In this document: piece by piece, positions 1 through 20,713 of the stretch
How positions within the stretch are numbered: position 1 is the first letter of the stretch
Layout of the letters: every line of letters begins with the position of its first letter
Virus record (IMG/VR): IMGVR_UViG_2537562021_000003
Location: 1-20,713 of that record
DNA length: 20,713 nucleotides
DNA from: a virus
Lineage: Duplodnaviria; Heunggongvirae; Uroviricota; Caudoviricetes
Reading direction: 5' to 3' (one strand)
Notes under the pieces: model-generated
The model's input: the letters and a program-made list of their open reading frames with translations, nothing else
What the model was told of the DNA's origin: nothing
The model's database searches: none
Made by a program: the position numbers and the translations under genes

Positions 1-30
1 GAGTTGAACCCGCGTCCGAAATTCCTACAT
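1..30 (-). other. Attachment-site core: 3'-terminal segment of tmRNA gene ssrA, truncated by the window edge
   Basis: Bases 1..30 are identical to 19331..19360, which is the inner part of the 45-nt ssrA 3'-end match at 19316..19360. Confidence 0.7.
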
Positions 31-156
31 ACTATTTTTAATACAATGAAAACAGTAGTTTGCGTTTAAAAACAGTGTGTTACTATTATCCTGTGTTTAT
101 CCGTTTTACGCATTTTTAATGCTCTGCCGCCAAGTTGTCGCCAATTTTAGGCTAAC

Positions 157-1170
157 TTACGGTTGGCTGTTTTTAACATTCAAAAGAAAGTTCTTCCAAA
201 TTATTAGCAGTGAATTTTTATCTAAATCAATCTTATGAGGTTTGATGTTTTTTCCTTCATATATATTTTTATAATAGCAATCGATAGCAAAATGAATAGT
301 TAAATTATCTGGATGTATGGCTAGTAGACCTCGGTCAAGCAAGGCATGAAGGGTAGGTTCAAGAGGTATTCCATTGTTGGTTCTATGGTTTTGGGTCTGA
401 GAAAATGGTTCAAGGTGACATGCCTGCAATACTGGGAGGTTGTAACCTGTTATTGCGCATACATTTGAGAAGTTTTTTAGAACCCTTTTTTTAAAGTCAA
501 CCTGTTCGCCAGAGTCACGCTGTAATACTGTTTGCAGATGAGTATTGCCTTTTGTGACAACTGGTATACTAATTGTATCAGAGGGATTTATAAATATGAC
601 TGGCGGTAGAGTAGGTTCTAGAATGTTTTTTTGTCCAAGAAACTGCCTTGATAATAATTCATCTTTAGCGATTTTTATTGCTTCACTTTTTGTTAATGAA
701 AGGCATGCCAGATTATACGCATCTACATTGAAATATTTAGTTTCCCTGTTTAGCGTAATGGATGATATTTTTTTATCGTGTTCTGCTATTGGTATACCTT
801 TTGTGACAGGATGCGAAATGCTTTCAAGCAGTGTTGTATTGCCATTTATTTCTTTATTAAACAATGAGGTAGGGTGTTCAATCATATTGCTATGCTTGGC
901 GCGATAGTGCTCATATAGGCCATGAGCACTTTTGAAATTTTTCTTGCATATTATACAGCTAACATTTCCCCCATTAATTTTTTTTGAATTTCTTTTTCTG
1001 GATTCAACAAGAGAGTTTGTTAGATCTTCTCTTAGTTTTAATATTCTGAGGTTGGTTGGGTTGTTTCCTCGTCTATATGGTAAGCTCTCAAGTCTATTTA
1101 ACTCATTTTTGAGGTGTTGGTACTGTTTACGTGAAATTAAATTAGGTTTCATATTTAAGATTAAGATCAC
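157..1170 (-). CDS. Cargo protein with N-terminal C2H2-like zinc finger and C-terminal HNH-like nuclease motif (candidate exclusion/defence nuclease)
   Basis: 337-aa ORF, visibly AT-rich compared with the backbone. CIICKKNFKSAHGLYEHYRAKH has C-x2-C-x12-H-x4-H spacing. The C-terminus CAITG...LQACHLEPF...NNGIPLEPTLHALLDRGLLAI resembles the HNH_2-type motif as I recall it. Start is GTG at 1170 or ATG at 1152; no clear SD. Confidence 0.6.
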   Translation of the reverse strand: MILILNMKPNLISRKQYQHLKNELNRLESLPYRRGNNPTNLRILKLREDLTNSLVESRKRNSKKINGGNVSCIICKKNFKSAHGLYEHYRAKHSNMIEHPTSLFNKEINGNTTLLESISHPVTKGIPIAEHDKKISSITLNRETKYFNVDAYNLACLSLTKSEAIKIAKDELLSRQFLGQKNILEPTLPPVIFINPSDTISIPVVTKGNTHLQTVLQRDSGEQVDFKKRVLKNFSNVCAITGYNLPVLQACHLEPFSQTQNHRTNNGIPLEPTLHALLDRGLLAIHPDNLTIHFAIDCYYKNIYEGKNIKPHKIDLDKNSLLIIWKNFLLNVKNSQP

Positions 1171-1192
1171 TTTTGTGTACTTACATTATAAG

Positions 1193-2224
1193 TTACATGT
1201 TATTCGACAAGTATATAAAGTTCAAAGGGTTTTTCGTTACTGCATCTTCCAGATGGTCTGGAGAAAAATGGGCGTAAATCATCGTCATTTTTATATCGGC
1301 ATGGCCCAAAATATCGCGCAGTACCAGTATGTTTCCGCCGTTCATCATGAAATGGCTGGCGAATGTATGGCGTAGAACGTGGGGGCATTGTCCCTCTGGC
1401 AGTTCAATACCAGCTCGTTTTACTGCCCGTTCAAAGGCTTTTCTGCATGGGGTGAATAGCCTTCCTCTGTTTTTAGGGAGTTCGTTGTAAAGATCCTGAG
1501 ATATTGGCACGGTACGGTTTTTCTTGCCCTTCGTCTTGGTATAAGTGATGCGGTATTTGGATAACTGATGGCCCTGCAGATTTTCTGCTTCACTCCACCG
1601 TGCGCCAGTAGCTAGGCATATTTTTGCAATCATTAGTAAGCTAGGGCTTTGAGATTCAGCACATGCCGCCAACAGGCGCTTGATTTCGTCCGTGGAAAGA
1701 AAAGCCAGCTCACCTTCGGCAATTTTGAAGGTCGGAAGTCCTGCCAGCGGGTTTGGTGCTGACCAGTGTCCTAGTTTTTTTAATGTACCGAACACCGATG
1801 ATAGATTGCGCTGTTCAAGGTTTACCGTGCGGGGCTTAACGGGCGACATAAGCGTGCCATCTTCATTTCGTATTTCACCTTTTAACCGTGCTTCGCGGTA
1901 TTTCGTAAAGTCTCCGGCTGTCAGCTCAGAGGCGATGGGGTCGCCTAGACCATTACAGATAATTCTAAGTTTCGCCATGAGGCGCTTGGGGTCTGCGAGT
2001 GTCTGACCATACAGGGAATACCAAAGCTCAATTAATTCTGATAGGCGTCGCCGATCATCCTTTTCACCCAACCACGGTTTTTTATTCACTTCTTCCATTG
2101 TGAAGCTTTCAAACGCAATGGCTTCGCCTTTCGTGGCAAATTGCTTACGCACGCGCTTGCCATTGCGTCCATTGGGATAGCACTCACACAACCATTTTCC
2201 GTTCGGCTGTTTTCTGATGGTCAT
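1193..2224 (-). CDS. int: Tyrosine recombinase, P2/186-type phage integrase
   Basis: 343 aa; C-terminal HVLRHTFASHF...LGHADIKMTMIYAHF fits the H-x-x-R...Y catalytic motif. ATG at 2224 lies 1 nt after the cI stop. Confidence 0.9.
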   Translation of the reverse strand: MTIRKQPNGKWLCECYPNGRNGKRVRKQFATKGEAIAFESFTMEEVNKKPWLGEKDDRRRLSELIELWYSLYGQTLADPKRLMAKLRIICNGLGDPIASELTAGDFTKYREARLKGEIRNEDGTLMSPVKPRTVNLEQRNLSSVFGTLKKLGHWSAPNPLAGLPTFKIAEGELAFLSTDEIKRLLAACAESQSPSLLMIAKICLATGARWSEAENLQGHQLSKYRITYTKTKGKKNRTVPISQDLYNELPKNRGRLFTPCRKAFERAVKRAGIELPEGQCPHVLRHTFASHFMMNGGNILVLRDILGHADIKMTMIYAHFSPDHLEDAVTKNPLNFIYLSNNM

Positions 2225-2225
2225 A

Positions 2226-2858
2226 TCAAAGGCTCTTAATGATTTTCAGTGCGCGGCCTACTACCTCAATGTCATCCAGACCGCACTCAAACGATGAATC
2301 ATCCTGATGCACTACTAATTTGTTTCCCGGGAGTCGAGTCAATTTAACGATGCTTTTTATCCCGTCGATATCGACTAACCACATACCATTTACTGGTGGT
2401 GTTTGGTTGCGATCTATTAAATAAGAATCACCAGAAGTAGTCACCAGCAGTAGGTTGCTTGAGTCTGAGGGGAGTATGCTGCTATCAATGATTGCTTTTC
2501 CAGCATCGACCAATAAACCACCGTTGAGAGTCGCCTTGTCAATTTCAGGAGATACTAGTTCAGAAAGAGGTACAACCTTGCTGGAGTTCACGGAATTGAT
2601 ATTTTTTTTAGGTTCAATGTTTGGACCTGGCTCCCCCTGTCCGGTGGTTAGCCACAGTAAAGAAACTCCTGTTTCCAAGGCGCACTGAATCACCCACTCT
2701 GCAGGAAAACTATCTCTTAAGTATCTGTTTGCCATGGTGCTTTTTGATGCGCCTAAGTGATCGCAAAGTTGCTGTCTGGACTTGAAATCATAGGCTGCCA
2801 TTAGTCTATGGATAGCCTCTCTTCCCCCTGTATTCTCTCCAACCTTTACCTGTATCAT
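2226..2858 (-). CDS. cI: 186-type CI immunity repressor
   Basis: 210 aa; N-terminal AYDFKSRQQLCDHLGASKSTMANRYLRD...CALETGVSLLWLTTGQGE looks like the CI-repressor HTH. Divergent from the pR operon and directly upstream of int. Confidence 0.75.
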   Translation of the reverse strand: MIQVKVGENTGGREAIHRLMAAYDFKSRQQLCDHLGASKSTMANRYLRDSFPAEWVIQCALETGVSLLWLTTGQGEPGPNIEPKKNINSVNSSKVVPLSELVSPEIDKATLNGGLLVDAGKAIIDSSILPSDSSNLLLVTTSGDSYLIDRNQTPPVNGMWLVDIDGIKSIVKLTRLPGNKLVVHQDDSSFECGLDDIEVVGRALKIIKSL

Positions 2859-2870
2859 TTTTTAATCCTA

Positions 2871-2899
2871 TTGACGTATCAAATATTGGATCGTAGTAT
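2871..2899 (+). promoter_or_regulatory. pR-like sigma70 promoter for the early lytic operon
   Basis: TTGACG (2871..2876), 17-bp spacer, TAGTAT (2894..2899), about 80 bp upstream of the first + strand gene. Confidence 0.55.
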
Positions 2900-2922
2900 C
2901 TCGATGTATCAAATATTGAATC
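2876..2922. promoter_or_regulatory. Two 17-bp direct repeats in the cI/pR switch region (candidate operators)
   Basis: GTATCAAATATTGGATC at 2876..2892 and GTATCAAATATTGAATC at 2906..2922, each with a TCAA-n3-TTGA inverted core; the first lies in the pR spacer. Confidence 0.5.
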
Positions 2923-2977
2923 AAGTAAAACGAGATAAAACGACGTAAACCAAACCTTAATCGGGAGATACTGCACT

Positions 2978-3220
2978 ATGAGCACTGATATTTCAATTCG
3001 TGTACCAAAAGAGATGGCTACGCCTGCAGAGTTCGCGGAATGGGAAGGTATCTCCCGCGGCTCCGTGTATCAAAAAATTCACCATGGTCAGCTTGCTAAA
3101 TACATGGTCAAGAAAGAAAAAAACAAAGGCCGCGTAAGCCTGCGTTATTTAATGTACAAAACCGATCAGGTCCGTGAATCCCTCGGTCATTCCAACTTCC
3201 GCGTCATTGTTGGTAAGTAA
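2978..3220 (+). CDS. apl: Apl/Cox-like excisionase-regulator (first gene of the pR operon)
   Basis: 80-aa basic protein at the apl/cox position; SD GGGAGA at 2963..2968. Call is positional. Confidence 0.5.
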   Translation: MSTDISIRVPKEMATPAEFAEWEGISRGSVYQKIHHGQLAKYMVKKEKNKGRVSLRYLMYKTDQVRESLGHSNFRVIVGK

Positions 3221-3252
3221 GTTCAATTATGAGAACTTTCTAAGGGGGTAGC

Positions 3253-3762
3253 ATGTTTGATTATAAGATTTCCAAACACCCGCATTTTGATGAAGCCTGT
3301 AGAGCTTTTGCACTTCGTCACAATATGGCGAAGCTGGCAGAACGTGCAGGAATGAATGTCCAGACTCTGCGAAACAAACTCAACCCAGATCAACCGCATC
3401 AGCTCAATGCGCCAGATATCTGGCTACTTACCGATCTGACGGAAGATTCAACGCTGGTAGACGGTTTTCTGGCACAGATTCACTGCCTGCCATGTGTACC
3501 GATTAATGAGGTGGCAAAAGAGAAACTGCCACATTACGTCATGAGTGCAACCGCAGAGATCGGGCGTGTTGCTGCAGGTGCGGTATCTGGCGATGTAAAA
3601 ACCAGTGCAGGTCGTCGTGATGCTATCAGCAGCATTAACTCTGTTACACGACTGATGGCGTTAGCTGCTGTTTCATTGCAGGCCCGTTTACAGGTTAATC
3701 CTGCGATGGCAAGTGCAGTTGATACTGTAACTGGCCTCGGTGCTTCATTCGGTTTGCTGTGA
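3253..3762 (+). CDS. cII: CII-like lysogeny establishment regulator
   Basis: 169 aa, second gene of the pR operon as in phage 186; SD-like GGGGG upstream of the ATG. Confidence 0.55.
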   Translation: MFDYKISKHPHFDEACRAFALRHNMAKLAERAGMNVQTLRNKLNPDQPHQLNAPDIWLLTDLTEDSTLVDGFLAQIHCLPCVPINEVAKEKLPHYVMSATAEIGRVAAGAVSGDVKTSAGRRDAISSINSVTRLMALAAVSLQARLQVNPAMASAVDTVTGLGASFGLL

Positions 3763-3769
3763 GGTGCTT

Positions 3770-3970
3770 ATGCTGACGAAAGAACCATCATTTGCATCGC
3801 TGCTGGTAAAACAAAGTCCGGCAATGCACTACGGTCACGGCTGGATCATGGGTGAGGATGGTAAACGCTGGCATCCGTGCCGTTCGCAAGATGAATTGCT
3901 GGCAGAACTATCAACGAAAAAACGGGGGAACCAATGGCTATTGAAGGCGCTGCGGCGACTGTTCCATTAA
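3770..3970 (+). CDS. Small early protein (186 fil position), hypothetical
   Basis: ATG at 3770 preceded by GAGGTG (3761..3766), just after the cII stop; the track's longer ORF from 3740 overlaps cII. Confidence 0.45.
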   Translation: MLTKEPSFASLLVKQSPAMHYGHGWIMGEDGKRWHPCRSQDELLAELSTKKRGNQWLLKALRRLFH

Positions 3971-4275
3971 GACCCGGTGAACGCCTGAATGGACTTAATC
4001 ATATTGCGGAGTTAAGGGCGAAAGTTTTTGGCCTGAATATTGAGTCAGAGCTGGAGCGGTTTATTAAAGATATGCGTGATCCACGGGATATCAATAATGA
4101 ACAAAATAAACGGGCACTGGCTGCTATATTCTTTATGGCAAAAATTCCAGCTGAACGTCATAGCATCAGCATTAATGAGCTGACCACTGACGAAAAGCGG
4201 GAGCTGATTAAAGCAATGAATCATTTTCGTGCAGTGGTGAGTTTATTTCCCAGACGGCTAACCATGCCGAATTAA
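3934..4275 (+). CDS. Hypothetical early protein
   Basis: 113 aa; ATG at 3934 preceded by GGGGGA (3924..3929); overlaps the previous gene's end in another frame. Confidence 0.5.
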   Translation: MAIEGAAATVPLRPGERLNGLNHIAELRAKVFGLNIESELERFIKDMRDPRDINNEQNKRALAAIFFMAKIPAERHSISINELTTDEKRELIKAMNHFRAVVSLFPRRLTMPN

Positions 4276-4342
4276 CCAACTAATGAAATTAATGGCGTAA
4301 ACCCGCCGGGCATCCCTTTATCTAAATTCAGGAGAATTGATT

Positions 4343-4576
4343 ATGCGTAATATTGAAACCCTCTCGACTAAAACCGGACCGGATGACGCAGGGCTTAATA
4401 TTTTACTGACAGAGGCTCGTCTGGAAGAACGCCGGGCAAGGGCTGAAGCAATGGCAGCTCGCCTTGATAGCCTGGCGTGTCATATAACATCCCGCCAGCT
4501 AAACCACGTCGAAGCGGCAGAACTGCTGCGTGTGAATGCTGAAGCAATCCAGAACGAAGCGCAGGAGATCCACTGA
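4343..4576 (+). CDS. Hypothetical early protein
   Basis: ATG at 4343 with SD GGAGA at 4331..4335; the track's 79-aa ORF starts at an upstream TTG; its stop overlaps the next start (TGATG). Confidence 0.5.
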   Translation: MRNIETLSTKTGPDDAGLNILLTEARLEERRARAEAMAARLDSLACHITSRQLNHVEAAELLRVNAEAIQNEAQEIH

Positions 4577-4803
4577 TGGCTGATGCAATGGATCTCGTAC
4601 AGCAGCGCGTTGAAGAAGAACGCCAGCGTCATATCCGTGCTGCCCGCGCCAAAACGCCGGGCGTGTCCCGCGTGCTTTGCGTTGAGTGTGAAGCGCCAAT
4701 TCCGCCAGCACGCCGCCGTGCCATTCCGGGGGTGCAGCTTTGCATTACCTGTCAGGAAATCGCAGAGCTGAAAGGCAAACATTACAACGGAGGTGCTGTA
4801 TGA
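4576..4803 (+). CDS. TraR/DksA-family C4 zinc-finger protein
   Basis: 75 aa with CVEC...17 aa...CITC; SD AGGAG at 4563..4567. Confidence 0.7.
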   Translation: MADAMDLVQQRVEEERQRHIRAARAKTPGVSRVLCVECEAPIPPARRRAIPGVQLCITCQEIAELKGKHYNGGAV

Positions 4804-5657
4804 GCACCATCCTGAAATGGGCGGGAAATAAAACCGCCATTATGTCCGAACTGAAAAAACACCTTCCTGCTGGCCCGCGACTGGTTGAACCTTTCGCGGG
4901 TTCCTGTGCTGTGATGATGGAGACGGATTACCCCAGCTATCTGGTTGCGGATATTAATCCTGATTTAATCAACCTCTATAAAAAGGTTGCTGCTGATTGT
5001 GAATCGTTTATATCTCGCGCTAGAGTTTTATTTGAGATCGCAAACAGGGAGGTGGCTTATTACAACATAAGGCAGGAGTTTAATTACTCCACTGAAATTA
5101 CTGATTTCATGAAAGCGGTATATTTCCTGTATCTCAATCGTCACGGTTACCGTGGTTTATGTCGCTATAACAAGAGCGGGCATTTCAACATTCCCTACGG
5201 TAATTATAAAAATCCGTATTTCCCTGAAAAAGAAATTCGCGCATTTGCAGAAAAGGCCCAGCGAGCAACGTTTATCTGCGCCAGCTTTGATGAAACGCTG
5301 GCGATCTTGAAGGCGGGGGATGTGGTGTATTGCGATCCGCCGTATGACGGTACGTTTTCCGGCTATCACACTGATGGTTTCACTGAAGATGACCAGTATC
5401 ACCTGGCATCTGTTCTTGAACATCGGTCATCAGAAGGACATCCGGTCATTGTTTCTAACAGTGACACATCCCTGATCCGTTCGCTGTATCGCAATTTTAC
5501 TCACCACTACATCAAGGCAAAACGCAGCATCGGTGTGGCAGCTGGCGAGGGTAAATCAGCAACAGAAATCATTGCTGTTTCCGGGCCGCGCTGCTGGGTG
5601 GGATTTGATTATTCGCGTGGCGTGGATAGTTCTGCCGTGTACGGAGTACGTGCATGA
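4800..5657 (+). CDS. dam: DNA adenine methyltransferase (Dam-like, orphan)
   Basis: [17 protein letters not shown] and the DPPY motif in [11 protein letters not shown] at 4800 with SD GGAGGTG; ATGA overlaps with the neighbours on both sides. The track's longer ORF starts at 4740. Confidence 0.85.
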
Positions 5658-8068
5658 GCCATGCCGATATGAACAACTGCTGCGGCTTTAACGAGGCTGC
5701 CGCATCGTTCTCATGGAACAGCCCGAAAAAGGCCATTAACCCTTATCTGGACCCGGCGGAAGTTGCGCCGGTTTCTGCGCTTTCAAACCTGATCACTCTG
5801 TACGCTGCCGATAACGAGCAGGAACAGCTGCGCCGCGAGGCACTGAGTGATCAGGTCTGGGAGCGTTATTTCTTTAATGAATCCCGTGATCCTGTCCAGC
5901 GCGAAATGGAGCAGGATAAGCTCATTAGTCGGGCAAAGCTGGCGCATGAGCAGCAGCGTTTTAATCCAGATATGGTCATTCTGGCGGACGTCAATGCCCA
6001 GCCTTCCCATATCAGCAAGCCGCTGATGCAACGTATTGAATACTTCAGCAGCCTGGGCAGGCCAAAGGCTTATTCCCGCTATTTGCGTGAGACGATTAAG
6101 CCATGTCTGGAACGACTGGAGCATGTACGCGACAGTCAGCTATCCGCTTCTTTTCGCTTTATGGCAAGCCATGAAGGGCTGGATGGCCTGCTTATCCTGC
6201 CTGAAATGAGTCAGGATCAGGTGAAGCGCCTGTCTACCCTTGTCGCTGCGCATATGAGCATGTGCCTTGATGCAGCTTGTGGTGATTTGTATGCCACCGA
6301 TGACGTTAAGCCAGAAGAAATCCGCAAGACATGGGAAAAGGTGGCAGCGGAAACCCTGCGTCTGGATGTTATCCCGCCTGCGTTTGAGCAACTCCGTCGG
6401 AAAAGAAACCGCCGTAAACCCGTGCCCTATGAACTCATTCCGGGTTCGCTGGCGCGTATGTTGTGCGCTGACTGGTGGTACCGGAAATTATGGAAGATGC
6501 GTTGCGAATGGCGGGAAGAGCAGTTGCGCGCTGTCTGCCTGGTCAGCAAAAAAGCATCTCCTTATGTCAGCTATGAAGCCGTGATGCATAAACGTGAGCA
6601 GCGCCGTAAGTCGCTGGAGTTTTTCCGTTCTCATGAACTGGTGAACGAAGACGGCGACACGCTGGACATGGAGGATGTGGTAAACGCCAGCAGCAGCAAC
6701 CCTGCGCATCGCCGCAATGAGATGATGGCCTGTGTTAAAGGTCTGGAACTTATCGCGGAAATGCGCGGTGACTGCGCCGTTTTCTACACCATCACCTGTC
6801 CGTCACGTTTCCATTCCACGCTAAATAACGGCAGACCCAACCCGAACTGGACAAATGCGACGGTAAGACAAAGCAGTGATTATTTGGTCGGCATGTTTGC
6901 TGCATTTCGTAAGGCGATGCACAAAGCCGGATTGCGCTGGTATGGCGTGCGGGTGGCTGAGCCGCATCATGACGGTACAGTTCACTGGCACCTGTTGTGT
7001 TTTATGCGCAAAAAAGACCGCCGCGCCATCACTGCATTACTGCGTAAGTTTGCCATCCGTGAAGACCGCGAGGAGCTGGGCAATAACACGGGGCCGCGCT
7101 TTAAGTCTGAGTTGATTAACCCGCGCAAAGGAACGCCGACAAGCTACATCGCGAAATATATCAGTAAGAACATTGACGGGCGTGGTCTGGCTGGCGAGAT
7201 CAGCAAGGAAACGGGTAAATCCCTGCGTGATAACGCTGAATACGTGAATGCCTGGGCGTCTCTGCATCGTGTTCAGCAATTCCGCTTCTTTGGCATTCCG
7301 GGGCGTCAGGCTTACCGTGAACTGCGATTGCTGGCTGGTCAGGCGGCAAGGCAACAGGGTGACAAAAAAGCAGGTGCGCCGGTACTGGATAACCCGCGCC
7401 TTGATGCAATCCTGGCTGCTGCTGATGCTGGTTGTTTTGCCACCTACATCATGAAGCAGGGCGGCGTACTGGTTCCCCGTAAATATCACCTCATCAGAAC
7501 TGCTTATGAAATCAACGAAGAGCCGACCGCCTATGGCGATCACGGCATTCGTATTTATGGCATCTGGTCACCTATTGCAGAGGGCAAGATCTGCACTCAT
7601 GCCGTGAAGTGGAAAATGGTTCGTAAGGCCGTTGACGTTCAGGAGGCGGCAGCCGACCAGGGCGCTTGCGCCCCTTGGACTCGTGGCAATAACTGTCCCC
7701 TTGCTGAAAATTTGAACCAACAGGAGAAAGATAAATCAGCTGATGGGGACCCCAGAACGGACTTTACCCGCATGGATGACAAGGAGTTGCACGATTACCT
7801 GCACAGTATGAACAAAAAGGAGCGCCGGGAACTGGCTGCAAGGTTACGTCTGGTGAAACCGAAACGGCGTAGAGACTACAAACAGCGAATTACAGACCAT
7901 CAACGACAGCAGCTCGTCTATGAACTGAAATCCAGAGGATTTGATGGCAGCGAGAAAGAGGTCGATTTACTCCTTCGCGGCGGCAGTATTCCGTCAGGAG
8001 CAGGCCTGCGTATCTTCTATCGGAACCAGCGTTTGCAGGAAGATGATAAGTGGCGGAACCTGTATTAA
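5654..8068 (+). CDS. A: Replication initiation endonuclease, P2 gene A / 186 RepA family
   Basis: 804 aa; [22 protein letters not shown] and YIAKYISK match the HUH/tyrosine rolling-circle signatures of gpA. Confidence 0.85.
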
Positions 8069-8160
8069 TTACGCTGGTTAACAATTCGTGCTCTTAATAA
8101 TACCAGGCATATCAGGCTGATAAGCGTAAAAAAACGTTTTACATCAGTAAGATTATTATA

Positions 8161-8180
8161 TACTGTAAATATAAACAGTG
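8161..8180. promoter_or_regulatory. LexA (SOS) box
   Basis: TACTGTAAATATAAACAGTG: CTGT-n8-ACAG with an AT-rich spacer, 44 nt upstream of the ATG at 8222. Confidence 0.65.
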
Positions 8181-8221
8181 GTTATACATACAGTGTTGCG
8201 TGTGGTGTCATAGGAGGAAAG

Positions 8222-8410
8222 ATGCAGGACTATTTTTTGGAGTCTTTGAAGCTCCAGCGCATTGATTTTTTTCTTAAGCTTGTAGCGGCTAGTGAGTGTA
8301 GTGATGAAGAGAAGGGGCTGGCTCTGCAGTGGGTTTCTGAATTGACTGATGAACTCATGGCAAAAATCAGAAGCCACGAATACAACCGCTCAATGGATGT
8401 CATCAGCTGA
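8222..8410 (+). CDS. Small SOS-controlled protein, candidate antirepressor N-terminal part (Tum-like by position)
   Basis: 62 aa with strong SD AGGAGG at 8212..8217; its stop overlaps the SD of the DinI-like gene. Confidence 0.55.
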   Translation: MQDYFLESLKLQRIDFFLKLVAASECSDEEKGLALQWVSELTDELMAKIRSHEYNRSMDVIS

Positions 8411-8420
8411 GGTGACTTTT

Positions 8421-8654
8421 ATGCGCATTGAAATAATGATCGATAAAGAGCAGAAGATTAGCCAGTCTACCTTGGACGCCCTTGAATCCGAGCTTTACCG
8501 CAATCTGCGCCCCCTGTATCCCAAAACGGTAATCCGTATCCGTAAAGGTAGCTCTAACGGTGTGGAACTGACCGGACTGCAACTGGACGAAGAAAGAAAA
8601 CAAGTGATGAAAATTATGCAGAAGGTGTGGGAAGACGACAGCTGGCTGCATTGA
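8421..8654 (+). CDS. DinI-family protein
   Basis: 77 aa; MRIEIMIDKEQ...IRKGSSNGVELTGL...VMKIMQKVWEDDSW parallels E. coli DinI as I recall it. SD GAGGTG at 8409..8414. Confidence 0.75.
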   Translation: MRIEIMIDKEQKISQSTLDALESELYRNLRPLYPKTVIRIRKGSSNGVELTGLQLDEERKQVMKIMQKVWEDDSWLH

Positions 8655-8707
8655 TTTTGTCAATAGACGCTTGTTTTTACTAATCAAAAAGGGTTACATA
8701 TGAGTGA

Positions 8708-8741
8708 GAGGCGATGTCAATCAGATATCGCCTTGTTTTTT
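8708..8741 (+). terminator. Candidate intrinsic terminator after the DinI-like gene
   Basis: Stem AGGCGAT (8709..8715) / ATCGCCT (8727..8733) then TTGTTTTTT; the loop is long (11 nt), so weak. Confidence 0.4.
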
Positions 8742-8767
8742 GTCAAGAAAAGAATAATAGGCTAAAA

Positions 8768-9445
8768 ATGAAAATTAATAATGTAGCGTTACCAATATCT
8801 CTTGCTGTAATCCTAACTGGTTGCGTGCCACATGCTTCTAACCGAAATATCACTGCTATTGAAGTGGTGAAGCCTGCTATTGGGCAAAGTGCTACCGCCT
8901 ACATGGGCGATCCCATTATCACATCTGCTACTGGATTTAAAACGGACGTACTAGAACTTGGTGCGGCTAATGGTGCATTGTCTTCTATCGCTGCTGGTAC
9001 ATATTGCAGTGAGGGGAATGGAATTTACCGCAATTATCATAACCCTCAAGCTGTTGCGTTAAAAAATCTCTATGGGCAAATCGGTAACTATGTTGATTAT
9101 GTTAGTTACGATGCTGCAAAAAATGAGATATCACCGCCAAATGGTACTTCTTATACTGCATCAGAAATTTCTATCAAACGTGTTCCTGATGGGCTGTGTC
9201 GAGTTAGTAACTCATTGGTTAAGACTATCGAATACAATGGAAATGCAGGCGGTGTAATGAAGTTCACCTATCGTGAATTTGCAAACGATATGGCTCGTGC
9301 AGCATTTACAACAGATTTTTCTGTAGATTCTAAGGGAAGTGACGTTATCGCTTACAAAGGTGCCAAGTTCAAAGTGAACAAGGCTGATAACTCGTCTATT
9401 TCTTATACAATTATTTCTGGCTTTGACAAGGCTGTCACGTTCTAG
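8768..9445 (+). CDS. Lipoprotein of unknown function (cargo)
   Basis: MKINNVALPISLAVILTGC is a signal peptide with lipobox LTGC; AT-rich codon usage. The track's upstream start at 8714 lies inside the terminator hairpin. Confidence 0.65.
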   Translation: MKINNVALPISLAVILTGCVPHASNRNITAIEVVKPAIGQSATAYMGDPIITSATGFKTDVLELGAANGALSSIAAGTYCSEGNGIYRNYHNPQAVALKNLYGQIGNYVDYVSYDAAKNEISPPNGTSYTASEISIKRVPDGLCRVSNSLVKTIEYNGNAGGVMKFTYREFANDMARAAFTTDFSVDSKGSDVIAYKGAKFKVNKADNSSISYTIISGFDKAVTF

Positions 9446-9548
9446 GTTTCACGCTTACTGAGTATGTTACGATTTTGCACATTCTGCATAAACGCGCATG
9501 TCTATGCTGCATGAGATCGCATGATCGTTTGAGGATCTTTTGTGTTAA

Positions 9549-9574
9549 GGCCCGCCAGTTCTGGCGGGCTTTTG
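9549..9574 (+). terminator. Intrinsic terminator downstream of the lipoprotein gene
   Basis: GCCCGCCAG / CTGGCGGGC 9-bp inverted repeat followed by TTTT. Confidence 0.6.
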
Positions 9575-9618
9575 CGTAGATCATGCAGGTGCATGAAAAC
9601 CACTACATAAAGCGGGCA

Positions 9619-9637
9619 GGCGTGGCGGGGATACGAG
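9619..9637. other. cos-like packaging site (P2/186-type cohesive-end sequence)
   Basis: GGCGTGGCGGGGATACGAG: the first 13 nt match the 186 cohesive end as I recall it (GGCGTGGCGGGGAAAGCAT). GC-rich patch between accessory genes and the portal gene. Confidence 0.45.
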
Positions 9638-9864
9638 CGCGCGCCGCGGGTTGAAATAGTAAAATTCACTTAGCCTCAGGCCCGCTGATGGTTTTCTTCT
9701 GAAAGGGAGGGCGCGTTTTTGTGCAATCTTGTTTGAAGGGATTTAAATAAATGTTGAATGTGTTCCGGAGTTGGCTGTAGATTTAGTGTTCTGCCACAAG
9801 TTGCAGTGATAGGTAGCAAACCTTTAAAAGGTTCTGCTATTGTTTCATTAAAGATTTATAGTCT

Positions 9865-10464
9865 TTGTCCGAAAATGACATTAAAGTAGTCGCCTTTAAT
9901 GTCGTAAGCATGAAGGACAGAGAATTGAACTTAGAGCAGATTGCCAGTCAAAGTATAAGTAACCTTCAGTTTCTCCTCGATACTTTGAAGATGCCGTTGG
10001 CTGTTGGTCCAATCAGTGATGAAGACTATGTGATCCTGACCACAGGATACGCTCAGCTAGAATGGGATTATGGTTTTTCTCGGTTTGGCAATCGAAGTGA
10101 TAAGTTTGAATTTTGTTTGAAGCTCCTTGCGGGGCCACTTAGGCATATCCCTTCTGGCGCAGCTATGTGCACCTTTGACGAGGACGCTGGAGTCATAGAG
10201 ATCCATTTTGTGGAATCTTTTGTGAAAGATGATGACGTAGAGCACCCTCTTTACGGCAACATGTTCATGGTTACATTGTGGGCGGTATATCTTTTTGGTA
10301 GCGCGGTTGGGTGTCAAGAGATTCGGATCCCTGAAGCCCTGAATCAAAAAGTTGCTGACCACTATAAAAAATTTGGTTTTAAAGGTGATATAAGCTTGCT
10401 TTCGGCACCTTTTGCTACAATAACTGATGTAGTAAGACGCTACATTACTTCTAAGAAACAGTAG
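9865..10464 (+). CDS. Hypothetical cargo protein; C-terminus possibly GNAT-like
   Basis: 199-aa ORF from TTG 9865 (or 184 aa from ATG 9910); no strong SD for either. IRIPEALNQKVADHYKKFGF resembles GNAT motif B; no clear motif A. Confidence 0.5.
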   Translation: MSENDIKVVAFNVVSMKDRELNLEQIASQSISNLQFLLDTLKMPLAVGPISDEDYVILTTGYAQLEWDYGFSRFGNRSDKFEFCLKLLAGPLRHIPSGAAMCTFDEDAGVIEIHFVESFVKDDDVEHPLYGNMFMVTLWAVYLFGSAVGCQEIRIPEALNQKVADHYKKFGFKGDISLLSAPFATITDVVRRYITSKKQ

Positions 10465-10474
10465 ATAAATTTTT

Positions 10475-10496
10475 GCGCAGTGCTACAATGCTGCGC
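10475..10496 (+). promoter_or_regulatory. Extended -10 promoter (TGCTACAAT) inside a 6-bp-arm inverted repeat
   Basis: GCGCAG (10475..10480), TGCTACAATG, CTGCGC (10491..10496), about 50 nt upstream of the 59-aa ORF. Confidence 0.45.
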
Positions 10497-10543
10497 CAAA
10501 CATCCACCACCGGATGATGAGGCTTGACCTCTAAGAGGAAATC

Positions 10544-10723
10544 ATGACTATGACGCATAGTGACAAGAAAGCTCAGAAGCATTACTCAGTATCTGATGTT
10601 TTCAGCCGTATGGGCGTCGCGATGGAAGAACTACTTCAAGCGGCCCCACATATGATGCAGGACTGCAAATTTGAAGGAAATGAGCTGCATGGTAAGCTCA
10701 AAGAAAAGCAGAAAGCTGCTTAA
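10544..10723 (+). CDS. Small hypothetical protein (59 aa), not in the ORF track
   Basis: My own translation: MTMTHSDKKAQKHYSVSDVFSRMGVAMEELLQAAPHMMQDCKFEGNELHGKLKEKQKAA. SD AAGAGGA at 10533..10539; terminator follows. Confidence 0.5.
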   Translation: MTMTHSDKKAQKHYSVSDVFSRMGVAMEELLQAAPHMMQDCKFEGNELHGKLKEKQKAA

Positions 10724-10747
10724 TTCCATGAAATGCGTTTTGCATGA

Positions 10748-10771
10748 AGCCCGGTAATACCGGGCTTTTTT
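10748..10771 (+). terminator. Intrinsic terminator between the convergent 59-aa ORF and Q
   Basis: AGCCCGG TAATA CCGGGCT followed by TTTTTT. Confidence 0.7.
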
Positions 10772-10778
10772 ATGCTTG

Positions 10779-11816
10779 CTAGTCAGTATTAAGCTCATAT
10801 GGATTGAATCGGACTACCTCTTCACCAAGCCATTCATTTAGCTCCAGCAATCGCTTTTGTAACGGTACTATTTCGTTTCTTGTGAAGACGCGACTGGCCT
10901 TTTCCACATCCCCAAAACCGCCGGTATTGTTGGGAATGATACCCATCATTTGCGGCGGCACACGATGCGCCGCCATCATGTCGTCCCGGCTCACGTTCTT
11001 GATATTCAGGAACTCATCCTTCGCCGCCACTTCTGACAACGGGATAATCTGAAGCCCATCCTTTTTGCCGTTAGGCGAGTACATAAACAGGTTACGGAAG
11101 TTACCAGGACCTTTGGCACTTTTCATTGCGTTGCGGAGGTTGTTCACATCCTCCTGGTTCTGCGCGGCGTCGGTCATGTACATGATGAAGCCCGCATGGC
11201 TGCCGTTAATGTAATACTTCCGGCGGAACAGCGTGGCGGACTCGTTGAGCAGGGCTGACGGAATGGCAGAAAGATAACCGGGCAGGCCGTAGATCTCCTG
11301 GTTGATGTCCGGCTCCATCAGATGAAAAATGCTGCCTTTCGTGAACTGATACGGCTGGGTTGTCATACCGTATTGCACAAACCAGTAGGTATCCAGGTCT
11401 AACCCGCGTCGGGTGTATTTTGCCAGAGCAGGCTCAAGGGCTATAACTTCACCGAAGCGGTTCGTGCGTTTCTCCAGGTAGGCGTTACCAAAAACCAGAA
11501 AGTCCTGTACAAAACGCGAAAAAGCCTGCTGGCTGAGCAGCGGGTGAGGGATGTAGGTGCTGGTCAGAATGTTGCACTTCACTGCAATCGGTGAGCTATG
11601 ATGTATGGCGGCGCGGAAGGTTCGCGCCAGTCCGTCGAAACTCACAGGCAGCTCATACCAACGATCCATCTGTACGCATTCCACATAGTCCAGCAGTTCG
11701 CGGCGGTCCAGAACAGGAACGGGATCACCGAAGCTGAATGCTTCGGCTGAAGTCTGGCTTTTATGCTGGATCTGTTTCGTCGACGCAGCGCGGTTCTTCT
11801 TACTCTTTCCCATCAA
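10779..11816 (-). CDS. Q: Portal protein, P2 gpQ family
   Basis: 345 aa (P2 Q is about the same size), directly followed on the same strand by the terminase ORF. Confidence 0.8.
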   Translation of the reverse strand: MMGKSKKNRAASTKQIQHKSQTSAEAFSFGDPVPVLDRRELLDYVECVQMDRWYELPVSFDGLARTFRAAIHHSSPIAVKCNILTSTYIPHPLLSQQAFSRFVQDFLVFGNAYLEKRTNRFGEVIALEPALAKYTRRGLDLDTYWFVQYGMTTQPYQFTKGSIFHLMEPDINQEIYGLPGYLSAIPSALLNESATLFRRKYYINGSHAGFIMYMTDAAQNQEDVNNLRNAMKSAKGPGNFRNLFMYSPNGKKDGLQIIPLSEVAAKDEFLNIKNVSRDDMMAAHRVPPQMMGIIPNNTGGFGDVEKASRVFTRNEIVPLQKRLLELNEWLGEEVVRFNPYELNTD

Positions 11817-13000
11817 AAAATCTCCACAATATTGCTGGTATTGGCGGACTCGCCCTGCAGCGGTTCGTTAAACAGTGCGTGCATTGTTGCCCAGGCCAGA
11901 TCGGCATGGCTGGCTTCTTCGCTGCGGCTGGCTTCATAGGTCGGGCGGTTGCCACTGGCAGTGGTAGCGCGACGGATTGCCATAAATGACTGCGCAATGT
12001 CGGTGTGCCCGGCGTCAAACTCCAGGCGGCGGTGGCTGATAATGTCGTAGGCCTTGAGTACCAGGGCGTTTTTAACGTTGGGGTTGTAGACAAACTCCCG
12101 GACGGCAGGAAAAAACGCTTTCACGTTCTCGTAAACCCCGTGACCGACGCCGGTCGAGTCGATGCCGATATAGGTCACGTTATACTGTTCGGTCAGTTTT
12201 TTGATGGCGTCAGCCTGGGCGCGAAAGTCCATTCCGCGCCACTGGTGACGCTCAAGAATGCGGAACTTGCCGCCCGGCACGGCTGGCGGAGCCACCACCA
12301 CGCATCCGGCGCTGTCACCGTTTTGCGTACCTTTTGCCGGGTCATAACCGATCCACACTTCGCGCCAGCCAAACGGGCGCAGCGCCAGTGCATGAAAGTC
12401 GGTCCAGACTTCCCAGCTGTCCACCATGCACGCCTGCAGCTCGCTGAGCGGGAACACGGACGCGAGATCGTCCACGAACTCACACATCAGCAGGTTCTGG
12501 TATTCGTCCGGGCTGTACTCCATGCGCAACTGGTCAAGGTCGAACAGGTTACAGCCGCCGCGCACCGCATCTTCCACAGTGACTATCTGGCGGTACTGCC
12601 CGTCTGCGCACAGCAGGCCGGGGGCCAGATTGCTGTGGGACAGGTCGATGTCCACCTTATCGGCTTTGTTGCGCCCTCGGTTGAACAGCGCACCGGACCA
12701 GAACGGATAAGCACTGTGTGTCAGGCTGGATGGCGTGGAAAAATAGGTTTGTCGCCATTTTTTGTGAATAGCCATACCGGAAGCCACTTTGCGCAGCTCC
12801 TGGAATTTCGGTATCCAGAAATATTCATCCAGATACAGGTTGCCGTGGTAACTCTGGGCCGTGCGGGCATTGGTGCCGAGGAAGTACAGCGTGGCCCCGT
12901 TAGGAAGCACCATCGGATCGCCTTTCAGCTCCACCTCCACTTCTTTGGCGAAGTCGATGATGTACTGCTTAAAGACGTGGGCCTGAGCCTTGCTGGCGGA
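11813..13000 (-). pseudogene. P: Terminase large subunit (gpP) remnant lacking its N-terminal part
   Basis: About 395 codons of protein-like reading frame with a Walker-B-like LYLDEYFWI but no Walker A; a full gpP (about 590 aa) would have to start near 13585, which is occupied by FII/E coding sequence. Confidence 0.7.
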
Positions 13001-13256
13001 AAGGAAAATCTGGTTACGCCCGGTTACCGGAGAAGTGCAGGCCGTGGAGCTTGTGGTGCGTGGACGTCACAAAGAAGTGGATTCCGGCGAGTGGAAGACG
13101 GGCGAAAGCAACACCACCAAAGTGACCAGTACCAACAGCTACGCGAAGCTGACCATCAATGGTGAGGTGCTCTATGAAGTGGACCTTATCAACATGGTGG
13201 AAATTGTGGACGGTGTGGACCTGATGGAAGCGCACCGCAACGCCCTCGGCCTCTGA
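12987..13256 (+). pseudogene. Tail tube (gpFII) C-terminal fragment
   Basis: ...TGEVQAVELVVRGRHKEVDSGEWKTGE...INGEVLYEVDLINMVEIVDGVDLMEAHRNALGL resembles the FII C-terminus; in-frame stop at 12984..12986 and no N-terminal half. Confidence 0.55.
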
Positions 13257-13310
13257 TATATCTGAACGGCGCGGGATACCGCGCCAGAACCCAATTTACA
13301 GGACAGCAAA

Positions 13311-13613
13311 ATGAACGATAAGCAGACTGAAAAGACCATTCAACTGGATACCCCCATCAAGCGCGGTAAAACAGAAATCACCGAAATTGTGCTGCGTAAA
13401 CCGCAGTCCGGTGCGCTGCGCGGTACACGCCTGCAGGCCATTATGGATATGGATGTAAACGCGATGATGACCGTGATCCCCCGCATCTCCAGTCCGGCAC
13501 TGACTGCACAGGAAATTGCAGAGATGGACTCGGCAGATCTCACTGCCATGTCGGTTGAGGTTGTCACTTTTTTGTTGAAGAAGTCGGTGCTTGCAGGTTT
13601 ACCGACAGCCTGA
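13311..13613 (+). CDS. E: Tail assembly chaperone gpE
   Basis: 100 aa directly upstream of the tape measure gene; heptamer T_TTT_TTG at 13568..13574 near its 3' end. Confidence 0.8.
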   Translation: MNDKQTEKTIQLDTPIKRGKTEITEIVLRKPQSGALRGTRLQAIMDMDVNAMMTVIPRISSPALTAQEIAEMDSADLTAMSVEVVTFLLKKSVLAGLPTA

Positions 13614-13747
13614 CGGTTGATGATCTGGTGGCAGATATCGCCACCATTTTTCACTGGCCGCCATCCGTTACTGACGTTATGCCGCTGACCGAAGTGCTGG
13701 AATGGCGGTATAAAGCGATTCAGAGAAGCGGGGCCAACGATGAGTGA
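13311..13747 (+). CDS. gpE+E' product of a -1 programmed frameshift
   Basis: After the slip at 13568..13574 the -1 frame stays open to TGA at 13745..13747 (...MPLTEVLEWRYKAIQRSGANDE), overlapping the T start. Confidence 0.6.
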
Positions 13748-16700
13748 TAATAACCTGCGCCTTCAGGTCATTCTTAATGCGGTTGACAAACTCACCCGCC
13801 CATTCCGTGCTGCACAGGCCAGTTCGAAAGAGCTGGCTGGCGCAATTCAGAATACCCGAAACAGCCTCAAAGAACTGAATAAGCAGGCTGGCAGAATTGA
13901 TGAATTTCGCAAGACGCGCTCGCAACTAGCCATAACAGCCAACAACCTGAACGCAGCCCGCGAAGAGGCGGCAAAACTCGCCACACAATTTGCTGCCACT
14001 AACAGGCCAACCGCCGCGCAGGCAAAGTTATTCAGTCAGGCCAAAACACGAGTGCAGGAACTTCAGCAGACCTATAACGGCTTGTTGGGGGCGGTCCAGA
14101 GACAACGTCAGGCACTTAAAGAATCAGGGATTGATACCAGACAACTCAGTAGTGCCCAGCGAGAACTTAAGAAAAATGCTGAAGAAACAAGGCAGGCACT
14201 GGAGGGCCAGCAAAAAGCACTTAAACGTCTGGGTGAACAACAGGCACGGATGAACGCTGCCAGAGAACAATACTCAAGACGGCTTGAAGTGCGCGATCGC
14301 ATCGCAGGAGCCGGAGCCACTACCACGGCTGCAGGGCTGGCAATGGGTGCGCCAGTGATGGCGGCAGTAAAAAGCTATACCAGCATGGAAGATGCCATGA
14401 AAGGTGTGGCAAAGCAGGTCAATGGTCTGCGTGACGATAATGGCAACCGCACTGCACGTTTTTATGAAATGCAGGATGCCATCAAGGCTGCCAGCGAACA
14501 GTTGCCGATGGAAAACGGTGCGGTGGACTTCGCTGCACTGGTTGAAGGTGGTGCGCGCATGAACGTCGCAAACCCTGACGACAGCTGGGAAGACCAGAAA
14601 CGTGACCTGCTGGCCTTCGCCAGTACGGCAGCAAAGGCGGCAACAGCCTTTGAGCTGCCAGCGGATGAACTGTCAGAAAGTCTGGGGAAAATCGCCCAGC
14701 TCTACAAAATACCTACCCGCAATATTGAACAGCTCGGCGATGCGCTGAACTATCTGGATGATAACGCCATGTCGAAAGGGGCGGACATCATTGATGTGAT
14801 GCAACGTCTGGGCGGTGTGGCTGACCGTCTGGATTATCGTAAAGCGGCGGCACTGGGTTCCACCTTTCTGACACTGGGCGCTGCGCCGGAGGTTGCAGCC
14901 AGTGCAGCAAACGCGATGGTGCGTGAATTGTCCATTGCCACCATGCAAAGCAAGAGTTTCTTTGAAGGGATGAATCTGCTGAAACTCAATCCTGAAGTGA
15001 TTGAAAAGCAGATGACGAAGGATGCGATGGGAACTATCCAGCGTGTGCTGGAGAAGGTGAACGCACTGCCGCAGGACAAGCGTCTGTCTGCCATGACCAT
15101 GTTGTTTGGTAAAGAGTTTGGTGATGACGCGGCGAAACTGGCAAACAACCTGCCGGAACTGCAGCGCCAGCTAAAACTGACAGCGGGCAATGATGCGCTC
15201 GGTTCCATGCAGAAAGAATCCGACATCAACAAAGACTCACTTTCTGCTCAGTGGTTGCTGGTCAAAACCGGAGCGCAGAACACCTTCAGCAGCCTGGGCG
15301 AAACGCTGCGCCAGCCGCTGATGGATATTCTGTACACGGTGAAAAGCATCATGGGGGCGTTGCGCCGCTGGGTGGAAGCTAACCCGGAACTGACAGGCAC
15401 ACTGATGAAAGTAGCGGCTGTTGTGGCTGCGGTTACCGTAGGCCTCGGCACCTTAGCGGTGACGCTGGCTGCAGTGCTGGGGCCGCTGGCAGTCATCCGT
15501 CTGGGATTCTCTGTGCTGGGTATCAAAACGTTACCTTCCGTTACGGCAGCAGTAACACGAACCAGCAGCGCGTTGTCCTGGTTAGCTGGCGCTCCACTGG
15601 CACTGCTGCGACGCGGGCTTGCTTCATCGGGCAACGCAGCGGGTTTACTTACTGCGCCGTTGTCGTCTTTGCGCCGTACGGCATCACTGACGGGAAATGT
15701 CCTGAAAACTGTAGCAGGTGCGCCGGTTGCACTTTTGCGGTCTGGATTATCCGGTTTACGTGCTGTTGCTGTGATGTTTATGAATCCTCTGGCGGTACTG
15801 CGCGGTGGACTGGTCGCCGCAGGCACGGTGCTGCGAGTACTGGCATCTGGTCCACTGGCGATGCTGCGCGTTGCCCTGTATGCCGTATCTGGTCTGTTAG
15901 GTACTCTGCTCAGTCCGATAGGTCTTGTGGTTACTGCACTGGCAGGCGTGGCGCTGGTTGTCTGGAAATACTGGCAACCCATCACCGCATTTCTCGCTGG
16001 TGTGGTGGAAGGATTCAAAGCGGCGGCAGGTCCCATCAGTGCAGCATTCGAACCACTTAAGCCTGTGTTTCAGTGGATTGGCGACAAAGTGCAGGCGTTG
16101 TGGGGCTGGTTTACTGATCTGCTGACGCCCGTTAAGTCGACCTCTGCCGAACTGCAGAGCGCAGCGGCAATGGGGCGACGATTTGGGGAGGCACTGGCGG
16201 AAGGGCTGAATATGGTCATGCATCCGCTGGACTCCCTGAAATCCGGCGTTTCCTGGTTGCTGGAGAAACTCGGCATTGTCAGTAAAGAGGCTGCAAAGGC
16301 GAAACTGCCGGAAAGCGTGACGCGTCAGCAACCTGCGACGGTGAATGCAGACGGTAAAGTGATGATGCCATCGGGTGGTTTTCCGTCATGGGGATATGGC
16401 TTTGCGGGGATGTATGACAGCGGCGGCTATATCCCGCGCGGGCAGTTCGGCATTGTCGGTGAAAACGGGCCGGAAATTGTCAACGGTCCGGCAAACGTGA
16501 CCAGCCGGAGAAATACCGCTGCACTGGCTGCGGTTGTCGCCGGAATGATGGGAGTTGCTGCCGCGCCAGCAGAGCTTCCACCGTTGCATCCTTTGGCGCT
16601 TCCCGCGAAAGGCGGTGAAGCGATGGTGAGTCGCGTAGCTGCTGTGCCGCCCGTTCACCGGATTGAGGCACCGACGCAGATCATCATCCAGACGCAGCCA

Positions 16701-16817
16701 GGACAAAGTGCGCAGGATATTGCGCGGGAGGTGGCACGCCAGCTTGATGAACGTGAACGCAGGCTGAAGGCAAAAGCCAGGAGTAACTACAGCGATCAGG
16801 GGGGATACGACGCATGA
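13740..16817 (+). CDS. T: Tail tape measure protein gpT
   Basis: 1025 aa, helical N-terminus, Ala/Gly/Leu-rich middle, at the T position after E/E'. Confidence 0.85.
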   Translation: MSDNNLRLQVILNAVDKLTRPFRAAQASSKELAGAIQNTRNSLKELNKQAGRIDEFRKTRSQLAITANNLNAAREEAAKLATQFAATNRPTAAQAKLFSQAKTRVQELQQTYNGLLGAVQRQRQALKESGIDTRQLSSAQRELKKNAEETRQALEGQQKALKRLGEQQARMNAAREQYSRRLEVRDRIAGAGATTTAAGLAMGAPVMAAVKSYTSMEDAMKGVAKQVNGLRDDNGNRTARFYEMQDAIKAASEQLPMENGAVDFAALVEGGARMNVANPDDSWEDQKRDLLAFASTAAKAATAFELPADELSESLGKIAQLYKIPTRNIEQLGDALNYLDDNAMSKGADIIDVMQRLGGVADRLDYRKAAALGSTFLTLGAAPEVAASAANAMVRELSIATMQSKSFFEGMNLLKLNPEVIEKQMTKDAMGTIQRVLEKVNALPQDKRLSAMTMLFGKEFGDDAAKLANNLPELQRQLKLTAGNDALGSMQKESDINKDSLSAQWLLVKTGAQNTFSSLGETLRQPLMDILYTVKSIMGALRRWVEANPELTGTLMKVAAVVAAVTVGLGTLAVTLAAVLGPLAVIRLGFSVLGIKTLPSVTAAVTRTSSALSWLAGAPLALLRRGLASSGNAAGLLTAPLSSLRRTASLTGNVLKTVAGAPVALLRSGLSGLRAVAVMFMNPLAVLRGGLVAAGTVLRVLASGPLAMLRVALYAVSGLLGTLLSPIGLVVTALAGVALVVWKYWQPITAFLAGVVEGFKAAAGPISAAFEPLKPVFQWIGDKVQALWGWFTDLLTPVKSTSAELQSAAAMGRRFGEALAEGLNMVMHPLDSLKSGVSWLLEKLGIVSKEAAKAKLPESVTRQQPATVNADGKVMMPSGGFPSWGYGFAGMYDSGGYIPRGQFGIVGENGPEIVNGPANVTSRRNTAALAAVVAGMMGVAAAPAELPPLHPLALPAKGGEAMVSRVAAVPPVHRIEAPTQIIIQTQPGQSAQDIAREVARQLDERERRLKAKARSNYSDQGGYDA

Positions 16818-17299
16818 TGATGGTGCTGGGATTGTACGTGTTTATGCTGCGCACCGTTCCGTATCAGGAACTGCAGTATCAACGCAGCTGGCGACATGCG
16901 GCAAACAGCCGGGTAAACCGTCGTCCGTCCACGCAGTTTCTGGGACCGGACAACGACATGCTGACGCTTTCCGGTGTTCTTATGCCGGAGATAACGGGCG
17001 GCAGGCTGTCGTTGCTGGCTCTGGAGCAGATGGCAGAACAGGGAAAAGCATGGCCCCTGATTGAAGGCAGCGGCACGATTTACGGCATGTATGTGATTGA
17101 GGGACTGAATCAGACTAAAACGGAGTTCTTCCGCGACGGTATGCCGCGCAGGATTGAGTTCACCCTGTCGCTAAAACGCGTGGATGAATCCCTGCCCGAT
17201 ATGTTCGGTGATCTCAGTGCGCAACTGAATAATCTGCAGGGAACGGCAACATCTGCCTTAAGCGATATCAGTAAAACGGTGGGAGGGCTGCTGTCGTGA
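16814..17299 (+). CDS. U: Tail protein gpU
   Basis: 161 aa, start overlaps the T stop; P2 order T-U-D. Confidence 0.75.
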   Translation: MMMVLGLYVFMLRTVPYQELQYQRSWRHAANSRVNRRPSTQFLGPDNDMLTLSGVLMPEITGGRLSLLALEQMAEQGKAWPLIEGSGTIYGMYVIEGLNQTKTEFFRDGMPRRIEFTLSLKRVDESLPDMFGDLSAQLNNLQGTATSALSDISKTVGGLLS

Positions 17300-18396
17300 A
17301 TTTCAGCTCTGAACTGCTTAACAAAGGCAACAAAACTCCGGCATTCAGCATCAGTATTGAAGGCAGGGATATCACCACTGTGCTGGACAACCGCCTGATG
17401 GGGCTGACGCTGACGGATAACCGGGGCTTTGAAGCGGACCAGCTTGATCTGGAGCTGGACGACGCCGATGGAAAAATCGTGCTGCCGCGCCGTGGTGCGG
17501 TCATTACGCTGGCGCTGGGCTGGAAGGGGCAGCCGCTTTTCCCGAAAGGGGCATTCACGGTGGACGAGATTGAACACACTGGCGCACCGGACCGCCTGAC
17601 TATCCGGGCGCGAAGTGCTGATTTTCGTGAAACGCTGAATACCCGTCGTGAAAAGTCGTGGCACAAGACCACCGTTGGGGAAGTGGTGAAGGAAATAGCT
17701 GCGCGGCACAAACTGAAGATGGCATTGGGTAAAGACCTGTCAGATAAACCCGTGGAACATATAGACCAGACCAATGAGAGTGACGGCAGTTTTCTGATGC
17801 GGCTGGCGCGACAGTACGGTGCCATCGCGTCGGTGAAAAATGGCAATCTGTTATTCATCCGGCAGGGACAGGGCAAAAGCGCCAGCGGTAAACCTCTGCC
17901 GGTGATCACTATCACACGCAAGGACGGCGACAGTCACCGCTTTACCCTGGCAGATCGCGGAGCCTATACGGGCGTAATTGCCAGTTGGTTGCATACCCGC
18001 GAACCCGCGAAGAAAGAAAGCACCACGGTGAAGCGTAAGCGCAGGACCGCAAAGCAGAAGAAAGAGCCGGAAGCGAAGCAGGGCGATTACCTGGTGGGTA
18101 CGGATGAAAACGTGCTGGTACTTAATCGCACTTATGCCAACCGGAGCAACGCTGAACGGGCAGCGAAAATGCAGTGGGAACGCCTGCAACGCGGCGTTGC
18201 GTCATTCTCGCTACAACTGGCGGAAGGTCGGGCAGATCTCTACACGGAAATGCCAGTGAAAGTCAGTGGCTTTAAACAGCCGATAGATGATGCGGAATGG
18301 ACCATTACGACTCTGACACATACCGTCAGCCCGGATAACGGTTTTACAACCAGTATTGAACTCGAAGTGAATATTGATGATCTTGAAATGGAATAA
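17296..18396 (+). CDS. D: Tail protein gpD
   Basis: 366 aa, start overlaps the U stop; followed by ogr as in P2. Confidence 0.75.
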   Translation: MNFSSELLNKGNKTPAFSISIEGRDITTVLDNRLMGLTLTDNRGFEADQLDLELDDADGKIVLPRRGAVITLALGWKGQPLFPKGAFTVDEIEHTGAPDRLTIRARSADFRETLNTRREKSWHKTTVGEVVKEIAARHKLKMALGKDLSDKPVEHIDQTNESDGSFLMRLARQYGAIASVKNGNLLFIRQGQGKSASGKPLPVITITRKDGDSHRFTLADRGAYTGVIASWLHTREPAKKESTTVKRKRRTAKQKKEPEAKQGDYLVGTDENVLVLNRTYANRSNAERAAKMQWERLQRGVASFSLQLAEGRADLYTEMPVKVSGFKQPIDDAEWTITTLTHTVSPDNGFTTSIELEVNIDDLEME

Positions 18397-18464
18397 AGTG
18401 TTCTCAATATTGATATTTTGTGTATCATTACAATGATTCTGATAGCAAAGGTAGGGATCTGGAT

Positions 18465-18683
18465 ATGATGAATTGTCCGAAGTGTGGTCATGCGGCGCAC
18501 ACAAGGAGCAGTTTTCAAGTAACAGAAAGCACCAAAGAGCGTTACTGCCAGTGCCAAAATATTAACTGCGGGAGCACTTTTGTTACCCATGAAACAGTGG
18601 TCCGGTTTATTGTGACACCTGCATTGATTGCTACAGCCCCTCCACATCCATTACCAGGTGGTCAGGGGCATATGAATTTTTGA
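18465..18683 (+). CDS. ogr: Ogr/Delta-family zinc-finger late transcription activator
   Basis: MMNCPKCGHAAHTRSS...TKERYCQCQNINCGSTFVTHETV...PHPLPGGQ parallels P2 Ogr (about 72 aa, CxxC...CxxxxC). Upstream part of the track ORF is non-coding. Confidence 0.85.
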   Translation: MMNCPKCGHAAHTRSSFQVTESTKERYCQCQNINCGSTFVTHETVVRFIVTPALIATAPPHPLPGGQGHMNF

Positions 18684-18690
18684 GAAAGAG

Positions 18691-18714
18691 AACCTGCTAC
18701 GGCAGGGTTTTATT
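18691..18714. terminator. Hairpin between convergent ogr and the WYL/BRCT-like gene
   Basis: CCTGC TACG GCAGG followed by TTTTATT on the + strand. Confidence 0.45.
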
Positions 18715-19192
18715 CATCTGGGATCTCACCCGTTTCAAGAAAATGTATAAAGCCAGGCTCATCTATGATGATTGTGCCTTTCATCCTGGCTGCCGATACT
18801 TTTGATGGGCCTGCATTGTAACCGCAACAGAGCATCTGAAGGCTTTGGGTTACAGAGGTTCTTACCGTTAATCCTTGTTCATTCGCCTTATCAACCAATC
18901 TTTCTTTATCTGCTTTCTTAAATCCGGTGAAGCACACATCGAATGTATTTTTTTTCGGACCAGACTGCTTAGTGAGATGTGAGTAGTTTTCGGGGAGGAA
19001 TGACGCGCATTCCTGAATGGCTTGTTCTGGTGAATCGTACTGTTTAAGAATGCGGTCTTTTCGGAAGGTTTTTATTCGATCGGTGTTCTTACAAATGCCC
19101 TGTATATGATTTTCGCTATAACTGATGCTCTGTATAGAGTGAACAGCGATACGACCATTTGCATTGATGTAAACAAAGTGAAGTTCTTCCAT
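18710..19192 (-). CDS. Cargo protein with WYL-like N-terminal motif and BRCT-like C-terminal domain
   Basis: 160 aa with SD AAGAGG 6 nt upstream. CFTGF...GLTVRTSV...GPSKVSAARMKGTIIIDEPGFIHFL parallels the LigA BRCT domain as I recall it; N-terminal G-x-C...RIKTFRKDRI resembles the WYL-domain end signature. Confidence 0.6.
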   Translation of the reverse strand: MEELHFVYINANGRIAVHSIQSISYSENHIQGICKNTDRIKTFRKDRILKQYDSPEQAIQECASFLPENYSHLTKQSGPKKNTFDVCFTGFKKADKERLVDKANEQGLTVRTSVTQSLQMLCCGYNAGPSKVSAARMKGTIIIDEPGFIHFLETGEIPDE

Positions 19193-19315
19193 GTGAAACC
19201 TCTTTGCATGATTTCAAGATGGCGACAGGCAAGATGGACGAAAAAGTCTGTCGCCATTTTGCCGCCACTACCAAAGAAAAAGGGGCTACGCTTTCACGTA
19301 ACCCCTTGATTTATT

Positions 19316-19360
19316 TGGTGGAGCTGGCGGGAGTTGAACCCGCGTCCGAAATTCCTACAT
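19316..19360 (-). other. Attachment-site core: 3'-terminal 45 nt of ssrA (tmRNA), not a complete gene
   Basis: TGGTGGAGCTGGCGGGAGTTGAACCCGCGTCCGAAATTCCTACAT is the reverse complement of the E. coli tmRNA 3' end (recalled); the match stops at 19361 where AT-rich phage sequence begins. Confidence 0.75.
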
Positions 19361-19486
19361 ACTATTTTTAATACAATGAAAACAGTAGTTTGCGTTTAAA
19401 AACAGTGTGTTACTATTATCCTGTGTTTATCCGTTTTACGCATTTTTAATGCTCTGCCGCCAAGTTGTCGCCAATTTTAGGCTAAC

Positions 19487-20500
19487 TTACGGTTGGCTGT
19501 TTTTAACATTCAAAAGAAAGTTCTTCCAAATTATTAGCAGTGAATTTTTATCTAAATCAATCTTATGAGGTTTGATGTTTTTTCCTTCATATATATTTTT
19601 ATAATAGCAATCGATAGCAAAATGAATAGTTAAATTATCTGGATGTATGGCTAGTAGACCTCGGTCAAGCAAGGCATGAAGGGTAGGTTCAAGAGGTATT
19701 CCATTGTTGGTTCTATGGTTTTGGGTCTGAGAAAATGGTTCAAGGTGACATGCCTGCAATACTGGGAGGTTGTAACCTGTTATTGCGCATACATTTGAGA
19801 AGTTTTTTAGAACCCTTTTTTTAAAGTCAACCTGTTCGCCAGAGTCACGCTGTAATACTGTTTGCAGATGAGTATTGCCTTTTGTGACAACTGGTATACT
19901 AATTGTATCAGAGGGATTTATAAATATGACTGGCGGTAGAGTAGGTTCTAGAATGTTTTTTTGTCCAAGAAACTGCCTTGATAATAATTCATCTTTAGCG
20001 ATTTTTATTGCTTCACTTTTTGTTAATGAAAGGCATGCCAGATTATACGCATCTACATTGAAATATTTAGTTTCCCTGTTTAGCGTAATGGATGATATTT
20101 TTTTATCGTGTTCTGCTATTGGTATACCTTTTGTGACAGGATGCGAAATGCTTTCAAGCAGTGTTGTATTGCCATTTATTTCTTTATTAAACAATGAGGT
20201 AGGGTGTTCAATCATATTGCTATGCTTGGCGCGATAGTGCTCATATAGGCCATGAGCACTTTTGAAATTTTTCTTGCATATTATACAGCTAACATTTCCC
20301 CCATTAATTTTTTTTGAATTTCTTTTTCTGGATTCAACAAGAGAGTTTGTTAGATCTTCTCTTAGTTTTAATATTCTGAGGTTGGTTGGGTTGTTTCCTC
20401 GTCTATATGGTAAGCTCTCAAGTCTATTTAACTCATTTTTGAGGTGTTGGTACTGTTTACGTGAAATTAAATTAGGTTTCATATTTAAGATTAAGATCAC
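19487..20500 (-). CDS. Second copy of the zinc-finger/HNH-like nuclease gene
   Basis: Identical 337-aa translation to 157..1170. Confidence 0.6.
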   Translation of the reverse strand: MILILNMKPNLISRKQYQHLKNELNRLESLPYRRGNNPTNLRILKLREDLTNSLVESRKRNSKKINGGNVSCIICKKNFKSAHGLYEHYRAKHSNMIEHPTSLFNKEINGNTTLLESISHPVTKGIPIAEHDKKISSITLNRETKYFNVDAYNLACLSLTKSEAIKIAKDELLSRQFLGQKNILEPTLPPVIFINPSDTISIPVVTKGNTHLQTVLQRDSGEQVDFKKRVLKNFSNVCAITGYNLPVLQACHLEPFSQTQNHRTNNGIPLEPTLHALLDRGLLAIHPDNLTIHFAIDCYYKNIYEGKNIKPHKIDLDKNSLLIIWKNFLLNVKNSQP

Positions 20501-20522
20501 TTTTGTGTACTTACATTATAAG

Positions 20523-20713
20523 TTACATGTTATTCGACAAGTATATAAAGTTCAAAGGGTTTTTCGTTACTGCATCTTCCAGATGGTCTGGAGAAAAATG
20601 GGCGTAAATCATCGTCATTTTTATATCGGCATGGCCCAAAATATCGCGCAGTACCAGTATGTTTCCGCCGTTCATCATGAAATGGCTGGCGAATGTATGG
20701 CGTAGAACGTGGG
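20523..20713 (-). CDS. int: Integrase, C-terminal part of a second copy (truncated by window end)
   Basis: Identical to 1193..1383, encoding the catalytic C-terminus. Confidence 0.8.
   Translation of the reverse strand, partial: HVLRHTFASHFMMNGGNILVLRDILGHADIKMTMIYAHFSPDHLEDAVTKNPLNFIYLSNNM

Follow-up and report, generated by a model that had tools for sequence, protein, structure and literature searches.

The window, that is, the entire 20,713-nucleotide stretch of DNA analyzed here, contains a gene, dam, for an orphan DNA adenine methyltransferase. Its reading frame, on the + strand, opens with ATG at 4800, closes with TGA at 5655–5657 and encodes 285 amino acids. The longest ORF at this position starts with TTG 4740, but this start is a mechanical artefact of the ORF listing, and ATG 4800 is preferred because it is preceded by the sequence GGAGG at 4789–4793 and agrees with both the RefSeq CDS (WP_001415209.1) and the alignment with the N-terminus of the E. 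coli Dam protein (hereinafter EcoDam). The gene shares an ATGA start/stop overlap with each of its neighbors, which bears out the original prediction that it belongs to the early operon, with a zinc-finger gene on one side and gene A on the other. The upstream overlap is retained in 79 of 80 related IMG/VR loci (one has a TTG start codon), and the ATGA at the junction of dam and gene A, in the context GCATGA, is present in 79 of the 79 loci tallied. The features of the gene and its immediate surroundings are the following:

4576..4803, + strand, gene for a TraR/DksA-type C4 zinc-finger protein, the upstream neighbor (PF01258, 4.4e-11; TIGR02419, 1.5e-18)
4789–4793, + strand, ribosome-binding site GGAGG, 6 nt before the dam start, identified in the sequence
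4800..5657, + strand, dam, 285-aa orphan Dam-family (D12 class, alpha-type motif order) N6-adenine DNA methyltransferase, identified by profiles, structures, PADLOC and RefSeq
4800–4803, + strand, ATGA start/stop overlap of the zinc-finger gene and dam, identified in the sequence
4887..4913, + strand, motif I region EPFAGSCAV (residues 30–38), AdoMet-binding, FxGxG-type, identified by translation and mapping onto EcoDam
5139..5207, + strand, target-recognition hairpin region (residues 114–136), identified by alignment to EcoDam
5334..5345, + strand, catalytic motif IV, DPPY (residues 179–182), aligned with EcoDam D181–Y184
5654–5657, + strand, ATGA overlap of the dam stop and the gene A start, identified in the sequence
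5654..8068, + strand, gene A, P2/186-type replication initiator endonuclease, the downstream neighbor (PF05840 Phage_GPA, 5.3e-128; RefSeq "replication endonuclease")

The dam product matches the complete Pfam profile PF02086 (positions 1–253 of 253; 257.6 bits against a cutoff of 22, 1.9e-76) and the TIGR00571 "dam" profile (319.9 bits against a cutoff of 114.85, 1.5e-95), and the RefSeq product name is DNA adenine methylase. The score obtained with NF008152, the NCBIfam equivalog for the enterobacterial housekeeping Dam, is 287.2 bits, under the cutoff of 441, so the phage enzyme is a Dam-family paralog and not an ortholog of the housekeeping Dam. The best PADLOC match is the orphan-methyltransferase model PDLC03729 (6.5e-111). 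Among proteins with solved structures, the top relative is EcoDam (PDB 2G1P/4GOL; E=4e-73, residues 4–263), with 47.3% identity across 258 aligned residues, followed, in this sequence-level comparison, by DpnM (2DPM, 1.2e-33) and T4 Dam (1YFJ, E=4e-18). DpnM and T4 Dam are both GATC methylases. On the strength of the two profiles and the 47% identity to EcoDam, the previously proposed assignment to the Dam-type adenine methyltransferases is upheld.

Both sequence motifs on which that assignment had been based, DPPY and EPFAGSCAV, are found by translation at residues 179–182 and 30–38, respectively. In the alignment to EcoDam, the order of the elements is motif I, hairpin, motif IV, i.e., alpha-type. 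Within motif I, F32-A-G34-S-C36 aligns with F35-V-G-A-G39 of EcoDam, so that the second glycine is replaced by cysteine; T4 Dam also lacks the second glycine of this motif, hence this residue is not strictly required. The residues of EcoDam responsible for recognition of the GATC base pairs, intercalation at the central A:T and catalysis are K9, Y119, L122, R124, P134, Y138 and D181-PPY184 (PMC4417163). The first six of these are all conserved in the phage protein, as K6, Y117, L120, R122, P132 and Y136, and so is the catalytic DPPY. The substitutions relative to EcoDam include G39 by C36, N120 by R118 and R137 by N135. In addition, the loop that follows DPPY is 5 residues shorter, and the protein is extended at its C-terminus by a tail of about 22 residues that is covered by P2-like relatives only. 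Given the three substitutions and the shorter loop, the flanking-sequence preference, processivity and even the specificity of the phage enzyme could differ from those of EcoDam. From the residue-level comparison as a whole, we infer that the phage Dam is enzymatically active and is probably specific for GATC.

Comparison of copies of dam is compatible with a functional gene. The 79 IMG/VR copies compared are full-length and ungapped, without internal stops; in a set of 58 alleles, pairwise dN/dS has a median of 0.099, the 20 key residues show no variation, and the motifs EPFAGSCAV and DPPY are invariant. Thus, dam is subject to purifying selection. The protein sequence encoded in the window is identical to those on at least 13 other IMG/VR contigs, the nucleotide sequence is 2–3 nt away from the nearest alleles on other contigs, and this copy can be read as a presumably working gene. 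At a nucleotide identity of at least 90%, dam is present in 1239 of 5426 complete E. coli genomes (~23%); copies with 97–98.5% nucleotide identity are found in isolated phages of Klebsiella, Escherichia and Salmonella; and the 90%-identity protein cluster includes 4038 members. The gene is an already known, common accessory gene of enterobacterial P2-like prophages.

The genes apl, cII, fil, DUF5347, DUF2732, TraR, dam and A follow one another on the same strand with tight spacing, in an order that is identical in the intact phage Cartapus and, from apl to A, corresponds to the annotated pR early lytic operon of phage 186. Upstream of this array are two features relevant for its control:

2226..2858, − strand, gene for the CI immunity repressor, intact, with both domains (PF07022, 5.4e-31; PF16452, 5.6e-28; RefSeq "phage repressor protein CI")
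2871..2899, + strand, pR-like promoter TTGACG-17-TAGTAT, detected by a consensus scan at a position matching that of pR in phage 186; its function is putative

Two 17-bp direct repeats (GTATCAAATATTGRATC), at 2876–2892 and 2906–2922, lie on either side of the −10 element of this promoter and probably serve as operators. A GATC (2889) is contained in the first repeat; the second one reads GAATC at this point. An intact CI is expected to keep the early operon, dam included, off in the lysogen. No promoter-like site on the + strand was found between pR and dam by a crude consensus scan that could miss a weak internal promoter. Thus, dam lies downstream of pR, facing an intact CI gene, with no + strand promoter detected in between, and its expression is most likely confined to infection or induction. 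If so, an effect on the GATC-dependent regulation of the host, which had been proposed as a possible role of the gene, is unlikely in a stable lysogen. The same scan was considered for signals that might uncouple dam from pR; it gave only a weak terminator-like site within the zinc-finger gene (4661–4673) and one promoter-like match on the antisense strand (5230–5203), with the total number of matches under the shuffle expectation, and such uncoupling was rejected.

Comparison of phage 186 (locus L082, 3891–5748) with the loci L088, L117, L126, L147, L154 and L161 identifies the TraR/gene A junction as a variable slot that is empty in several loci, contains dam in the Fels-2/Cartapus type, and is occupied in L147 by different ORFs (92 and 276 aa). 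Where relatives lack dam, the zinc-finger gene directly abuts gene A. Because the slot is empty or carries other cargo in the relatives, dam is accessory cargo of the early operon.

There is no gene for a cognate nuclease beside dam, the adjacent genes being those for the zinc-finger protein and gene A, and this arrangement, together with the match to the PADLOC orphan model, agrees with the description of the enzyme as an orphan that lacks an adjacent restriction endonuclease. The sole nuclease-like cargo in the element is located 3.6 kb from dam:

157..1170, − strand, gene for an HNH_2 (PF13391) protein of 331–337 aa, flanked by the attachment site and the integrase gene

The HNH_2 protein shows weak PADLOC matches to HNH and type II restriction models, and was considered as a hidden partner nuclease. 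This candidate is rejected: the gene is present in 4 of the 5426 complete E. coli genomes vs 1239 for dam, which indicates that the two are not co-inherited, and it lies on the opposite strand, 3.6 kb away and beside the attachment site. The element contains 59 GATC sites vs about 75 expected from base composition; this mild under-representation is unremarkable, so there is no strong signal for or against restriction evasion.

Bases 1–1383 of the window are duplicated exactly at 19331–20713, so the window represents a 19,330-bp unit written out as a circle, plus the overlap. It is 100% identical to the chromosome of E. coli WS4437A-1 (NZ_CP035822.1), where the unit is flanked by a perfect 46-bp direct repeat, TTGGTGGAGCTGGCGGGAGTTGAACCCGCGTCCGAAATTCCTACAT, that takes in the 3' end of ssrA; the prophage is therefore integrated at the tmRNA gene. 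In the window, the repeat is represented by the following feature:

19315–19360, att copy, part of the 46-bp direct repeat

A second integrase gene and ParB-like genes are located directly past attL in WS4437A-1, which suggests a tandem island at ssrA. A scan of the whole window against Rfam yielded no match.

The prophage is P2/186-like and encodes an integrase, the CI repressor, Apl/Cox, CII, Fil, DUF5347, DUF2732, the TraR/DksA zinc-finger protein, the DNA adenine methylase, the replication endonuclease A, a DinI-like protein, portal, tape measure, gpU, gpD and Ogr. Alignment with phage Cartapus reveals one clean junction, where window positions 13024|13025 correspond to Cartapus positions 3114|17128. 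Relative to Cartapus, 14.0 kb are lost, with one breakpoint within the gene for the large terminase and the other within that for the tail tube, both of which are annotated as partial in RefSeq; the deleted late genes include those for the capsid, small terminase, lysis, baseplate, tail fiber and sheath. The remnant retains the cos site, the genes for portal, tape measure, gpU and gpD, ogr, int, cI and the replication genes; excision and replication might still be possible, and packaging by a helper is conceivable in principle. At least 80% of the window is covered in 2 of the 5426 complete E. coli genomes, the source and one other. The single clean deletion, this narrow distribution and the 2–3 nt that separate dam from other copies together make the remnant look young. 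The prophage is thus defective, as originally stated, but its apparently recent deletion implies that the presence of dam in the remnant is no evidence of selection in the host or of domestication, so that retention in a defective prophage carries no such meaning.

The remnant carries several further cargo genes. The segment 8714–10723 holds cargo of the variable cos region, which has gene A/DinI on one side and the portal gene on the other. Before cos, it contains a lipoprotein-like ORF of 226–243 aa (8714/8768..9445) with an LTGC lipobox-like signal, and after cos, ORFs of about 184–199 aa and 59 aa; none of the ORFs in 8714–10723 has a match in Pfam or PADLOC. The region around cos is a defense hotspot of P2 (bioRxiv 10.1101/2021.01.21.427644) and, according to PMC7826664, retron Ec67 occupies this cos-side site in its own prophage. 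Between ogr and the attachment site, there is a 160-aa ORF (18710–19192, − strand) that shows weak similarity to BRCT (E=1e-3) and also matches the C-terminus of the PADLOC candidate PDC-S48 (1.7e-7); its counterpart in Cartapus (22813..23295, − strand) is annotated as "putative exonuclease protein".

A cluster of GATC sites adjoins the cos site, the core of which is at this position:

~9607–9631, cos core, CATAAAGCGGGCAGGCGTGGCGGGG

Four GATC sites (9515, 9523, 9534 and 9579) are found within 75 bp to the left of the cos core, flanking a terminator hairpin at 9548–9575, and three of the four overlap copies of a repeated GCATG motif. Among related loci, a GATC-N5-9-GATC pair is present at this position in 19 of the 20 with a Dam gene vs 4 of the 13 without one (Fisher p = 1.6e-4, uncorrected for shared ancestry), and phage 186, which has no dam, contains no GATC at this position. 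By analogy with the Dam-methylated pac site of P1, the phage Dam might gate a methylation-sensitive step at the cos end, but this appears quite unlikely. The close dam-less relative L088 retains the pair, so the association may reflect lineage history alone, and we know of no methylation-dependent step in P2-like phages.

Taken together, these observations are best compatible, with a probability of roughly 85%, with a gene for an active, GATC-specific orphan Dam that is carried as variable-slot cargo, transcribed from pR, and methylates replicating phage DNA. The phages that host this slot cargo would be P2-like phages of the Fels-2/phiR67/Cartapus type. Transcription of dam would be driven by pR along with the rest of the early lytic operon, and the ATGA overlaps would chain its translation to that of the preceding gene and of gene A, so that Dam and the replication initiator would be co-produced once infection or induction has occurred, but would not be made in the repressed lysogen. 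The bacterial host, E. coli, encodes a Dam itself; the phage enzyme might provide for full GATC methylation of fast-replicating phage DNA when the host Dam lags. Full methylation, in turn, would shield the progeny DNA from nucleases that cut unmethylated GATC and would avoid the effects of hemimethylation, namely SeqA binding and MutH nicking. We infer both the timing of expression and this biological role of the phage Dam. Dam homologs are common in phages, and their role is often unclear (PMC7556043, PMC12707154); the best understood case is phage P1, which encodes a Dam itself and depends for packaging on the methylation of GATC at pac, and T4 Dam blocks restriction in vitro (both PMC12707154, PMC7556043).

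It is unlikely that the dam ORF serves mainly as a translational coupler that feeds ribosomes to gene A, with the enzymatic activity being secondary. Coupling itself is plausible, given that the overlap with gene A is kept in all related loci examined and that, according to the phage 186 record, translation of A apparently needs translation to proceed to the end of the upstream orf84. However, coupling alone would maintain neither a dN/dS of about 0.1 nor the invariance of the catalytic and DNA-reading residues and, in dam-less relatives, the zinc-finger gene itself abuts A, so that any upstream ORF can couple. The 186 record also places a terminator, tM1, early in A, and here a hairpin followed by a T-rich run is found at a similar position (5753–5771), but its predicted fold is no better than that of shuffled sequence (z = −0.61), so a tM1-like terminator is unsupported. 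Adenine methylation that is relaxed or directed at targets other than GATC, as in a broad anti-restriction methylase, is very unlikely. The replacements R118 and N135 and the shortened loop after DPPY leave room for such an activity, and some prophage adenine methylases are non-specific, e.g., M.EcoGII (PMC5778455, PMC12707154). Against this stand the conservation of six out of six EcoDam residues involved in GATC recognition and intercalation and the 47% overall identity to this enzyme. M.EcoGII, besides, belongs to a different family from this Dam.

It is highly improbable that dam is on in the lysogen and reprograms the GATC-dependent regulation of the host, in a form of lysogenic conversion. 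The gene is part of the pR operon, opposite the intact CI gene, with no promoter-like site on the + strand before it, although a weak internal promoter could escape the consensus scan; moreover, the host Dam already methylates nearly all GATC sites. In enterobacteria, phase-variable and prophage genes are under the control of Dam methylation (PMC7380047), a point in favor of such reprogramming, but other prophage methylases are silent in lysogens (PMC12707154). Highly improbable, too, is the possibility that dam is a decaying, inactive passenger of a dead prophage. The loss of 14 kb of late genes does imply that selection for phage functions may have ended in this lineage, but the deletion looks recent, with the window covered to at least 80% in two genomes only; the ORF is full-length, differs from other copies by 2–3 nt and specifies a protein that is also found on at least 13 other contigs; and the catalytic, cofactor-binding and DNA-reading residues are all intact. 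Thus, an active, GATC-specific Dam expressed from pR remains the preferred reading.

Beyond the correct annotation, the significance of this copy is small because the gene is routine and has already been annotated as DNA adenine methylase. It is a general open question why a temperate phage whose host is Dam-positive encodes a Dam of its own (PMC7556043, PMC12707154). A deletion remnant is a poor experimental system for this purpose, and intact relatives, e.g., Cartapus or RE2010, are better suited.

Among the known systems, one of the closest counterparts is the Dam methylase of retron Ec67, with which this family was first reported, in 1990 (Hsu, Inouye & Inouye, PNAS 87:9454), in a 34-kb element that, according to PMC7826664, was later recognized as the 186-related prophage phiR67. 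The Ec67 enzyme is likewise 285 aa long and shares a 90%-identity cluster with the protein described here, one member of this cluster being named "retron EC67 DNA adenine methylase"; the host elements are similar as well, both being 186-related prophages, of about 34 kb if intact (PMC7826664). The TraR/DksA–dam–replication endonuclease neighborhood also occurs in a Klebsiella Fels-2-like prophage (PMC7826664). Unlike in the Ec67 element, the present copy resides in a 19.3-kb deletion remnant at ssrA that lacks the retron and carries other cargo in the cos hotspot. The Dam genes of Cartapus, Salmonella phage RE2010 and the Klebsiella phages KP12 and 4LV2017 show 97–98.5% nucleotide identity over the whole gene, but these phages keep the full late region, 14 kb of which are missing in the window. 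EcoDam shares with the phage enzyme the fold family, motif order, and the GATC-contacting and catalytic residues, and differs in that the enzyme described here is phage-borne and encoded in a repressor-controlled operon. Dam/Dmt of P1 and Dam of T4 are, like this protein, orphan phage enzymes of the D12 class (36% identity to the P7/P1-type Dmt), and both target GATC, but they are distant in sequence and encoded in a different genomic context. Finally, the position of dam between the DksA-like zinc-finger gene and A corresponds to that of the non-essential orf81–orf84 of phage 186, the last of which similarly overlaps the start of A, whereas the proteins encoded in that slot are unrelated (exonuclease-subunit-like, DUF5405 and PAPS-reductase-like) and phage 186 itself has no dam.

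Follow-up and report, generated by a model that had tools for sequence, protein, structure and literature searches.

The locus that follows replication gene A in the prophage DNA analysed here is probably an SOS-induction module of the Fels-2 type, a LexA-controlled operon with a split TumA/TumB-type arrangement. In the window, which is the whole 20,713-nt stretch of viral DNA that was analysed, a near-consensus LexA box (8161..8180) is followed by a 62-aa open reading frame (ORF62, 8222..8410) and a DinI-family ORF (8421..8654), all located 3′ of gene A.

In the mechanism proposed for this locus, LexA would occupy a double operator over the −10 element in a healthy lysogen and keep the two-gene operon silent. 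Upon DNA damage, RecA-stimulated self-cleavage of LexA would allow the operon to be transcribed. The TumA-type product, a 62-aa helical hairpin, would then bind the 186-type repressor CI and stop it from binding its operators, leaving CI uncleaved. With CI inactivated, the early lytic promoter would fire and the prophage would be induced. The TumB-type product, a 77-aa protein whose start lies 10 nt past the first stop codon, would most likely modulate the SOS response through RecA filaments rather than act on CI, and a strong terminator would end the SOS unit. Such a module would be the switch that couples prophages very common in E. coli, Klebsiella and Salmonella to DNA damage. The 652-bp locus is found in 1125 of 5426 complete E. 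coli genomes (~20%), and E. coli chromosomes match the window locus at 99.8%.

The window is a Fels-2-type (Felsduovirus, P2/186-like) prophage. It encodes an integrase (1193..2224, minus strand), a 186-type CI immunity repressor (2226..2858, minus strand, 210 aa), CII (PF06892), a Dam methylase and an 804-aa homologue of gene A (5654..8068). CI, the presumed target of the antirepressor, matches PF07022 (E = 5e-31) and PF16452 (E = 6e-28) and is 33% identical to 186 CI over 193 residues (E = 5e-36). The SOS box begins 93 nt past the gene A stop, and the module directly follows gene A as it does in 186, in agreement with the placement given in a first-pass annotation of this DNA. At its other end, the two-gene unit is closed by an intrinsic terminator (8708..8743, plus strand) that consists of a hairpin with an 11-bp stem (8708..8734) and a T-run (GTTTTTTGT). 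The terminator RNA folds at −16.7 kcal/mol (z = −3.8), none of 200 shuffled sequences was as stable, and the element was also flagged by a terminator scan. A 243-aa ORF further downstream was considered as a homologue of 186 orf97 and rejected despite its equal length and position, being an unrelated lipoprotein gene.

ORF62 and its presumed repressor target

ORF62 lies on the plus strand, with its ATG at 8222, its TGA at 8408..8410 and a Shine–Dalgarno (SD) sequence, AGGAGG, at 8212..8217. The protein belongs to phrog_698 (E = 5.9e-38 over its full length) and also matches phrog_8554 (1.1e-8) and phrog_1993, the family of PSP3 TumA (E = 0.002); no family was found for it in Pfam or NCBIfam. 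Its AlphaFold model is a two-helix hairpin (H2-23 and H28-61; pLDDT 90), for which a Foldseek search of BFVD returned no match with E below 0.49. RefSeq lists the protein as 'hypothetical protein', and some database records call it 'levan regulatory protein'.

The first-pass annotation had regarded both ORFs as Tum-like. For ORF62 this was borne out by profile comparison and not by BLASTP, which gave no alignment of ORF62 with either 186 Tum or PSP3 TumA. PSP3 TumA itself does not align with 186 Tum by BLASTP, which indicates that pairwise comparison is powerless for domains this short, and profiles were therefore used. A profile search with the first 70 residues of 186 Tum matched phrog_1993 (2e-23), phrog_8554 (3.3e-12) and phrog_698 (6.7e-6); residues 7-44 of Tum align to positions 7-44 of the phrog_698 profile, in register. 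Between the two proteins stands phrog_8554, a bridging family matched by both ORF62 and the N-terminal half of 186 Tum. An hhalign comparison of 27 distinct ORF62 sequences with 86 Tum N-domain sequences paired columns 1-43 with columns 1-43 at P = 3.8e-4, with a probability of just 36% and both profiles shallow. At the profile level only, ORF62 is classed as remotely homologous to the N-terminal half of 186 Tum. Stand-alone forms of the 186-type N-domain, 63-78 aa in length, also exist and carry the NCBI name 'Tum protein'. By eye, ORF62 and Tum can be seen to have in common an ungapped motif made up of a Cys, six residues and [LI]-A-L-x-[LW]-[IV]-[AS]-[ED]-[LI].

A 186-type CI is not known to be induced by cleaving itself, and for this reason an antirepressor is needed. 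ORF62 is presumed to encode this CI antirepressor, of the TumA type, and its product would be expected to bind the CI of the window. Pairing between the two proteins can be followed across a comparison set of 33 related loci from different Enterobacterales species. ORF62 is 72-98% identical across loci, in contrast to CI, encoded ~6 kb upstream, which is 32-93% identical to the window CI; the CI positions that are conserved occur in the HTH domain as well as in the C-terminal domain. This lack of covariance between ORF62 and CI is unlike what a tightly specific repressor-binding protein would display. A coarser association is nevertheless seen between Tum type and CI clade. Measured against 186 CI, the repressor reaches 61% identity or more in most loci with a 186-type Tum, but does not exceed 41% in 22 of 23 ORF62-type loci, L025 being the exception with 60%. 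This fits matching at the level of families; it could equally reflect shared phage lineage.

It is unlikely, though it is the alternative that survives best, that ORF62 is an SOS-induced small protein with another role, directed at the host or at interference between phages, and equally unlikely, as part of the same reading, that induction depends on something else and leaves the DinI-like protein as the sole Tum-related part. Reciprocal profile matches that tie ORF62, phrog_8554, phrog_1993 and the N-terminal half of 186 Tum in register from residue 1 argue against another role; the missing pairwise similarity of ORF62 to Tum or TumA is a point in its favor. The PSP3 tumA gene moreover shares the position, size, promoter type and downstream partner of ORF62, a CI that does not cleave itself requires an antirepressor, and loss of LexA induces Fels-2 (PMC8072944). 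Other features that would suit a different role are the lack of a Pfam or NCBIfam family, an ORF62 sequence that does not follow CI divergence, a fold that is a generic helical hairpin, and the 'levan regulatory protein' name in some records.

Promoter and operator

The near-consensus SOS box reported in the first-pass annotation is confirmed. This first box (8161..8180, plus strand; TACTGTAAATATAAACAGTG) has three mismatches to the 20-nt LexA consensus, a perfect CTGT-N8-ACAG core, and overlaps the putative −10 element. It is the sole CTGT-N8-ACAG in the 20.7-kb window, and none of 100 dinucleotide shuffles gave a match. Of the 33 related loci, 25 keep an intact CTGT-N8-ACAG core in an upstream box, and six more have a near-match (CCAG or CTGC). 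Relative to the −10 element, the box sits where the 186 annotation places its putative LexA site.

The putative sigma-70 promoter spans 8138..8166 on the plus strand, with a −35 element TTTACA (8138..8143), a 17-nt spacer and a −10 element TACTGT (8161..8166). An alternative −10, TATACT (8159..8164), would leave a 15-nt spacer, and an A-tract (8128..8134) lies 5′ of the promoter. By analogy, this promoter is the putative counterpart of 186 p95, which has a −35 element TTCACA, an 18-nt spacer and a −10 element TACTGT inside its LexA box. A generic promoter scan flagged no promoter at the SOS operon, because the −10 element matches at only 3/6 positions. In an alignment of 22 upstream regions, the conserved blocks are an A5 tract, a probable −35 element (TTTACA), a probable −10 region (TATACTGT) and the first SOS box, followed by a second element, (G)TGGATATAnATACAGT, and then by AGGAGGGAA and the ATG, with spacers that vary.

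A second, degenerate SOS box is located at 8176..8195 (plus strand; CAGTGGTTATACATACAGTG), with a 16-nt core at 8178..8193. The cores of the two boxes (8163..8178 and 8178..8193) have G8178 in common, and the left arm of the second is degenerate (GTGG). The window shares the combined pattern, CTGT-N8-NCAG-N11-ACAG, with 22 of the 33 related loci; the more distant ORF62 loci, L026-L033, carry one box only. The double arrangement of the window lineage also differs from 186 and PSP3, each of which has a single SOS box.

A plasmid search with 8156..8200 as the query returned more than 1,800 records. Among the plasmid matches listed, those at 83-86% identity over 42 nt are mostly to plasmids of ~9.3 kb. 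One plasmid that was inspected is a ColE1-type replicon, in which a colicin-like bacteriocin gene starts ~40 nt downstream of the match. The operator of this bacteriocin plasmid (TATACTGTATATAAAACCAGTGGTTATATGTACAGTA) can be compared with that of the window (TATACTGTAAATATAAACAGTGGTTATACATACAGTG), and in the bacteriocin operator too the left arm of the second box is degenerate. On the basis of the shared core base and of this comparison, the window operator is a colicin-type double overlapping SOS operator with two predicted LexA sites. The regulated genes differ, as colicin and cloacin operators control a bacteriocin whereas the operator in the window would control a prophage antirepressor. 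Colicin-type double operators are bound by two LexA dimers, which results in tight repression (PMC2994835), and both boxes in the window may likewise bind LexA.

It is improbable that the SOS box arose by chance or is a mere vestige and that the operon is expressed by early lytic read-through via gene A. The weak −10 element, the generic scan that flags no promoter here and the co-orientation of the genes with gene A would be consistent with this alternative. The first box, however, is not expected by chance; across genera, the flanks have diverged around a conserved box and conserved promoter elements; and the operator is close to the LexA operators of bacteriocin genes. Expression data from Fels-2 also argue against read-through, as the orthologue there is induced by a mutagen alongside known LexA-regulon genes. 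In a Fels-2+ Salmonella strain, STM2727 rose 5.5- to 14.8-fold with the mutagen MX, alongside recN, sulA and umuD, and STM2726-STM2727-STM2728 was scored as one responding operon (PMC2225428). Judging by its locus tag, STM2727 would be the Fels-2 dinI-like gene; the tag in the phage record is STM2726.1, and the sources do not equate the two.

The two-gene junction

The tumB-type gene (8421..8654, plus strand) encodes a 77-aa DinI-family protein and is preceded by an SD sequence, GAGGTGA, at 8409..8415. The TGA of ORF62 overlaps this SD, the stop-to-ATG gap is 10 nt, and the two ORFs lie in different frames. The first-pass annotation had described a 62-aa ORF ending inside the SD of a 77-aa DinI-like ORF, and this holds. 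The start of the DinI-like ORF is at 8421 rather than at the implied 8422. As it had further noted, the combined size of 62 + 77 = 139 aa, in two frames, is near the 146 aa of 186 Tum.

Assignment of the second protein is straightforward. It matches PF06183 with E = 6.6e-23 (81.3 bits, against a cut-off of 24.2) over profile positions 1-63 of 63. It aligns with residues 71-145 of 186 Tum at 41% identity (E = 3e-24), which upholds the proposed likeness to Tum for this ORF, and with PSP3 TumB at 78% identity over all 77 residues (E = 2e-47). Against NCBIfam NF007893, the equivalog of chromosomal DinI, it scores 42.7 bits, below the cut-off of 111, and is therefore regarded as a phage DinI-like paralogue and not as host DinI. 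Modulation of RecA and the SOS response has been proposed for DinI and for truncated forms of 186 Tum (PMC3121763; notes in the 186 record), and the DinI-like protein of the window probably also acts on RecA.

Comparison of the related loci addresses whether the split is natural. ORF62 is exactly 62 codons long in 29 of the 33, and its pairwise dN/dS does not rise above 0.24, with a median of 0.07 (342 pairs, 30 species); this low ratio marks ORF62 as a coding gene under constraint, with its C-terminal tail included. A dinI-like gene follows ORF62 in 20 loci, always 9-12 nt past the stop and with its own SD, and from one locus to another it is read in frame 0, +1 or +2 with respect to ORF62. 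The gene is absent in 13 of the 33 loci and truncated in three, all of which keep ORF62. In the window, the dinI frame continues without a stop for 25 codons 5′ of its ATG, back to 8349, and overlaps the end of ORF62. This long open upstream stretch is present in the window, in its closest relative (L004) and in L024; outside the window and L004, 1-21 codons are open upstream of dinI, and 1-14 when L024 is left out too. Among the 80 closest viral relatives of 186 Tum, 77 have the 186-type Tum as a fused protein.

With ORF62 constrained in both length and dN/dS, and with a dinI gene that has its own SD and a variable frame, the split is, as judged from these sequences, an old and stable gene arrangement and no pseudogene. 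Of the two readings offered in the first-pass annotation, a naturally split antirepressor/DinI pair is thus the one that stands.

A small hairpin at the junction (8399..8416) was considered as a device for translational coupling and was rejected, with z = −0.85 relative to shuffled sequences and no conservation at other loci.

A Tum-like fusion made by programmed frameshifting or stop read-through, and serving as the active antirepressor, is highly improbable. The active antirepressor of 186 is a fused protein, the frames overlap in the window, and the ORF62 stop lies in the loop of the hairpin just described. The shift needed, however, would differ by locus (0, +1 or +2), and 13 of the 33 loci have no dinI gene to fuse with; because of this variable relative frame and the frequent absence of dinI, such a fusion is rejected. 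The weakness of the hairpin and its lack of conservation at other junctions point in the same direction, and there is no conserved slippery heptamer.

Barely credible is the other reading of the first-pass annotation, a decaying tum pseudogene in which a one-base indel within 8349..8410 split a fused Tum of 139-146 aa: the 25 open codons that overlap the end of ORF62, the near-Tum sum of the two lengths and the prevalence of the fused form among viral loci are all that suggest it, whereas ORF62 ends at codon 62 in nearly all loci under constraint that extends into its tail, dinI starts from an SD and ATG of its own, whichever of the three relative frames it occupies, the open stretch where the indel was suspected is peculiar to the window, L004 and L024, and the cultured phages Fels-2 and PSP3 share the two-gene layout.

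Comparison with known systems

Work on 186, PSP3 and Fels-2 from 1989 to 2011 established the combination of a LexA-repressed antirepressor, acting on a non-cleavable CI, with a DinI-like protein. The split tum module is already known from Fels-2 and PSP3, and because this arrangement has been described there, the module in the window is real but ordinary. Its practical value is one of annotation, since ORF62 is recorded as a 'hypothetical protein' though the specialist literature treats the Fels-2/PSP3-type gene as an antirepressor. The remaining interest lies in this annotation gap, in the colicin-like double operator and in the apparent breadth of CI partners.

Two tentative and perhaps unreported readings take up the last two features: control of the antirepressor by a colicin-type double SOS operator in Fels-2-type prophages, and a phrog_698 TumA that acts as a broad-spectrum antirepressor; on present evidence they are possible rather than likely. 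If the double operator is used, induction may require a higher damage threshold, or occur later, than in 186. If TumA is broad-spectrum, one induced prophage could cross-induce heteroimmune P2-like prophages, and the DinI gene would be an optional accessory that about a third of lineages have lost.

Fels-2, a prophage of Salmonella LT2, is the closest known counterpart. It is 96.9% identical to the window over 652 bp (8069..8720), a region that includes the promoter, both boxes, both ORFs and the 10-nt junction. Its corresponding genes are STM2728, whose product is 97% identical to that of ORF62, and STM2726.1, which is DinI-like. The two sequences differ by a few point differences, the window being from an E. 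coli-type relative. In the Fels-2 record, the ORF62 counterpart is labelled 'hypothetical protein'. Bunny, Liu and Roth 2002 (J Bacteriol 184:6235), cited here through PMC3121763, is the primary paper on Fels-2 tum. The literature covered here yielded no experiment on a phrog_698-type protein itself, and a literature search on TumA/TumB returned no relevant papers. Lemire et al. 2011 described Tum as resembling an antirepressor-DinI fusion and tum as split in Fels-2 and PSP3 (PMC3121763). According to the same source, antirepressor activity in PSP3 resides in the upstream gene, a statement that is a personal communication quoted second-hand and that concerns a TumA of a different family from ORF62 (PMC3121763).

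PSP3 has the same layout as the window, with a LexA box over the −10 element, a gene of ~60 codons and, a few nucleotides later, a gene for a 77-aa DinI-like protein, all after gene A. The PSP3 record describes tumA (60 aa) as 'similar to 5' end 186 tum; UV induction of prophage' and tumB (77 aa) as 'similar to dinI and 3' end of 186 tum'. PSP3 TumA belongs to phrog_1993, the family that 186 Tum matches at 2e-23, whereas ORF62 reaches that family at E = 0.002. The PSP3 CI is also longer than that of the window (286 aa compared with 210 aa).

In 186, gene A is likewise followed by a LexA-repressed promoter, p95, with its site over the −10 element, then by tum and by the partial terminator t95a, whose position is matched by the terminator of the window, and then by orf97. 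Unlike the two genes of the window, 186 Tum carries both domains in one 146-aa polypeptide, joined by a linker of ~25 residues, and internal starts in tum also give truncated, DinI-like forms. In PMC3121763 and PMC7708051, the 186-type CI is described as not being induced by self-cleavage and Tum as inactivating CI, with reference to Shearwin et al. 1998. According to the literature, Tum does so by binding to CI, which can then no longer bind DNA.

A further parallel is provided by the gfoA and gftA operons of the Salmonella Gifsy prophages, which are LexA-controlled and encode a DinI homologue together with a small, trans-acting antirepressor that binds an uncleaved repressor (PMC3121763). 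The Gifsy operons differ from the window in that dinI comes first, the antirepressor and repressor families are different, and the phages are lambdoid.

Window ends and gene content

The first and last 1383 bases of the window (1..1383 and 19331..20713) are identical base for base; the window is therefore a unit of 19,330 bp that carries a long terminal repeat. The contig may be circular and have been read beyond its starting point, or the two ends may form a perfect direct repeat. This unit is a genome of the P2-like kind, and the 33-kb phage Cartapus covers only 68% of it. An apparent portal gene is placed at 10779..11816 (minus strand) by size and position only, followed by a minor-tail/tape-measure-type gene at 13740..16817 (PF10145). 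The segment between these two seems to lack the capsid and lysis genes and most of the tail genes, pointing either to a prophage with a deletion or to a collapse in the assembly.

Two further ORFs lie in the window. The first, a 337-aa ORF on the minus strand, has a match to the HNH_2 endonuclease domain (PF13391, E = 9e-11). It adjoins the integrase gene within the repeated end, and thus occurs at both 157..1170 and 19487..20500. This endonuclease ORF is not known to belong to the core P2/186 gene set. The second, a 199-aa ORF of unknown function (9865..10464), matches phrog_4350 (E = 3e-77) and has no match in Pfam or NCBIfam searches. It is flanked by the lipoprotein and portal genes, and so occupies the right-end site where P2-like genomes carry cargo.

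The lipoprotein-like gene

The lipoprotein-like gene spans 8714..9445, with a likely true start at 8768, and features a lipobox (MKINNVALPISLAVILTGC) and a match to phrog_1353 (E = 4e-105). A promoter-like site at 8740..8769 belongs to this gene itself. Its Fels-2 homologue, STM2726, has been scored as co-regulated with SOS genes (PMC2225428). In 186, the corresponding place is occupied by orf97; the maximal ORF in the window equals orf97 in length (243 aa), and direct comparison of the two found no sequence similarity.

ORF62 and its partner genes

The tumA-type gene ORF62 (8222..8410) is labelled 'hypothetical protein' in RefSeq (E. coli records H161-H168), although 1125 of the 5426 complete E. 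coli genomes contain its locus. It appears in a few records as 'levan regulatory (domain) protein', a name that nothing in the present analysis supports.

The downstream dinI-like gene (8421..8654) is absent from about a third of related prophages (L008, L010, L019, L022, L027-L034 and L036), where ORF62 stands alone behind the SOS box, and is truncated in three further loci (L007, L018 and L035). ORF62 itself remains intact in nearly all cases.

One locus, L025 from Pantoea stewartii, departs from the association between Tum type and CI repressor clade. This locus carries an ORF62-type gene with 84% identity, together with a CI (about 150..725 of the locus) that shares 60% identity with 186 CI and only 35% with the CI of the window (2226..2858, minus strand).

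The SOS operator and its counterparts

SOS box 1 (8161..8180) is overlapped by a second, degenerate box at 8176..8195, a putative LexA site recognized by sequence pattern. Together, the two predicted boxes constitute a colicin-type double operator, an arrangement kept in two-thirds of the related loci (22 of 33). Among the matches listed, this operator shares 83-86% identity with the operator upstream of a bacteriocin gene carried by ColE1-type plasmids. Phages 186 and PSP3 differ in this respect, each having one SOS box.

Follow-up and report, generated by a model that had tools for sequence, protein, structure and literature searches.

A PHROG 1353 lipoprotein gene at the distal end of a LexA-controlled operon in a P2-like phage and its possible role in phage exclusion

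The window analyzed here is a stretch of phage DNA of 20,713 nt. Between its replication gene A (5654-8068) and cos lies a plus-strand gene (8768-9445, ATG at 8768) for a 225-aa product beginning MKINNVALPISLAVILTGC, which is annotated as "hypothetical" in every record. The same gene is known as STM2726 in Fels-2 and as WP_000700647.1, locus tag ECHS_RS25360, in DuoHS, the prophage of E. coli HS, and the DuoHS copy is identical at the nucleotide level. The literature searched contained no mention of its protein accessions. The features of the locus are listed in Table 1.

Table 1. Sequence features of the lipoprotein gene and of the operon around it (window coordinates)
Feature	Position	Strand	Remarks
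p95-type SOS promoter	8138..8180	+	-35 TTTACA 8138-8143, 17-nt spacer, -10 TACTGT 8161-8166
LexA box TACTGTAAATATAAACAGTG	8161-8180	+	contains the -10 element; consensus match 17/20
orf62	8222..8410	+	62 aa; PHROG 698, function unassigned; STM2728 in Fels-2; first operon gene
DinI-family/TumB-like gene	8421..8654	+	77 aa; Pfam DinI E 1e-22; PHROG 189
Terminator-like hairpin and T-run, AGGCGATGTC-AATCA-GATATCGCCT, then TGTTTTTTGT	8708..8744	+	-16.6 kcal/mol
Weak Shine-Dalgarno AGG	8759..8761	+	6 nt 5' of the ATG, read from sequence
Signal peptide, residues 1-18, MKINNVALPISLAVILTG	8768..8821	+	lipobox L16-T17-G18, then C19
Mature lipoprotein, Cys19-Phe225, and stop codon	8822..9445	+	207 aa, 22.0 kDa, pI 7.8
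Conserved cos region	9493..9643		right boundary of the cassette slot; from aligned empty and filled slots
Strong intrinsic terminator, GCCCGCCA-GTTC-TGGCGGGC, then TTTTGCG	9547..9576	+	-23.6 kcal/mol

The open reading frame that encloses the gene runs from 8714 to 9445, and the ATG at 8768 is internal to it. A 243-aa form starting at 8714 was rejected because stop codons stand directly 5' of the MK... start in the lineages of 88%, 79% and 57% identity, and because the ATG at 8714 falls within the terminator-like hairpin. PGAP also called the 225-aa form. An earlier note on this DNA had described the codon usage of the gene as AT-rich. This was confirmed: its GC content is 40.7% and its GC3 31.4%, compared with 53% and 58% in gene A. 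Between lineages, the dN/dS ratio was 0.04-0.07, which indicates strong purifying selection. The gene is real and constrained, far beyond what chance would give.

A protein was counted as a lipoprotein if its N-terminal signal peptide had a positively charged n-region followed by a hydrophobic h-region and by the motif [LVI][ASTVI][GAS]C, with the Cys at position 15-35. The lipobox PISLAVILTGC passed this PROSITE PS51257-type rule, with Cys19 and with Lys2 in the n-region. G18 and C19 were both invariant in 22 homologs, and C19 was invariant across 51 diverse relatives. A strict lipobox was present in 139 of the 158 full-length relatives, and most of the others shown had near-lipoboxes or type-I signal peptides. 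The proposal of the earlier note, a 225-aa lipoprotein with the lipobox LTGC, was thus upheld. The two weak points foreseen there, a missing SPase II site and homology to a phage structural lipoprotein, did not materialize: an SPase II site is predicted and no such homology was found. According to the Lol-avoidance rule, Asp at the +2 position bars sorting to the outer membrane. The +2 residue is Val here and Asp in none of the relatives, so the lipoprotein should, by this rule, reach the outer membrane. Residues 1-27 were disordered in the AF2 model, in which the mature protein appears as a tether of about 11 residues followed by an all-beta domain of about 195 residues. Cys80 and Cys144 were invariant within the close family.

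Judged from the surrounding sequence, the lipoprotein gene is the distal gene of a 186-type LexA/tum SOS operon. Its order is LexA box, orf62, DinI/Tum-like gene, putative attenuator hairpin, lipoprotein gene, terminator and cos. The promoter and the LexA box are laid out like the p95/LexA site annotated in phage 186, and this box is the only CTGT-N8-ACAG in the whole window. Among 57 IMG/VR loci, 47 had a strict LexA box about 593-616 bp 5' of the gene, and cos lay 167-177 bp 3' of it in 51. The DinI/TumB-like protein shared 41% identity with 186 Tum over the C-terminal half of Tum (E = 3e-24), and BLAST gave no similarity between orf62 and the N-terminal half. LexA control of tum has been shown by experiment in DuoHS (PMC12055606). 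In Salmonella, the STM2726-2728 operon was flagged as responsive to a mutagen. For STM2727, the one gene to which the fold values belong, the induction by the mutagen MX was 5.5- to 14.8-fold (PMC2225428). From the order of the locus tags, we infer that STM2727 is the Fels-2 counterpart of the DinI/TumB-like gene.

The hairpin between the DinI/Tum-like gene and the lipoprotein gene is presumed, by analogy, to be an attenuator, the positional equivalent of the partial terminator t95a of 186. The 88% lineage retains it, with a C-G pair replaced by T-A in compensation, and the 79% lineage lacks it. The terminator behind the gene is equivalent to t95b of 186. We found no convincing separate sigma-70 promoter between the hairpin and the ATG, where the sole consensus match overlaps the start codon.

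Colicin lysis (bacteriocin-release) lipoproteins, which trigger quasi-lysis, are likewise encoded distally in an operon under LexA control, with an attenuating terminator in front of their gene. The window protein might similarly help lysis or release by remodeling the outer membrane at the time of the SOS response. The shared regulatory layout (LexA box, attenuator, distal lipoprotein) and the expected expression together with the induction switch speak for such a helper. Nevertheless, we consider it improbable. Colicin lysis lipoproteins are about 30 aa long when mature, and the 207 aa of the window protein are several-fold above release lipoproteins; no similarity to them was found, nor any hint of toxicity. 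The gene also does not fit an o-spanin (Rz1/LysC), as it codes for 225 aa and lies in the SOS operon, outside the lysis cassette. In full-length relatives, the holin/endolysin/spanin cassette is complete and located elsewhere. Furthermore, the slot of the gene is empty or otherwise filled in about 96% of the E. coli prophages having the operon, and therefore the gene is dispensable for the lytic cycle. Some relatives reside on non-lytic elements.

The gene belongs to a horizontally acquired low-GC cassette (about 8655-9492), which in P2-like phages of the Fels-2/DuoHS type has the DinI/Tum-like gene on one side and cos on the other. The 19-nt cohesive end at 9621-9639 is GGCGTGGCGGGGATACGAG, and the cos of 186 is GGCGTGGCGGGGAAAGCAT. 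About 1,280 E. coli genomes had the operon, and just 50 of them had the lipoprotein gene. In other prophages, unrelated reverse-strand genes filled the same slot, and among phage records the slot was occupied 33 times by the Orf97 type of phage 186 and 33 times by the lipoprotein type. Of the 57 IMG/VR loci, essentially all that are P2-like kept this synteny, and the diverged 88% and 79% lineages were among them. Across cos from the gene is the main bay of variable cargo, such as retrons; compared with that cargo, the lipoprotein gene has a far more stable link to the backbone. The carriers were prophages of clinical Klebsiella, of Salmonella (Fels-2, LT2) and of commensal E. coli (DuoHS, strain HS), with nearly identical copies.

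The gpA-gpQ region is a validated defence hotspot of P2, and WP_000700647 is listed in Table S5A of that study as "hypothetical" and was not among the systems cloned there (Rousset et al. 2022, PMC9122126). The earlier note had put the gene at the site where P2 carries tin and old. This is right for the A-cos accessory region, which belongs to the hotspot, but the gene is the distal member of an SOS operon and not a free-standing piece of cargo. Like Old, Tin and the hotspot cargo, it occupies the inter-A/Q accessory region and varies by presence and absence. It is not homologous to Old or Tin; its product is exported, not cytoplasmic, and the gene itself is part of the SOS operon, between A and cos.

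In homology searches, the lipoprotein matched the HMM of PHROG 1353 over its full length (E = 3.1e-105, residues 1-223 against positions 1-230 of the 230-position profile). PHROG 1353 is a phage protein family without assigned function, and it was the sole significant PHROG match. The family had 2,434 representatives at E ≤ 1e-3, which corresponds to about 2,400 clusters when grouped at 50% identity; almost every member was exported and the majority were lipoproteins. A scan of species-representative genomes returned one locus only. No match was found in Pfam at E ≤ 1, in PADLOC-DB v2 (including Old and Tin) at E ≤ 1, in a profile search against PDB sequences or in BFVD, and Rfam gave only a sub-threshold chance match. 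The only NCBIfam match, a polysaccharide lyase, was spurious (13.9 bits against a cut-off of 366 bits). The long members of the family (314-381 aa) had no informative extra domain in a Pfam scan, and the alignment of diverse sequences varied too much to be scanned for patterns. In the databases searched, the lipoprotein has no known fold relative and belongs to no known exclusion or defence family. The earlier note had recognized no family either, and apart from PHROG 1353 its impression was borne out.

The sampled family members were usually found at cargo positions of mobile elements, with several remote ones on contigs too short to show neighbors. Relatives occurred in tail modules of Acinetobacter and Moraxella siphophages, in serine-recombinase islands beside OLD nucleases or putAbiC, in one MobA element and in one int-AlpA-VapE island. 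One remote chromosomal member was located within the core rseP-bamA-skp envelope-biogenesis cluster.

Lambda Bor and plasmid TraT are outer-membrane lipoproteins that are carried as morons on mobile elements and alter the cell surface. The lipoprotein may likewise act in lysogenic conversion or host fitness, for example in serum or complement resistance, tolerance to envelope stress or antibiotics, or adhesion, being expressed by low read-through or from a weak promoter of its own. Its moron-like nature is in line with this, as the gene is low in GC and the mobile elements with relatives of it are of many kinds, islands and a relaxase element among them. The family member in the envelope-biogenesis cluster, the presence of the gene in prophages of clinical Klebsiella and Salmonella, and the lack of an exclusion phenotype of DuoHS against itself point the same way. 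However, Bor is expressed in the lysogen, whereas the window gene stands behind a LexA-repressed promoter with no convincing sigma-70 promoter of its own. A gene placed in an SOS operon is expressed mostly by cells close to lysis, and therefore a benefit for the lysogen fits poorly. The Pfam families of Bor and TraT were also not matched. We regard a fitness role as rather unlikely.

The T5 protein Llp and the phi80/N15 protein Cor are phage outer-membrane lipoproteins that block FhuA; they are made when the phage is active and are proposed to act at the cell surface. The earlier note had observed that the present protein is longer than these, and so it is (207 aa when mature against about 60-80 aa). 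No relationship to Llp or Cor was found in Pfam, PHROG or BFVD, and structural similarity to Llp, Cor, Bor or TraT was likewise not seen. Llp and Cor target FhuA, whereas P2-like phages use LPS or O-antigen, and the receptor of DuoHS is the O9 O-antigen.

Phages of Klebsiella and Salmonella with tail fibres that did not match each other shared the lipoprotein at 99.1% identity. Between the same phages, the tape measure was 31% identical, and the baseplate and spike proteins were 56-73% identical. In addition, capsule-less DuoHS lysogens with the identical gene are still bound by their own progeny after mitomycin C, and at high multiplicity DuoHS virions kill the DuoHS lysogens with the gene, in comparisons made without an isogenic mutant. 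Thus, with that limit on the comparison, no strong self-exclusion at adsorption is visible in DuoHS lysogens. Masking of the kind known from Llp and Cor, which the earlier note had raised, is therefore disfavoured as far as the phage's own receptor is concerned.

T5 Llp is also a precedent for the protection of progeny. On induced cells and on debris, the window protein might cover the receptor that its phage uses and thereby spare the released virions. The SOS timing would suit this, and exclusion systems have been discussed as "anti-Kronos" factors for DuoHS-like systems (PMC13622650). Such protection is nevertheless very improbable. Progeny pile up on capsule-less sister lysogens with the intact gene after mitomycin C; debris traps virions, although this debris came from lambda-lysis-gene lysates of unchecked prophage and SOS state; and the 99% identical protein occurs in phages with unrelated tail fibres and in different host genera.

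The closest positional counterpart of the gene is orf97 of phage 186. It has the same slot and layout, 3' of A, with a LexA-box promoter, a Tum/DinI gene, a partial terminator, an envelope gene, a terminator and cos. Both products, about 225-243 aa in length, are predicted to reside in the envelope. With transmembrane helices at its N-terminus and without a lipobox, Orf97 is probably an inner-membrane protein, whereas the window protein is a lipoprotein with a modeled all-beta domain. Homology between them was rejected (BLASTP E = 4.5), and the shared ORF length of 732 nt is a coincidence. The lipoprotein thus shares the slot of Orf97 and not its family. The 186 record states of Orf97 that "expression from plasmid blocks 186 infection".

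This self-directed block suggests another possibility, namely that the lipoprotein blocks injection by homotypic phages and that its target is the tape measure or the tail tip of the phage that comes in. The lipoprotein Ltp of Streptococcus phage TP-J34 is a precedent for an injection block, and the window protein is also a prophage lipoprotein, probably facing the periplasm. The divergence of the tape measure, baseplate and spike between the phages that share the nearly identical lipoprotein argues against such a target, as do the relatives in siphophages and on non-phage elements. We consider this possibility very unlikely.

The best explanation, to which we give a probability of about 0.4, is that the lipoprotein is an SOS-timed envelope protein that blocks the entry of incoming phages through a conserved host component. 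Read-through from the SOS promoter would transcribe the gene, and the protein would therefore reach the envelope with the onset of the SOS response, no later than prophage induction. In the envelope, it may bind a periplasmic or outer-membrane component that is conserved in E. coli, Salmonella and Klebsiella. Because the protein is almost unchanged in phages with unmatched tail fibres and a strongly divergent tape measure, its target would have to be conserved among hosts. Through this binding, incoming phages, and possibly colicins, might be disturbed at a receptor step or at a step after adsorption. In that case, the lipoprotein and Orf97 would be functional analogues without being orthologs, and the lipoprotein would serve heterotypic or generic exclusion and not the masking of the phage's own receptor.

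The cargo behavior of the family, the layout of the SOS operon, the location in a defence hotspot and the conserved lipoprotein features support exclusion at the level of sequence. The exclusion role gains further support from position, because the slot-mate Orf97 is recorded to block 186 infection. However, unrelated reverse-strand genes fill the same slot in other prophages, and the analogy with Orf97 is therefore weak evidence. The hairpin could terminate most of the SOS transcripts. The adsorption of DuoHS virions to lysogens with the gene, and the lack of homology to Orf97 and to the known exclusion and defence families searched, also speak against exclusion. The member in the bamA/rseP cluster hints that the fold has a housekeeping-type role in the envelope.

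A wider form of SOS-timed exclusion can also be proposed, although it is quite unlikely. The PHROG 1353 superfamily as a whole might be an unrecognized envelope shield of mobile elements, in which a lipoprotein of orphan fold docks on a conserved component of outer-membrane biogenesis or uptake and closes an entry route common to diverse phages and colicins. In P2-like phages, this shield would be raised only during the SOS response, as a generic exclusion independent of the phage's own receptor.

The placement of the gene in the SOS operon leads to a concrete hypothesis, an envelope modification timed by DNA damage. Two genetically tractable systems carry the gene, DuoHS in E. coli HS and Fels-2 in LT2. 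The lipoprotein family is large and unannotated, without a Pfam model or a structural relative. If the lipoprotein is an exclusion factor, it would represent a new class of proteins that block phage entry, and the final position in the SOS operon of Peduoviridae would be a dedicated bay for exchangeable envelope-acting genes. If true, this would bear on the host range of phages used in therapy and on the competition among prophages.

The lipoprotein gene already appears in catalogues (Fels-2, PHROGs and hotspot tables), but no study has characterised it. STM2726 of the Salmonella LT2 prophage Fels-2 is the same gene (99.1% amino-acid identity), ECHS_RS25360 of DuoHS, a prophage of E. coli HS, is nucleotide-identical, and an identical "hypothetical protein" occurs in ~24 Klebsiella P2-like phage records. 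WP_000700647 also stands as an anonymous "hypothetical" in the table of gpA-gpQ hotspot loci of Rousset et al., and a literature search on the lipoprotein accessions found no paper naming them. The earlier note had recognised no family, and this was borne out: the only family match was PHROG 1353, whose function is unknown and which matched over the full length (E = 3e-105); Pfam, NCBIfam and PADLOC gave no match.

The reading frame could be opened at an ATG at 8714. We rejected this start, which lies within a terminator-like hairpin; moreover, stop codons immediately precede the MK... start in homologous lineages of 88%, 79% and 57% identity, and PGAP calls the 225-aa form (WP_000700647.1). 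Judged by these comparisons, the ATG at 8768 is the conserved start. The N-terminus passed a PROSITE-type rule for lipoproteins (Lys2, an h-region without charges, and L-T-G-C ending in Cys19), and a signal-peptidase II site is thus predicted, in line with the LTGC lipobox proposed before. G18 and C19 were invariant across 22 homologs, and C19 was found without exception in 51 diverse relatives. Among the P2-like lineages compared, dN/dS was 0.04–0.07, which indicates a functional protein-coding gene under purifying selection. The AT-rich codon usage noted earlier is real: GC and GC3 were 40.7% and 31%, against 53% and 58% in replication gene A, which points to a foreign origin. On its sequence, the product is a conserved exported lipoprotein, predicted for the outer membrane, and its gene is a horizontally acquired cassette.

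The main new result is the genomic anatomy. The lipoprotein gene sits at the distal end of a LexA/tum operon beside cos, in a slot formed by the interval (~8655-9492) between the stop codon of the DinI-like gene and the conserved cos block (~9493-9643) on its right side. The motif CTGT-N8-ACAG occurs only once in the window, and the LexA box matches 17 of 20 consensus positions. Tum of phage 186 (146 aa) corresponds to two ORFs here. The 77-aa DinI-like ORF matches its C-terminal half (E = 3e-24), and similarity of the 62-aa ORF to its N-terminal half was not detected. Out of frame with orf62, a longer ORF (8349-8654) overlaps its last part.

Features of the lipoprotein operon and of the neighbouring cargo region (window coordinates)
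Feature	Position	Strand	Remarks
Promoter		+	-35 TTTACA, -10 TACTGT; upstream of lipoprotein gene
LexA box	8161-8180	+	TACTGTAAATATAAACAGTG; first half is the promoter -10
62-aa ORF (orf62)	8222-8410	+	same-strand ORF upstream of lipoprotein gene
DinI-family gene	8421-8654	+	upstream of lipoprotein gene; 41% identity to C-terminal half of 186 antirepressor Tum
Hairpin and T-run	8708-8744	+	-16.6 kcal/mol
Lipoprotein ORF	8714-9445	+	225-aa protein MKINNVALPISLAVILTGC... from the internal ATG at 8768
Strong terminator	9547-9576		downstream of gene; -23.6 kcal/mol
Cohesive-end site	9621-9639		GGCGTGGCGGGGATACGAG; downstream of gene; 186 cos is GGCGTGGCGGGGAAAGCAT
199-aa PHROG 4350 protein	9865-10464	+	unknown function; window cargo, cos-to-portal bay
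59-aa ORF	10544-10723	+	cos-to-portal cargo bay

The curated record of phage 186 has the same series: p95 with its LexA site, tum, t95a, orf97, t95b and cos. It describes t95a as "partial termination of p95 transcript", and orf97 with the words "expression from plasmid blocks 186 infection". From this precedent, we infer that transcription would read through the hairpin into the lipoprotein gene. Homology between Orf97 and the lipoprotein was rejected (BLASTP E = 4.5). Orf97 has N-terminal transmembrane helices and no lipobox, whereas the window protein has a lipobox. Therefore, the lipoprotein is a non-orthologous occupant of the Orf97 slot. Among deposited phages, the two types were found in 33 records each.

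Genetic work on DuoHS, whose lipoprotein gene is identical, has established that LexA controls tum; lexA(Ind-) and delta-tum DuoHS strains were not induced (PMC12055606). In Salmonella TA100 (Fels-2+), an expression study gives 5.5-, 11.1- and 14.8-fold increases of STM2727 as the dose of the mutagen MX rises; these fold values are those of STM2727 alone, and the study flagged differential expression for the predicted operon STM2726-STM2727-STM2728 (PMC2225428). From where it lies, STM2727 is expected to be the DinI-like gene. The lipoprotein might be a helper of lysis or release, like the colicin release lipoproteins, although we consider this rather improbable.

The orf62-DinI region was matched in ~1,281 complete E. 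coli genomes, and the lipoprotein gene in only 50. In genomes without it, the slot is empty or holds unrelated reverse-strand genes, which in the E. coli prophages L017-L020 encode a DUF8087 protein (111 aa), a 141-aa hypothetical protein and a DUF4145 protein (246 aa). The DUF8087 gene is also present in BL21(DE3). These alternative states indicate that the slot is a small exchange site, the second in this region, placed on the A side of cos. The classical variable cargo is found on the opposite side, from cos up to the portal gene, and includes retrons St85 and Ec67, TIGR04255 and an Abi-alpha-like gene. The window's own cargo in this bay was shared with only one of 57 related IMG/VR loci (L082). 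Its 199-aa protein, which had no match in Pfam or PADLOC, is a candidate for an uncharacterised defence gene. A Trp leader match from Rfam (10666-10773) was below threshold (19.9 bits against a gathering score of 41, E = 0.91), overlapped a terminator-like hairpin (10746-10768) and is most likely due to chance. The lipoprotein gene is tightly linked to its operon: order and spacing were constant in all complete P2-like loci among the 57, and all but four of these complete loci had a strict-consensus LexA box where it was expected. This layout extends to the 88% and 79% lineages, the backbones of which diverged in parallel. The 88% lineage retains the hairpin, one pair of which has changed from C-G to T-A in a compensatory manner; the 79% lineage lacks it.

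The window is a circular permutation, with its first 1,383 bases (1-1383) repeated exactly at 19331-20713. E. coli WS4437A-1 carries a truncated prophage with 99.9% identity to the window. In this strain the element is integrated at the ssrA 3′ end, and a 46-bp core (19315-19360) of the window matches it at either end. Thus, the excised element measures 19,330 bp, and the window crosses its attP-type junction. The prophage has suffered extensive deletion (11813-13170), with a truncated terminase gene fused beside a tail-tube fragment. It has lost its capsid, scaffold, lysis, baseplate, tail-fibre and sheath genes and keeps int, CI, the replication genes, portal, tape measure, gpU, gpD and ogr. 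The circular junction suggests that the deleted element is still able to excise. A gene with an HNH-endonuclease signature (157-1152, minus strand) also belongs to the element; it is flanked by the att core and the integrase gene.

A word-indexed search revealed only 27 close clusters; each came from Enterobacterales and was annotated "hypothetical". By exhaustive profile search, the family grew to 2,434 representatives at E ≤ 1e-3 (1,256 at E ≤ 1e-10), nearly all of 210-240 aa and matching end to end. A strict lipobox was present in 139 of 158 full-length members, most of the others having a near-lipobox or a type-I signal peptide, and none of the 158 had Asp at +2. Members share an N-terminal motif (P..G..T.Y.GD.M) and a C-terminal module of ~75 aa (IEY.G..G..F.YREF...AR.AF....DL....YKGA), and vary between them. 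No Pfam domain was found in ten remote and long members. The AlphaFold2 model is confidently all-beta (mean pLDDT 80, ~90 over residues 40-220), with residues 1-27 disordered. Phage-encoded envelope morons are a known kind of element, and so are distal genes of SOS operons. The lipoprotein itself is unrelated to all known examples and to known families, and its fold is an orphan.

The dominant pattern among relatives is mobile-element cargo, often near defence genes. Homologs of 54-61% identity lie in serine-recombinase prophages or islands, two of them adjoining OLD-family nucleases and one a putative AbiC; another is carried in a MobA-relaxase element. In Pseudoalteromonas, a copy stands at the far end of an integrase-AlpA-VapE island, and one in Methylotuvimicrobium borders on IS elements and group II introns. 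Homologs of 24-27% identity, with LVGC lipoboxes, are inserts in tail-gene clusters of Acinetobacter Vieuvirus phages and of Moraxella phage Mcat28. A remote member from a metagenomic bacterium (L026, 6001-6681; profile E = 3e-26) is the X in a core envelope-biogenesis cluster, frr-uppS-cdsA-SIMPL-X-dxr-rseP-bamA-skp-lpxD. A role in host fitness or lysogenic conversion is a further reading, which seems unlikely.

We compared co-variation between Klebsiella phage ST512-KPC3phi13.2 and Fels-2. The SOS module was the most conserved part of the two genomes (orf62 98%, DinI 100%, lipoprotein 99.1%), the rest ranging from no match up to 97%. The main tail fibres did not match, the collar fibres were 42% identical at the N-terminus only, the tape measures 31% and the baseplate proteins 56-73%. 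Thus, the lipoprotein does not track the adsorption or injection apparatus of its own phage, and an Ltp-like block aimed at the tape measure is the least probable reading. Any target would have to be a host component conserved across Enterobacteriaceae. The near-identical module suggests recent inter-genus exchange or unusually strong constraint.

The masking of receptors, to which the earlier note had pointed, is unlikely for the phage's own receptor. DuoHS uses the O9 O-antigen; progeny released from capsule-less DuoHS lysogens by mitomycin C collect on sister cells, virions are trapped by capsule-less debris produced through expression of lambda lysis genes, and lysogens exposed to high phage doses die through lysis from without (PMC13622650). 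The resistance marker of these strains was placed in the gpH-gpFI moron, which left the lipoprotein gene intact. For lysogens with the intact gene, these data argue against a strong block of self-adsorption. Together with the near-identical lipoprotein in phages with unmatched tail fibres, they make Llp-like protection of progeny through such masking very improbable.

We tentatively prefer exclusion of other phages, with a probability of about 0.4; the readings named here leave part of the probability unassigned. The lipoprotein would be made on SOS induction, act in the envelope upon a conserved host component and impede the entry of incoming phages, perhaps also of colicins. It would be a functional analogue of Orf97, that is, a heterotypic exclusion factor. 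The question is testable at once in DuoHS/E. coli HS and in Fels-2/LT2, and such work would open up a family of ~2,400 clusters.

Follow-up and report, generated by a model that had tools for sequence, protein, structure and literature searches.

The window, that is, the whole stretch of 20,713 nucleotides of viral DNA analysed here, carries an accessory region between its gpA gene (5654–8068) and its portal gene (10779–11816, − strand), arranged in the order DinI, lipoprotein, putative cos site and cargo. The right-end accessory genes occupy 8222–9445 on the + strand and comprise a 62-aa ORF (8222–8410; PHROG 698), a DinI/Tum-like gene (~8421–8654; Pfam DinI, 1.2 × 10−22; PHROG 189), and a gene for an Orf97-like lipoprotein (from 8714 or 8768 to 9445; PHROG 1353), a homologue of Orf97 of phage 186. 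Read from its Met19 start, the Orf97-like protein has a signal peptide followed by the lipobox ILTGC, which bears out its earlier designation as a lipoprotein, made from the letters of the window alone (hereafter the sequence-only reading). That reading had also proposed that a cos site splits the accessory region into two parts. The division holds, with the 62-aa ORF, the DinI-like gene, and the lipoprotein gene on the right-end side and 199-aa and 59-aa ORFs on the left-end side. The left-end cargo (9865–10723, + strand) belongs to PHROG 4350 and PHROG 2741, both families of unknown function, and is present at ≥99.8% identity in 11 E. coli genomes. The 199-aa ORF (9865–10464) opens with TTG, whereas in RefSeq this frame starts at the ATG of 9910, giving 184 aa; the shorter product is the more likely one because the PHROG 4350 match starts at residue 21. 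The 62-aa, lipoprotein, 199-aa, and 59-aa proteins yielded no Pfam or PADLOC match, and their PHROGs are exclusively function-unknown families. A defence-system identity of the cargo was therefore rejected, there being no PADLOC or Pfam match to support it.

The portal gene, a gpQ homologue, is intact (Pfam Phage_portal) and shares 94% amino-acid identity with the Cartapus portal over its full length. The overall layout, with accessory genes on the gpA side, then cos, then a leftward portal–terminase operon, matches that of P2, 186, Fels-2, and Cartapus. Window positions 8068–10779 represent the gpA–gpQ locus, described as a cos-proximal hotspot with 1,650 gene arrangements in E. coli (Rousset et al. 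2022, PMC9122126). WP_001154431, WP_000700647, and WP_021523861 (the 59-aa protein) appear in the table of hotspot arrangements of that study (PMC9122126). The locus is the same as theirs; no cargo gene of the window matches a known defence family, and, as far as the text of PMC9122126 shows, the cargo of the window is not among the systems tested there. From the end of the 19-mer described below (9637) to the portal stop (10779), we measured 1141 bp, in agreement with the distance of about 1.1 kb estimated earlier. Across 87 IMG/VR contigs the cos-to-portal distance ranges from 144 to 3537 bp (median 1650), so that this gap is normal for the clade. Relatives likewise carry cargo between cos and the portal gene: a DUF4145 gene in Cartapus and a 565-aa ORF in Fels-2.

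Within this region, the 13-mer GGCGTGGCGGGGA occurs exactly once, at 9619–9631 (+), and is followed by ATACGAG and then by CGCGCGCCGCGGG at 9638–9650. It begins the 19-mer GGCGTGGCGGGGATACGAG at 9619–9637 (+). By itself the 13-mer is poor evidence for a cos site, as three matches with up to two mismatches are found in the window against 0.45 expected; it is the extended alignment that makes the argument. The 19-mer lies in the GC-rich island that the sequence-only reading had pointed out, with a GC content of 0.77 at 9610–9652 and 0.56 over 9494–9644, compared with 0.41–0.43 in the cargo on either side. GGCGTGGCGGGGATACGAG is identical to the cos of a mitomycin-inducible P2-like prophage of E. 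coli HS, for which 5′-GGCGTGGCGGGGATACGAG-3′ was given as cos on the basis of read-start analysis and PhageTerm (PMC8008629, Supplementary Table S4), and to the cos annotated in SEN8, an isolated Salmonella phage (PMC5427200). The deposited sequence of the E. coli HS prophage (...CATGAAAACCACTACATAAAGCGGGCAGGCGTGGCGGGGATACGAGCGCGCGC...; PMC8008629) matches the window exactly from at least 50 nt left of the nick up to +26. Ungapped identity of the overhang is 15/19 to 186 and PSP3 and 14/19 to P2 and P4, and the annotated cosL of P2, 186, and PSP3 falls in register with 9619–9637. Positions 9619–9637 (+) are thus homologous to the mapped 19-nt 5′-protruding ends (GGCG[A/T]GGCGGGGA...) and are designated cosN. 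With positions transferred on the basis of homology to the E. coli HS phage, P2, and 186, the top strand would be nicked 5′ of 9619 and the bottom strand after 9637.

The likeness extends well beyond the overhang. We joined the ends of the P2, 186, PSP3, and P4 records, which have annotated cohesive ends, and made a MAFFT alignment of the joined sequences together with the window, Fels-2, and Cartapus. The sequences aligned in register over ~150 bp. The bases directly after the overhang, (C/T)GCGCGC, are invariant in all seven; to its left lies the common block GCA..TGCAT.AAAACC....C...AAG.GGGC., and three TGCAT/GCATG motifs further left are also shared. In the same alignment, Cartapus is identical to the window through a 26-nt core, GGCGTGGCGGGGATACGAGCGCGCGC. 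A profile Hidden Markov Model built only from the cos regions of P2, 186, P4, and PSP3 gave a single significant nhmmer match in the 20.7-kb window, at 9492–9654 (67.5 bits, E = 1.2 × 10−20), and the second match (E = 2) remained under the inclusion threshold. From −36 to +26, without gaps, the window is identical to Fels-2 at 62/62 positions and to P2, 186, P4, and PSP3 at 47–50 of 62. A cos core of ~55 bp common to P2 and P4 has been described (Ziermann & Calendar 1990, as cited in later papers), and both this core and its upstream flank are conserved here, as the profile match and the 47–50/62 identities indicate. Over 9450–9644 (195 bp), the window shares 99% identity with Fels-2 and with dozens of P2-like phages of Klebsiella and Salmonella. 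The proposal of a P2/186-type cos had been made subject to alignment with P2-family cos regions beyond 13 nt; the profile match provides that alignment, and the identity of the 19-mer with a mapped cos end agrees with it.

To delimit the conserved unit, we gathered 120 IMG/VR loci by the 26-nt core and computed ungapped identity to the window over the 109 distinct contigs carrying it. Identity was 0.80–0.95 from −125 to −1, peaked at 0.95–1.0 over the 19-mer and the adjoining 45 bp, and fell to ~0.25, the chance level, directly left of −125 and right of +26. On the left-end side, only 7 bp past the overhang (CGCGCGC) are conserved, and in the 109 sequences the core is followed on its right by 91 different 30-mers. 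These limits define a conserved unit of 9494–9644 (+; −125 to +26, ~151 bp), with variable cargo on both sides, and this unit is presumed to be the region that terminase recognises and cleaves. The window carries the clade consensus base wherever conservation reaches ≥0.9, and it differs only at positions polymorphic within the clade; the cos site has thus not decayed. In more than 100 related phages, homology stops sharply at 9493/9494 and 9644/9645, that is, at −125 and +26 from the nick, and the breakpoints of cargo exchange accordingly coincide with the exact edges of the cos block. Rousset et al. speculate that cos ends seed recombination, and breaks at −125 and +26 fit that suggestion (PMC9122126). 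More speculatively, these breaks might mark cos as a recombination boundary driving cargo exchange, and the GCATG array might be a small-terminase binding site.

Known phages fall at graded distances from this site. E. coli HS phage 1 (Microbiome 2021, PMC8008629), Fels-2, SEN8, Cartapus, and phages of the Klebsiella 4LV2017 type have an identical 19-mer and CGCGCGC and near-identical upstream sequence back to −125, and their cos likewise lies between genes of the DinI/lipoprotein type and cargo plus the portal gene. They differ from the window right of +26 and left of −125 because their cargo differs. Unlike them, the window is without complete cognate terminase genes, which are missing or truncated; this affects the function of the site in the element, not its identity. 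The cos of 186 and PSP3, GGCGTGGCGGGGAAAGCAT, is identical over the first 13 nt and agrees without gaps at 15 of 19 overhang positions, differing at positions 14, 16, 17, and 19. It shares the (T/C)GCGCGCC flank, the left flank AAAACC...AAAG(C/T)GGGCA, the palindrome TCATGCA-NN-TGCAT, and the distal TGCAT repeats. At the right end, the genes tum (DinI) and orf97 are also the same, in the order tum–orf97–cos seen in 186, whereas the 186/PSP3 portal gene starts ~180–200 bp from cos compared with 1141 bp in the window. P2 and its satellite P4 share 14/19 overhang positions, 47/62 positions over −36 to +26, and the same overall layout; P2 has an accessory-gene hotspot beside cos, as in the window, but not the hairpin that the window has at about −70 to −45. 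Since the identical 19-mer has been published as cos for the HS phage and SEN8, this cos variant is already known; with its mapped ends and the surrounding cargo hotspot also published, the site is an ordinary one.

Window positions 1–1383 recur exactly at 19331–20713, giving a period of 19,330 bp, and the window differs at four positions from the chromosome of E. coli WS4437A-1, a human stool isolate (NZ_CP035822.1). One of the four mismatches is at 1384, directly after the duplicated part. In WS4437A-1 the prophage adjoins ssrA, being integrated at its 3′ end. In the window, the prophage ends are joined via a 49-nt overlap (19315–19363), of which ~45 nt are the ssrA 3′ end; the window therefore represents the attP (circular) form of the 19.3-kb prophage remnant of WS4437A-1. 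No plasmid record of the circular form was found in PLSDB. By blastn, window positions 10816–13024 correspond to Cartapus 906–3114 and 13025–19473 to Cartapus 17128–23576, leaving one clean break in collinearity (13024|13025 = 3114|17128), a deletion of 14,013 bp. It starts within the large terminase gene, ends within the tail tube gene FII, and takes out every head, lysis, baseplate, fibre, and sheath gene. The large terminase remnant (11813–13024, − strand) retains residues 185–588 only, stopping at the junction, and tblastn showed that residues 93–171 of FII are kept as well; RefSeq lists both remnants as pseudogenes. Searching the window with tblastn produced no match for scaffold O, capsid N, small terminase M, L, or sheath FI. 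The small terminase gene is thus deleted, as the sequence-only reading had held, and the large one is truncated too: the window encodes no gpM homologue, and its gpP is without residues 1–184. The integrase, CI, Cox-like, CII, and gpA genes are intact, and the portal, E, T, U, and D genes are still present. The deletion of gpM, the N-terminal 184 residues of gpP, the capsid and lysis genes, and most tail genes leaves the element unable to cleave or package itself, and the site is not usable in cis. Of 5,426 complete E. coli genomes, one contains the deletion junction, and the junction 40-mer was absent from IMG/VR contigs and metagenome contigs. The simplest reading is a recent, private deletion, with cos surviving as nothing has yet mutated it.

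Taken together, we conclude, with a probability of about 0.92, that 9494–9644 is the cos site of a P2-family prophage, of the Fels-2/E. coli HS-phage/Elveevirus variant, left intact in a gutted element. In a complete phage of this type, by analogy with the family, packaging at this site would begin with a terminase (small gpM plus large gpP) recognising the ~150-bp block on a covalently closed monomeric circle. The two nicks, 19 nt apart at the positions given above, would yield a linear genome with 5′-protruding GGCGTGGCGGGGATACGAG ends that is then packaged, the portal side becoming the left end and the gpA/DinI side the right end. Nearly all recognition information would lie on the right-end side, from −125 to −1, in the form of five GCATG motifs, a palindrome, and a hairpin. 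The site sits in the middle of the gpA–gpQ hotspot, with variable cargo abutting it on both sides.

With its own terminase lost, the element might instead be a satellite-like defective phage that leaves the chromosome, multiplies in circular form, and relies on a superinfecting or co-resident helper of the Fels-2/Elveevirus type for packaging in trans. That a helper phage could use the site had been suggested in the sequence-only reading. Use of the site in trans is mechanistically plausible by analogy: the terminase of the P2 family acts preferentially on closed monomeric circles, cutting at cos to leave 19-nt ends (PMC2231350); P2 transduces plasmids bearing P2 or P4 cos, with flanking sequence raising the efficiency more than 1000-fold (PMC9594776); and a P2 lysogen without cos packages the cosmid only (PMC9942202). 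P4 capsids take up cosmids down to ~43% of capacity, packaged as monomers (PMC2231350), and the 19.3-kb circle amounts to ~58% of a 33-kb genome. The undecayed cos block, the intact int, CI, Cox-like, CII, and gpA (gpA/ori), the appearance of the element as an attP circle, and the existence of other cos-bearing remnants with late-gene deletions are all consistent with mobilisation. However, the circle in the window may be an artefact of record construction, and helper-dependent spread left no sign among 5,426 E. coli genomes (one with the junction), IMG/VR, or metagenome contigs (none in either), where a satellite would be expected as the same element in unrelated hosts. No close helper resides in WS4437A-1, in which a single place matches the terminase/tube probe. 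The helper-exploitation genes of a satellite (sid, psu, delta/epsilon, alpha primase) and a streamlined genome are not seen either: P4 sid, psu, and alpha, and with them genes for capsid-size or helper control, are absent from the window, which contains only an Ogr/Delta-type zinc finger of the kind present in every P2-like phage, and the element has kept the portal, E, T, U, and D genes, which are of no use to it, as after a recent accident. Among the 120 IMG/VR core loci, 110 have a P2-like portal, gpA, or DinI gene nearby and none belongs to a P4-like satellite (no sid, psu, or alpha), which is weak negative evidence as IMG/VR may under-represent satellites. We therefore consider a helper-mobilised element unlikely and favour the intact leftover of a recent deletion.

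The internal features of the block bear on a second alternative, in which it is kept mainly as a transcriptional boundary, terminating an SOS-operon-like DinI/lipoprotein transcript and insulating the cargo, with its likeness to cos being incidental. The hairpin GGCCCGCCAG-TTC-TGGCGGGC, followed by TTTT (9547–9573, +), is GC-rich and lies inside the cos block; its predicted RNA fold has −22.3 kcal/mol (z = −4.46), a stability reached by 0 of 200 shuffles. Within the clade the stem and T-run are conserved and the loop is variable. A palindrome without a T-run is present at the corresponding position in 186, PSP3, and P4 and absent in P2, so a hairpin is not generally required. The hairpin is most simply taken as the intrinsic terminator of the rightward DinI/lipoprotein transcript, and it could be conserved simply as such. 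This strong, conserved terminator speaks for a boundary role. Yet conservation is highest over the 19-mer and the adjoining 45 bp rather than at the hairpin, and the block is in register with the mapped ends of P2, 186, PSP3, P4, and the E. coli HS phage, even though P4 has essentially nothing else in common with P2. A boundary function as the main reason for keeping the block is thus very improbable. The sequence-only reading had placed terminators on both flanks of the site. The upstream one is real, at 9547–9573, just outside the interval it had marked; the downstream one did not stand, as the + strand at 9640–9740 folds no better than shuffled sequence (z = 0.24). A hairpin at 9711–9724 listed by the scan tool is weak. 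An RNA element was rejected, the Rfam search being empty over the whole window.

The GCATG/CATGC motif occurs five times inside the block (9496, 9509, 9519, 9582, and 9591) compared with 43 times in the whole 19.3-kb unit. The three distal repeats (9496, 9509, and 9519) span 9496–9523, and the proximal pair is contained in the perfect palindrome TCATGCA-GG-TGCATGA at 9581–9596, 23 bp upstream of the nick. Conservation of the TGCAT columns is seen in P2, 186, P4, PSP3, Cartapus, and Fels-2, and that of the palindrome columns across the P2 family. On the strength of this conservation, we regard the GCATG motifs, including the distal three, as candidate repeats that the small terminase subunit would recognise. 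The last alternative, a chance GC-rich motif, can draw on the shortness of the 13-mer and its surplus of near matches and is refuted by the 163-bp profile alignment (E = 1.2 × 10−20) and the 99% identity to Fels-2 over 195 bp.

Identification of the site as cos fixes the mature genome ends for this prophage type and shows the gpA–gpQ hotspot to be divided by cos into right-end and left-end cargo compartments. The limits of the block (~151 bp, −125 to +26) could guide the design of cosmids for phages of the Fels-2/Elveevirus type. Beyond correct annotation, the finding matters little. It would matter more if the 19.3-kb derivative and similar late-gene-deleted remnants that keep int, rep, cos, and cargo were mobilised as circles by Fels-2/Elveevirus-type helpers, which we think unlikely; defective P2-like prophages would then make up a so far unnoticed group of hitch-hikers that depend on cos and carry hotspot cargo to new hosts.

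Other prophages have likewise lost late genes and kept the early region and the hotspot, so that this pattern recurs. In a P2-like prophage of GCA_021912895.1 (JAETGW010000015.1), a truncated D gene abuts a truncated TerL gene. In E. coli 504239 (NZ_CP025859.1, 4582383–4601369), capsid N is fused to D, the portal gene is interrupted by IS66, and the cargo consists of the same 199-aa and 59-aa ORFs as in the window. These two prophages lie at or beside rcdA–ybjL and have independent late-gene deletions, having kept int, cI, the replication genes, cos, and the hotspot. A different arrangement is found in the metagenomic viral contig IMGVR_UViG_3300011853_000021, which has two complete cos blocks in inverted orientation at 3440–3465 (−) and 6704–6729 (+), 3.3 kb apart, with ~80% identity over 206 bp; the contig may have been assembled as a chimera or may contain two P2-like elements side by side.

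Two further observations concern the surroundings of the site. Between the 59-aa ORF and the portal stop, the hairpin GAAGCCCGGTAATACCGGGCTT (10746–10768) has a T-run on the + strand only and would therefore end the cargo transcript well, looking poor for the leftward portal–terminase operon; in this it is unlike tQ of P2 and tW of 186. In addition, two other accessory genes flank attP: a 337-aa HNH-endonuclease protein (157–1170, − strand; Pfam HNH_2, weak PADLOC HNH matches) and a 160-aa protein (18710–19192, − strand; weak BRCT-like match, PADLOC PDC-S48 match). Cartapus carries a different gene (RES/NAD+-binding) at the position of 157–1170, which suggests a second cargo hotspot beside the integrase.

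Follow-up and report, generated by a model that had tools for sequence, protein, structure and literature searches.

A mobile two-gene cassette beside the packaging site of a defective P2-like prophage encodes a GNAT-fold protein and a small partner: a possible toxin-antitoxin-like or abortive infection module

Position and extent of the cassette

The DNA analysed here, called the window in the following, is a stretch of 20,713 nucleotides from a defective P2-like prophage of Escherichia coli. It contains the replication gene A (5654–8068), a cos site, and the portal gene Q, which runs on the minus strand from 10779 to 11816 and is annotated as phage portal protein in RefSeq. A cassette of 0.9 kb with two genes is located in the interval from the packaging site to the portal gene. 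Its extent, 9867–10781 on the plus strand, was delimited by homology in a non-P2 context, as exactly this span is shared with an element of Pectobacterium brasiliense which carries a D5 primase gene (locus L011); gene Q forms the right flank and lies outside the cassette. The left boundary of the cos-to-portal interval is the plus-strand 19-mer GGCGTGGCGGGGATACGAG at 9619–9637. A first-pass annotation of the sequence had called it cos-like, and it does align with positions 1–19 of P2 cosL; in addition, positions 9600–9667 match annotated cos sites of P2-like phages. The region had also been described as AT-rich, and its GC content of 0.41–0.44 over 9800–10800 compares with 0.51–0.62 in the portal, terminase, and tail genes.

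P2 itself has no coding sequence between cos and Q, much as the first-pass annotation had stated: cosL occupies positions 1–19, the terminator tQ positions 160–181, and the Q stop codon lies at 187. The Q side of cos, which consists of 186 noncoding bases in P2, is the side occupied by the cassette, whereas the P2 genes old and tin, which are cargo of the same hotspot adjoining cos, lie on the A side and have no homology to it. That the interval from A to Q is a recognised site of cargo is documented in the literature, where P2-like phages are described as carrying a defence hotspot in the gpA-gpQ interval (Rousset et al. 2022, PMC9122126). The small protein of the cassette (WP_021523861) appears in the locus table of that paper, labelled only "hypothetical," and no sign that this pair was assayed was found in its text and tables. 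The cassette sits between A and Q next to cos and varies among related prophages, as expected of hotspot cargo: of 5426 complete E. coli genomes only 11 carry it, against 1242 with any match to the query, in most cases over the bases near cos.

The large gene and the fold of its product

The first open reading frame of the cassette spans 9865–10464 on the plus strand and encodes 199 amino acids when read from its first TTG. As a Shine-Dalgarno sequence (AAGGA, 9913–9917) precedes the TTG at 9925, and as both this sequence and the TTG are kept in the copies from Mixta, Pectobacterium, and Erwinia, the 199-residue form starting at 9865 was rejected. On these sequence grounds the true start is most likely TTG 9925, so that the predicted acyltransferase gene extends from 9925 to 10464 and encodes 179 amino acids; RefSeq places the start at ATG 9910 (184 amino acids, WP_223417136.1). 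Four taxa share the upstream leader TCCGAAAATGACATTAAAG. In the leader just 5' of the start there is an inverted repeat at 9877–9903 on the plus strand (GACATTAAAG / CTTTAATGTC, 10 nt, 100% complementary) which is conserved only in part in the Mixta copy. Inside the cassette no recognisable promoter of the gene's own was seen. The reading frame is under purifying selection (dN/dS 0.02–0.06), and the protein is acidic, with a pI of 5.06 in a family ranging from 4.3 to 6.1.

Structure prediction was carried out for both proteins. The AlphaFold2 model of the large protein (pLDDT 86) shows the mixed alpha/beta order of the GNAT superfamily, beta1-alpha1-alpha2-beta2-4-alpha3-beta5-alpha4-beta6. 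The top Foldseek matches include the toxins AtaT, KacT, and TacT3, with GmvT lower in the list at rank 48, and TacT3, AtaT, and KacT proved to be the closest solved structures by two methods. The protein N-terminal or lysine acetyltransferases NatB, NatD, and Naa50 score nearly as high as the toxins, and a search of viral folds in BFVD returned generic GNATs only and no closer annotated relative.

The stretch resembling GNAT motif B, which the first-pass annotation had noticed, corresponds to beta5-alpha4-beta6 of the confidently predicted fold. Its statement that a clear motif A is lacking had to be revised, as a divergent, family-invariant motif A, HPLxGxM with glycine 116, is found in the loop between beta4 and alpha3. 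This loop (residues 104–117) is longer than usual and reads VKDDDVEHPLYGNM; proline 113, leucine 114, glycine 116, and methionine 118 are invariant in the family. Measured against the consensus Q/R-x-x-G-x-G/A the central glycine is kept and the first and last positions are noncanonical, and binding of acetyl-CoA is therefore only putative. Glutamate 102 in beta4 and tyrosine 152 in alpha4 are invariant in the close family. The tyrosine occupies the motif B position of the general acid in the GNAT superfamily; it does not vary among 28 close homologues, shows a conservation of at least 90% across 59 distant homologues, and aligns with the tyrosine of IHIYESQGFK in a diamine N-acetyltransferase (8fv0). 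The modelled fold thus confirms the large protein as a GNAT-fold protein, for which acyltransferase activity is predicted.

Sequence profiles recognise this relationship poorly. Pfam and NCBIfam gave no match at E ≤ 1 for either protein of the cassette, including the curated GNAT models (Pfam Acetyltransf_* and NCBIfam) for the large one. PF00583 (Acetyltransf_1) is touched by only one of the 59 distant family members, at a marginal E of 0.006, and the best match of the family profile in the PDB has an E of 0.16 (about 0.2 to PDB GNATs), which is not significant. Both proteins match only unnamed PHROGs, and in a scan for defence systems with PADLOC-DB v2 no match at E ≤ 1 was obtained for either protein or for three upstream cargo reading frames. 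Neither protein can be placed in a named family, as had been supposed.

The small gene and its signals

The second gene (10544–10723, plus strand) encodes the 59-residue protein WP_021523861.1, which matches phrog_2741 with an E of 2e-30 and is proposed to be a labile neutraliser, that is, an antitoxin, of the large protein. Its reading frame is also under purifying selection (dN/dS 0.13–0.22). The AlphaFold2 model contains one helix (residues 16–39) with disordered basic ends; the protein has a conserved E-x-x-G-K motif and a disordered tail rich in lysine and arginine, which ends in KQKAA. Two terminal alanines are present in 67 of 90 cluster representatives of the small family, and intact members nearly always end in this way. 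A terminal Ala-Ala with its free carboxylate is the main determinant for ClpXP, and further cellular proteins with this ending are known substrates of ClpXP (PMC7652416). Because the two alanines are conserved although the residues before them vary (KQKAA, RRKAA, HRQAA, QRIAA), and because the tail is predicted to be disordered, they are read as a signal for lability, and the small protein is a likely ClpXP substrate.

A promoter-like site of the small gene's own lies at 10462–10489 on the plus strand, with a -35 element TAGATA (10462–10467), a 16-nt spacer, an extended -10 element TGcTACAAT (10481–10489), and transcription predicted to begin near 10496. Five copies, from E. coli, Mixta, two Pectobacterium, and Erwinia, share TAGATA and TGnTAnAAT without change. 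The -10 element is set within an inverted repeat, TTTTGCGCAG / CTGCGCCAAA (10471–10500, plus strand), whose arms at 10471–10480 and 10491–10500 bracket it as the first-pass annotation had seen. The repeat is a possible operator; it is less conserved than the -10 element and is lost in Erwinia. The 5' untranslated leader (10501–10543, plus strand) can be drawn as a hairpin pairing CATCC with GGATG and GAGG with CCTC, the latter an anti-Shine-Dalgarno sequence, followed by the Shine-Dalgarno sequence AAGAGGA. A regulatory role of this leader is conjecture, since the z-score of its fold is only -1.5 and not significant, and an Rfam scan of 9300–10900 returned nothing meaningful. The cassette is closed by an intrinsic terminator at 10746–10775 on the plus strand, which the first-pass annotation had called strong, with a 10-bp stem containing six G-C pairs (10746–10768), a 3-nt loop, and a T-run. 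The two halves of the cassette are conserved to very different degrees at the nucleotide level, and the 3' end of the small gene together with the terminator is 92–95% identical to the copies of Mixta and P. brasiliense.

With both products described, the most familiar explanation can be weighed, namely that the cassette is an ordinary type II toxin-antitoxin system of the GNAT-DUF1778 kind (TacAT, AtaRT, KacAT), in which translation is blocked by acetylation of aminoacyl-tRNA. The closest structures by two methods and the tyrosine at the catalytic position speak for it, and the resemblance extends to an effector of about 160–180 amino acids and a two-gene mobile module, features shared with ItaRT and GmvAT as well. 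The partner is also predicted to act through a single helix, and neutralisation of the toxin by a helix is known from the C-terminal part of AtaR and TacA. The partner, however, comprises only 59 residues, lacks a Pfam match and a DUF1778 or ribbon-helix-helix domain, and is encoded downstream of the effector gene, not upstream, under its own promoter; among the other small reading frames in 9600–10780 none with such a domain was found. The effector in turn has no match to a Pfam acetyltransferase model, its motif A is HPLxGxM, its family profile reaches the GNATs of the PDB only at the insignificant E given above, and its family is confined to Enterobacterales and almost solely to phage-derived contexts. 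The acidic pI found across that family does not go well with a tRNA substrate of the kind used by TacT or AtaT. In the literature, moreover, the "true TA clade" of GNATs is defined by DUF1778 or DUF4065 partners (PMC9177977). Taken together this makes an ordinary system of this kind very improbable.

Linkage, mobility, and distribution

The loci sampled are few and were in part chosen by the analyst; wherever the GNAT gene is intact (33 of 33), an intact small gene comes after it, across a gap of about 80–200 nt. As the gap measures 80–196 nt the two genes are not translationally coupled. The linkage persists on numerous unrelated backbones, even where identity has dropped to about 30–40%. In P2-like prophages the pair is found between cos and Q, in lambdoid prophages next to int/attL at dusA, and in prophages of Serratia and Brenneria directly downstream of cI. 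Further settings are a late-gene site between DUF968/RusA and a holin gene, the element with the D5 primase, and defence-type islands adjoining GmrSD-like, Fic, Cas3, or HipA-like genes. The carriers, which include P2-like, lambdoid, and satellite-like elements, show that the pair moves as a unit among unrelated phage types, in line with the accessory cargo pair supposed in the first-pass annotation. Of the 5426 complete E. coli genomes about 357 carry a lambdoid variant, O157:H7 and O111 strains among them, and related copies are found in Salmonella, Enterobacter, Pectobacterium, and Photorhabdus.

Homologues are present in 5 of 72,556 plasmid records. Four of the five are 37–44 kb in size and non-mobilizable, and they are suspected to be phage genomes. 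A main role as a plasmid addiction module was rejected on the basis of this near-absence, which suggests a phage-linked role instead. A reading as a RiPP-like peptide modification system was also set aside, as no leader and core organisation, exporter, or further tailoring gene was found in any context.

The dependence between the two genes is one-way. Among the loci examined none had a broken small gene next to an intact GNAT gene, and the GNAT gene never occurs without the small gene in the 33 loci, as is expected of type II toxin-antitoxin modules. Four disrupted or truncated variants of the small gene have an interpretable context, and all of them are in loci without the GNAT gene; the broken copies examined sit where the GNAT gene is absent or itself broken. 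The reverse combination, a broken GNAT gene with an intact small gene, is found in two loci (L024 and L039). A further locus, L046, is not informative, as many genes of its assembly look fragmented. Orphan small genes also occur at the dusA end of prophages, where a Panacea-domain gene together with a gene for 128 or 139 amino acids has replaced the GNAT gene and fills its exact slot. This replacement may be a single clonal event. It resembles the pairs of DUF4065 (Panacea) and GNAT proteins and the PanAT systems; the small protein is, however, not a Panacea domain, and the partner of Panacea at the dusA site is not a GNAT.

The recombination joint of this swap lies between the GNAT gene and the small gene. 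Together with the separate promoters, the gap of 80–196 nt, and the unequal nucleotide conservation of the two halves, it would suit two unrelated accessory genes with separate functions which travel together by adjacency alone. Co-occurrence in all 33 loci on so many unrelated backbones, at identities as low as about 30–40%, argues against mere adjacency, and so does the fact that the small gene decays in loci lacking the GNAT gene; such independence is therefore scarcely probable.

A toxin-antitoxin-like or abortive infection reading

The reading favoured here, to which somewhat less than an even chance is given, is that the cassette is a self-contained and horizontally mobile toxin-antitoxin-like or abortive infection pair of a new type. 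The effector would be the acidic GNAT-fold, acyl-CoA-dependent acyltransferase encoded by the first gene, which would be weakly translated from a TTG start and has no recognisable promoter of its own in the cassette. The second gene, with its conserved extended -10 promoter and strong Shine-Dalgarno sequence, would supply a 59-residue protein with a single amphipathic helix, disordered ends, and an Ala-Ala terminus which probably directs it to ClpXP. As long as the lysogen keeps producing the small protein, the acyltransferase would stay bound and inactive. Once host expression is halted, for instance through phage infection, degradation of the small protein would free the acyltransferase to acetylate an essential target, stopping growth of the cell and of the invader. 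Expression of the pair in the lysogen, which such a mechanism presupposes, is supported only by its position, for example after cI, and by the small gene's own promoter.

Several observations lead to this reading: the fold ranks near AtaT, KacT, and TacT3 and catalytic-type residues are conserved; the linkage is strict and one-way, as would be predicted for a toxin paired with an antidote; a conserved promoter and a Shine-Dalgarno sequence belong to the small gene itself, while the GNAT gene uses TTG; and the cassette occupies the gpA-gpQ defence hotspot. GNAT toxins are known to swap antitoxin families, DUF1778 or DUF4065/Panacea (PMC9177977). As a whole the comparative evidence appears to strengthen the toxin-antitoxin or abortive infection reading. 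Counted against it are the acidity of the large protein, which suits a tRNA substrate badly, the missing DNA-binding domain of the small protein, a gene order reverse to that of GNAT-DUF1778 systems, the noncanonical motif A, the lack of translational coupling, the absence of PADLOC matches, and the fact that any obligate partnership, and not an antitoxin alone, would account for decaying orphan small genes. Literature searches by accession and for GNAT-based defence found neither a description of the pair nor measured phage protection.

The most serious alternative, which is nevertheless considered unlikely, is a nontoxic enzyme with an obligate partner. The GNAT protein would then acetylate a small molecule or a particular protein of the host or of a phage, and the small protein, instead of neutralising it, would serve as its substrate, specificity adaptor, or regulator. 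The role could be lysogenic conversion, detoxification, or counter-defence, for which the anti-CRISPR AcrVA5, a GNAT, is a precedent. An acidic GNAT protein suits a basic protein or peptide substrate, and the small protein offers a lysine- and arginine-rich disordered tail and the conserved E-x-x-G-K motif, which is shared with a protein of virulent phages that could be the real substrate. NatB, NatD, and Naa50 score nearly as well as the toxins, and strict co-occurrence with decay of the small gene in the absence of the GNAT gene is compatible with any obligate partnership. The one-way pattern, however, is predicted by a toxin and not required of an adaptor; loci with a broken GNAT gene keep the small gene intact, and the small gene also occurs alone. 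A conserved terminal Ala-Ala degron is harder to explain on a mere cofactor, and a separate strong promoter suggests that the small protein is needed in excess.

A homologue in virulent phages

A core of 38 residues of the small protein, comprising the helix and the motif E-L-H-G-K, is 61% identical to an internal segment of an early and very acidic protein of 326 amino acids (phrog_11133) in virulent phages. The gene of this protein opens an operon encoding a Cas4-like exonuclease and a Gp2.5-like single-strand binding protein in Jedunavirus (Klebsiella), Peatvirus (Pectobacterium), and an Acinetobacter phage. The terminal Ala-Ala is missing from the phage segment.

A comparable arrangement is known from RnlAB and LsoAB. 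There the toxin gene comes first and the antitoxin gene second with its own promoter, the unstable antitoxin is lost after phage-induced shut-off, which yields anti-phage activity, and Dmd of phage T4 serves as an antitoxin substitute. The likeness lies in the gene order, the promoter-like site of the second gene, and the embedding of a small-protein homologue in virulent-phage proteins; the toxin there is an RNase, whereas an acyltransferase is predicted here, and no relationship in sequence or fold is known. The cassette might be a new anti-phage abortive infection system engaged in an arms race with virulent phages, a proposal which, with both of its versions taken together, is regarded as improbable. 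In one version the phage segment would be a stable mimic of the antitoxin which disarms the GNAT protein. In the other it would be the natural acetylation target of the GNAT protein, from which the small protein of the prophage would be derived as a pseudo-substrate inhibitor.

Implications

The cassette shows that cargo can also be inserted on the side of cos towards Q, which is empty in P2. If the toxin-antitoxin-like reading is correct, a third and unrelated type of partner would be added to those of the GNAT toxins, namely a 59-residue single helix with a ClpXP-type Ala-Ala tail, no DNA-binding domain, and reverse gene order, and a function would be given to a gene pair now labelled "hypothetical" in hundreds of genomes. 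If the arms-race proposal holds, an immune effector of the acetyltransferase kind would in either version be linked to one particular phage protein. The segment homologous to the small protein in virulent phages of Klebsiella and Pectobacterium is a direct and testable lead to the trigger, the target, or a counter-defence, and bears on host range in phage therapy. Even if the toxin-antitoxin-like reading should prove wrong, what is left is a conserved, predicted acetyltransferase together with its obligate small partner, and the substrate of this enzyme is worth finding.

The cos-to-Q interval and its surroundings

The prophage in the window shows the gene order int, CI, a cox-like gene, B, Dam, replication gene A (5654-8068), three small cargo open reading frames, a cos-like site, the two reading frames of the cassette, and portal gene Q (10779-11816, minus strand). 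A 1.2-kb query (window 9600-10800) was 100% identical to a P2-like prophage at ssrA of E. coli WS4437A-1 (locus L001). The cos-like site, already recognized in the first-pass annotation, is a 19-mer at 9619-9637 which aligns with P2 cosL. The same annotation had stated that the cos-Q interval is normally empty, and this is borne out by P2 itself, where the terminator tQ (160-181) lies between cosL (1-19) and the stop codon of Q (187) and the stretch contains no coding sequence; P2 old and tin are on the opposite side of cos. In P2-like phages, the gpA-gpQ interval has been described as a hotspot for defence genes (PMC9122126; PMC13586616).

The prophage is defective. Its terminase gene is marked as truncated in RefSeq (a large subunit without the N-terminus) and directly abuts a tail tube gene fragment (window about 11813-13250, L001 14214-15657). 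Capsid, lysis, and baseplate genes have apparently been deleted, and the cargo cassette with its neighbours is still intact. Left of the P2 integrase (L001 1-3553, left end of the window, GC 0.33-0.38) an HNH-endonuclease gene, a second integrase-domain gene, and a recombinase-family gene adjoin the prophage, and this AT-rich stretch looks like another island stacked at ssrA.

Cargo is also found between A and cos. A 62-amino acid reading frame (8222-8410, plus strand, phrog_698) and the following gene for a DinI-like protein (8349-8654, plus strand, PF06183, E 1e-22) appear to be the semi-conserved start of this region; a DinI-like gene is also found in phage mEp460, beside int and near the cassette. 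On the A side of cos is a reading frame of 243 amino acids (8714-9445, plus strand; 225 amino acids from the RefSeq start, WP_000700647) with a terminator at 9547-9572. Its product carries a signal peptide and the lipobox LTGC, is matched by phrog_1353, yielded no Pfam or PADLOC match, and could be a surface or exclusion lipoprotein. Many of the gpA-gpQ loci tabulated by Rousset et al. 2022 (PMC9122126) contain this protein as well.

Limits and expression of the cassette

The two reading frames of the AT-rich module were found at 9865-10464 (the GNAT gene, encoding the large protein) and 10544-10723 (the small gene), with a GC content of 0.41-0.44 versus 0.51-0.62 in the structural genes. Homology to the copy of P. 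brasiliense (L011), which resides in a quite different element, spans exactly 9867-10781, and these two ends thus delimit the mobile unit. Purifying selection acts on both of them (dN/dS 0.02-0.06 for the GNAT gene and 0.13-0.22 for the small gene). The small gene has a strong Shine-Dalgarno sequence and an ATG start. In agreement with the first-pass annotation, it has a promoter-like site of the extended -10 type (10462-10489, TAGATA-16-TGcTACAAT) within an inverted repeat (10471-10500), and a strong terminator (10746-10768) closes the module. The -35 element and TGnTAnAAT are invariant in five taxa, the surrounding inverted repeat being lost in Erwinia. More distant subfamilies have longer spacers of 113-196 nt, some of them with -10-like elements beside short palindromes as judged by eye. 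TTG is the start codon of the GNAT gene, for which no recognizable sigma-70 promoter was found inside the cassette; for expression this gene probably relies on the element that carries the cassette, as in copies located directly after cI. A weakly made effector together with a separately and strongly made partner would be consistent with toxin-antitoxin logic.

When the window was compared with the copies of Mixta and P. brasiliense (L010, L011), nucleotide identity was 65-87% in the GNAT gene versus 83-95% over promoter, small gene, and terminator, which makes the cassette sharply mosaic. The dS values of the two genes are about 4- to 16-fold apart in these pairs. The small-gene half has either been exchanged more recently or is constrained at the nucleotide level.

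The large protein

The Shine-Dalgarno sequence AAGGA (9913-9917) and a start codon (TTG or GTG) at the site corresponding to 9925 are conserved in an alignment of the Mixta, Pectobacterium, and Erwinia copies, whereas the in-frame sequence upstream is not and contains a stop codon in Mixta. The large protein therefore most likely has 179 amino acids from 9925, compared to the 184 amino acids from the ATG at 9910 in RefSeq. It yielded no match in Pfam, NCBIfam, or PADLOC, and its sole family membership is the unnamed phrog_4350. This family has few members, all of them in Enterobacterales. A word-indexed search gave 29 clusters, and when 1.84 billion representatives were searched exhaustively with a profile, 76 of them matched at E<=0.001. 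The earlier reading of a present motif B and an unclear motif A was accurate at the level of sequence, and the predicted GNAT acetyltransferase fold settles the matter. Glutamate 102 in beta4 and tyrosine 152 in alpha4 are invariant in the close family, the latter aligning with a tyrosine of a diamine acetyltransferase. In the loop between beta4 and alpha3, the canonical Q/RxxGxG/A is replaced by HPLxGxM, which does not vary within the family. Aminoacyl-tRNA would be a possible target by analogy. The acidic charge of the protein (pI 5.06; range in the family 4.3-6.1) would speak against a tRNA substrate of the TacT/AtaT kind.

The small protein

The small protein (59 amino acids, WP_021523861) was assigned to phrog_2741 alone when Pfam, PADLOC, PHROGs, and NCBIfam were scanned; as first annotated, neither protein belongs to a named family. 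Its structural model yielded one helix (residues 16-39, pLDDT 82-90) between a basic disordered N-terminus and a disordered tail of 20 residues. An Ala-Ala C-terminus is found in 67 of about 90 cluster representatives, the exceptions being mostly visibly frameshifted or truncated and the rest ending in AV, VA, or TA, and the residues before it are variable (KQKAA, NKKAA, RRKAA, HRQAA, QRIAA). Of the elements of the ssrA degron, a terminal Ala-Ala carboxylate matters most to ClpXP, which has further substrates with such ends among the proteins of the cell (PMC7652416). As the basic run ahead of the two alanines also resembles the C-motif-2 degron of MuA (...RRKKAI; PMC12723719), the small protein may be built for instability.

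Residues 19-56 share 61% identity with residues 57-94 of a 326-amino acid protein (phrog_11133; L007, L008, L009) of virulent Jedunavirus phages of Klebsiella, for example JustaPhage gp62 (L007 2833-3813). This highly acidic protein with a proline-rich linker belongs to a family of unknown function, and its gene is the first in an operon with a Cas4-like exonuclease and a Gp2.5-like single-strand binding protein. A similar segment at lower identity occurs in Pectobacterium phage PEAT2 and Acinetobacter phage LAPP1; Pectobacterium is a host of the cassette as well. In these phages the segment could mimic an antitoxin, serve as the target of the enzyme, or represent a shared binding helix.

Two genes as one unit

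Starting from the GNAT gene, all 20 of 20 loci have a homologue of the small protein 80-200 nt downstream on the same strand, and starting from the small gene in Salmonella, Enterobacter, and Morganella, a GNAT homologue of 177-183 amino acids is found directly upstream. In phage mEp460 the pairing persists at 39% and 34% identity. The cassette occurs in the P2-like cos-Q context (E. coli, Mixta, Pectobacterium), at the attL end of mEp460-type lambdoid prophages beside dusA (E. coli O157:H7, Salmonella), directly downstream of the cI repressor gene (Serratia symbiotica, Brenneria), where lambda has rexAB, between DUF968/RusA and the methylase-holin block (Enterobacter prophage), between int and a tail fibre gene (Morganella), and downstream of a D5-type primase in an AntA-bearing element. 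Further copies are in chromosomal islands beside GmrSD-like and Fic genes at smpB/ssrA (Photorhabdus), Cas3 (Xenorhabdus), or a HipA-like kinase gene (Erwinia). It is at such sites that temperate phages carry their accessory and defence genes. From plasmids the module is nearly absent (5 of 72,556 records). In three Pectobacterium loci (L003, L004, L012) a 58-amino acid duplicate of the portal gene 3' end, 86% identical (5539-5733, minus strand), lies upstream of the cassette and looks like a scar of its insertion via recombination with a Q-flanked donor.

About 200 further E. coli genomes matched the query by the small-gene end only. In the loci examined among these a SocA/Panacea-domain gene and a gene for 128/139 amino acids replace the GNAT gene and the intergenic region, with the right-hand joint 13 bp ahead of the ATG of the small gene; the swap may be a single clonal event. 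The gene beside the Panacea gene is unannotated and gave no Pfam match; it probably encodes the uncharacterised toxin of a PanAT-type pair. In E. coli YJ3 (L025 2983-4184) and in L040-L045 this pair lies at the dusA end of the prophage and is followed by the retained small gene 40 nt downstream.

In all 33 of 33 loci with an intact GNAT gene, a small sample, the small gene is intact too. The context of five small-gene variants that are disrupted or shortened was inspected: three (P0195, P0191, P0176) are in the GNAT-less Panacea context, one (P0174) is in a Cronobacter phage region without a GNAT gene, and one (P0166) is uninformative, the GNAT gene being fragmented as well and many other genes apparently split in the assembly. 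Conversely, the GNAT gene is split (L024) or truncated (L039) alongside an intact small gene, and among the loci examined a damaged small gene was never seen beside an intact GNAT gene. Such a one-way pattern would be expected if the GNAT protein did harm in the absence of its partner and the partner had no use on its own. The main rival to a toxin-antitoxin-like reading, judged less likely than it, is a non-toxic acetyltransferase with the small partner as its substrate, adaptor, or regulator, a role in counter-defence included.

A proposed toxin-antitoxin-like module

Comparison of the loci thus provides good evidence, at the sequence level, for a toxin-antitoxin-like relation of the two genes, and such a cassette is tentatively judged the most likely reading. 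As a toxin-antitoxin-like module, it would consist of a GNAT acyltransferase effector kept inactive by a helical, ClpXP-labile partner and released once synthesis of the partner stops; the most plausible trigger would be a second, infecting phage (abortive infection), with prophage loss as an alternative. The first-pass interpretation as an accessory pair is supported as far as sequence analysis reaches.

Rousset et al. list loci with WP_021523861 as strings of 'hypothetical' proteins, and their text and tables give no sign of the pair being tested (PMC9122126). Literature searches on the accession, GNAT-based defence, and related terms gave no description of the family. The cassette is very unlikely to be an ordinary GNAT-DUF1778 system: the DUF1778/RHH partner that defines these is absent, the two genes stand in the opposite order, and sequence models gave no match. 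As GNAT toxins are already known to swap antitoxin families, DUF1778 or DUF4065/Panacea (PMC9177977), a third type of partner would be a variant and not a new category. The two genes form a widespread GNAT module, carried by phages and so far uncharacterised, in which the small partner is obligate.

Follow-up and report, generated by a model that had tools for sequence, protein, structure and literature searches.

We find that the window, the whole stretch of 20,713 nucleotides analysed here, is an E. coli phage genome of the P2 type from which one clean deletion has taken about 14 kb, a reading to which we assign a probability of roughly 0.92. The deletion fused the terminase gene P to the tail tube gene FII and removed the head, lysis, sheath, tail-fibre and baseplate genes between them. 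It is a case of ordinary prophage decay, and RefSeq already annotates the two remnants as pseudogenes in a closed E. coli genome.

RESULTS

A single deletion joins P to FII

We compared the window with the phage Cartapus (NC_070909, Peduoviridae, Elveevirus) and with the intact E. coli I3 prophage (NZ_CP195969.1). Both share the gene order of the window and match it on both arms at 94–99.9% DNA identity (94–97% for Cartapus, its annotated cos included), and cos, the attP region, the early region, Q, P and the genes from FII to ogr are common to all three. However, between the N-terminus of P and the N-terminus of FII both intact genomes carry 14.0–14.1 kb that are missing in the window, and they also differ from the window in the cargo found near int and near cos. 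Window positions 10816–13024 align to Cartapus 906–3114 and positions 13025–19473 to Cartapus 17128–23576; the two blocks abut exactly, and therefore 14,013 bp are missing from the window, the corresponding gap against the I3 prophage being 14,137 bp. Together with the 19,330-bp unit of the window, the gap gives 33.3–33.5 kb, the normal genome size.

The missing stretch holds about 24 genes. In both Cartapus and I3 it is annotated with O, N, M, L, X, holin, lysozyme, lysA/B/C, R, S, V, W, J, I, H, G and FI, and it also includes the invertible fibre segment with its Cin/Gin-type invertase. A first-pass annotation made from the letters alone had listed O through FI and the lysis cassette as absent, and all of these genes are indeed found in the missing stretch. 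It had further suggested a comparison with the gene order of intact relatives, and at this point the order in Cartapus and I3 differs from that of the window.

Three-way alignments with a left parent (L003, ...CCCGGTTAGCAGG) and a right parent (L005, ...GACGATACCGGAG), together with megablast end points, place the junction at 13024/13025, with bases 13025–13026 assignable to either parent. The features at the break are the following:

10779..11813, minus strand: portal gene Q, intact, 344 aa (Pfam Phage_portal; PGAP 'phage portal protein' in NZ_CP035822.1)
11813..13024, minus strand: remnant of the terminase large subunit gene P, codons 186–588 of 588 (Pfam; colinear with Cartapus 1903–3114 and I3 4652–5863)
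13024..13026, no strand: deletion junction, CCCGGT/TA/CCGGAG, the TA at 13025–13026 being present in both parents as a 2-nt microhomology
13025..13256, plus strand: remnant of the tail tube gene FII, last 76 codons (96–171 of 171) and stop (Pfam; colinear with Cartapus from 17128 and I3 from 20001)

In about 1,000 E. coli genomes the match to the right arm begins exactly at 13025, and the left-arm matches end at 13024–13026. The junction thus lies within the bracket of 12987..13025 proposed earlier, at its right edge. No repeat flanks it, the shared sequence being just the 2 nt TA, and neither an IS sequence nor an IS end was found at or near it.

Both genes that meet at the break are truncated, next to an intact portal gene (ORF 10779–11816, minus strand, Phage_portal in Pfam) whose protein is identical to that encoded by intact relatives. 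The P remnant covers only profile positions 28–214 of 215 of Terminase_6N, together with Terminase_6C; its start codon and first 185 amino acids are gone, including the Walker-A-like SRQIGAT (aa 166–172). On the other side, ORF 12990–13256 (plus strand) matches only positions 92–165 of 165 of Phage_tube. PGAP calls both remnants pseudogenes in NZ_CP035822.1, as 'terminase large subunit domain-containing protein, missing N-terminus' and 'phage major tail tube protein, missing N-terminus'. Pfam and the alignments to Cartapus and I3 bear out the earlier succession of Q, a P remnant without Walker A, a C-terminal FII fragment and then E, with one correction: the surviving part of the terminase is not its N-terminus, as had been stated, but the C-terminal two thirds. 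The reported fusion holds at the DNA level but not at the protein level, because the two remnants are encoded on opposite strands and meet at their truncated 5' ends, which makes a P/FII chimeric protein impossible. With essential morphogenesis and lysis genes gone relative to close intact relatives and stubs left at the break, the element has the make-up of a defective prophage.

An att-core joint in the window

The outer form of the window is set by two features:

19315..19360, no strand: att core, 46 bp (3' end of ssrA) in attP arrangement, joining the ogr side to the HNH-int side
19331..20713, no strand: exact repeat of window 1–1383, giving a unit length of 19,330 bp (terminal overlap and repeat search, family D1)

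The 46 bases of the core are the overlap of two alignments to the chromosome of E. coli WS4437A-1, in which they are equal at attL and attR, and the window is colinear with the Cartapus genome across them. The window carries no host flanks and represents a 19,330-bp unit with its joint at the att core; this form could be a genuine circle, a tandem copy or a path chosen by the assembler. As it is att-joined and not integrated, the window alone does not show the element as a resident prophage. The earlier description as a prophage needs correction in this respect: the window does not show a prophage between host flanks, but begins and ends with the same 1,383 bases and has its joint on the core.

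The integrated counterpart is found in WS4437A-1. Its ssrA prophage (NZ_CP035822.1, 2247826–2267347) is 99.985% identical to the window over 19,360 bases, with three differing bases at 1384, 8472 and 18707, and lies between attL and attR with host flanks where the window is joined at the core.

Retained genes and their likely state

Further features outside the deleted stretch are kept, the six genes from E to ogr all at full length by Pfam and by PGAP annotation of the identical prophage:

9496..9666, no strand: cos region, holding GGCGTGGCGGGGATACGAG at 9619–9637
13311..13613, plus strand: E (Phage_TAC_7 in Pfam), distal tail
13628..13747, plus strand: E', distal tail
13740..16817, plus strand: T, distal tail
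16814..17299, plus strand: U, distal tail
17296..18396, plus strand: D, distal tail
18465..18683, plus strand: ogr, late control

The cos region was placed by homology to Cartapus: it aligns across both ends of the linear Cartapus genome, the bases 1–59 of which are annotated as a putative cos site. A P2 cos 19-mer used as query gave no match within 3 mismatches. Also retained are the integrase, CI/Apl/CII, Dam, gpA and a LexA-boxed DinI/Tum-like module, so that the earlier claim of preserved immunity, integrase, replication, dam, SOS module, T, U, D and ogr stands by Pfam, PGAP and the alignments. The Pfam families in the window comprise Phage_portal, Terminase_6N/6C, Phage_tube, Phage_TAC_7, PhageMin_Tail, Phage_P2_GpU and Phage_GPD, and PGAP lists in the identical prophage a replication endonuclease (the gpA homologue in Cartapus) and an ogr/Delta-like protein. 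Gene order, gpA initiator and cos place the element among the P2-like temperate phages (Peduoviridae), the head operon itself being deleted. In such phages transcription of Q and P diverges from that of the O..L head operon, the tail genes FI, FII, E, E', T, U and D precede ogr, gpA initiates rolling-circle replication, and cos is adjacent to Q.

The element is unable to encode a capsid, scaffold, small terminase, holin, endolysin, spanins, baseplate, fibres or sheath. We found no ORF for a holin, endolysin, spanin, capsid or complete tail in the window, which therefore does not qualify as inducible and lysis-competent, and in Cartapus and I3 the capsid, lysis and tail genes needed all fall within the deleted interval, in agreement with the earlier statement that neither particles nor lysis can be produced. 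By homology with P2, the promoters of the V and FI operons would have been lost as well, and Q, the P and FII remnants, E, T, U and D would be without any P2-type late promoter. Given this and a strong terminator-like hairpin at 10746–10768, upstream on the plus strand, these genes have probably become silent relics. By contrast, the element has kept integrase, CI, Apl/Cox, CII, Dam, gpA, the DinI/Tum-like module, cos, ogr and its cargo genes intact, from which we predict that it should still repress, excise and replicate; the repression probably extends to superinfecting relatives.

The same junction in other genomes

Is the junction found elsewhere? The closed WS4437A-1 chromosome carries the identical P/FII junction at 100% identity, as do at least two further assemblies (GCA_017761325.1 and GCA_049980305.1), and ssrA/smpB flanks surround the identical element in WS4437A-1 and two draft genomes. 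The deletion architecture was found solely in copies that are at least 99.9% identical. An exact scan with a 33-nt junction pattern gave no match in IMG/VR viral contigs, one-genome-per-species contigs or JGI metagenome contigs, and no record in the PLSDB plasmids spans the junction. The absence from the viral, representative-genome and JGI metagenome collections points to a rare lineage. The deletion is recent, as the arms are 99.9–100% identical to intact relatives and the T protein shares its accession with that of the intact I3 prophage.

Loss of the region as such is more widespread. At least 80% of Q-P-O was covered in only 1,048 of 1,276 matching E. coli records, and as many as about 18% of the complete E. 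coli genomes with this type of prophage are without most of Q-P-O. We catalogued 33 distinct large-deletion junctions in related prophages. The exact 366-aa ORF of the P remnant was found with nine different partners. A deletion hotspot in P was considered and rejected: the end points (I3 5773–5963) are evenly spread between the in-frame ATG codons 144 and 223, and the apparent hotspot is an ascertainment effect, as this is the only zone able to yield a 366-aa ORF. Separately, an 'insertion' of about 700 bp in P of some genomes is in fact an additional gene with a terminase domain, located between P and Q, and its interpretation as a mobile element was dropped.

TA at deletion junctions

The TA dinucleotide lies exactly at the crossover in 21 of the 33 distinct junctions, that of the window included, against a TA frequency of 3.3% (P about 1e-23); the sample derives partly from ORF look-ups, which restrict one end to a zone and leave the dinucleotide free. 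Among right ends taken from complete genomes with no ORF-based selection, four of nine begin with TA. The junction sites share the loose motif S-G-W-T-A; at −2, 13 of the 15 right sites have a G, compared with a background of 31%. End points are also re-used with different partners (I3 19986 four times, 25255–25260 five times, and 12913, 20001 and 5548 twice each); the 20001 site serves both the junction of the window and an unrelated deletion in L028. About a third of the junctions are without TA and show ordinary microhomology of 3–11 nt.

Several sources of the TA preference were tried and discarded. Invertase pseudo-sites have a TT/AA crossover centre and a different sequence, gpA pseudo-origins would follow the P2 nick site CCTCG/GAGTCC, residual IS elements are left at none of the junctions, the hairpin-loop context of junction sites does not differ from that of all TA sites, and Rpn nucleases have no reported sequence specificity. 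In the literature on TA-specific illegitimate recombination and on prophage deletion junctions we found no relevant precedent.

DISCUSSION

Based on the comparison with intact relatives, we conclude that the element is very probably a Cartapus-like temperate phage genome (Peduoviridae, 186-type regulation), from which one recent illegitimate-recombination event deleted about 14.1 kb. The deletion runs from a TA in P codon 185/186 to a TA at FII codon 95/96, thereby taking away the N-terminal ATPase motif of P, the divergent P/O promoter region and all genes from O through FI, and the resulting defective prophage at ssrA would then have been passed on vertically.

Could the assembly, and not the genome, have lost the 14 kb? 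If the assembler had collapsed or mis-joined P to FII, the true genome would be intact, and the window does have an odd structure with 1,383 bp of exact terminal redundancy; moreover, of the three bases that set it apart from the nearest relative, two are T-to-G changes beside G runs, which could be sequencing errors. However, a collapse-prone repeat is absent at the junction, where only 2 nt are shared, and a closed chromosome and at least two independent assemblies show the same junction at 100% identity. The joint is thus reproducible and lies on no repeat, which disposes of the assembly collapse that the first-pass annotation had raised, and we give such an artefact next to no probability. 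It is extremely unlikely, too, that an IS element, or a phage invertase or integrase acting at secondary sites, made the deletion. The deleted block does include a Cin/Gin-type invertase and an invertible segment, and relatives do receive IS hits, e.g. in strain 504239, where an IS66-family element disrupts the portal gene; but the junction bears no IS sequence or end, and its break points resemble neither invertase sites (TTCTCGCATACC-TT-GGTTTGGGAGAA) nor the att core, so that no mark of an IS-, invertase- or integrase-mediated deletion was found.

A different kind of doubt concerns what the 19.3-kb element is. It could be a satellite-like hitcher that depends on a helper, excising and replicating upon SOS induction and being packaged by a co-resident intact P2-like phage, in line with its intact cos, integrase, cox/apl, gpA, replication genes, ogr and LexA-controlled module and with the excised or tandem attP arrangement of the window. 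We regard this as very unlikely. Truncated pseudogene stubs are present and the gene set is not streamlined, Pfam and PADLOC scans of the cargo ORFs revealed no capsid-size or helper-hijack function, and many different deletions of the region exist. The unit of 19.3 kb amounts to about 58% of a P2 head-full and its dimer of 38.7 kb exceeds one, which also counts against packaging. In addition, the confinement of the junction to near-identical copies argues for one recent accident and not for a conserved design, and Pfam and PADLOC showed among the ORFs no P4-like or PICI-like gene set for hijacking a helper, such as capsid-size redirection or helper activation, conserved across diverged members.

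With a deletion in a P2-type genome as our preferred reading, a further point is how the ends were chosen. We speculate that a TA-directed cut-and-join activity, with a transposase-like, recombinase-like or topoisomerase-like enzyme as candidate, made this deletion and recurrently degrades P2-like prophages at preferred sites. The 21 TA junctions, the unselected right ends, the shared motif and the re-used sites speak for such an activity; against it count the discarded sources listed above and the lack of a precedent in the literature searched, about a third of the junctions show microhomology in place of TA, and part of the sample came through look-ups that constrain the zone of one end. We therefore consider this activity possible but doubtful. 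The end points appear non-random, and it is a similarly tentative suggestion that TA-directed cleavage and joining, and not generic microhomology repair, is a major driver of prophage disarming. If the pattern is real and enzyme-driven, it would offer a concrete insight into how bacteria domesticate prophages, and its recurrence with re-used end points across many independent deletions may merit a dedicated study. The deletion itself is of little importance, being that of another disarmed P2-like prophage, and is mainly of use for annotation. With an intact LexA/Tum-type module, integrase and gpA and the lysis genes lost, the element is nevertheless a plausible source of non-lethal excised circles.

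Among known systems, further defective P2-like prophages of E. coli, for instance the remnant in E. coli B/BL21 and a P/D deletion common to five of 60 sampled records, likewise show a large internal loss in the late region while retaining Q and the early region, parts of both P and D, and ogr. They represent independent events with break points other than that of the window, many of them with TA at the junction; most have also lost T, U and D, which the element in the window keeps. Defective P2-like elements that retain defence cargo have been described (bioRxiv 10.64898/2026.02.27.708500). P4-type satellites are similar in that they are small, bear cos and an integrase, are without structural genes and rely on P2-like late proteins. 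P4, however, has its own primase-type replication and the helper-manipulating genes sid, psu and delta, and it contains no P2 gene stubs. The element described here is without these P4-specific traits, and its backbone is that of a P2-like phage minus 14 kb.

Deletion junction and gene content

Aligned to the intact Escherichia phage Cartapus (NC_070909, Peduoviridae), window 10816-13024 corresponds to Cartapus 906-3114 and window 13025-19473 to Cartapus 17128-23576. In the window these two alignments meet with neither gap nor overlap, so that 14,013 bp of Cartapus have no counterpart; measured against E. coli I3 (NZ_CP195969.1), whose prophage is intact, the loss is 14,137 bp. The large internal deletion proposed in the first-pass annotation was thus correctly located, and the complete relatives place its junction at 13024/13025. 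On the terminase side, window 13024 is the last base matched by megablast to phage records, and in ~1,000 E. coli genomes the right-arm match begins at window 13025. The absent block starts with the N-terminus of P and the P/O intergenic region and continues with O, N, M, L and X, the lysis set (holin, endolysin, lysA/B/C), R, S, V, W, J, I, H, G and the invertible fibre segment with its invertase; it ends with FI and codons 1-95 of FII. The genes previously listed as missing all fall within this block, which is present in Cartapus and I3. Aligned with its nearest relatives, …CCCGGTTAGCAGG… for the left arm and …GACGATACCGGAG… for the right arm, the junction reads CCCGGT/TA/CCGGAG, the 2-nt TA being common to both parents.

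We read the gene order from the ORF listing and Pfam scans:

Gene order and features of the window
Early part: HNH-endonuclease cargo gene, then integrase, CI repressor, Apl/Cox-like gene, CII, Fil, small early genes, Dam
157-1170, minus: HNH_2 endonuclease cargo ORF, adjoining int
5654-8068: gpA, after Dam
8163-8178: perfect LexA box (CTGTAAATATAAACAG), directly upstream of the next entry
8222-8654: 62-aa ORF and DinI/Tum-like gene, 3' of the LexA box
8714-9445, 9865-10464 and 10544-10723, all plus: cargo ORFs without annotation, between the DinI-like gene and Q
10779-11813, minus: portal Q
11813-13024, minus: terminase P fragment
13025-13256, plus: tail-tube FII fragment
3' of the FII fragment, plus: E, E', T, U, D, ogr
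18710-19192, minus: 160-aa ORF adjoining att, with weak BRCT and PDC-S48 matches

The LexA box, the 62-aa ORF and the DinI-like gene resemble the module that in phage 186 encodes the SOS-controlled antirepressor Tum. Pfam and PADLOC scans gave no match for the three cargo ORFs between the DinI-like gene and Q. The cargo ORFs occupy the usual P2 variable spots, and in relatives the same spots hold quite different genes, including GmrSD, KAP NTPase, DarT/Macro, TIR and DprA-like genes.

The P stub comprises codons 186-588, so that it is not the N-terminus of the terminase that survives, as the earlier heading had it. The accompanying remark that P lacks Walker A holds: the lost portion includes SRQIGAT (aa 166-172), which we take to be the equivalent of the T4 gp17 Walker A motif SRQLGKT, and the Pfam Terminase_6N match begins only at profile position 28, consistent with this loss. 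Of FII the last 76 codons remain. One on each strand, the two stubs meet at their truncated 5' ends. The P frame, lacking a start codon, reads on through 15 codons of antisense FII; therefore a fusion protein, as the word "fused" had implied, is impossible.

Form of the window

The first 1,383 bases of the window (1-1383) are exactly repeated as its last 1,383 (19331-20713), which gives a unit length of 19,330 bp. Window 1-19360 aligns to the prophage with the identical junction in E. coli WS4437A-1, and window 19315-20713 aligns again to the left end of that prophage; the 46 bp covered twice (19315-19360) are the att core, which corresponds to the 3' end of ssrA. The stretch from ogr to att is colinear with the Cartapus virion genome. 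The window thus has the arrangement of attP and, unlike an integrated prophage, no host flanks. Such a structure can come from an excised circle, from a tandem lysogen or from an assembler that ran on through the att repeat. Tandems do occur: E. coli ET734 (NZ_CP100922.1) has an intact close relative integrated twice in a row at this att site and joined in the same way. Many genes of this tandem are annotated as frameshifted, probably owing to long-read errors. At its start the window has the final 30 nt of the att core, and its end, at 20713, falls one base short of the position corresponding to 1384, where the window has a private G (T in every relative). This coincidence suggests branch points of the assembly graph at both window ends. 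Like the G at 1384, that at 18707 is private to the window, replaces a T and adjoins a G run; sequencing errors or heterogeneity within the sample may explain both.

Reality and spread of the junction

Could the junction be an assembly collapse, the possibility raised in the first-pass annotation? A 651-bp junction probe found one full-length, 100%-identical match among 5,426 complete E. coli genomes, in the closed chromosome of WS4437A-1 (NZ_CP035822.1). There the element lies between an island and ssrA/smpB, differs from the window at 3 of 19,360 bases (99.985% identity), and both stubs are already annotated by PGAP as pseudogenes "missing N-terminus". Exact-protein look-ups recovered the identical architecture in GCA_017761325.1 and GCA_049980305.1, both with smpB-side host flanks; the latter shares the T at window 8472. 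The junction has no flanking repeat, just 2 shared bases. Given this 2-nt overlap, the repeat-free flanks and the recurrence in a closed genome and further assemblies, we reject an assembly artefact. The junction was not found in viral, representative-genome, JGI metagenome or plasmid collections. Both arms match intact relatives at 99.9-100% identity, and a single protein accession covers T of this element and T of the intact I3 prophage. The deletion is real, rare, recent and restricted to one lineage. Taken together, the original observation is confirmed and its interpretation supported, with corrections to the surviving end of P, the protein fusion and the form of the window.

Predicted behaviour of the element

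No genes are left for capsid, scaffold, small terminase, head completion, lysis, baseplate, fibre or sheath, and the terminase remnant is without its ATPase motif. P2 has four late promoters, located upstream of P, O, V and FI. Because all four positions fall within the deleted block, we infer that Q, 'P, 'FII, E, T, U and D (primes marking the 5'-truncated stubs) are deprived of promoters, which is supported by a strong terminator-like hairpin (10746-10768) between the upstream plus-strand cargo genes and the late-gene remnants. Integrase, CI, the Apl/Cox-like gene, CII, Dam, gpA, ogr and the LexA-boxed Tum-like module are intact, as is cos, aligned to the annotated Cartapus cos. As a defective prophage, the element would most likely confer immunity, be derepressed by SOS, excise and replicate, without lysing the cell or forming particles.

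TA at deletion junctions

Among 33 distinct large-deletion junctions of related prophages (loci L002-L041, catalogued against L005, the I3 prophage, over I3 4123-25312), 21 have TA exactly at the crossover, including the window (13025-13026), compared to a TA background of 3.3% in the DNA concerned (binomial P ~1e-23; ~1e-13 with three positions allowed). The right-hand parent sites match a loose S-G-W-T-A, with G at -2 in 13/15 vs 31% of all TA sites. Several sites are re-used: I3 19986 with four different left ends, I3 25255-25260 with five partners, I3 12913 and I3 5548 with two each, and I3 20001, the right-parent site of the window, with two, the other being an unrelated event in locus L028. 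When right ends were taken from complete genomes, with no ORF-based selection, 4/9 distinct ends began with TA, including that of the E. coli B/BL21 remnant. The TA-less junctions display microhomology of the ordinary kind, 3-11 nt long.

The clustering of P-side ends reflects ascertainment, and we do not read it as a hotspot. As causes of the TA we rejected invertase pseudo-sites, whose crossover centre is TT/AA; the gpA nick site, which mismatches in sequence; an IS origin, as no IS remains at any junction; hairpin context, which equals background; and Rpn nucleases, for which no specificity is reported. Our literature search found no published precedent. We regard the pattern as a real statistical signal and keep it apart from the verdict on the window deletion.

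Comparison with related prophages

Is such a deletion common among relatives? The I3 Q-P-O segment is at least 80% covered in only 1,048 of 1,276 matching E. coli records, and by the same measure the FII-to-ogr segment in 964 of 1,339. Among prophages encoding an identical portal, P remnant ORF or FII remnant ORF, we collected many other deletions that join P to V, L, M, O, FI, FII or D, O or H to T, and N to D.

Individual loci showed further rearrangements. E. coli 504239 (NZ_CP025859.1; locus L003, 15373-22356) carries a prophage at the ybjL site with an IS66-family element in the portal gene and its own N/D deletion with an 11-nt filler. A deletion joining P codon ~104 to the D 3' end (I3 6109/25257-25260; locus L039 and search matches H152-H156 and H215-H219) occurred in 5/60 evenly spaced rows of each of two complete-E. 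coli-genome searches and is probably a clonal lineage marker. Between P and Q, E. coli MSB1_9D (L036, 3243-3950) and locus L031 (2107-2832) have an extra gene of ~235-241 aa with a terminase N-domain match, which could be a partial terminase duplication or an accessory gene.

Incomplete, probably defective prophages that still conserve their defence genes are described in a 2026 preprint covering thousands of P2-like elements (bioRxiv 10.64898/2026.02.27.708500). In view of this report and of the frequent deletions in relatives, the window deletion is a correctly described object of an already known kind.

Follow-up and report, generated by a model that had tools for sequence, protein, structure and literature searches.

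A WYL-BRCT protein of the lysogeny module of P2-like prophages as a candidate for the exclusion of foreign DNA

The stretch of DNA analysed here (the window, 20,713 nt in full) is a P2/186-like phage genome of the Peduoviridae, closest to Escherichia phage Cartapus with 90–97% identity over most aligned segments and 83% over the first 143 nt. An earlier note on this DNA had described a 160-amino-acid open reading frame (ORF) with its own Shine-Dalgarno sequence, encoded on the opposite strand between ogr and the att core and lying in an AT-rich patch. All of this was borne out (Table 1), with a GC content of 0.41–0.44 across positions 18400–19400 compared with 0.55–0.60 for the neighbouring tail genes; alignment of the spacer showed the Shine-Dalgarno region to be purine-rich in orthologues too. 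The gene, referred to here as the WYL-BRCT gene, has a full-length match in phrog_2561 (E = 4.6e-77); 122 homologues were found in a set of 5.8 billion proteins, and an exhaustive search gave 2643 cluster representatives (50% identity) at E ≤ 1e-3. Comparison with phage Cartapus gave a dN/dS of 0.09 and comparison with 70%-identical orthologues a pN of about 0.19, synonymous sites being saturated. Judged by these comparisons it is a genuine conserved gene under strong purifying selection, a chance ORF being excluded.

Table 1. Features of the locus and of the lysogeny genes of the phage, in order of position in the window
Feature	Position	Strand	Remarks
Integrase	1193-2224	-	
186-type CI repressor	2226-2858	-	
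ogr late activator	18465-18683	+	Pfam Ogr_Delta 1.5e-20; span by comparison with Cartapus; convergent with WYL-BRCT gene
Small hairpin common to the ends of ogr and the WYL-BRCT gene	18693-18706		Lies between both genes
WYL-BRCT gene, 160 aa	18710-19192	-	From ORF list; ATG start; stop codon 18710-18712
BRCT domain, residues 85-156	18725-18940	-	T89-G90 and K131 invariant, K96 near-invariant (phosphate-pocket positions)
Two short helices and flexible linker, residues 54-84	18941-19033	-	pLDDT drops to about 66
WYL-like barrel (Sm/SH3-like, five-stranded), residues 1-53	19034-19192	-	Y8 and T42 invariant, F43 nearly
Shine-Dalgarno AGAGG	19199-19203	-	6 nt ahead of the ATG; from sequence
Inverted repeat region with three TGYCGCCA motifs	19215-19267	.	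Putative arm-type sites, P' arm of attP
TGYCGCCA motifs, P' side	19220-19227; 19249-19256; 19260-19267	-; +; +	
Intrinsic-terminator hairpin	19270-19307	-	12 pairs including G-T, and T-run; directly after the ssrA CCA end
ssrA 3'-end copy (…GGACGCGGGTTCAACTCCCGCCAGCTCCACCA), last 45 nt, attP core	19316-19360	-	tmRNA gene ends exactly here in integrated prophages
Second TGYCGCCA pair, P arm	19455-19473	+	Copies at 19455 and 19466; 11-bp spacing
HNH_2 and zinc-finger ORF, variable cargo slot between int and attP	19487-20500	-	Identical copy at 157-1170

The protein has two domains: a divergent WYL-type barrel and, beyond a short helical linker, an RFC1/LigA-like BRCT domain whose predicted phosphate pocket is intact. 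AlphaFold2, run with a 32-sequence alignment, gave a model with a mean pLDDT of 90.4 in which five strands (residues 3–52) are followed by two short helices (55–73), a linker of lower confidence and a beta-alpha-beta-beta-alpha-beta-alpha unit (85–154). This last unit is predicted to form a four-stranded parallel sheet with flanking helices, as the BRCT fold requires, and its best sequence matches in the PDB are the BRCT domains of RFC1 (2.2e-5) and LigA (6.2e-5). T89, G90 and K131, invariant in the 32 sequences, and K96, nearly so, align to the TG...R...K positions of RFC1 and fit the phosphate pocket of the RFC1, LigA and BRCA1 class, with S/T-G after strand 1 and a Lys in helix 2; the domain also has a conserved ETGEIP tail. 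The C-terminal BRCT domain claimed by the earlier note is thus supported by structure prediction and by the wider family; the sequence signal in the window protein is weak, its PF00533 match (19.5 bits, E = 1.1e-3) being under the gathering cut-off of 21.3 bits. BRCT was matched by 28 of 32 close relatives at E ≤ 0.1 and by 40 of 47 longer relatives at E ≤ 1e-3 (best 7.5e-21). Profiles of LigA also align part of residues 54–84 with the region just ahead of the LigA BRCT domain.

The N-terminal domain was identified as WYL only through fold comparison, in which the barrel was closest to solved WYL domains. By sequence alone it had no significant match in the PDB (PafC, E = 2.1; PafBC, E = 2.2), and the window protein did not match Pfam WYL (PF13280) at E ≤ 1; a PADLOC WYL model gave E = 0.04, and Pfam WYL was matched by 4 of the 32 close relatives (best 1.5e-5) and 26 of the 47 longer ones (best 1.2e-8). 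The retained WYL strand is T42-F43-R44-K-D46-R47-I48, together with Y8, and R44, D46 and R47 of this FRKDRI motif are kept in most family members. By contrast, the W-Y-L triad reads H-I-Q in the window protein (Y-I-Q in the family consensus) and the flanking arginines of the RWHVR motif, which contact ssDNA in CapW, are absent from the alignment. The WYL-like N-terminus proposed earlier therefore stands as to predicted fold, family matches and FRKDRI motif, and fails as to the triad and its arginines: the domain is, on its residues, WYL-like but divergent, with the canonical ligand face kept in part only, and because of these two losses its ligand may not be ssDNA. Both a BRCT and an SH3-like WYL fold were thus obtained by structure prediction and the homologues are not ordinary phage morphogenesis genes, so the domain call stands.

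WYL domains act as ssDNA sensors that switch defence or DNA-damage regulons via an attached helix-turn-helix (HTH); here the domain is joined just to a BRCT phosphate-binding module. Those of CapW and DriD bind ssDNA, in CapW through the RWHVR-motif arginines (PMC11662680). CapW, BrxR, DriD and PafBC all carry a winged HTH (wHTH) and a WCX dimerisation domain, whereas the WYL-BRCT protein has neither: its barrel starts at residue 3, the BRCT domain comes next and the total is 160 amino acids, so that there is no wHTH-WYL-WCX architecture and the protein cannot be a transcription factor of the CapW/BrxR/DriD/PafBC type. Nor was any HTH, WCX, nuclease, ligase or other domain found in the window protein. 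On the BRCT side, the T-G...K/R...K phosphate-pocket pattern of RFC1 (p140) and LigA is common to the WYL-BRCT protein (T89, G90, K96, K131); however, in RFC1 and LigA the domain is joined to clamp-loader or ligase catalytic domains, whereas here it belongs to a stand-alone module for which 5'-phosphate binding is putative. The closest resemblance to a defence candidate is with PADLOC PDC-S48, the C-terminal ~70 residues of which (BRCT) resemble the family (1.7e-7 for the window protein, 2.6e-13 for the best relatives), but only positions ~335–406 of 411 match and the rest is without counterpart. The family is not listed as a defence system in PADLOC v2, which gave partial BRCT and WYL matches only.

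Among the best 150 of the 2643 cluster representatives, 84 are stand-alone proteins, 42 carry at least one N-terminal transmembrane helix and in some cases several, 8 are extended at the N-terminus in other ways and 16 at the C-terminus, 4 of these with transmembrane helices; 46 of the 150 (~30%) are thus membrane-anchored. In the sequences read, basic residues come after the last transmembrane helix, which suggests that the WYL-BRCT module of the anchored relatives examined lies on the cytoplasmic side. Some members have two WYL-BRCT modules. Pfam found only WYL and BRCT, and no effector domain, in 63 longer relatives, and neither Pfam nor PADLOC found an enzymatic domain in the N- or C-terminal extensions. 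A Foldseek search of viral models (BFVD) returned predominantly LigA C-termini, plus unnamed proteins.

Two inverted repeats had been reported upstream of the gene and both are present, one at 19215–19228/19248–19261 (14 nt, 93% complementary) and the other at 19280–19290/19297–19307 (11 nt, 91%). Their reading as a regulatory leader was not sustained, as the second is an ssrA terminator conserved in five genera and the first overlaps TGYCGCCA motifs that flank the core. ARAGORN and Rfam called no RNA gene in the window because just 45 nt of ssrA are present. Directly beyond this copy the terminator hairpin is kept, with one compensatory G-C to A-T change, when the ~125-bp spacers of six genera are aligned; it is, by this covariation and its position, read as a phage-supplied terminator of the tmRNA gene that is reconstituted in the lysogen. 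The window has 12 copies of TGYCGCCA where 1.9 would be expected, and five copies cluster about the core as a tandem pair on each side plus an inverted copy at 19220. The P'-side pair (19249 and 19260) has the same 11-bp spacing as the P-side pair; this tandem pair, GTGGCGGCAAAATGGCG, is conserved in five genera, whereas the third, inverted copy lacks such conservation. Position 19473 is exactly where similarity to Cartapus, SEN8 and RE2010 breaks off. As the repeats flank both sides of the core, a layout typical of integrase arm sites, they are probably the arm-type sites of attP.

On the circular map, cI, int, the HNH cargo, attP and the WYL-BRCT gene follow in this leftward order on one strand, so integration leaves the WYL-BRCT gene ~125 bp downstream of the host tmRNA gene and on the same strand. 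At least 80% of a 1.1-kb stretch of the locus beside ssrA was found in 169 of 5426 complete E. coli genomes (~3%), and in the integrated copies listed host identity ends at window position ~19360, inside ssrA. One E. coli locus was examined closely and reads smpB, ssrA, 123 bp and the WYL-BRCT gene, all in the same orientation, with ogr running towards them. The same arrangement of tmRNA gene, ~125-bp spacer and WYL-BRCT gene occurs in Erwinia, Klebsiella, Plesiomonas, Tatumella and Citrobacter, with protein identity of ~70%. Within this Enterobacterales lineage, which integrates at ssrA, int, the cargo and attP intervene between cI and the WYL-BRCT gene, and after integration the gene is at the opposite end of the prophage. 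A promoter scan found no sigma-70-like promoter in 18600–19600, and hence none between the terminator and the WYL-BRCT gene, so in the integrated state the gene would be transcribed either by polymerase reading through the ssrA terminator or from a promoter that departs from the consensus; in the circular genome a cI-int transcript crossing attP can extend into it. No LexA box lies close to the gene; the sole perfect box in the window, TACTGTAAATATAAACAGT at 8161–8179, is followed by a DinI-domain (Tum-like) gene and so forms a 186-type SOS route.

Across P2-like prophages of many genera of gamma- and beta-proteobacteria, the WYL-BRCT gene recurs as an accessory component of the lysogeny (immunity) module. 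The usual order in most lineages is repressor, WYL-BRCT gene and often int, on a single strand. CI directly precedes it in Yersinia ruckeri (8-bp gap) and in Xenorhabdus, where int follows, as does a CI-like repressor in Mannheimia PHL101 (4-bp gap). An HTH repressor precedes it in Vibrio PV94, an S24 repressor in a Pseudomonas phage whose structural genes are labelled lambda-like, and an HTH+S24 repressor in a metagenomic membrane-anchored variant. Genes intervene in Serratia (HTH_3, Flk_N, WYL-BRCT gene, int), in Burkholderia phages (XRE repressor, hypothetical gene, WYL-BRCT gene) and in a C-terminally extended variant (HTH_3, 268-aa gene, WYL-BRCT gene, int). A scan of GTDB with one genome per species recovered 48 WYL-BRCT loci, of which 6 have the ogr/gpD (ssrA-type) arrangement and 17 a same-strand upstream repressor by tblastn. 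When 32 upstream same-strand neighbours were searched with Pfam, 8 were CI-type, 8 HTH_3 and 7 Peptidase_S24; the other loci have MrcB_N, AbiGi and HNH genes among their upstream neighbours, and in a Pseudothioglobus element an Mrr_cat gene lies just downstream. Members with such neighbours lie outside prophages. The gene is found in only 28 of 50,697 phage records, and no listed record is named P2 or 186.

The adjacent HNH gene was considered as a fixed partner and rejected: in Cartapus its place is taken by a RES-domain gene, and elsewhere by different genes or by none, yet the WYL-BRCT gene is retained. Upstream, the type of repressor varies as well (186-type CI, HTH_3 or S24-cleavable), which argues against partnership with one specific repressor.

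Sensing of DNA damage or infection by the protein, as suggested earlier, is plausible. The reading that we place first, tentatively and at somewhat less than even odds, is that this protein of the lysogeny module binds ssDNA or DNA junctions with a 5'-phosphate, and excludes or blocks foreign DNA. The protein would be produced in the lysogen and would bind a DNA structure uniting ssDNA (through WYL) with a 5'-phosphate end or junction (through BRCT), such as may arise on foreign DNA that is entering, replicating or being processed; having no effector, it would act stoichiometrically by occupying or tethering that DNA, and the result would be superinfection exclusion or defence of the lysogen. 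It is ranked first because the gene keeps its place whatever repressor lies upstream, self-cleaving S24 repressors included, because it is parted from cI after integration in the ssrA lineage, because the phage already has a 186-type SOS route, and because membrane tethering and neighbours of defence-island type fit it better than a repressor cofactor. On the other side, BRCT domains bind phosphopeptides and other proteins as well, which counts against a DNA-junction ligand, and adjacency to the repressor would equally suit a regulator of lysis and lysogeny. The partly kept WYL ligand face, the failure to find a consensus promoter for the integrated state and the absence of the family from the PADLOC defence systems also weigh against the exclusion reading.

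Genes for exclusion or lysogenic conversion adjoin repressors in other phages, namely glo in K139, rexAB in lambda and sie2009 in lactococcal phages, and likewise tin, old and fun in P2; P2 Tin is an example of non-enzymatic exclusion. The logic shared with these is that of an accessory gene co-oriented with the repressor, and some relatives are membrane-anchored, but none of them has sequence or fold kinship with the WYL-BRCT protein, for which an exclusion role is putative. A more elaborate and distinctly speculative form of the exclusion reading is a one-protein, non-enzymatic system of P2-like prophages built on a WYL-BRCT clamp that is tethered to the membrane in roughly one family member in three; the clamp would cap ssDNA/5'-phosphate junctions of foreign DNA as this enters or replicates, for instance by outcompeting ligase or recombination loaders. 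Its expression would be rewired by integration, which would sever the gene from the cI-int transcript and set it behind the very strongly transcribed tmRNA gene, so that read-through of the phage-supplied terminator would drive it solely when integrated.

Of the alternatives, the one that survives best, though it is unlikely, is a modulator of lysis and lysogeny that detects gaps or ssDNA arising from damage and adjusts prophage induction, either by relaying a signal to the repressor or integrase or by competing with RecFOR/RecA at gaps with 5' junctions, thereby damping SOS and spurious induction. RecFOR recognises 5' ds/ss junctions, which counts for this. So does the gene's place right behind the repressor, seen in many lineages and at times with a gap of only 4–8 bp, as does the activation by ssDNA of the WYL regulators DriD, PafBC and CapW, which sense damage. 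In a 2026 preprint, cI + BRCT modules of Roseobacter prophages are taken for damage-responsive switches, without experiments (PMC13345283). Yet the gene accompanies self-cleaving S24 repressors as well as 186-type CI; the role of an induction sensor is weakened by the LexA-box/Tum-DinI module already carried by the phage; in the ssrA lineage the gene is parted from cI and is at the other prophage end once integrated; ~30% of the relatives are membrane-anchored, a poor fit to a repressor cofactor; and the protein has no HTH.

Less probable still is a helper for the DNA transactions of the phage itself: it might bind nicked, gapped or cohesive-end phage DNA as this is integrated, excised, circularised or replicated by rolling circle, and might for instance protect ends or assist Int at attP. 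The gene does adjoin int or attP in most contexts, its start is ~25 bp from the last putative arm site, and the BRCT domain with its preceding helices is similar to the C-terminal part of NAD-dependent ligases, enzymes that work on nicks. However, its rarity in the phage records, P2 and 186 not being named among them, marks it as an accessory gene; it is transcribed with the lysogenic rather than the replication genes; and there are membrane-anchored variants and non-prophage members.

Possession of sensor-type domains only, without output, and structural likeness to modules of CapW, BrxR and LigA would also be consistent with a counter-defence decoy or sponge, which would either sequester the ssDNA signal by which host defences under WYL control (BrxR/CapW type) are de-repressed or block a host factor by imitating a LigA/RFC-type BRCT domain. 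We consider this quite improbable, given that the gene is in the lysogeny operon and not among the early lytic genes, that some members, in loci outside phages, have defence-type genes as neighbours, and that no evidence connects the gene to BREX or CBASS hosts.

As to earlier work, a 2014 survey of domain architectures (PMC4012209) lists the combination WYL+BRCT, and in a literature search only this listing and the preprint remark (PMC13345283) touched on it, with no experimental work found on any member of the family. In that search no account was found of structural confirmation for both domains, of the gene's conserved place in the Peduoviridae immunity module, of the rearranged version adjacent to ssrA, of the membrane-anchored subfamily or of the re-reading of the leader as attP. 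If the WYL-BRCT protein excludes phages or tunes induction, an effector-less mechanism would be added to prophage-encoded immunity.

An enzyme, as implied by the label 'DNA ligase' in PHROG (phrog_2561) and in RefSeq for PHL101 and 500465-1 and by 'putative exonuclease' in the Cartapus record, can be dismissed with near certainty, since 160 amino acids are too short for an adenylation or exonuclease domain and the matches are restricted to the C-terminal BRCT region, covering only positions 548–650 of 652 of NAD-dependent ligase LigA (TIGR00575; 19.8 bits versus a 444-bit cut-off) and 229–307 of 331 of the DEDDh exonuclease with BRCT (NF004719; 26 bits versus 389). The LigA adenylation domain with its KxDG motif, the OB fold, Zn finger and HhH domains of LigA, and the DnaQ-like exonuclease domain have no counterpart in the protein. 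As only BRCT ends are covered, both labels are taken to be mis-annotations that stem from BRCT similarity, and the widespread 'DNA ligase' label would be corrected. The same gene in E. coli prophages at ssrA is entered in RefSeq as 'BRCT domain-containing protein' (WP_000391794). The WYL-BRCT protein is small and soluble.

The first 1383 bases of the window (1-1383) recur with 100% identity as its last 1383 (19331-20713), so the sequence must be that of a circular genome whose two ends overlap as written, or else span a tandem junction. Counted once, the unique sequence amounts to 19,330 bp, and the window's start falls within the att core. An attP-type junction with the gene order ogr, WYL-BRCT, attP, HNH, int, cI was also found in the chromosome of E. 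coli ET734 (NZ_CP100922.1, 1187596-1188695). As this junction is uninterrupted within the chromosome, it suggests either tandem prophage copies or an excised circle that was taken into the assembly; many genes in this record carry a frameshift annotation.

By comparison with phage Cartapus, the window has a clean 14-kb deletion at 13024/13025, which brings the large-terminase gene (Cartapus 3114) directly up against the tail-tube gene (Cartapus 17128). Genes for capsid, lysis, baseplate, fibre and sheath are all lost. This element is either a defective derivative or a mis-assembly.

The segment 8161-8654, comprising a perfect LexA box and a gene with a DinI-like domain, is a 186 Tum-type antirepressor module under SOS control. 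Candidate cargo genes are listed with it in the table. The HNH_2/zinc-finger protein is weakly similar to phosphorothioate-dependent restriction enzymes, and its gene lies between int and attP, at a position whose content varies and where Cartapus has a RES-domain gene; it is likely to be defence or toxin cargo. The two AT-rich ORFs had no Pfam match and no similarity to the Cartapus genes of the same position; they lie where the P2 old/tin-type cargo hotspot is located.

Features of the window and C-terminal extensions of WYL-BRCT relatives
Feature	Position	Strand	Details
Perfect LexA box	8161-8179		TACTGTAAATATAAACAGT; upstream of DinI-like-domain gene
DinI-like-domain gene	ATG 8223 or 8349, end 8654		
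AT-rich ORF, 243 aa	8714-9445		DinI gene to portal gene interval, around cos site
cos-like site	9587-9666		
AT-rich ORF, 199 aa	9865-10464		DinI gene to portal gene interval, around cos site
HNH_2 + C2H2-like zinc finger protein, 337 aa	157-1170 (= 19487-20500)	minus	phrog_20585
Extension 1	C-terminal ~230 residues		P0154, P0131, P0177, P0189, P0195
Extension 2	C-terminal ~130 residues		P0199, P0223, P0259, P0185

Two C-terminal extensions recur among the WYL-BRCT proteins, one with the pattern ...PRR..LIA.F..GYA.GW.F.V...LDIK...WTQG... and the other with a terminal ...GDVFY...WL.TG..P... pattern. Neither was matched by Pfam or PADLOC, and both are domains without a known family, fused to the WYL-BRCT module. 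Outside P2-like prophages (neighbourhoods taken from locus L010, 6503-7519, and upstream neighbours in loci L027-L064), members carried by integrative elements adjoin genes of the Mrr_cat, MrcB_N, AbiGi and HNH types, neighbourhoods that are defence-island-like.

If the leader of the WYL-BRCT gene is transcribed, UGAAAUC is predicted to pair with GGUUUCA (19193-19215, minus strand), partly covering the Shine-Dalgarno sequence. Folding of the complete leader (153 nt) gives z = -5.7 relative to shuffles, and most of this comes from the T-arm of the tmRNA, the terminator and the repeat at the arm sites.

Follow-up and report, generated by a model that had tools for sequence, protein, structure and literature searches.

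The 20,713 bp that we analysed (hereafter the window) begin and end with the same 1,383 bp, and this repeat is very probably a single piece of DNA that was written out two times in one complete draft contig. With less assurance, we lean towards a complete account in which the contig loops once round a prophage and writes its first stretch a second time, excised circles of that prophage supplying the attP-type join. The prophage itself is integrated at ssrA in Escherichia coli BCE011_MS-01, and the chromosome most likely holds a single copy, a number reached indirectly. Both the phage type from which the element derives by deletion and its attachment site are known, and the case brings nothing new in kind. 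The main value of the case lies in quality control: a long exact end repeat can mean that a whole draft contig has closed on itself, and such a repeat should be taken for a tandem array or a free circular replicon only when reads support it.

The terminal repeat, the contigs and their break points

The preliminary description had reported an exact repeat at both window ends, and this is what we find: positions 1-1383 are identical, base for base, to positions 19331-20713, and a prefix/suffix comparison together with a repeat search gave 1,383 bp as the longest prefix of the window that matches a suffix. Chance origin of an exact 1.4-kb repeat is ruled out. The period is 19,330 bp, and the window comprises one unit plus 1,383 bp, that is, 1.07 units. 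The left copy of the repeat (1-1383) carries the last 30 nucleotides of an att core, an HNH nuclease gene and the 3' 191 nucleotides of the integrase gene, int; in the right copy (19331-20713) the left-copy DNA stands written a second time. The coordinates and gene assignments given earlier for att core, nuclease and integrase 3' end were borne out by annotation and Pfam.

A complete 45-nucleotide att core is found at positions 19316-19360 (minus strand). Its sequence, TGGTGGAGCTGGCGGGAGTTGAACCCGCGTCCGAAATTCCTACAT, equals the 3'-terminal 45 nucleotides of ssrA in reverse complement, and the identification with the ssrA 3' end follows from an exact run-on into the annotated tmRNA gene, seen in contig 87 of the assembly that contains the window as well as in the closed genome WS4437A-1. 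Since merely these 45 nucleotides of ssrA are present, tRNA/tmRNA and Rfam scans of the window were empty, with no intact tmRNA or tRNA. Phage DNA does lie on both sides of the internal core, as had been noticed before: to the left is the ogr/BRCT-like side of a P2/186-like prophage, and to the right its HNH-nuclease/integrase side. This is an attP arrangement, with the core between the right and left ends of the element, and it is also the internal junction by which a head-to-tail array is recognized. The left copy of the core is partial (1-30, minus strand, core bases 16-45): the window opens at core base 16, and the first 15 nucleotides of the core (19316-19330) fall outside the repeat. The window start is situated exactly 30 nucleotides ahead of the point where phage and ssrA diverge, an offset that we count against our preferred explanation. 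No short att-like repeat was found that would account for the right window end.

The window is the entire contig APXM01000251.1 (20,713 bp) of draft assembly GCA_000356285.2, without flanks; the two are identical over 9219-20713, which is the part of the contig that was fetched. BCE011_MS-01 is an enterotoxigenic (ETEC) ST10 E. coli, a clinical isolate from Bangladesh (run SRR446827). A 50-amino-acid open reading frame spans the junction (19219-19371) and is possible only when ogr side, core and HNH side are contiguous; its exact look-up in an index of 153 billion genes gave one contig, APXM01000251.1. As an exact pattern, the attP-type junction had no match in viral, metagenome and species-representative genome contigs, and no plasmid record of PLSDB corresponds to the unit as a replicon. 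The data are listed as 100-bp HiSeq 2000 reads assembled with Celera Assembler, and the authors state that contigs with anomalous coverage were removed by Celera. A sister study from the same centre used LB overnight cultures, 300-bp inserts and more than 200x coverage.

Host flanks are present in the assembly, on two other contigs. Contig 88 (APXM01000088.1, 3,700 bp) carries attL, with a recombinase gene, the 409-amino-acid integrase of another island, the core, the HNH gene and the end of int; it stops at unit base 1383, exactly where the window has its right end. Contig 87 (APXM01000087.1) carries attR, with host genes, smpB, ssrA, the core and the BRCT-like gene, and stops at unit base 18708. 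The flanks thus reach 1,383 and 653 nucleotides into the unit, and blocks 1-1383 and 18708-19360 each appear in more than one contig of the BCE011_MS-01 assembly. Because attL and attR contigs occur together, the prophage is integrated at ssrA in this strain, and the integrated copy coexists with a source of the attP join; the integration context is that of WS4437A-1. attL and attR have an identical block of 46 nucleotides in common, so that an ogr-to-HNH join requires reads or pairs spanning the block; the attP-type junction is present within the assembled contig APXM01000251.1. By accession number, contigs 87 and 88 are consecutive and the unit contig is 251, which we also count against the preferred explanation.

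The positions at which these contigs end were examined by comparison with the single-copy prophage of WS4437A-1, from which the window differs at three of 19,360 nucleotides (1384, 8472 and 18707). At 1384 (plus strand), directly after break point 1383, the window has G for T, changing GGT to GGG; T is the base in each of the 13 related copies found at the fetched loci. At 18707 (plus strand), directly before break point 18708, the same change is found, with T in all 16 related copies at those loci and a hairpin immediately preceding. The integrase variant created by the G at 1384 occurs in no other contig of the gene index. The third difference, at 8472, is common to another genome, and there is no break there. 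Contig 88 has a sole mismatch with WS4437A-1, again T to G, on the other strand and beside a G run. GGT to GGG is the strongest motif of Illumina systematic error (PMC3295828), and the chance of a random substitution being of this type is about 1%, or about 1e-4 for two of two. Judged from their sequence context, the G calls at 1384 and 18707 are probable Illumina systematic errors. The repeat boundaries coincide with break points of the assembly graph, contig ends 1383 and 18708 having 1384 and 18707 as private neighbours. Since these adjoining bases are error-type differences absent from relatives, the ends of all three contigs, which lie at the att core or beside the two errors, are assembly break points and not biological ends.

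Other origins of the break points were considered. A second related prophage, or two diverged copies, behind the breaks at 1383 and 18708 was rejected, as both private differences are GGT to GGG and WS4437A-1 has one matching place. A k=31 graph vertex or MaSuRCA super-reads would fit the 30-nucleotide start offset; we did not rely on them, the published method being Celera Assembler on raw reads.

We propose that the assembler would have broken the blocks at the two error-prone sites and at the att core, and that contig 251 would then be made of block 1-1383, the interior, the block from 18708 to the core, and block 1-1383 again. Its path would start in the att core, run through the 19,330-bp unit, cross the attP-type junction and go back into block 1-1383, where it stops. 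Surrogate-unitig placement by Celera Assembler may have put the 1,383-bp block in three places. A real tandem would give an identical cyclic assembly graph, and this too is counted against the preferred explanation.

A closed assembly path is usually recognized by overlapping contig ends, and a repeat occupying precisely both ends of a complete record, as here, is what such an overlap leaves. Between tandem copies and a circular form written with overlap, the two options first put forward, it is the overlap that is supported, in an assembly sense. The repeat alone does not imply two copies, because the contig is whole and flankless, its ends are shared with sibling contigs, its breaks adjoin errors and the closed genome is single-copy. 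Inspection of the flanks for a second full unit, as had been suggested, could yield none in a window that is a whole contig with its host flanks on contigs 87 and 88. The scenario of a wrapped record and a single chromosomal copy fits imperfectly as well, since it does not provide for an attP-type junction inside a real contig, in an assembly that also has attL and attR.

Gene content of the 19,330-bp unit

The first genes of the unit are cargo and early functions. Beside att lies a cargo gene for an HNH endonuclease of 331 amino acids (157-1152, minus strand; PF13391 HNH_2, E 8e-11), annotated as WP_001413720.1 and having weak PADLOC HNH matches. It is followed by a tyrosine integrase of 343 amino acids (1193-2224, minus strand; PF24624, PF00589), a 186-type CI repressor (2226-2858, minus strand; PF07022, PF16452) and a Cox/Apl-like excisionase (2978-3220, plus strand), the latter matching phrog_6912 (excisionase) and phrog_575 (Cox-like excisionase and repressor). 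cII, fil and dam are located between the excisionase and the replication endonuclease gpA, which is intact (804 amino acids, 5654-8068, plus strand; PF05840, E 5e-128). In place of 186 Tum is a DinI-like protein (8421-8654, plus strand; PF06183, phrog_189), which we presume, by analogy with phage 186, to be a possible Tum-type SOS-linked antirepressor. Tyrosine integrase, CI/C repressor, Cox/Apl and the rolling-circle initiator gpA, all assigned by Pfam, PHROG and annotation, form a Peduoviridae early region. No partition or satellite-specific genes were seen in the unit, and with this ordinary 186/P2 early region, gpA included, it does not fall among P4-type satellites.

The late region is incomplete. 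Two unknown cargo genes, in the P2 variable region, stand ahead of the portal protein gene (10779-11813, minus strand; WS4437A-1 annotation, PF04860). The adjoining terminase ATPase gene (11813-13024, minus strand) has lost its 5' part: PF03237 is matched only from profile position 67, and PGAP calls the product 'incomplete, missing N-terminus'. Its homology to the full-length relative stops at 13024, and BLAST against the full-length unit of genome ET734 joins reference position 14403 to 29231, placing a deletion junction at 13024..13025. Compared with ET734, about 14.8 kb are missing, comprising scaffold, capsid, small terminase, head completion, lysis, baseplate, fibres, sheath and part of the tube. 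At 13024|13025 what remains of the terminase gene runs directly into the 3' part of the tail-tube gene, after which come E/E', the tape measure (13740-16817), gpU (16814-17299), gpD (17296-18396) and ogr (18465-18683), these retained late genes from 13740 to 18683 being on the plus strand. Between ogr and att lies a BRCT-like cargo gene of 160 amino acids (18710-19192, minus strand), with a match to phrog_2561 and weak BRCT and PDC-S48 matches. What is left of the P2/186 late region is therefore Q, a 5'-truncated P, a tube fragment, E/E', T, U, D and ogr. Searching for a P2/186 cos site, with a query sequence that may be wrong, gave no match.

The loss of some 14.8 kb of capsid, lysis and tail genes makes particle formation and cell lysis by the element impossible. 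The unit keeps a full set of genes for excision and replication, whose activity is predicted. The terminase gene looks like a deletion hotspot; this is probably ascertainment, since the search used one exact truncated product.

Origin of the attP-type junction

In the account that we lean towards, the attP-type join would come from a minority of reads, contributed by excised and possibly replicating circles in the overnight culture. Excised circles are favoured because int, the Cox-like excisionase, gpA and the DinI/Tum-like gene are intact. Such circles would be retained, as induced cells would not be lysed by an element that is without lysis and capsid genes. A junction as rare as about 1% would still be represented in the reads when coverage exceeds 200x. 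Contig 251 was kept although Celera drops anomalous coverage, which suggests roughly single-copy depth and argues, weakly, against both a 2x tandem and a high-copy circle. Altogether, this defective P2/186-type prophage of an ETEC isolate probably still excises.

A true tandem, in which the 19.3-kb defective prophage stands head to tail in two or more copies at ssrA and was collapsed by a short-read assembler into a cyclic contig, is in our judgement unlikely. It could originate from a circle integrating into a resident attL or attR, or from Int-mediated or homologous unequal exchange between sister chromosomes, and phage DNA on both sides of an attP-type junction is what arrays contain. That the unit contig is apart from flank contigs 87 and 88 is likewise as for a collapsed repeat. 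However, the contig amounts to 1.07 units with no host flank: a second unit is not seen, nor is a continuous path from flank through two units to flank, and the nearest closed genome, WS4437A-1, has one copy. The break points are accounted for by error sites and not by differences between copies, and the contig was kept under a procedure that, by the authors' account, discards anomalous coverage. A parallel is ET734, one of just four complete genomes that carry the HNH module at 80% coverage or more, where the assembly has three cores, spaced 34,970 and 34,978 bp apart, around two full-length units whose only differences are 20 indel positions; this putative tandem comes from a noisy assembly of long reads in which frameshifts are numerous. 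Other tandem prophages have been described (PMC8112680, PMC9934374).

The junction might instead be a pure artefact, no attP being present in the cells and the ogr-HNH join arising through the 46-bp attL/attR block, either in chimeric library molecules (PCR template switching) or by repeat placement in the assembler. We doubt this. Reads of 100 bp cross the 46-bp block into unique sequence on both sides, making the true paths resolvable; real attP molecules are expected of an intact integrase and excisionase; and no such join occurs in 10 other draft or complete contigs with the HNH module. What speaks for an artefact is that the block is identical in attL and attR, that the presence of 1-1383 and 18708-19360 in more than one contig means that the assembler placed sequence redundantly, that the assembly contains further T to G consensus errors, and that rare chimeras would be sampled at more than 200x. 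Far less credible still is a mainly autonomous circular episome, or a mini-phage or satellite that depends on a complete P2-like helper phage for packaging, of which the contig would be the full circular genome. A direct terminal repeat conventionally indicates circularity, gpA is intact, and portal, tape measure, U, D and ogr are kept, but attL and attR contigs in the same assembly indicate chromosomal integration, and in three other genomes this derivative lies in the chromosome. An isolated circle opened at random would start inside the att core about 0.2% of the time, and the observed start suggests a branch with chromosomal junctions. The element is also absent from the plasmid records of PLSDB, partition and satellite-specific genes were not seen, and the cos search, with its possibly wrong query, was empty.

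A further step, that this capsid- and lysis-less 186-like prophage still excises and then persists as a replicating circle beside the integrated copy, or re-integrates as an ssrA tandem, is possible but improbable. If true, it would mean a higher dosage of the cargo (the HNH nuclease, the BRCT-like protein and the two unknown proteins at the P2 variable region), and the element would be a non-lytic, amplifiable cargo carrier and not a dead remnant. The earlier suggestion that tandem arrays raise cargo dosage is speculation.

Relatives and known systems

In WS4437A-1 the unit is single-copy, with ssrA on one side and another integrase island on the other. Three genomes (WS4437A-1, GCA_017761325.1 and GCA_049980305.1) have this deletion derivative as a single copy beside ssrA. 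In 10 other contigs with the HNH gene, draft and complete, its neighbour is always host ypjA or another island, never ogr. The HNH/int module is present at 80% coverage or more in 4 of 5,426 complete E. coli genomes, including ET734, whose assembled tandem has an internal junction with the same attP arrangement as 19316-19360. Genuine tandem lysogens of this phage type may therefore exist at ssrA. With one of four module-bearing complete genomes assembled as a tandem, ssrA tandems of this phage type are not rare a priori, an observation that is counted against the preferred explanation.

Among phages, Escherichia phage Cartapus has 96% DNA identity to the window over 64% of its length, and its genome record has the same attP arrangement (ogr side, ssrA core, int side), with 93% identity. 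Coliphage 186/P2-like (Peduoviridae) prophages at ssrA have in common with the unit the order int, CI, cox/apl, cII, fil, dam, gpA, tum-like, portal, terminase, E, T, U, D, ogr, att. Unlike Cartapus-type phages, the unit has lost about 14.8 kb, in which the capsid, lysis, baseplate, fibre and sheath genes lie, and it has an HNH nuclease gene between att and int, where Cartapus has none.

Direct terminal repeats that are used as a circularity signature are, like this one, exact repeats at both ends of a complete contig. Here, however, the repeat measures 1,383 bp, far above a k-mer overlap, the block also ends contig 88, and no free replicon is implied, as integrated junctions are found in the same assembly.

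P2 double lysogens are known tandem double lysogens. Together with Stx double lysogens and ET734, they share with the window an attP-type junction between two int/att modules at one site; the record studied here differs in having no second unit or host flank, and the closest closed genome has one copy. For Stx prophages, duplication provides a tandem example (PMC8112680).

Cryptic-prophage excision and tandem lysogeny have both been documented already. Excision-proficient cryptic prophages and islands of the CP4-57 type at ssrA are, like the unit, defective with integrase and excisionase intact. They belong to another integrase lineage, whereas the unit has a P2/186 backbone, and the excision proposed for the unit is deduced from one assembled junction. 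Finally, the unit is joined through another copy of the core to a second integrase island, a feature that it shares with heterologous arrays at the tmRNA gene.

Elements adjoining the prophage at ssrA

The prophage does not stand alone at ssrA. Left of attL lies a second element, joined to it by a further ssrA core copy, in the closed genome WS4437A-1 (L001, 1-6045) and in the attL contig of BCE011_MS-01 (APXM01000088.1; L039, 1-2347). This second element encodes an integrase of 409 aa together with a large serine recombinase and two ParB-like proteins. In both strains, prophage and second element form a heterologous array at ssrA. Within the cluster of the 50-aa junction ORF (window 19219-19371), the ogr-side variants P0006, P0010 and P0012-P0015 depart from the ssrA core earlier and run into other sequences, so that other genomes have different DNA beyond this prophage end, after less core; this DNA may belong to other elements inserted at ssrA.

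Contig ends and their base differences

In window 1-30, phage and ssrA sequences diverge exactly 30 nt after the contig start, which is the last G of the tmRNA T-stem arm, adjoining the T-loop. This offset would be consistent with a vertex of a k=31 graph; the stated assembler, however, is overlap-based. The contig holding the unit is number 251, whereas the attR and attL contigs (APXM01000087.1 and APXM01000088.1) are collinear in orientation and consecutive in accession number. The two could have been scaffolded together, conceivably via attB-spanning pairs from cells that had lost the prophage, or their consecutive numbering could be coincidence.

Three private consensus differences, all T to G (or the complementary A to C), lie at window 1384 and 18707 and at position 1212 of APXM01000088.1. 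All three adjoin G runs, and two of them (1384 and 18707), directly beside contig ends, change GGT to GGG. The integrase variant created by the difference at 1384 was found nowhere else. We consider the three differences to be probable Illumina systematic errors that became fixed in the deposited assembly.

Cargo genes and the terminase truncation

Four genes of the window occupy variable positions of P2-like phages, and anti-phage functions are possible for these cargo genes. They encode an HNH nuclease (157-1152, minus strand; weak PADLOC HNH matches), a 160-aa BRCT-like protein (18710-19192, minus strand; weak PDC-S48 match) and two proteins that match no Pfam family (8768-9445 and 9910-10464, both plus strand).

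The 366-aa product of the 5'-truncated terminase gene (window 11813-13024) recurs in identical form in many P2-like prophage derivatives with different deletions (L023-L032), which occupy two attachment sites. The right end points of these deletions are spread across the entire late region; the left ones lie within about 200 bp of the terminase gene. These derivatives were collected by a search with one exact product, the truncated terminase, so the pattern probably reflects ascertainment bias, though a deletion-prone spot in the terminase gene could also underlie it. No microhomology was seen at the window junction 13024|13025.

A relative assembled as a tandem in ET734

In the assembly of E. 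coli ET734 (NZ_CP100922.1, 1153541-1223489; L002, L033), a close relative is present between ypjA and ssrA as two complete 35-kb copies in head-to-tail order, with three att cores spaced 34,970 and 34,978 bp apart. The two copies differ solely at 20 indel positions, and frameshifts are numerous in this assembly.
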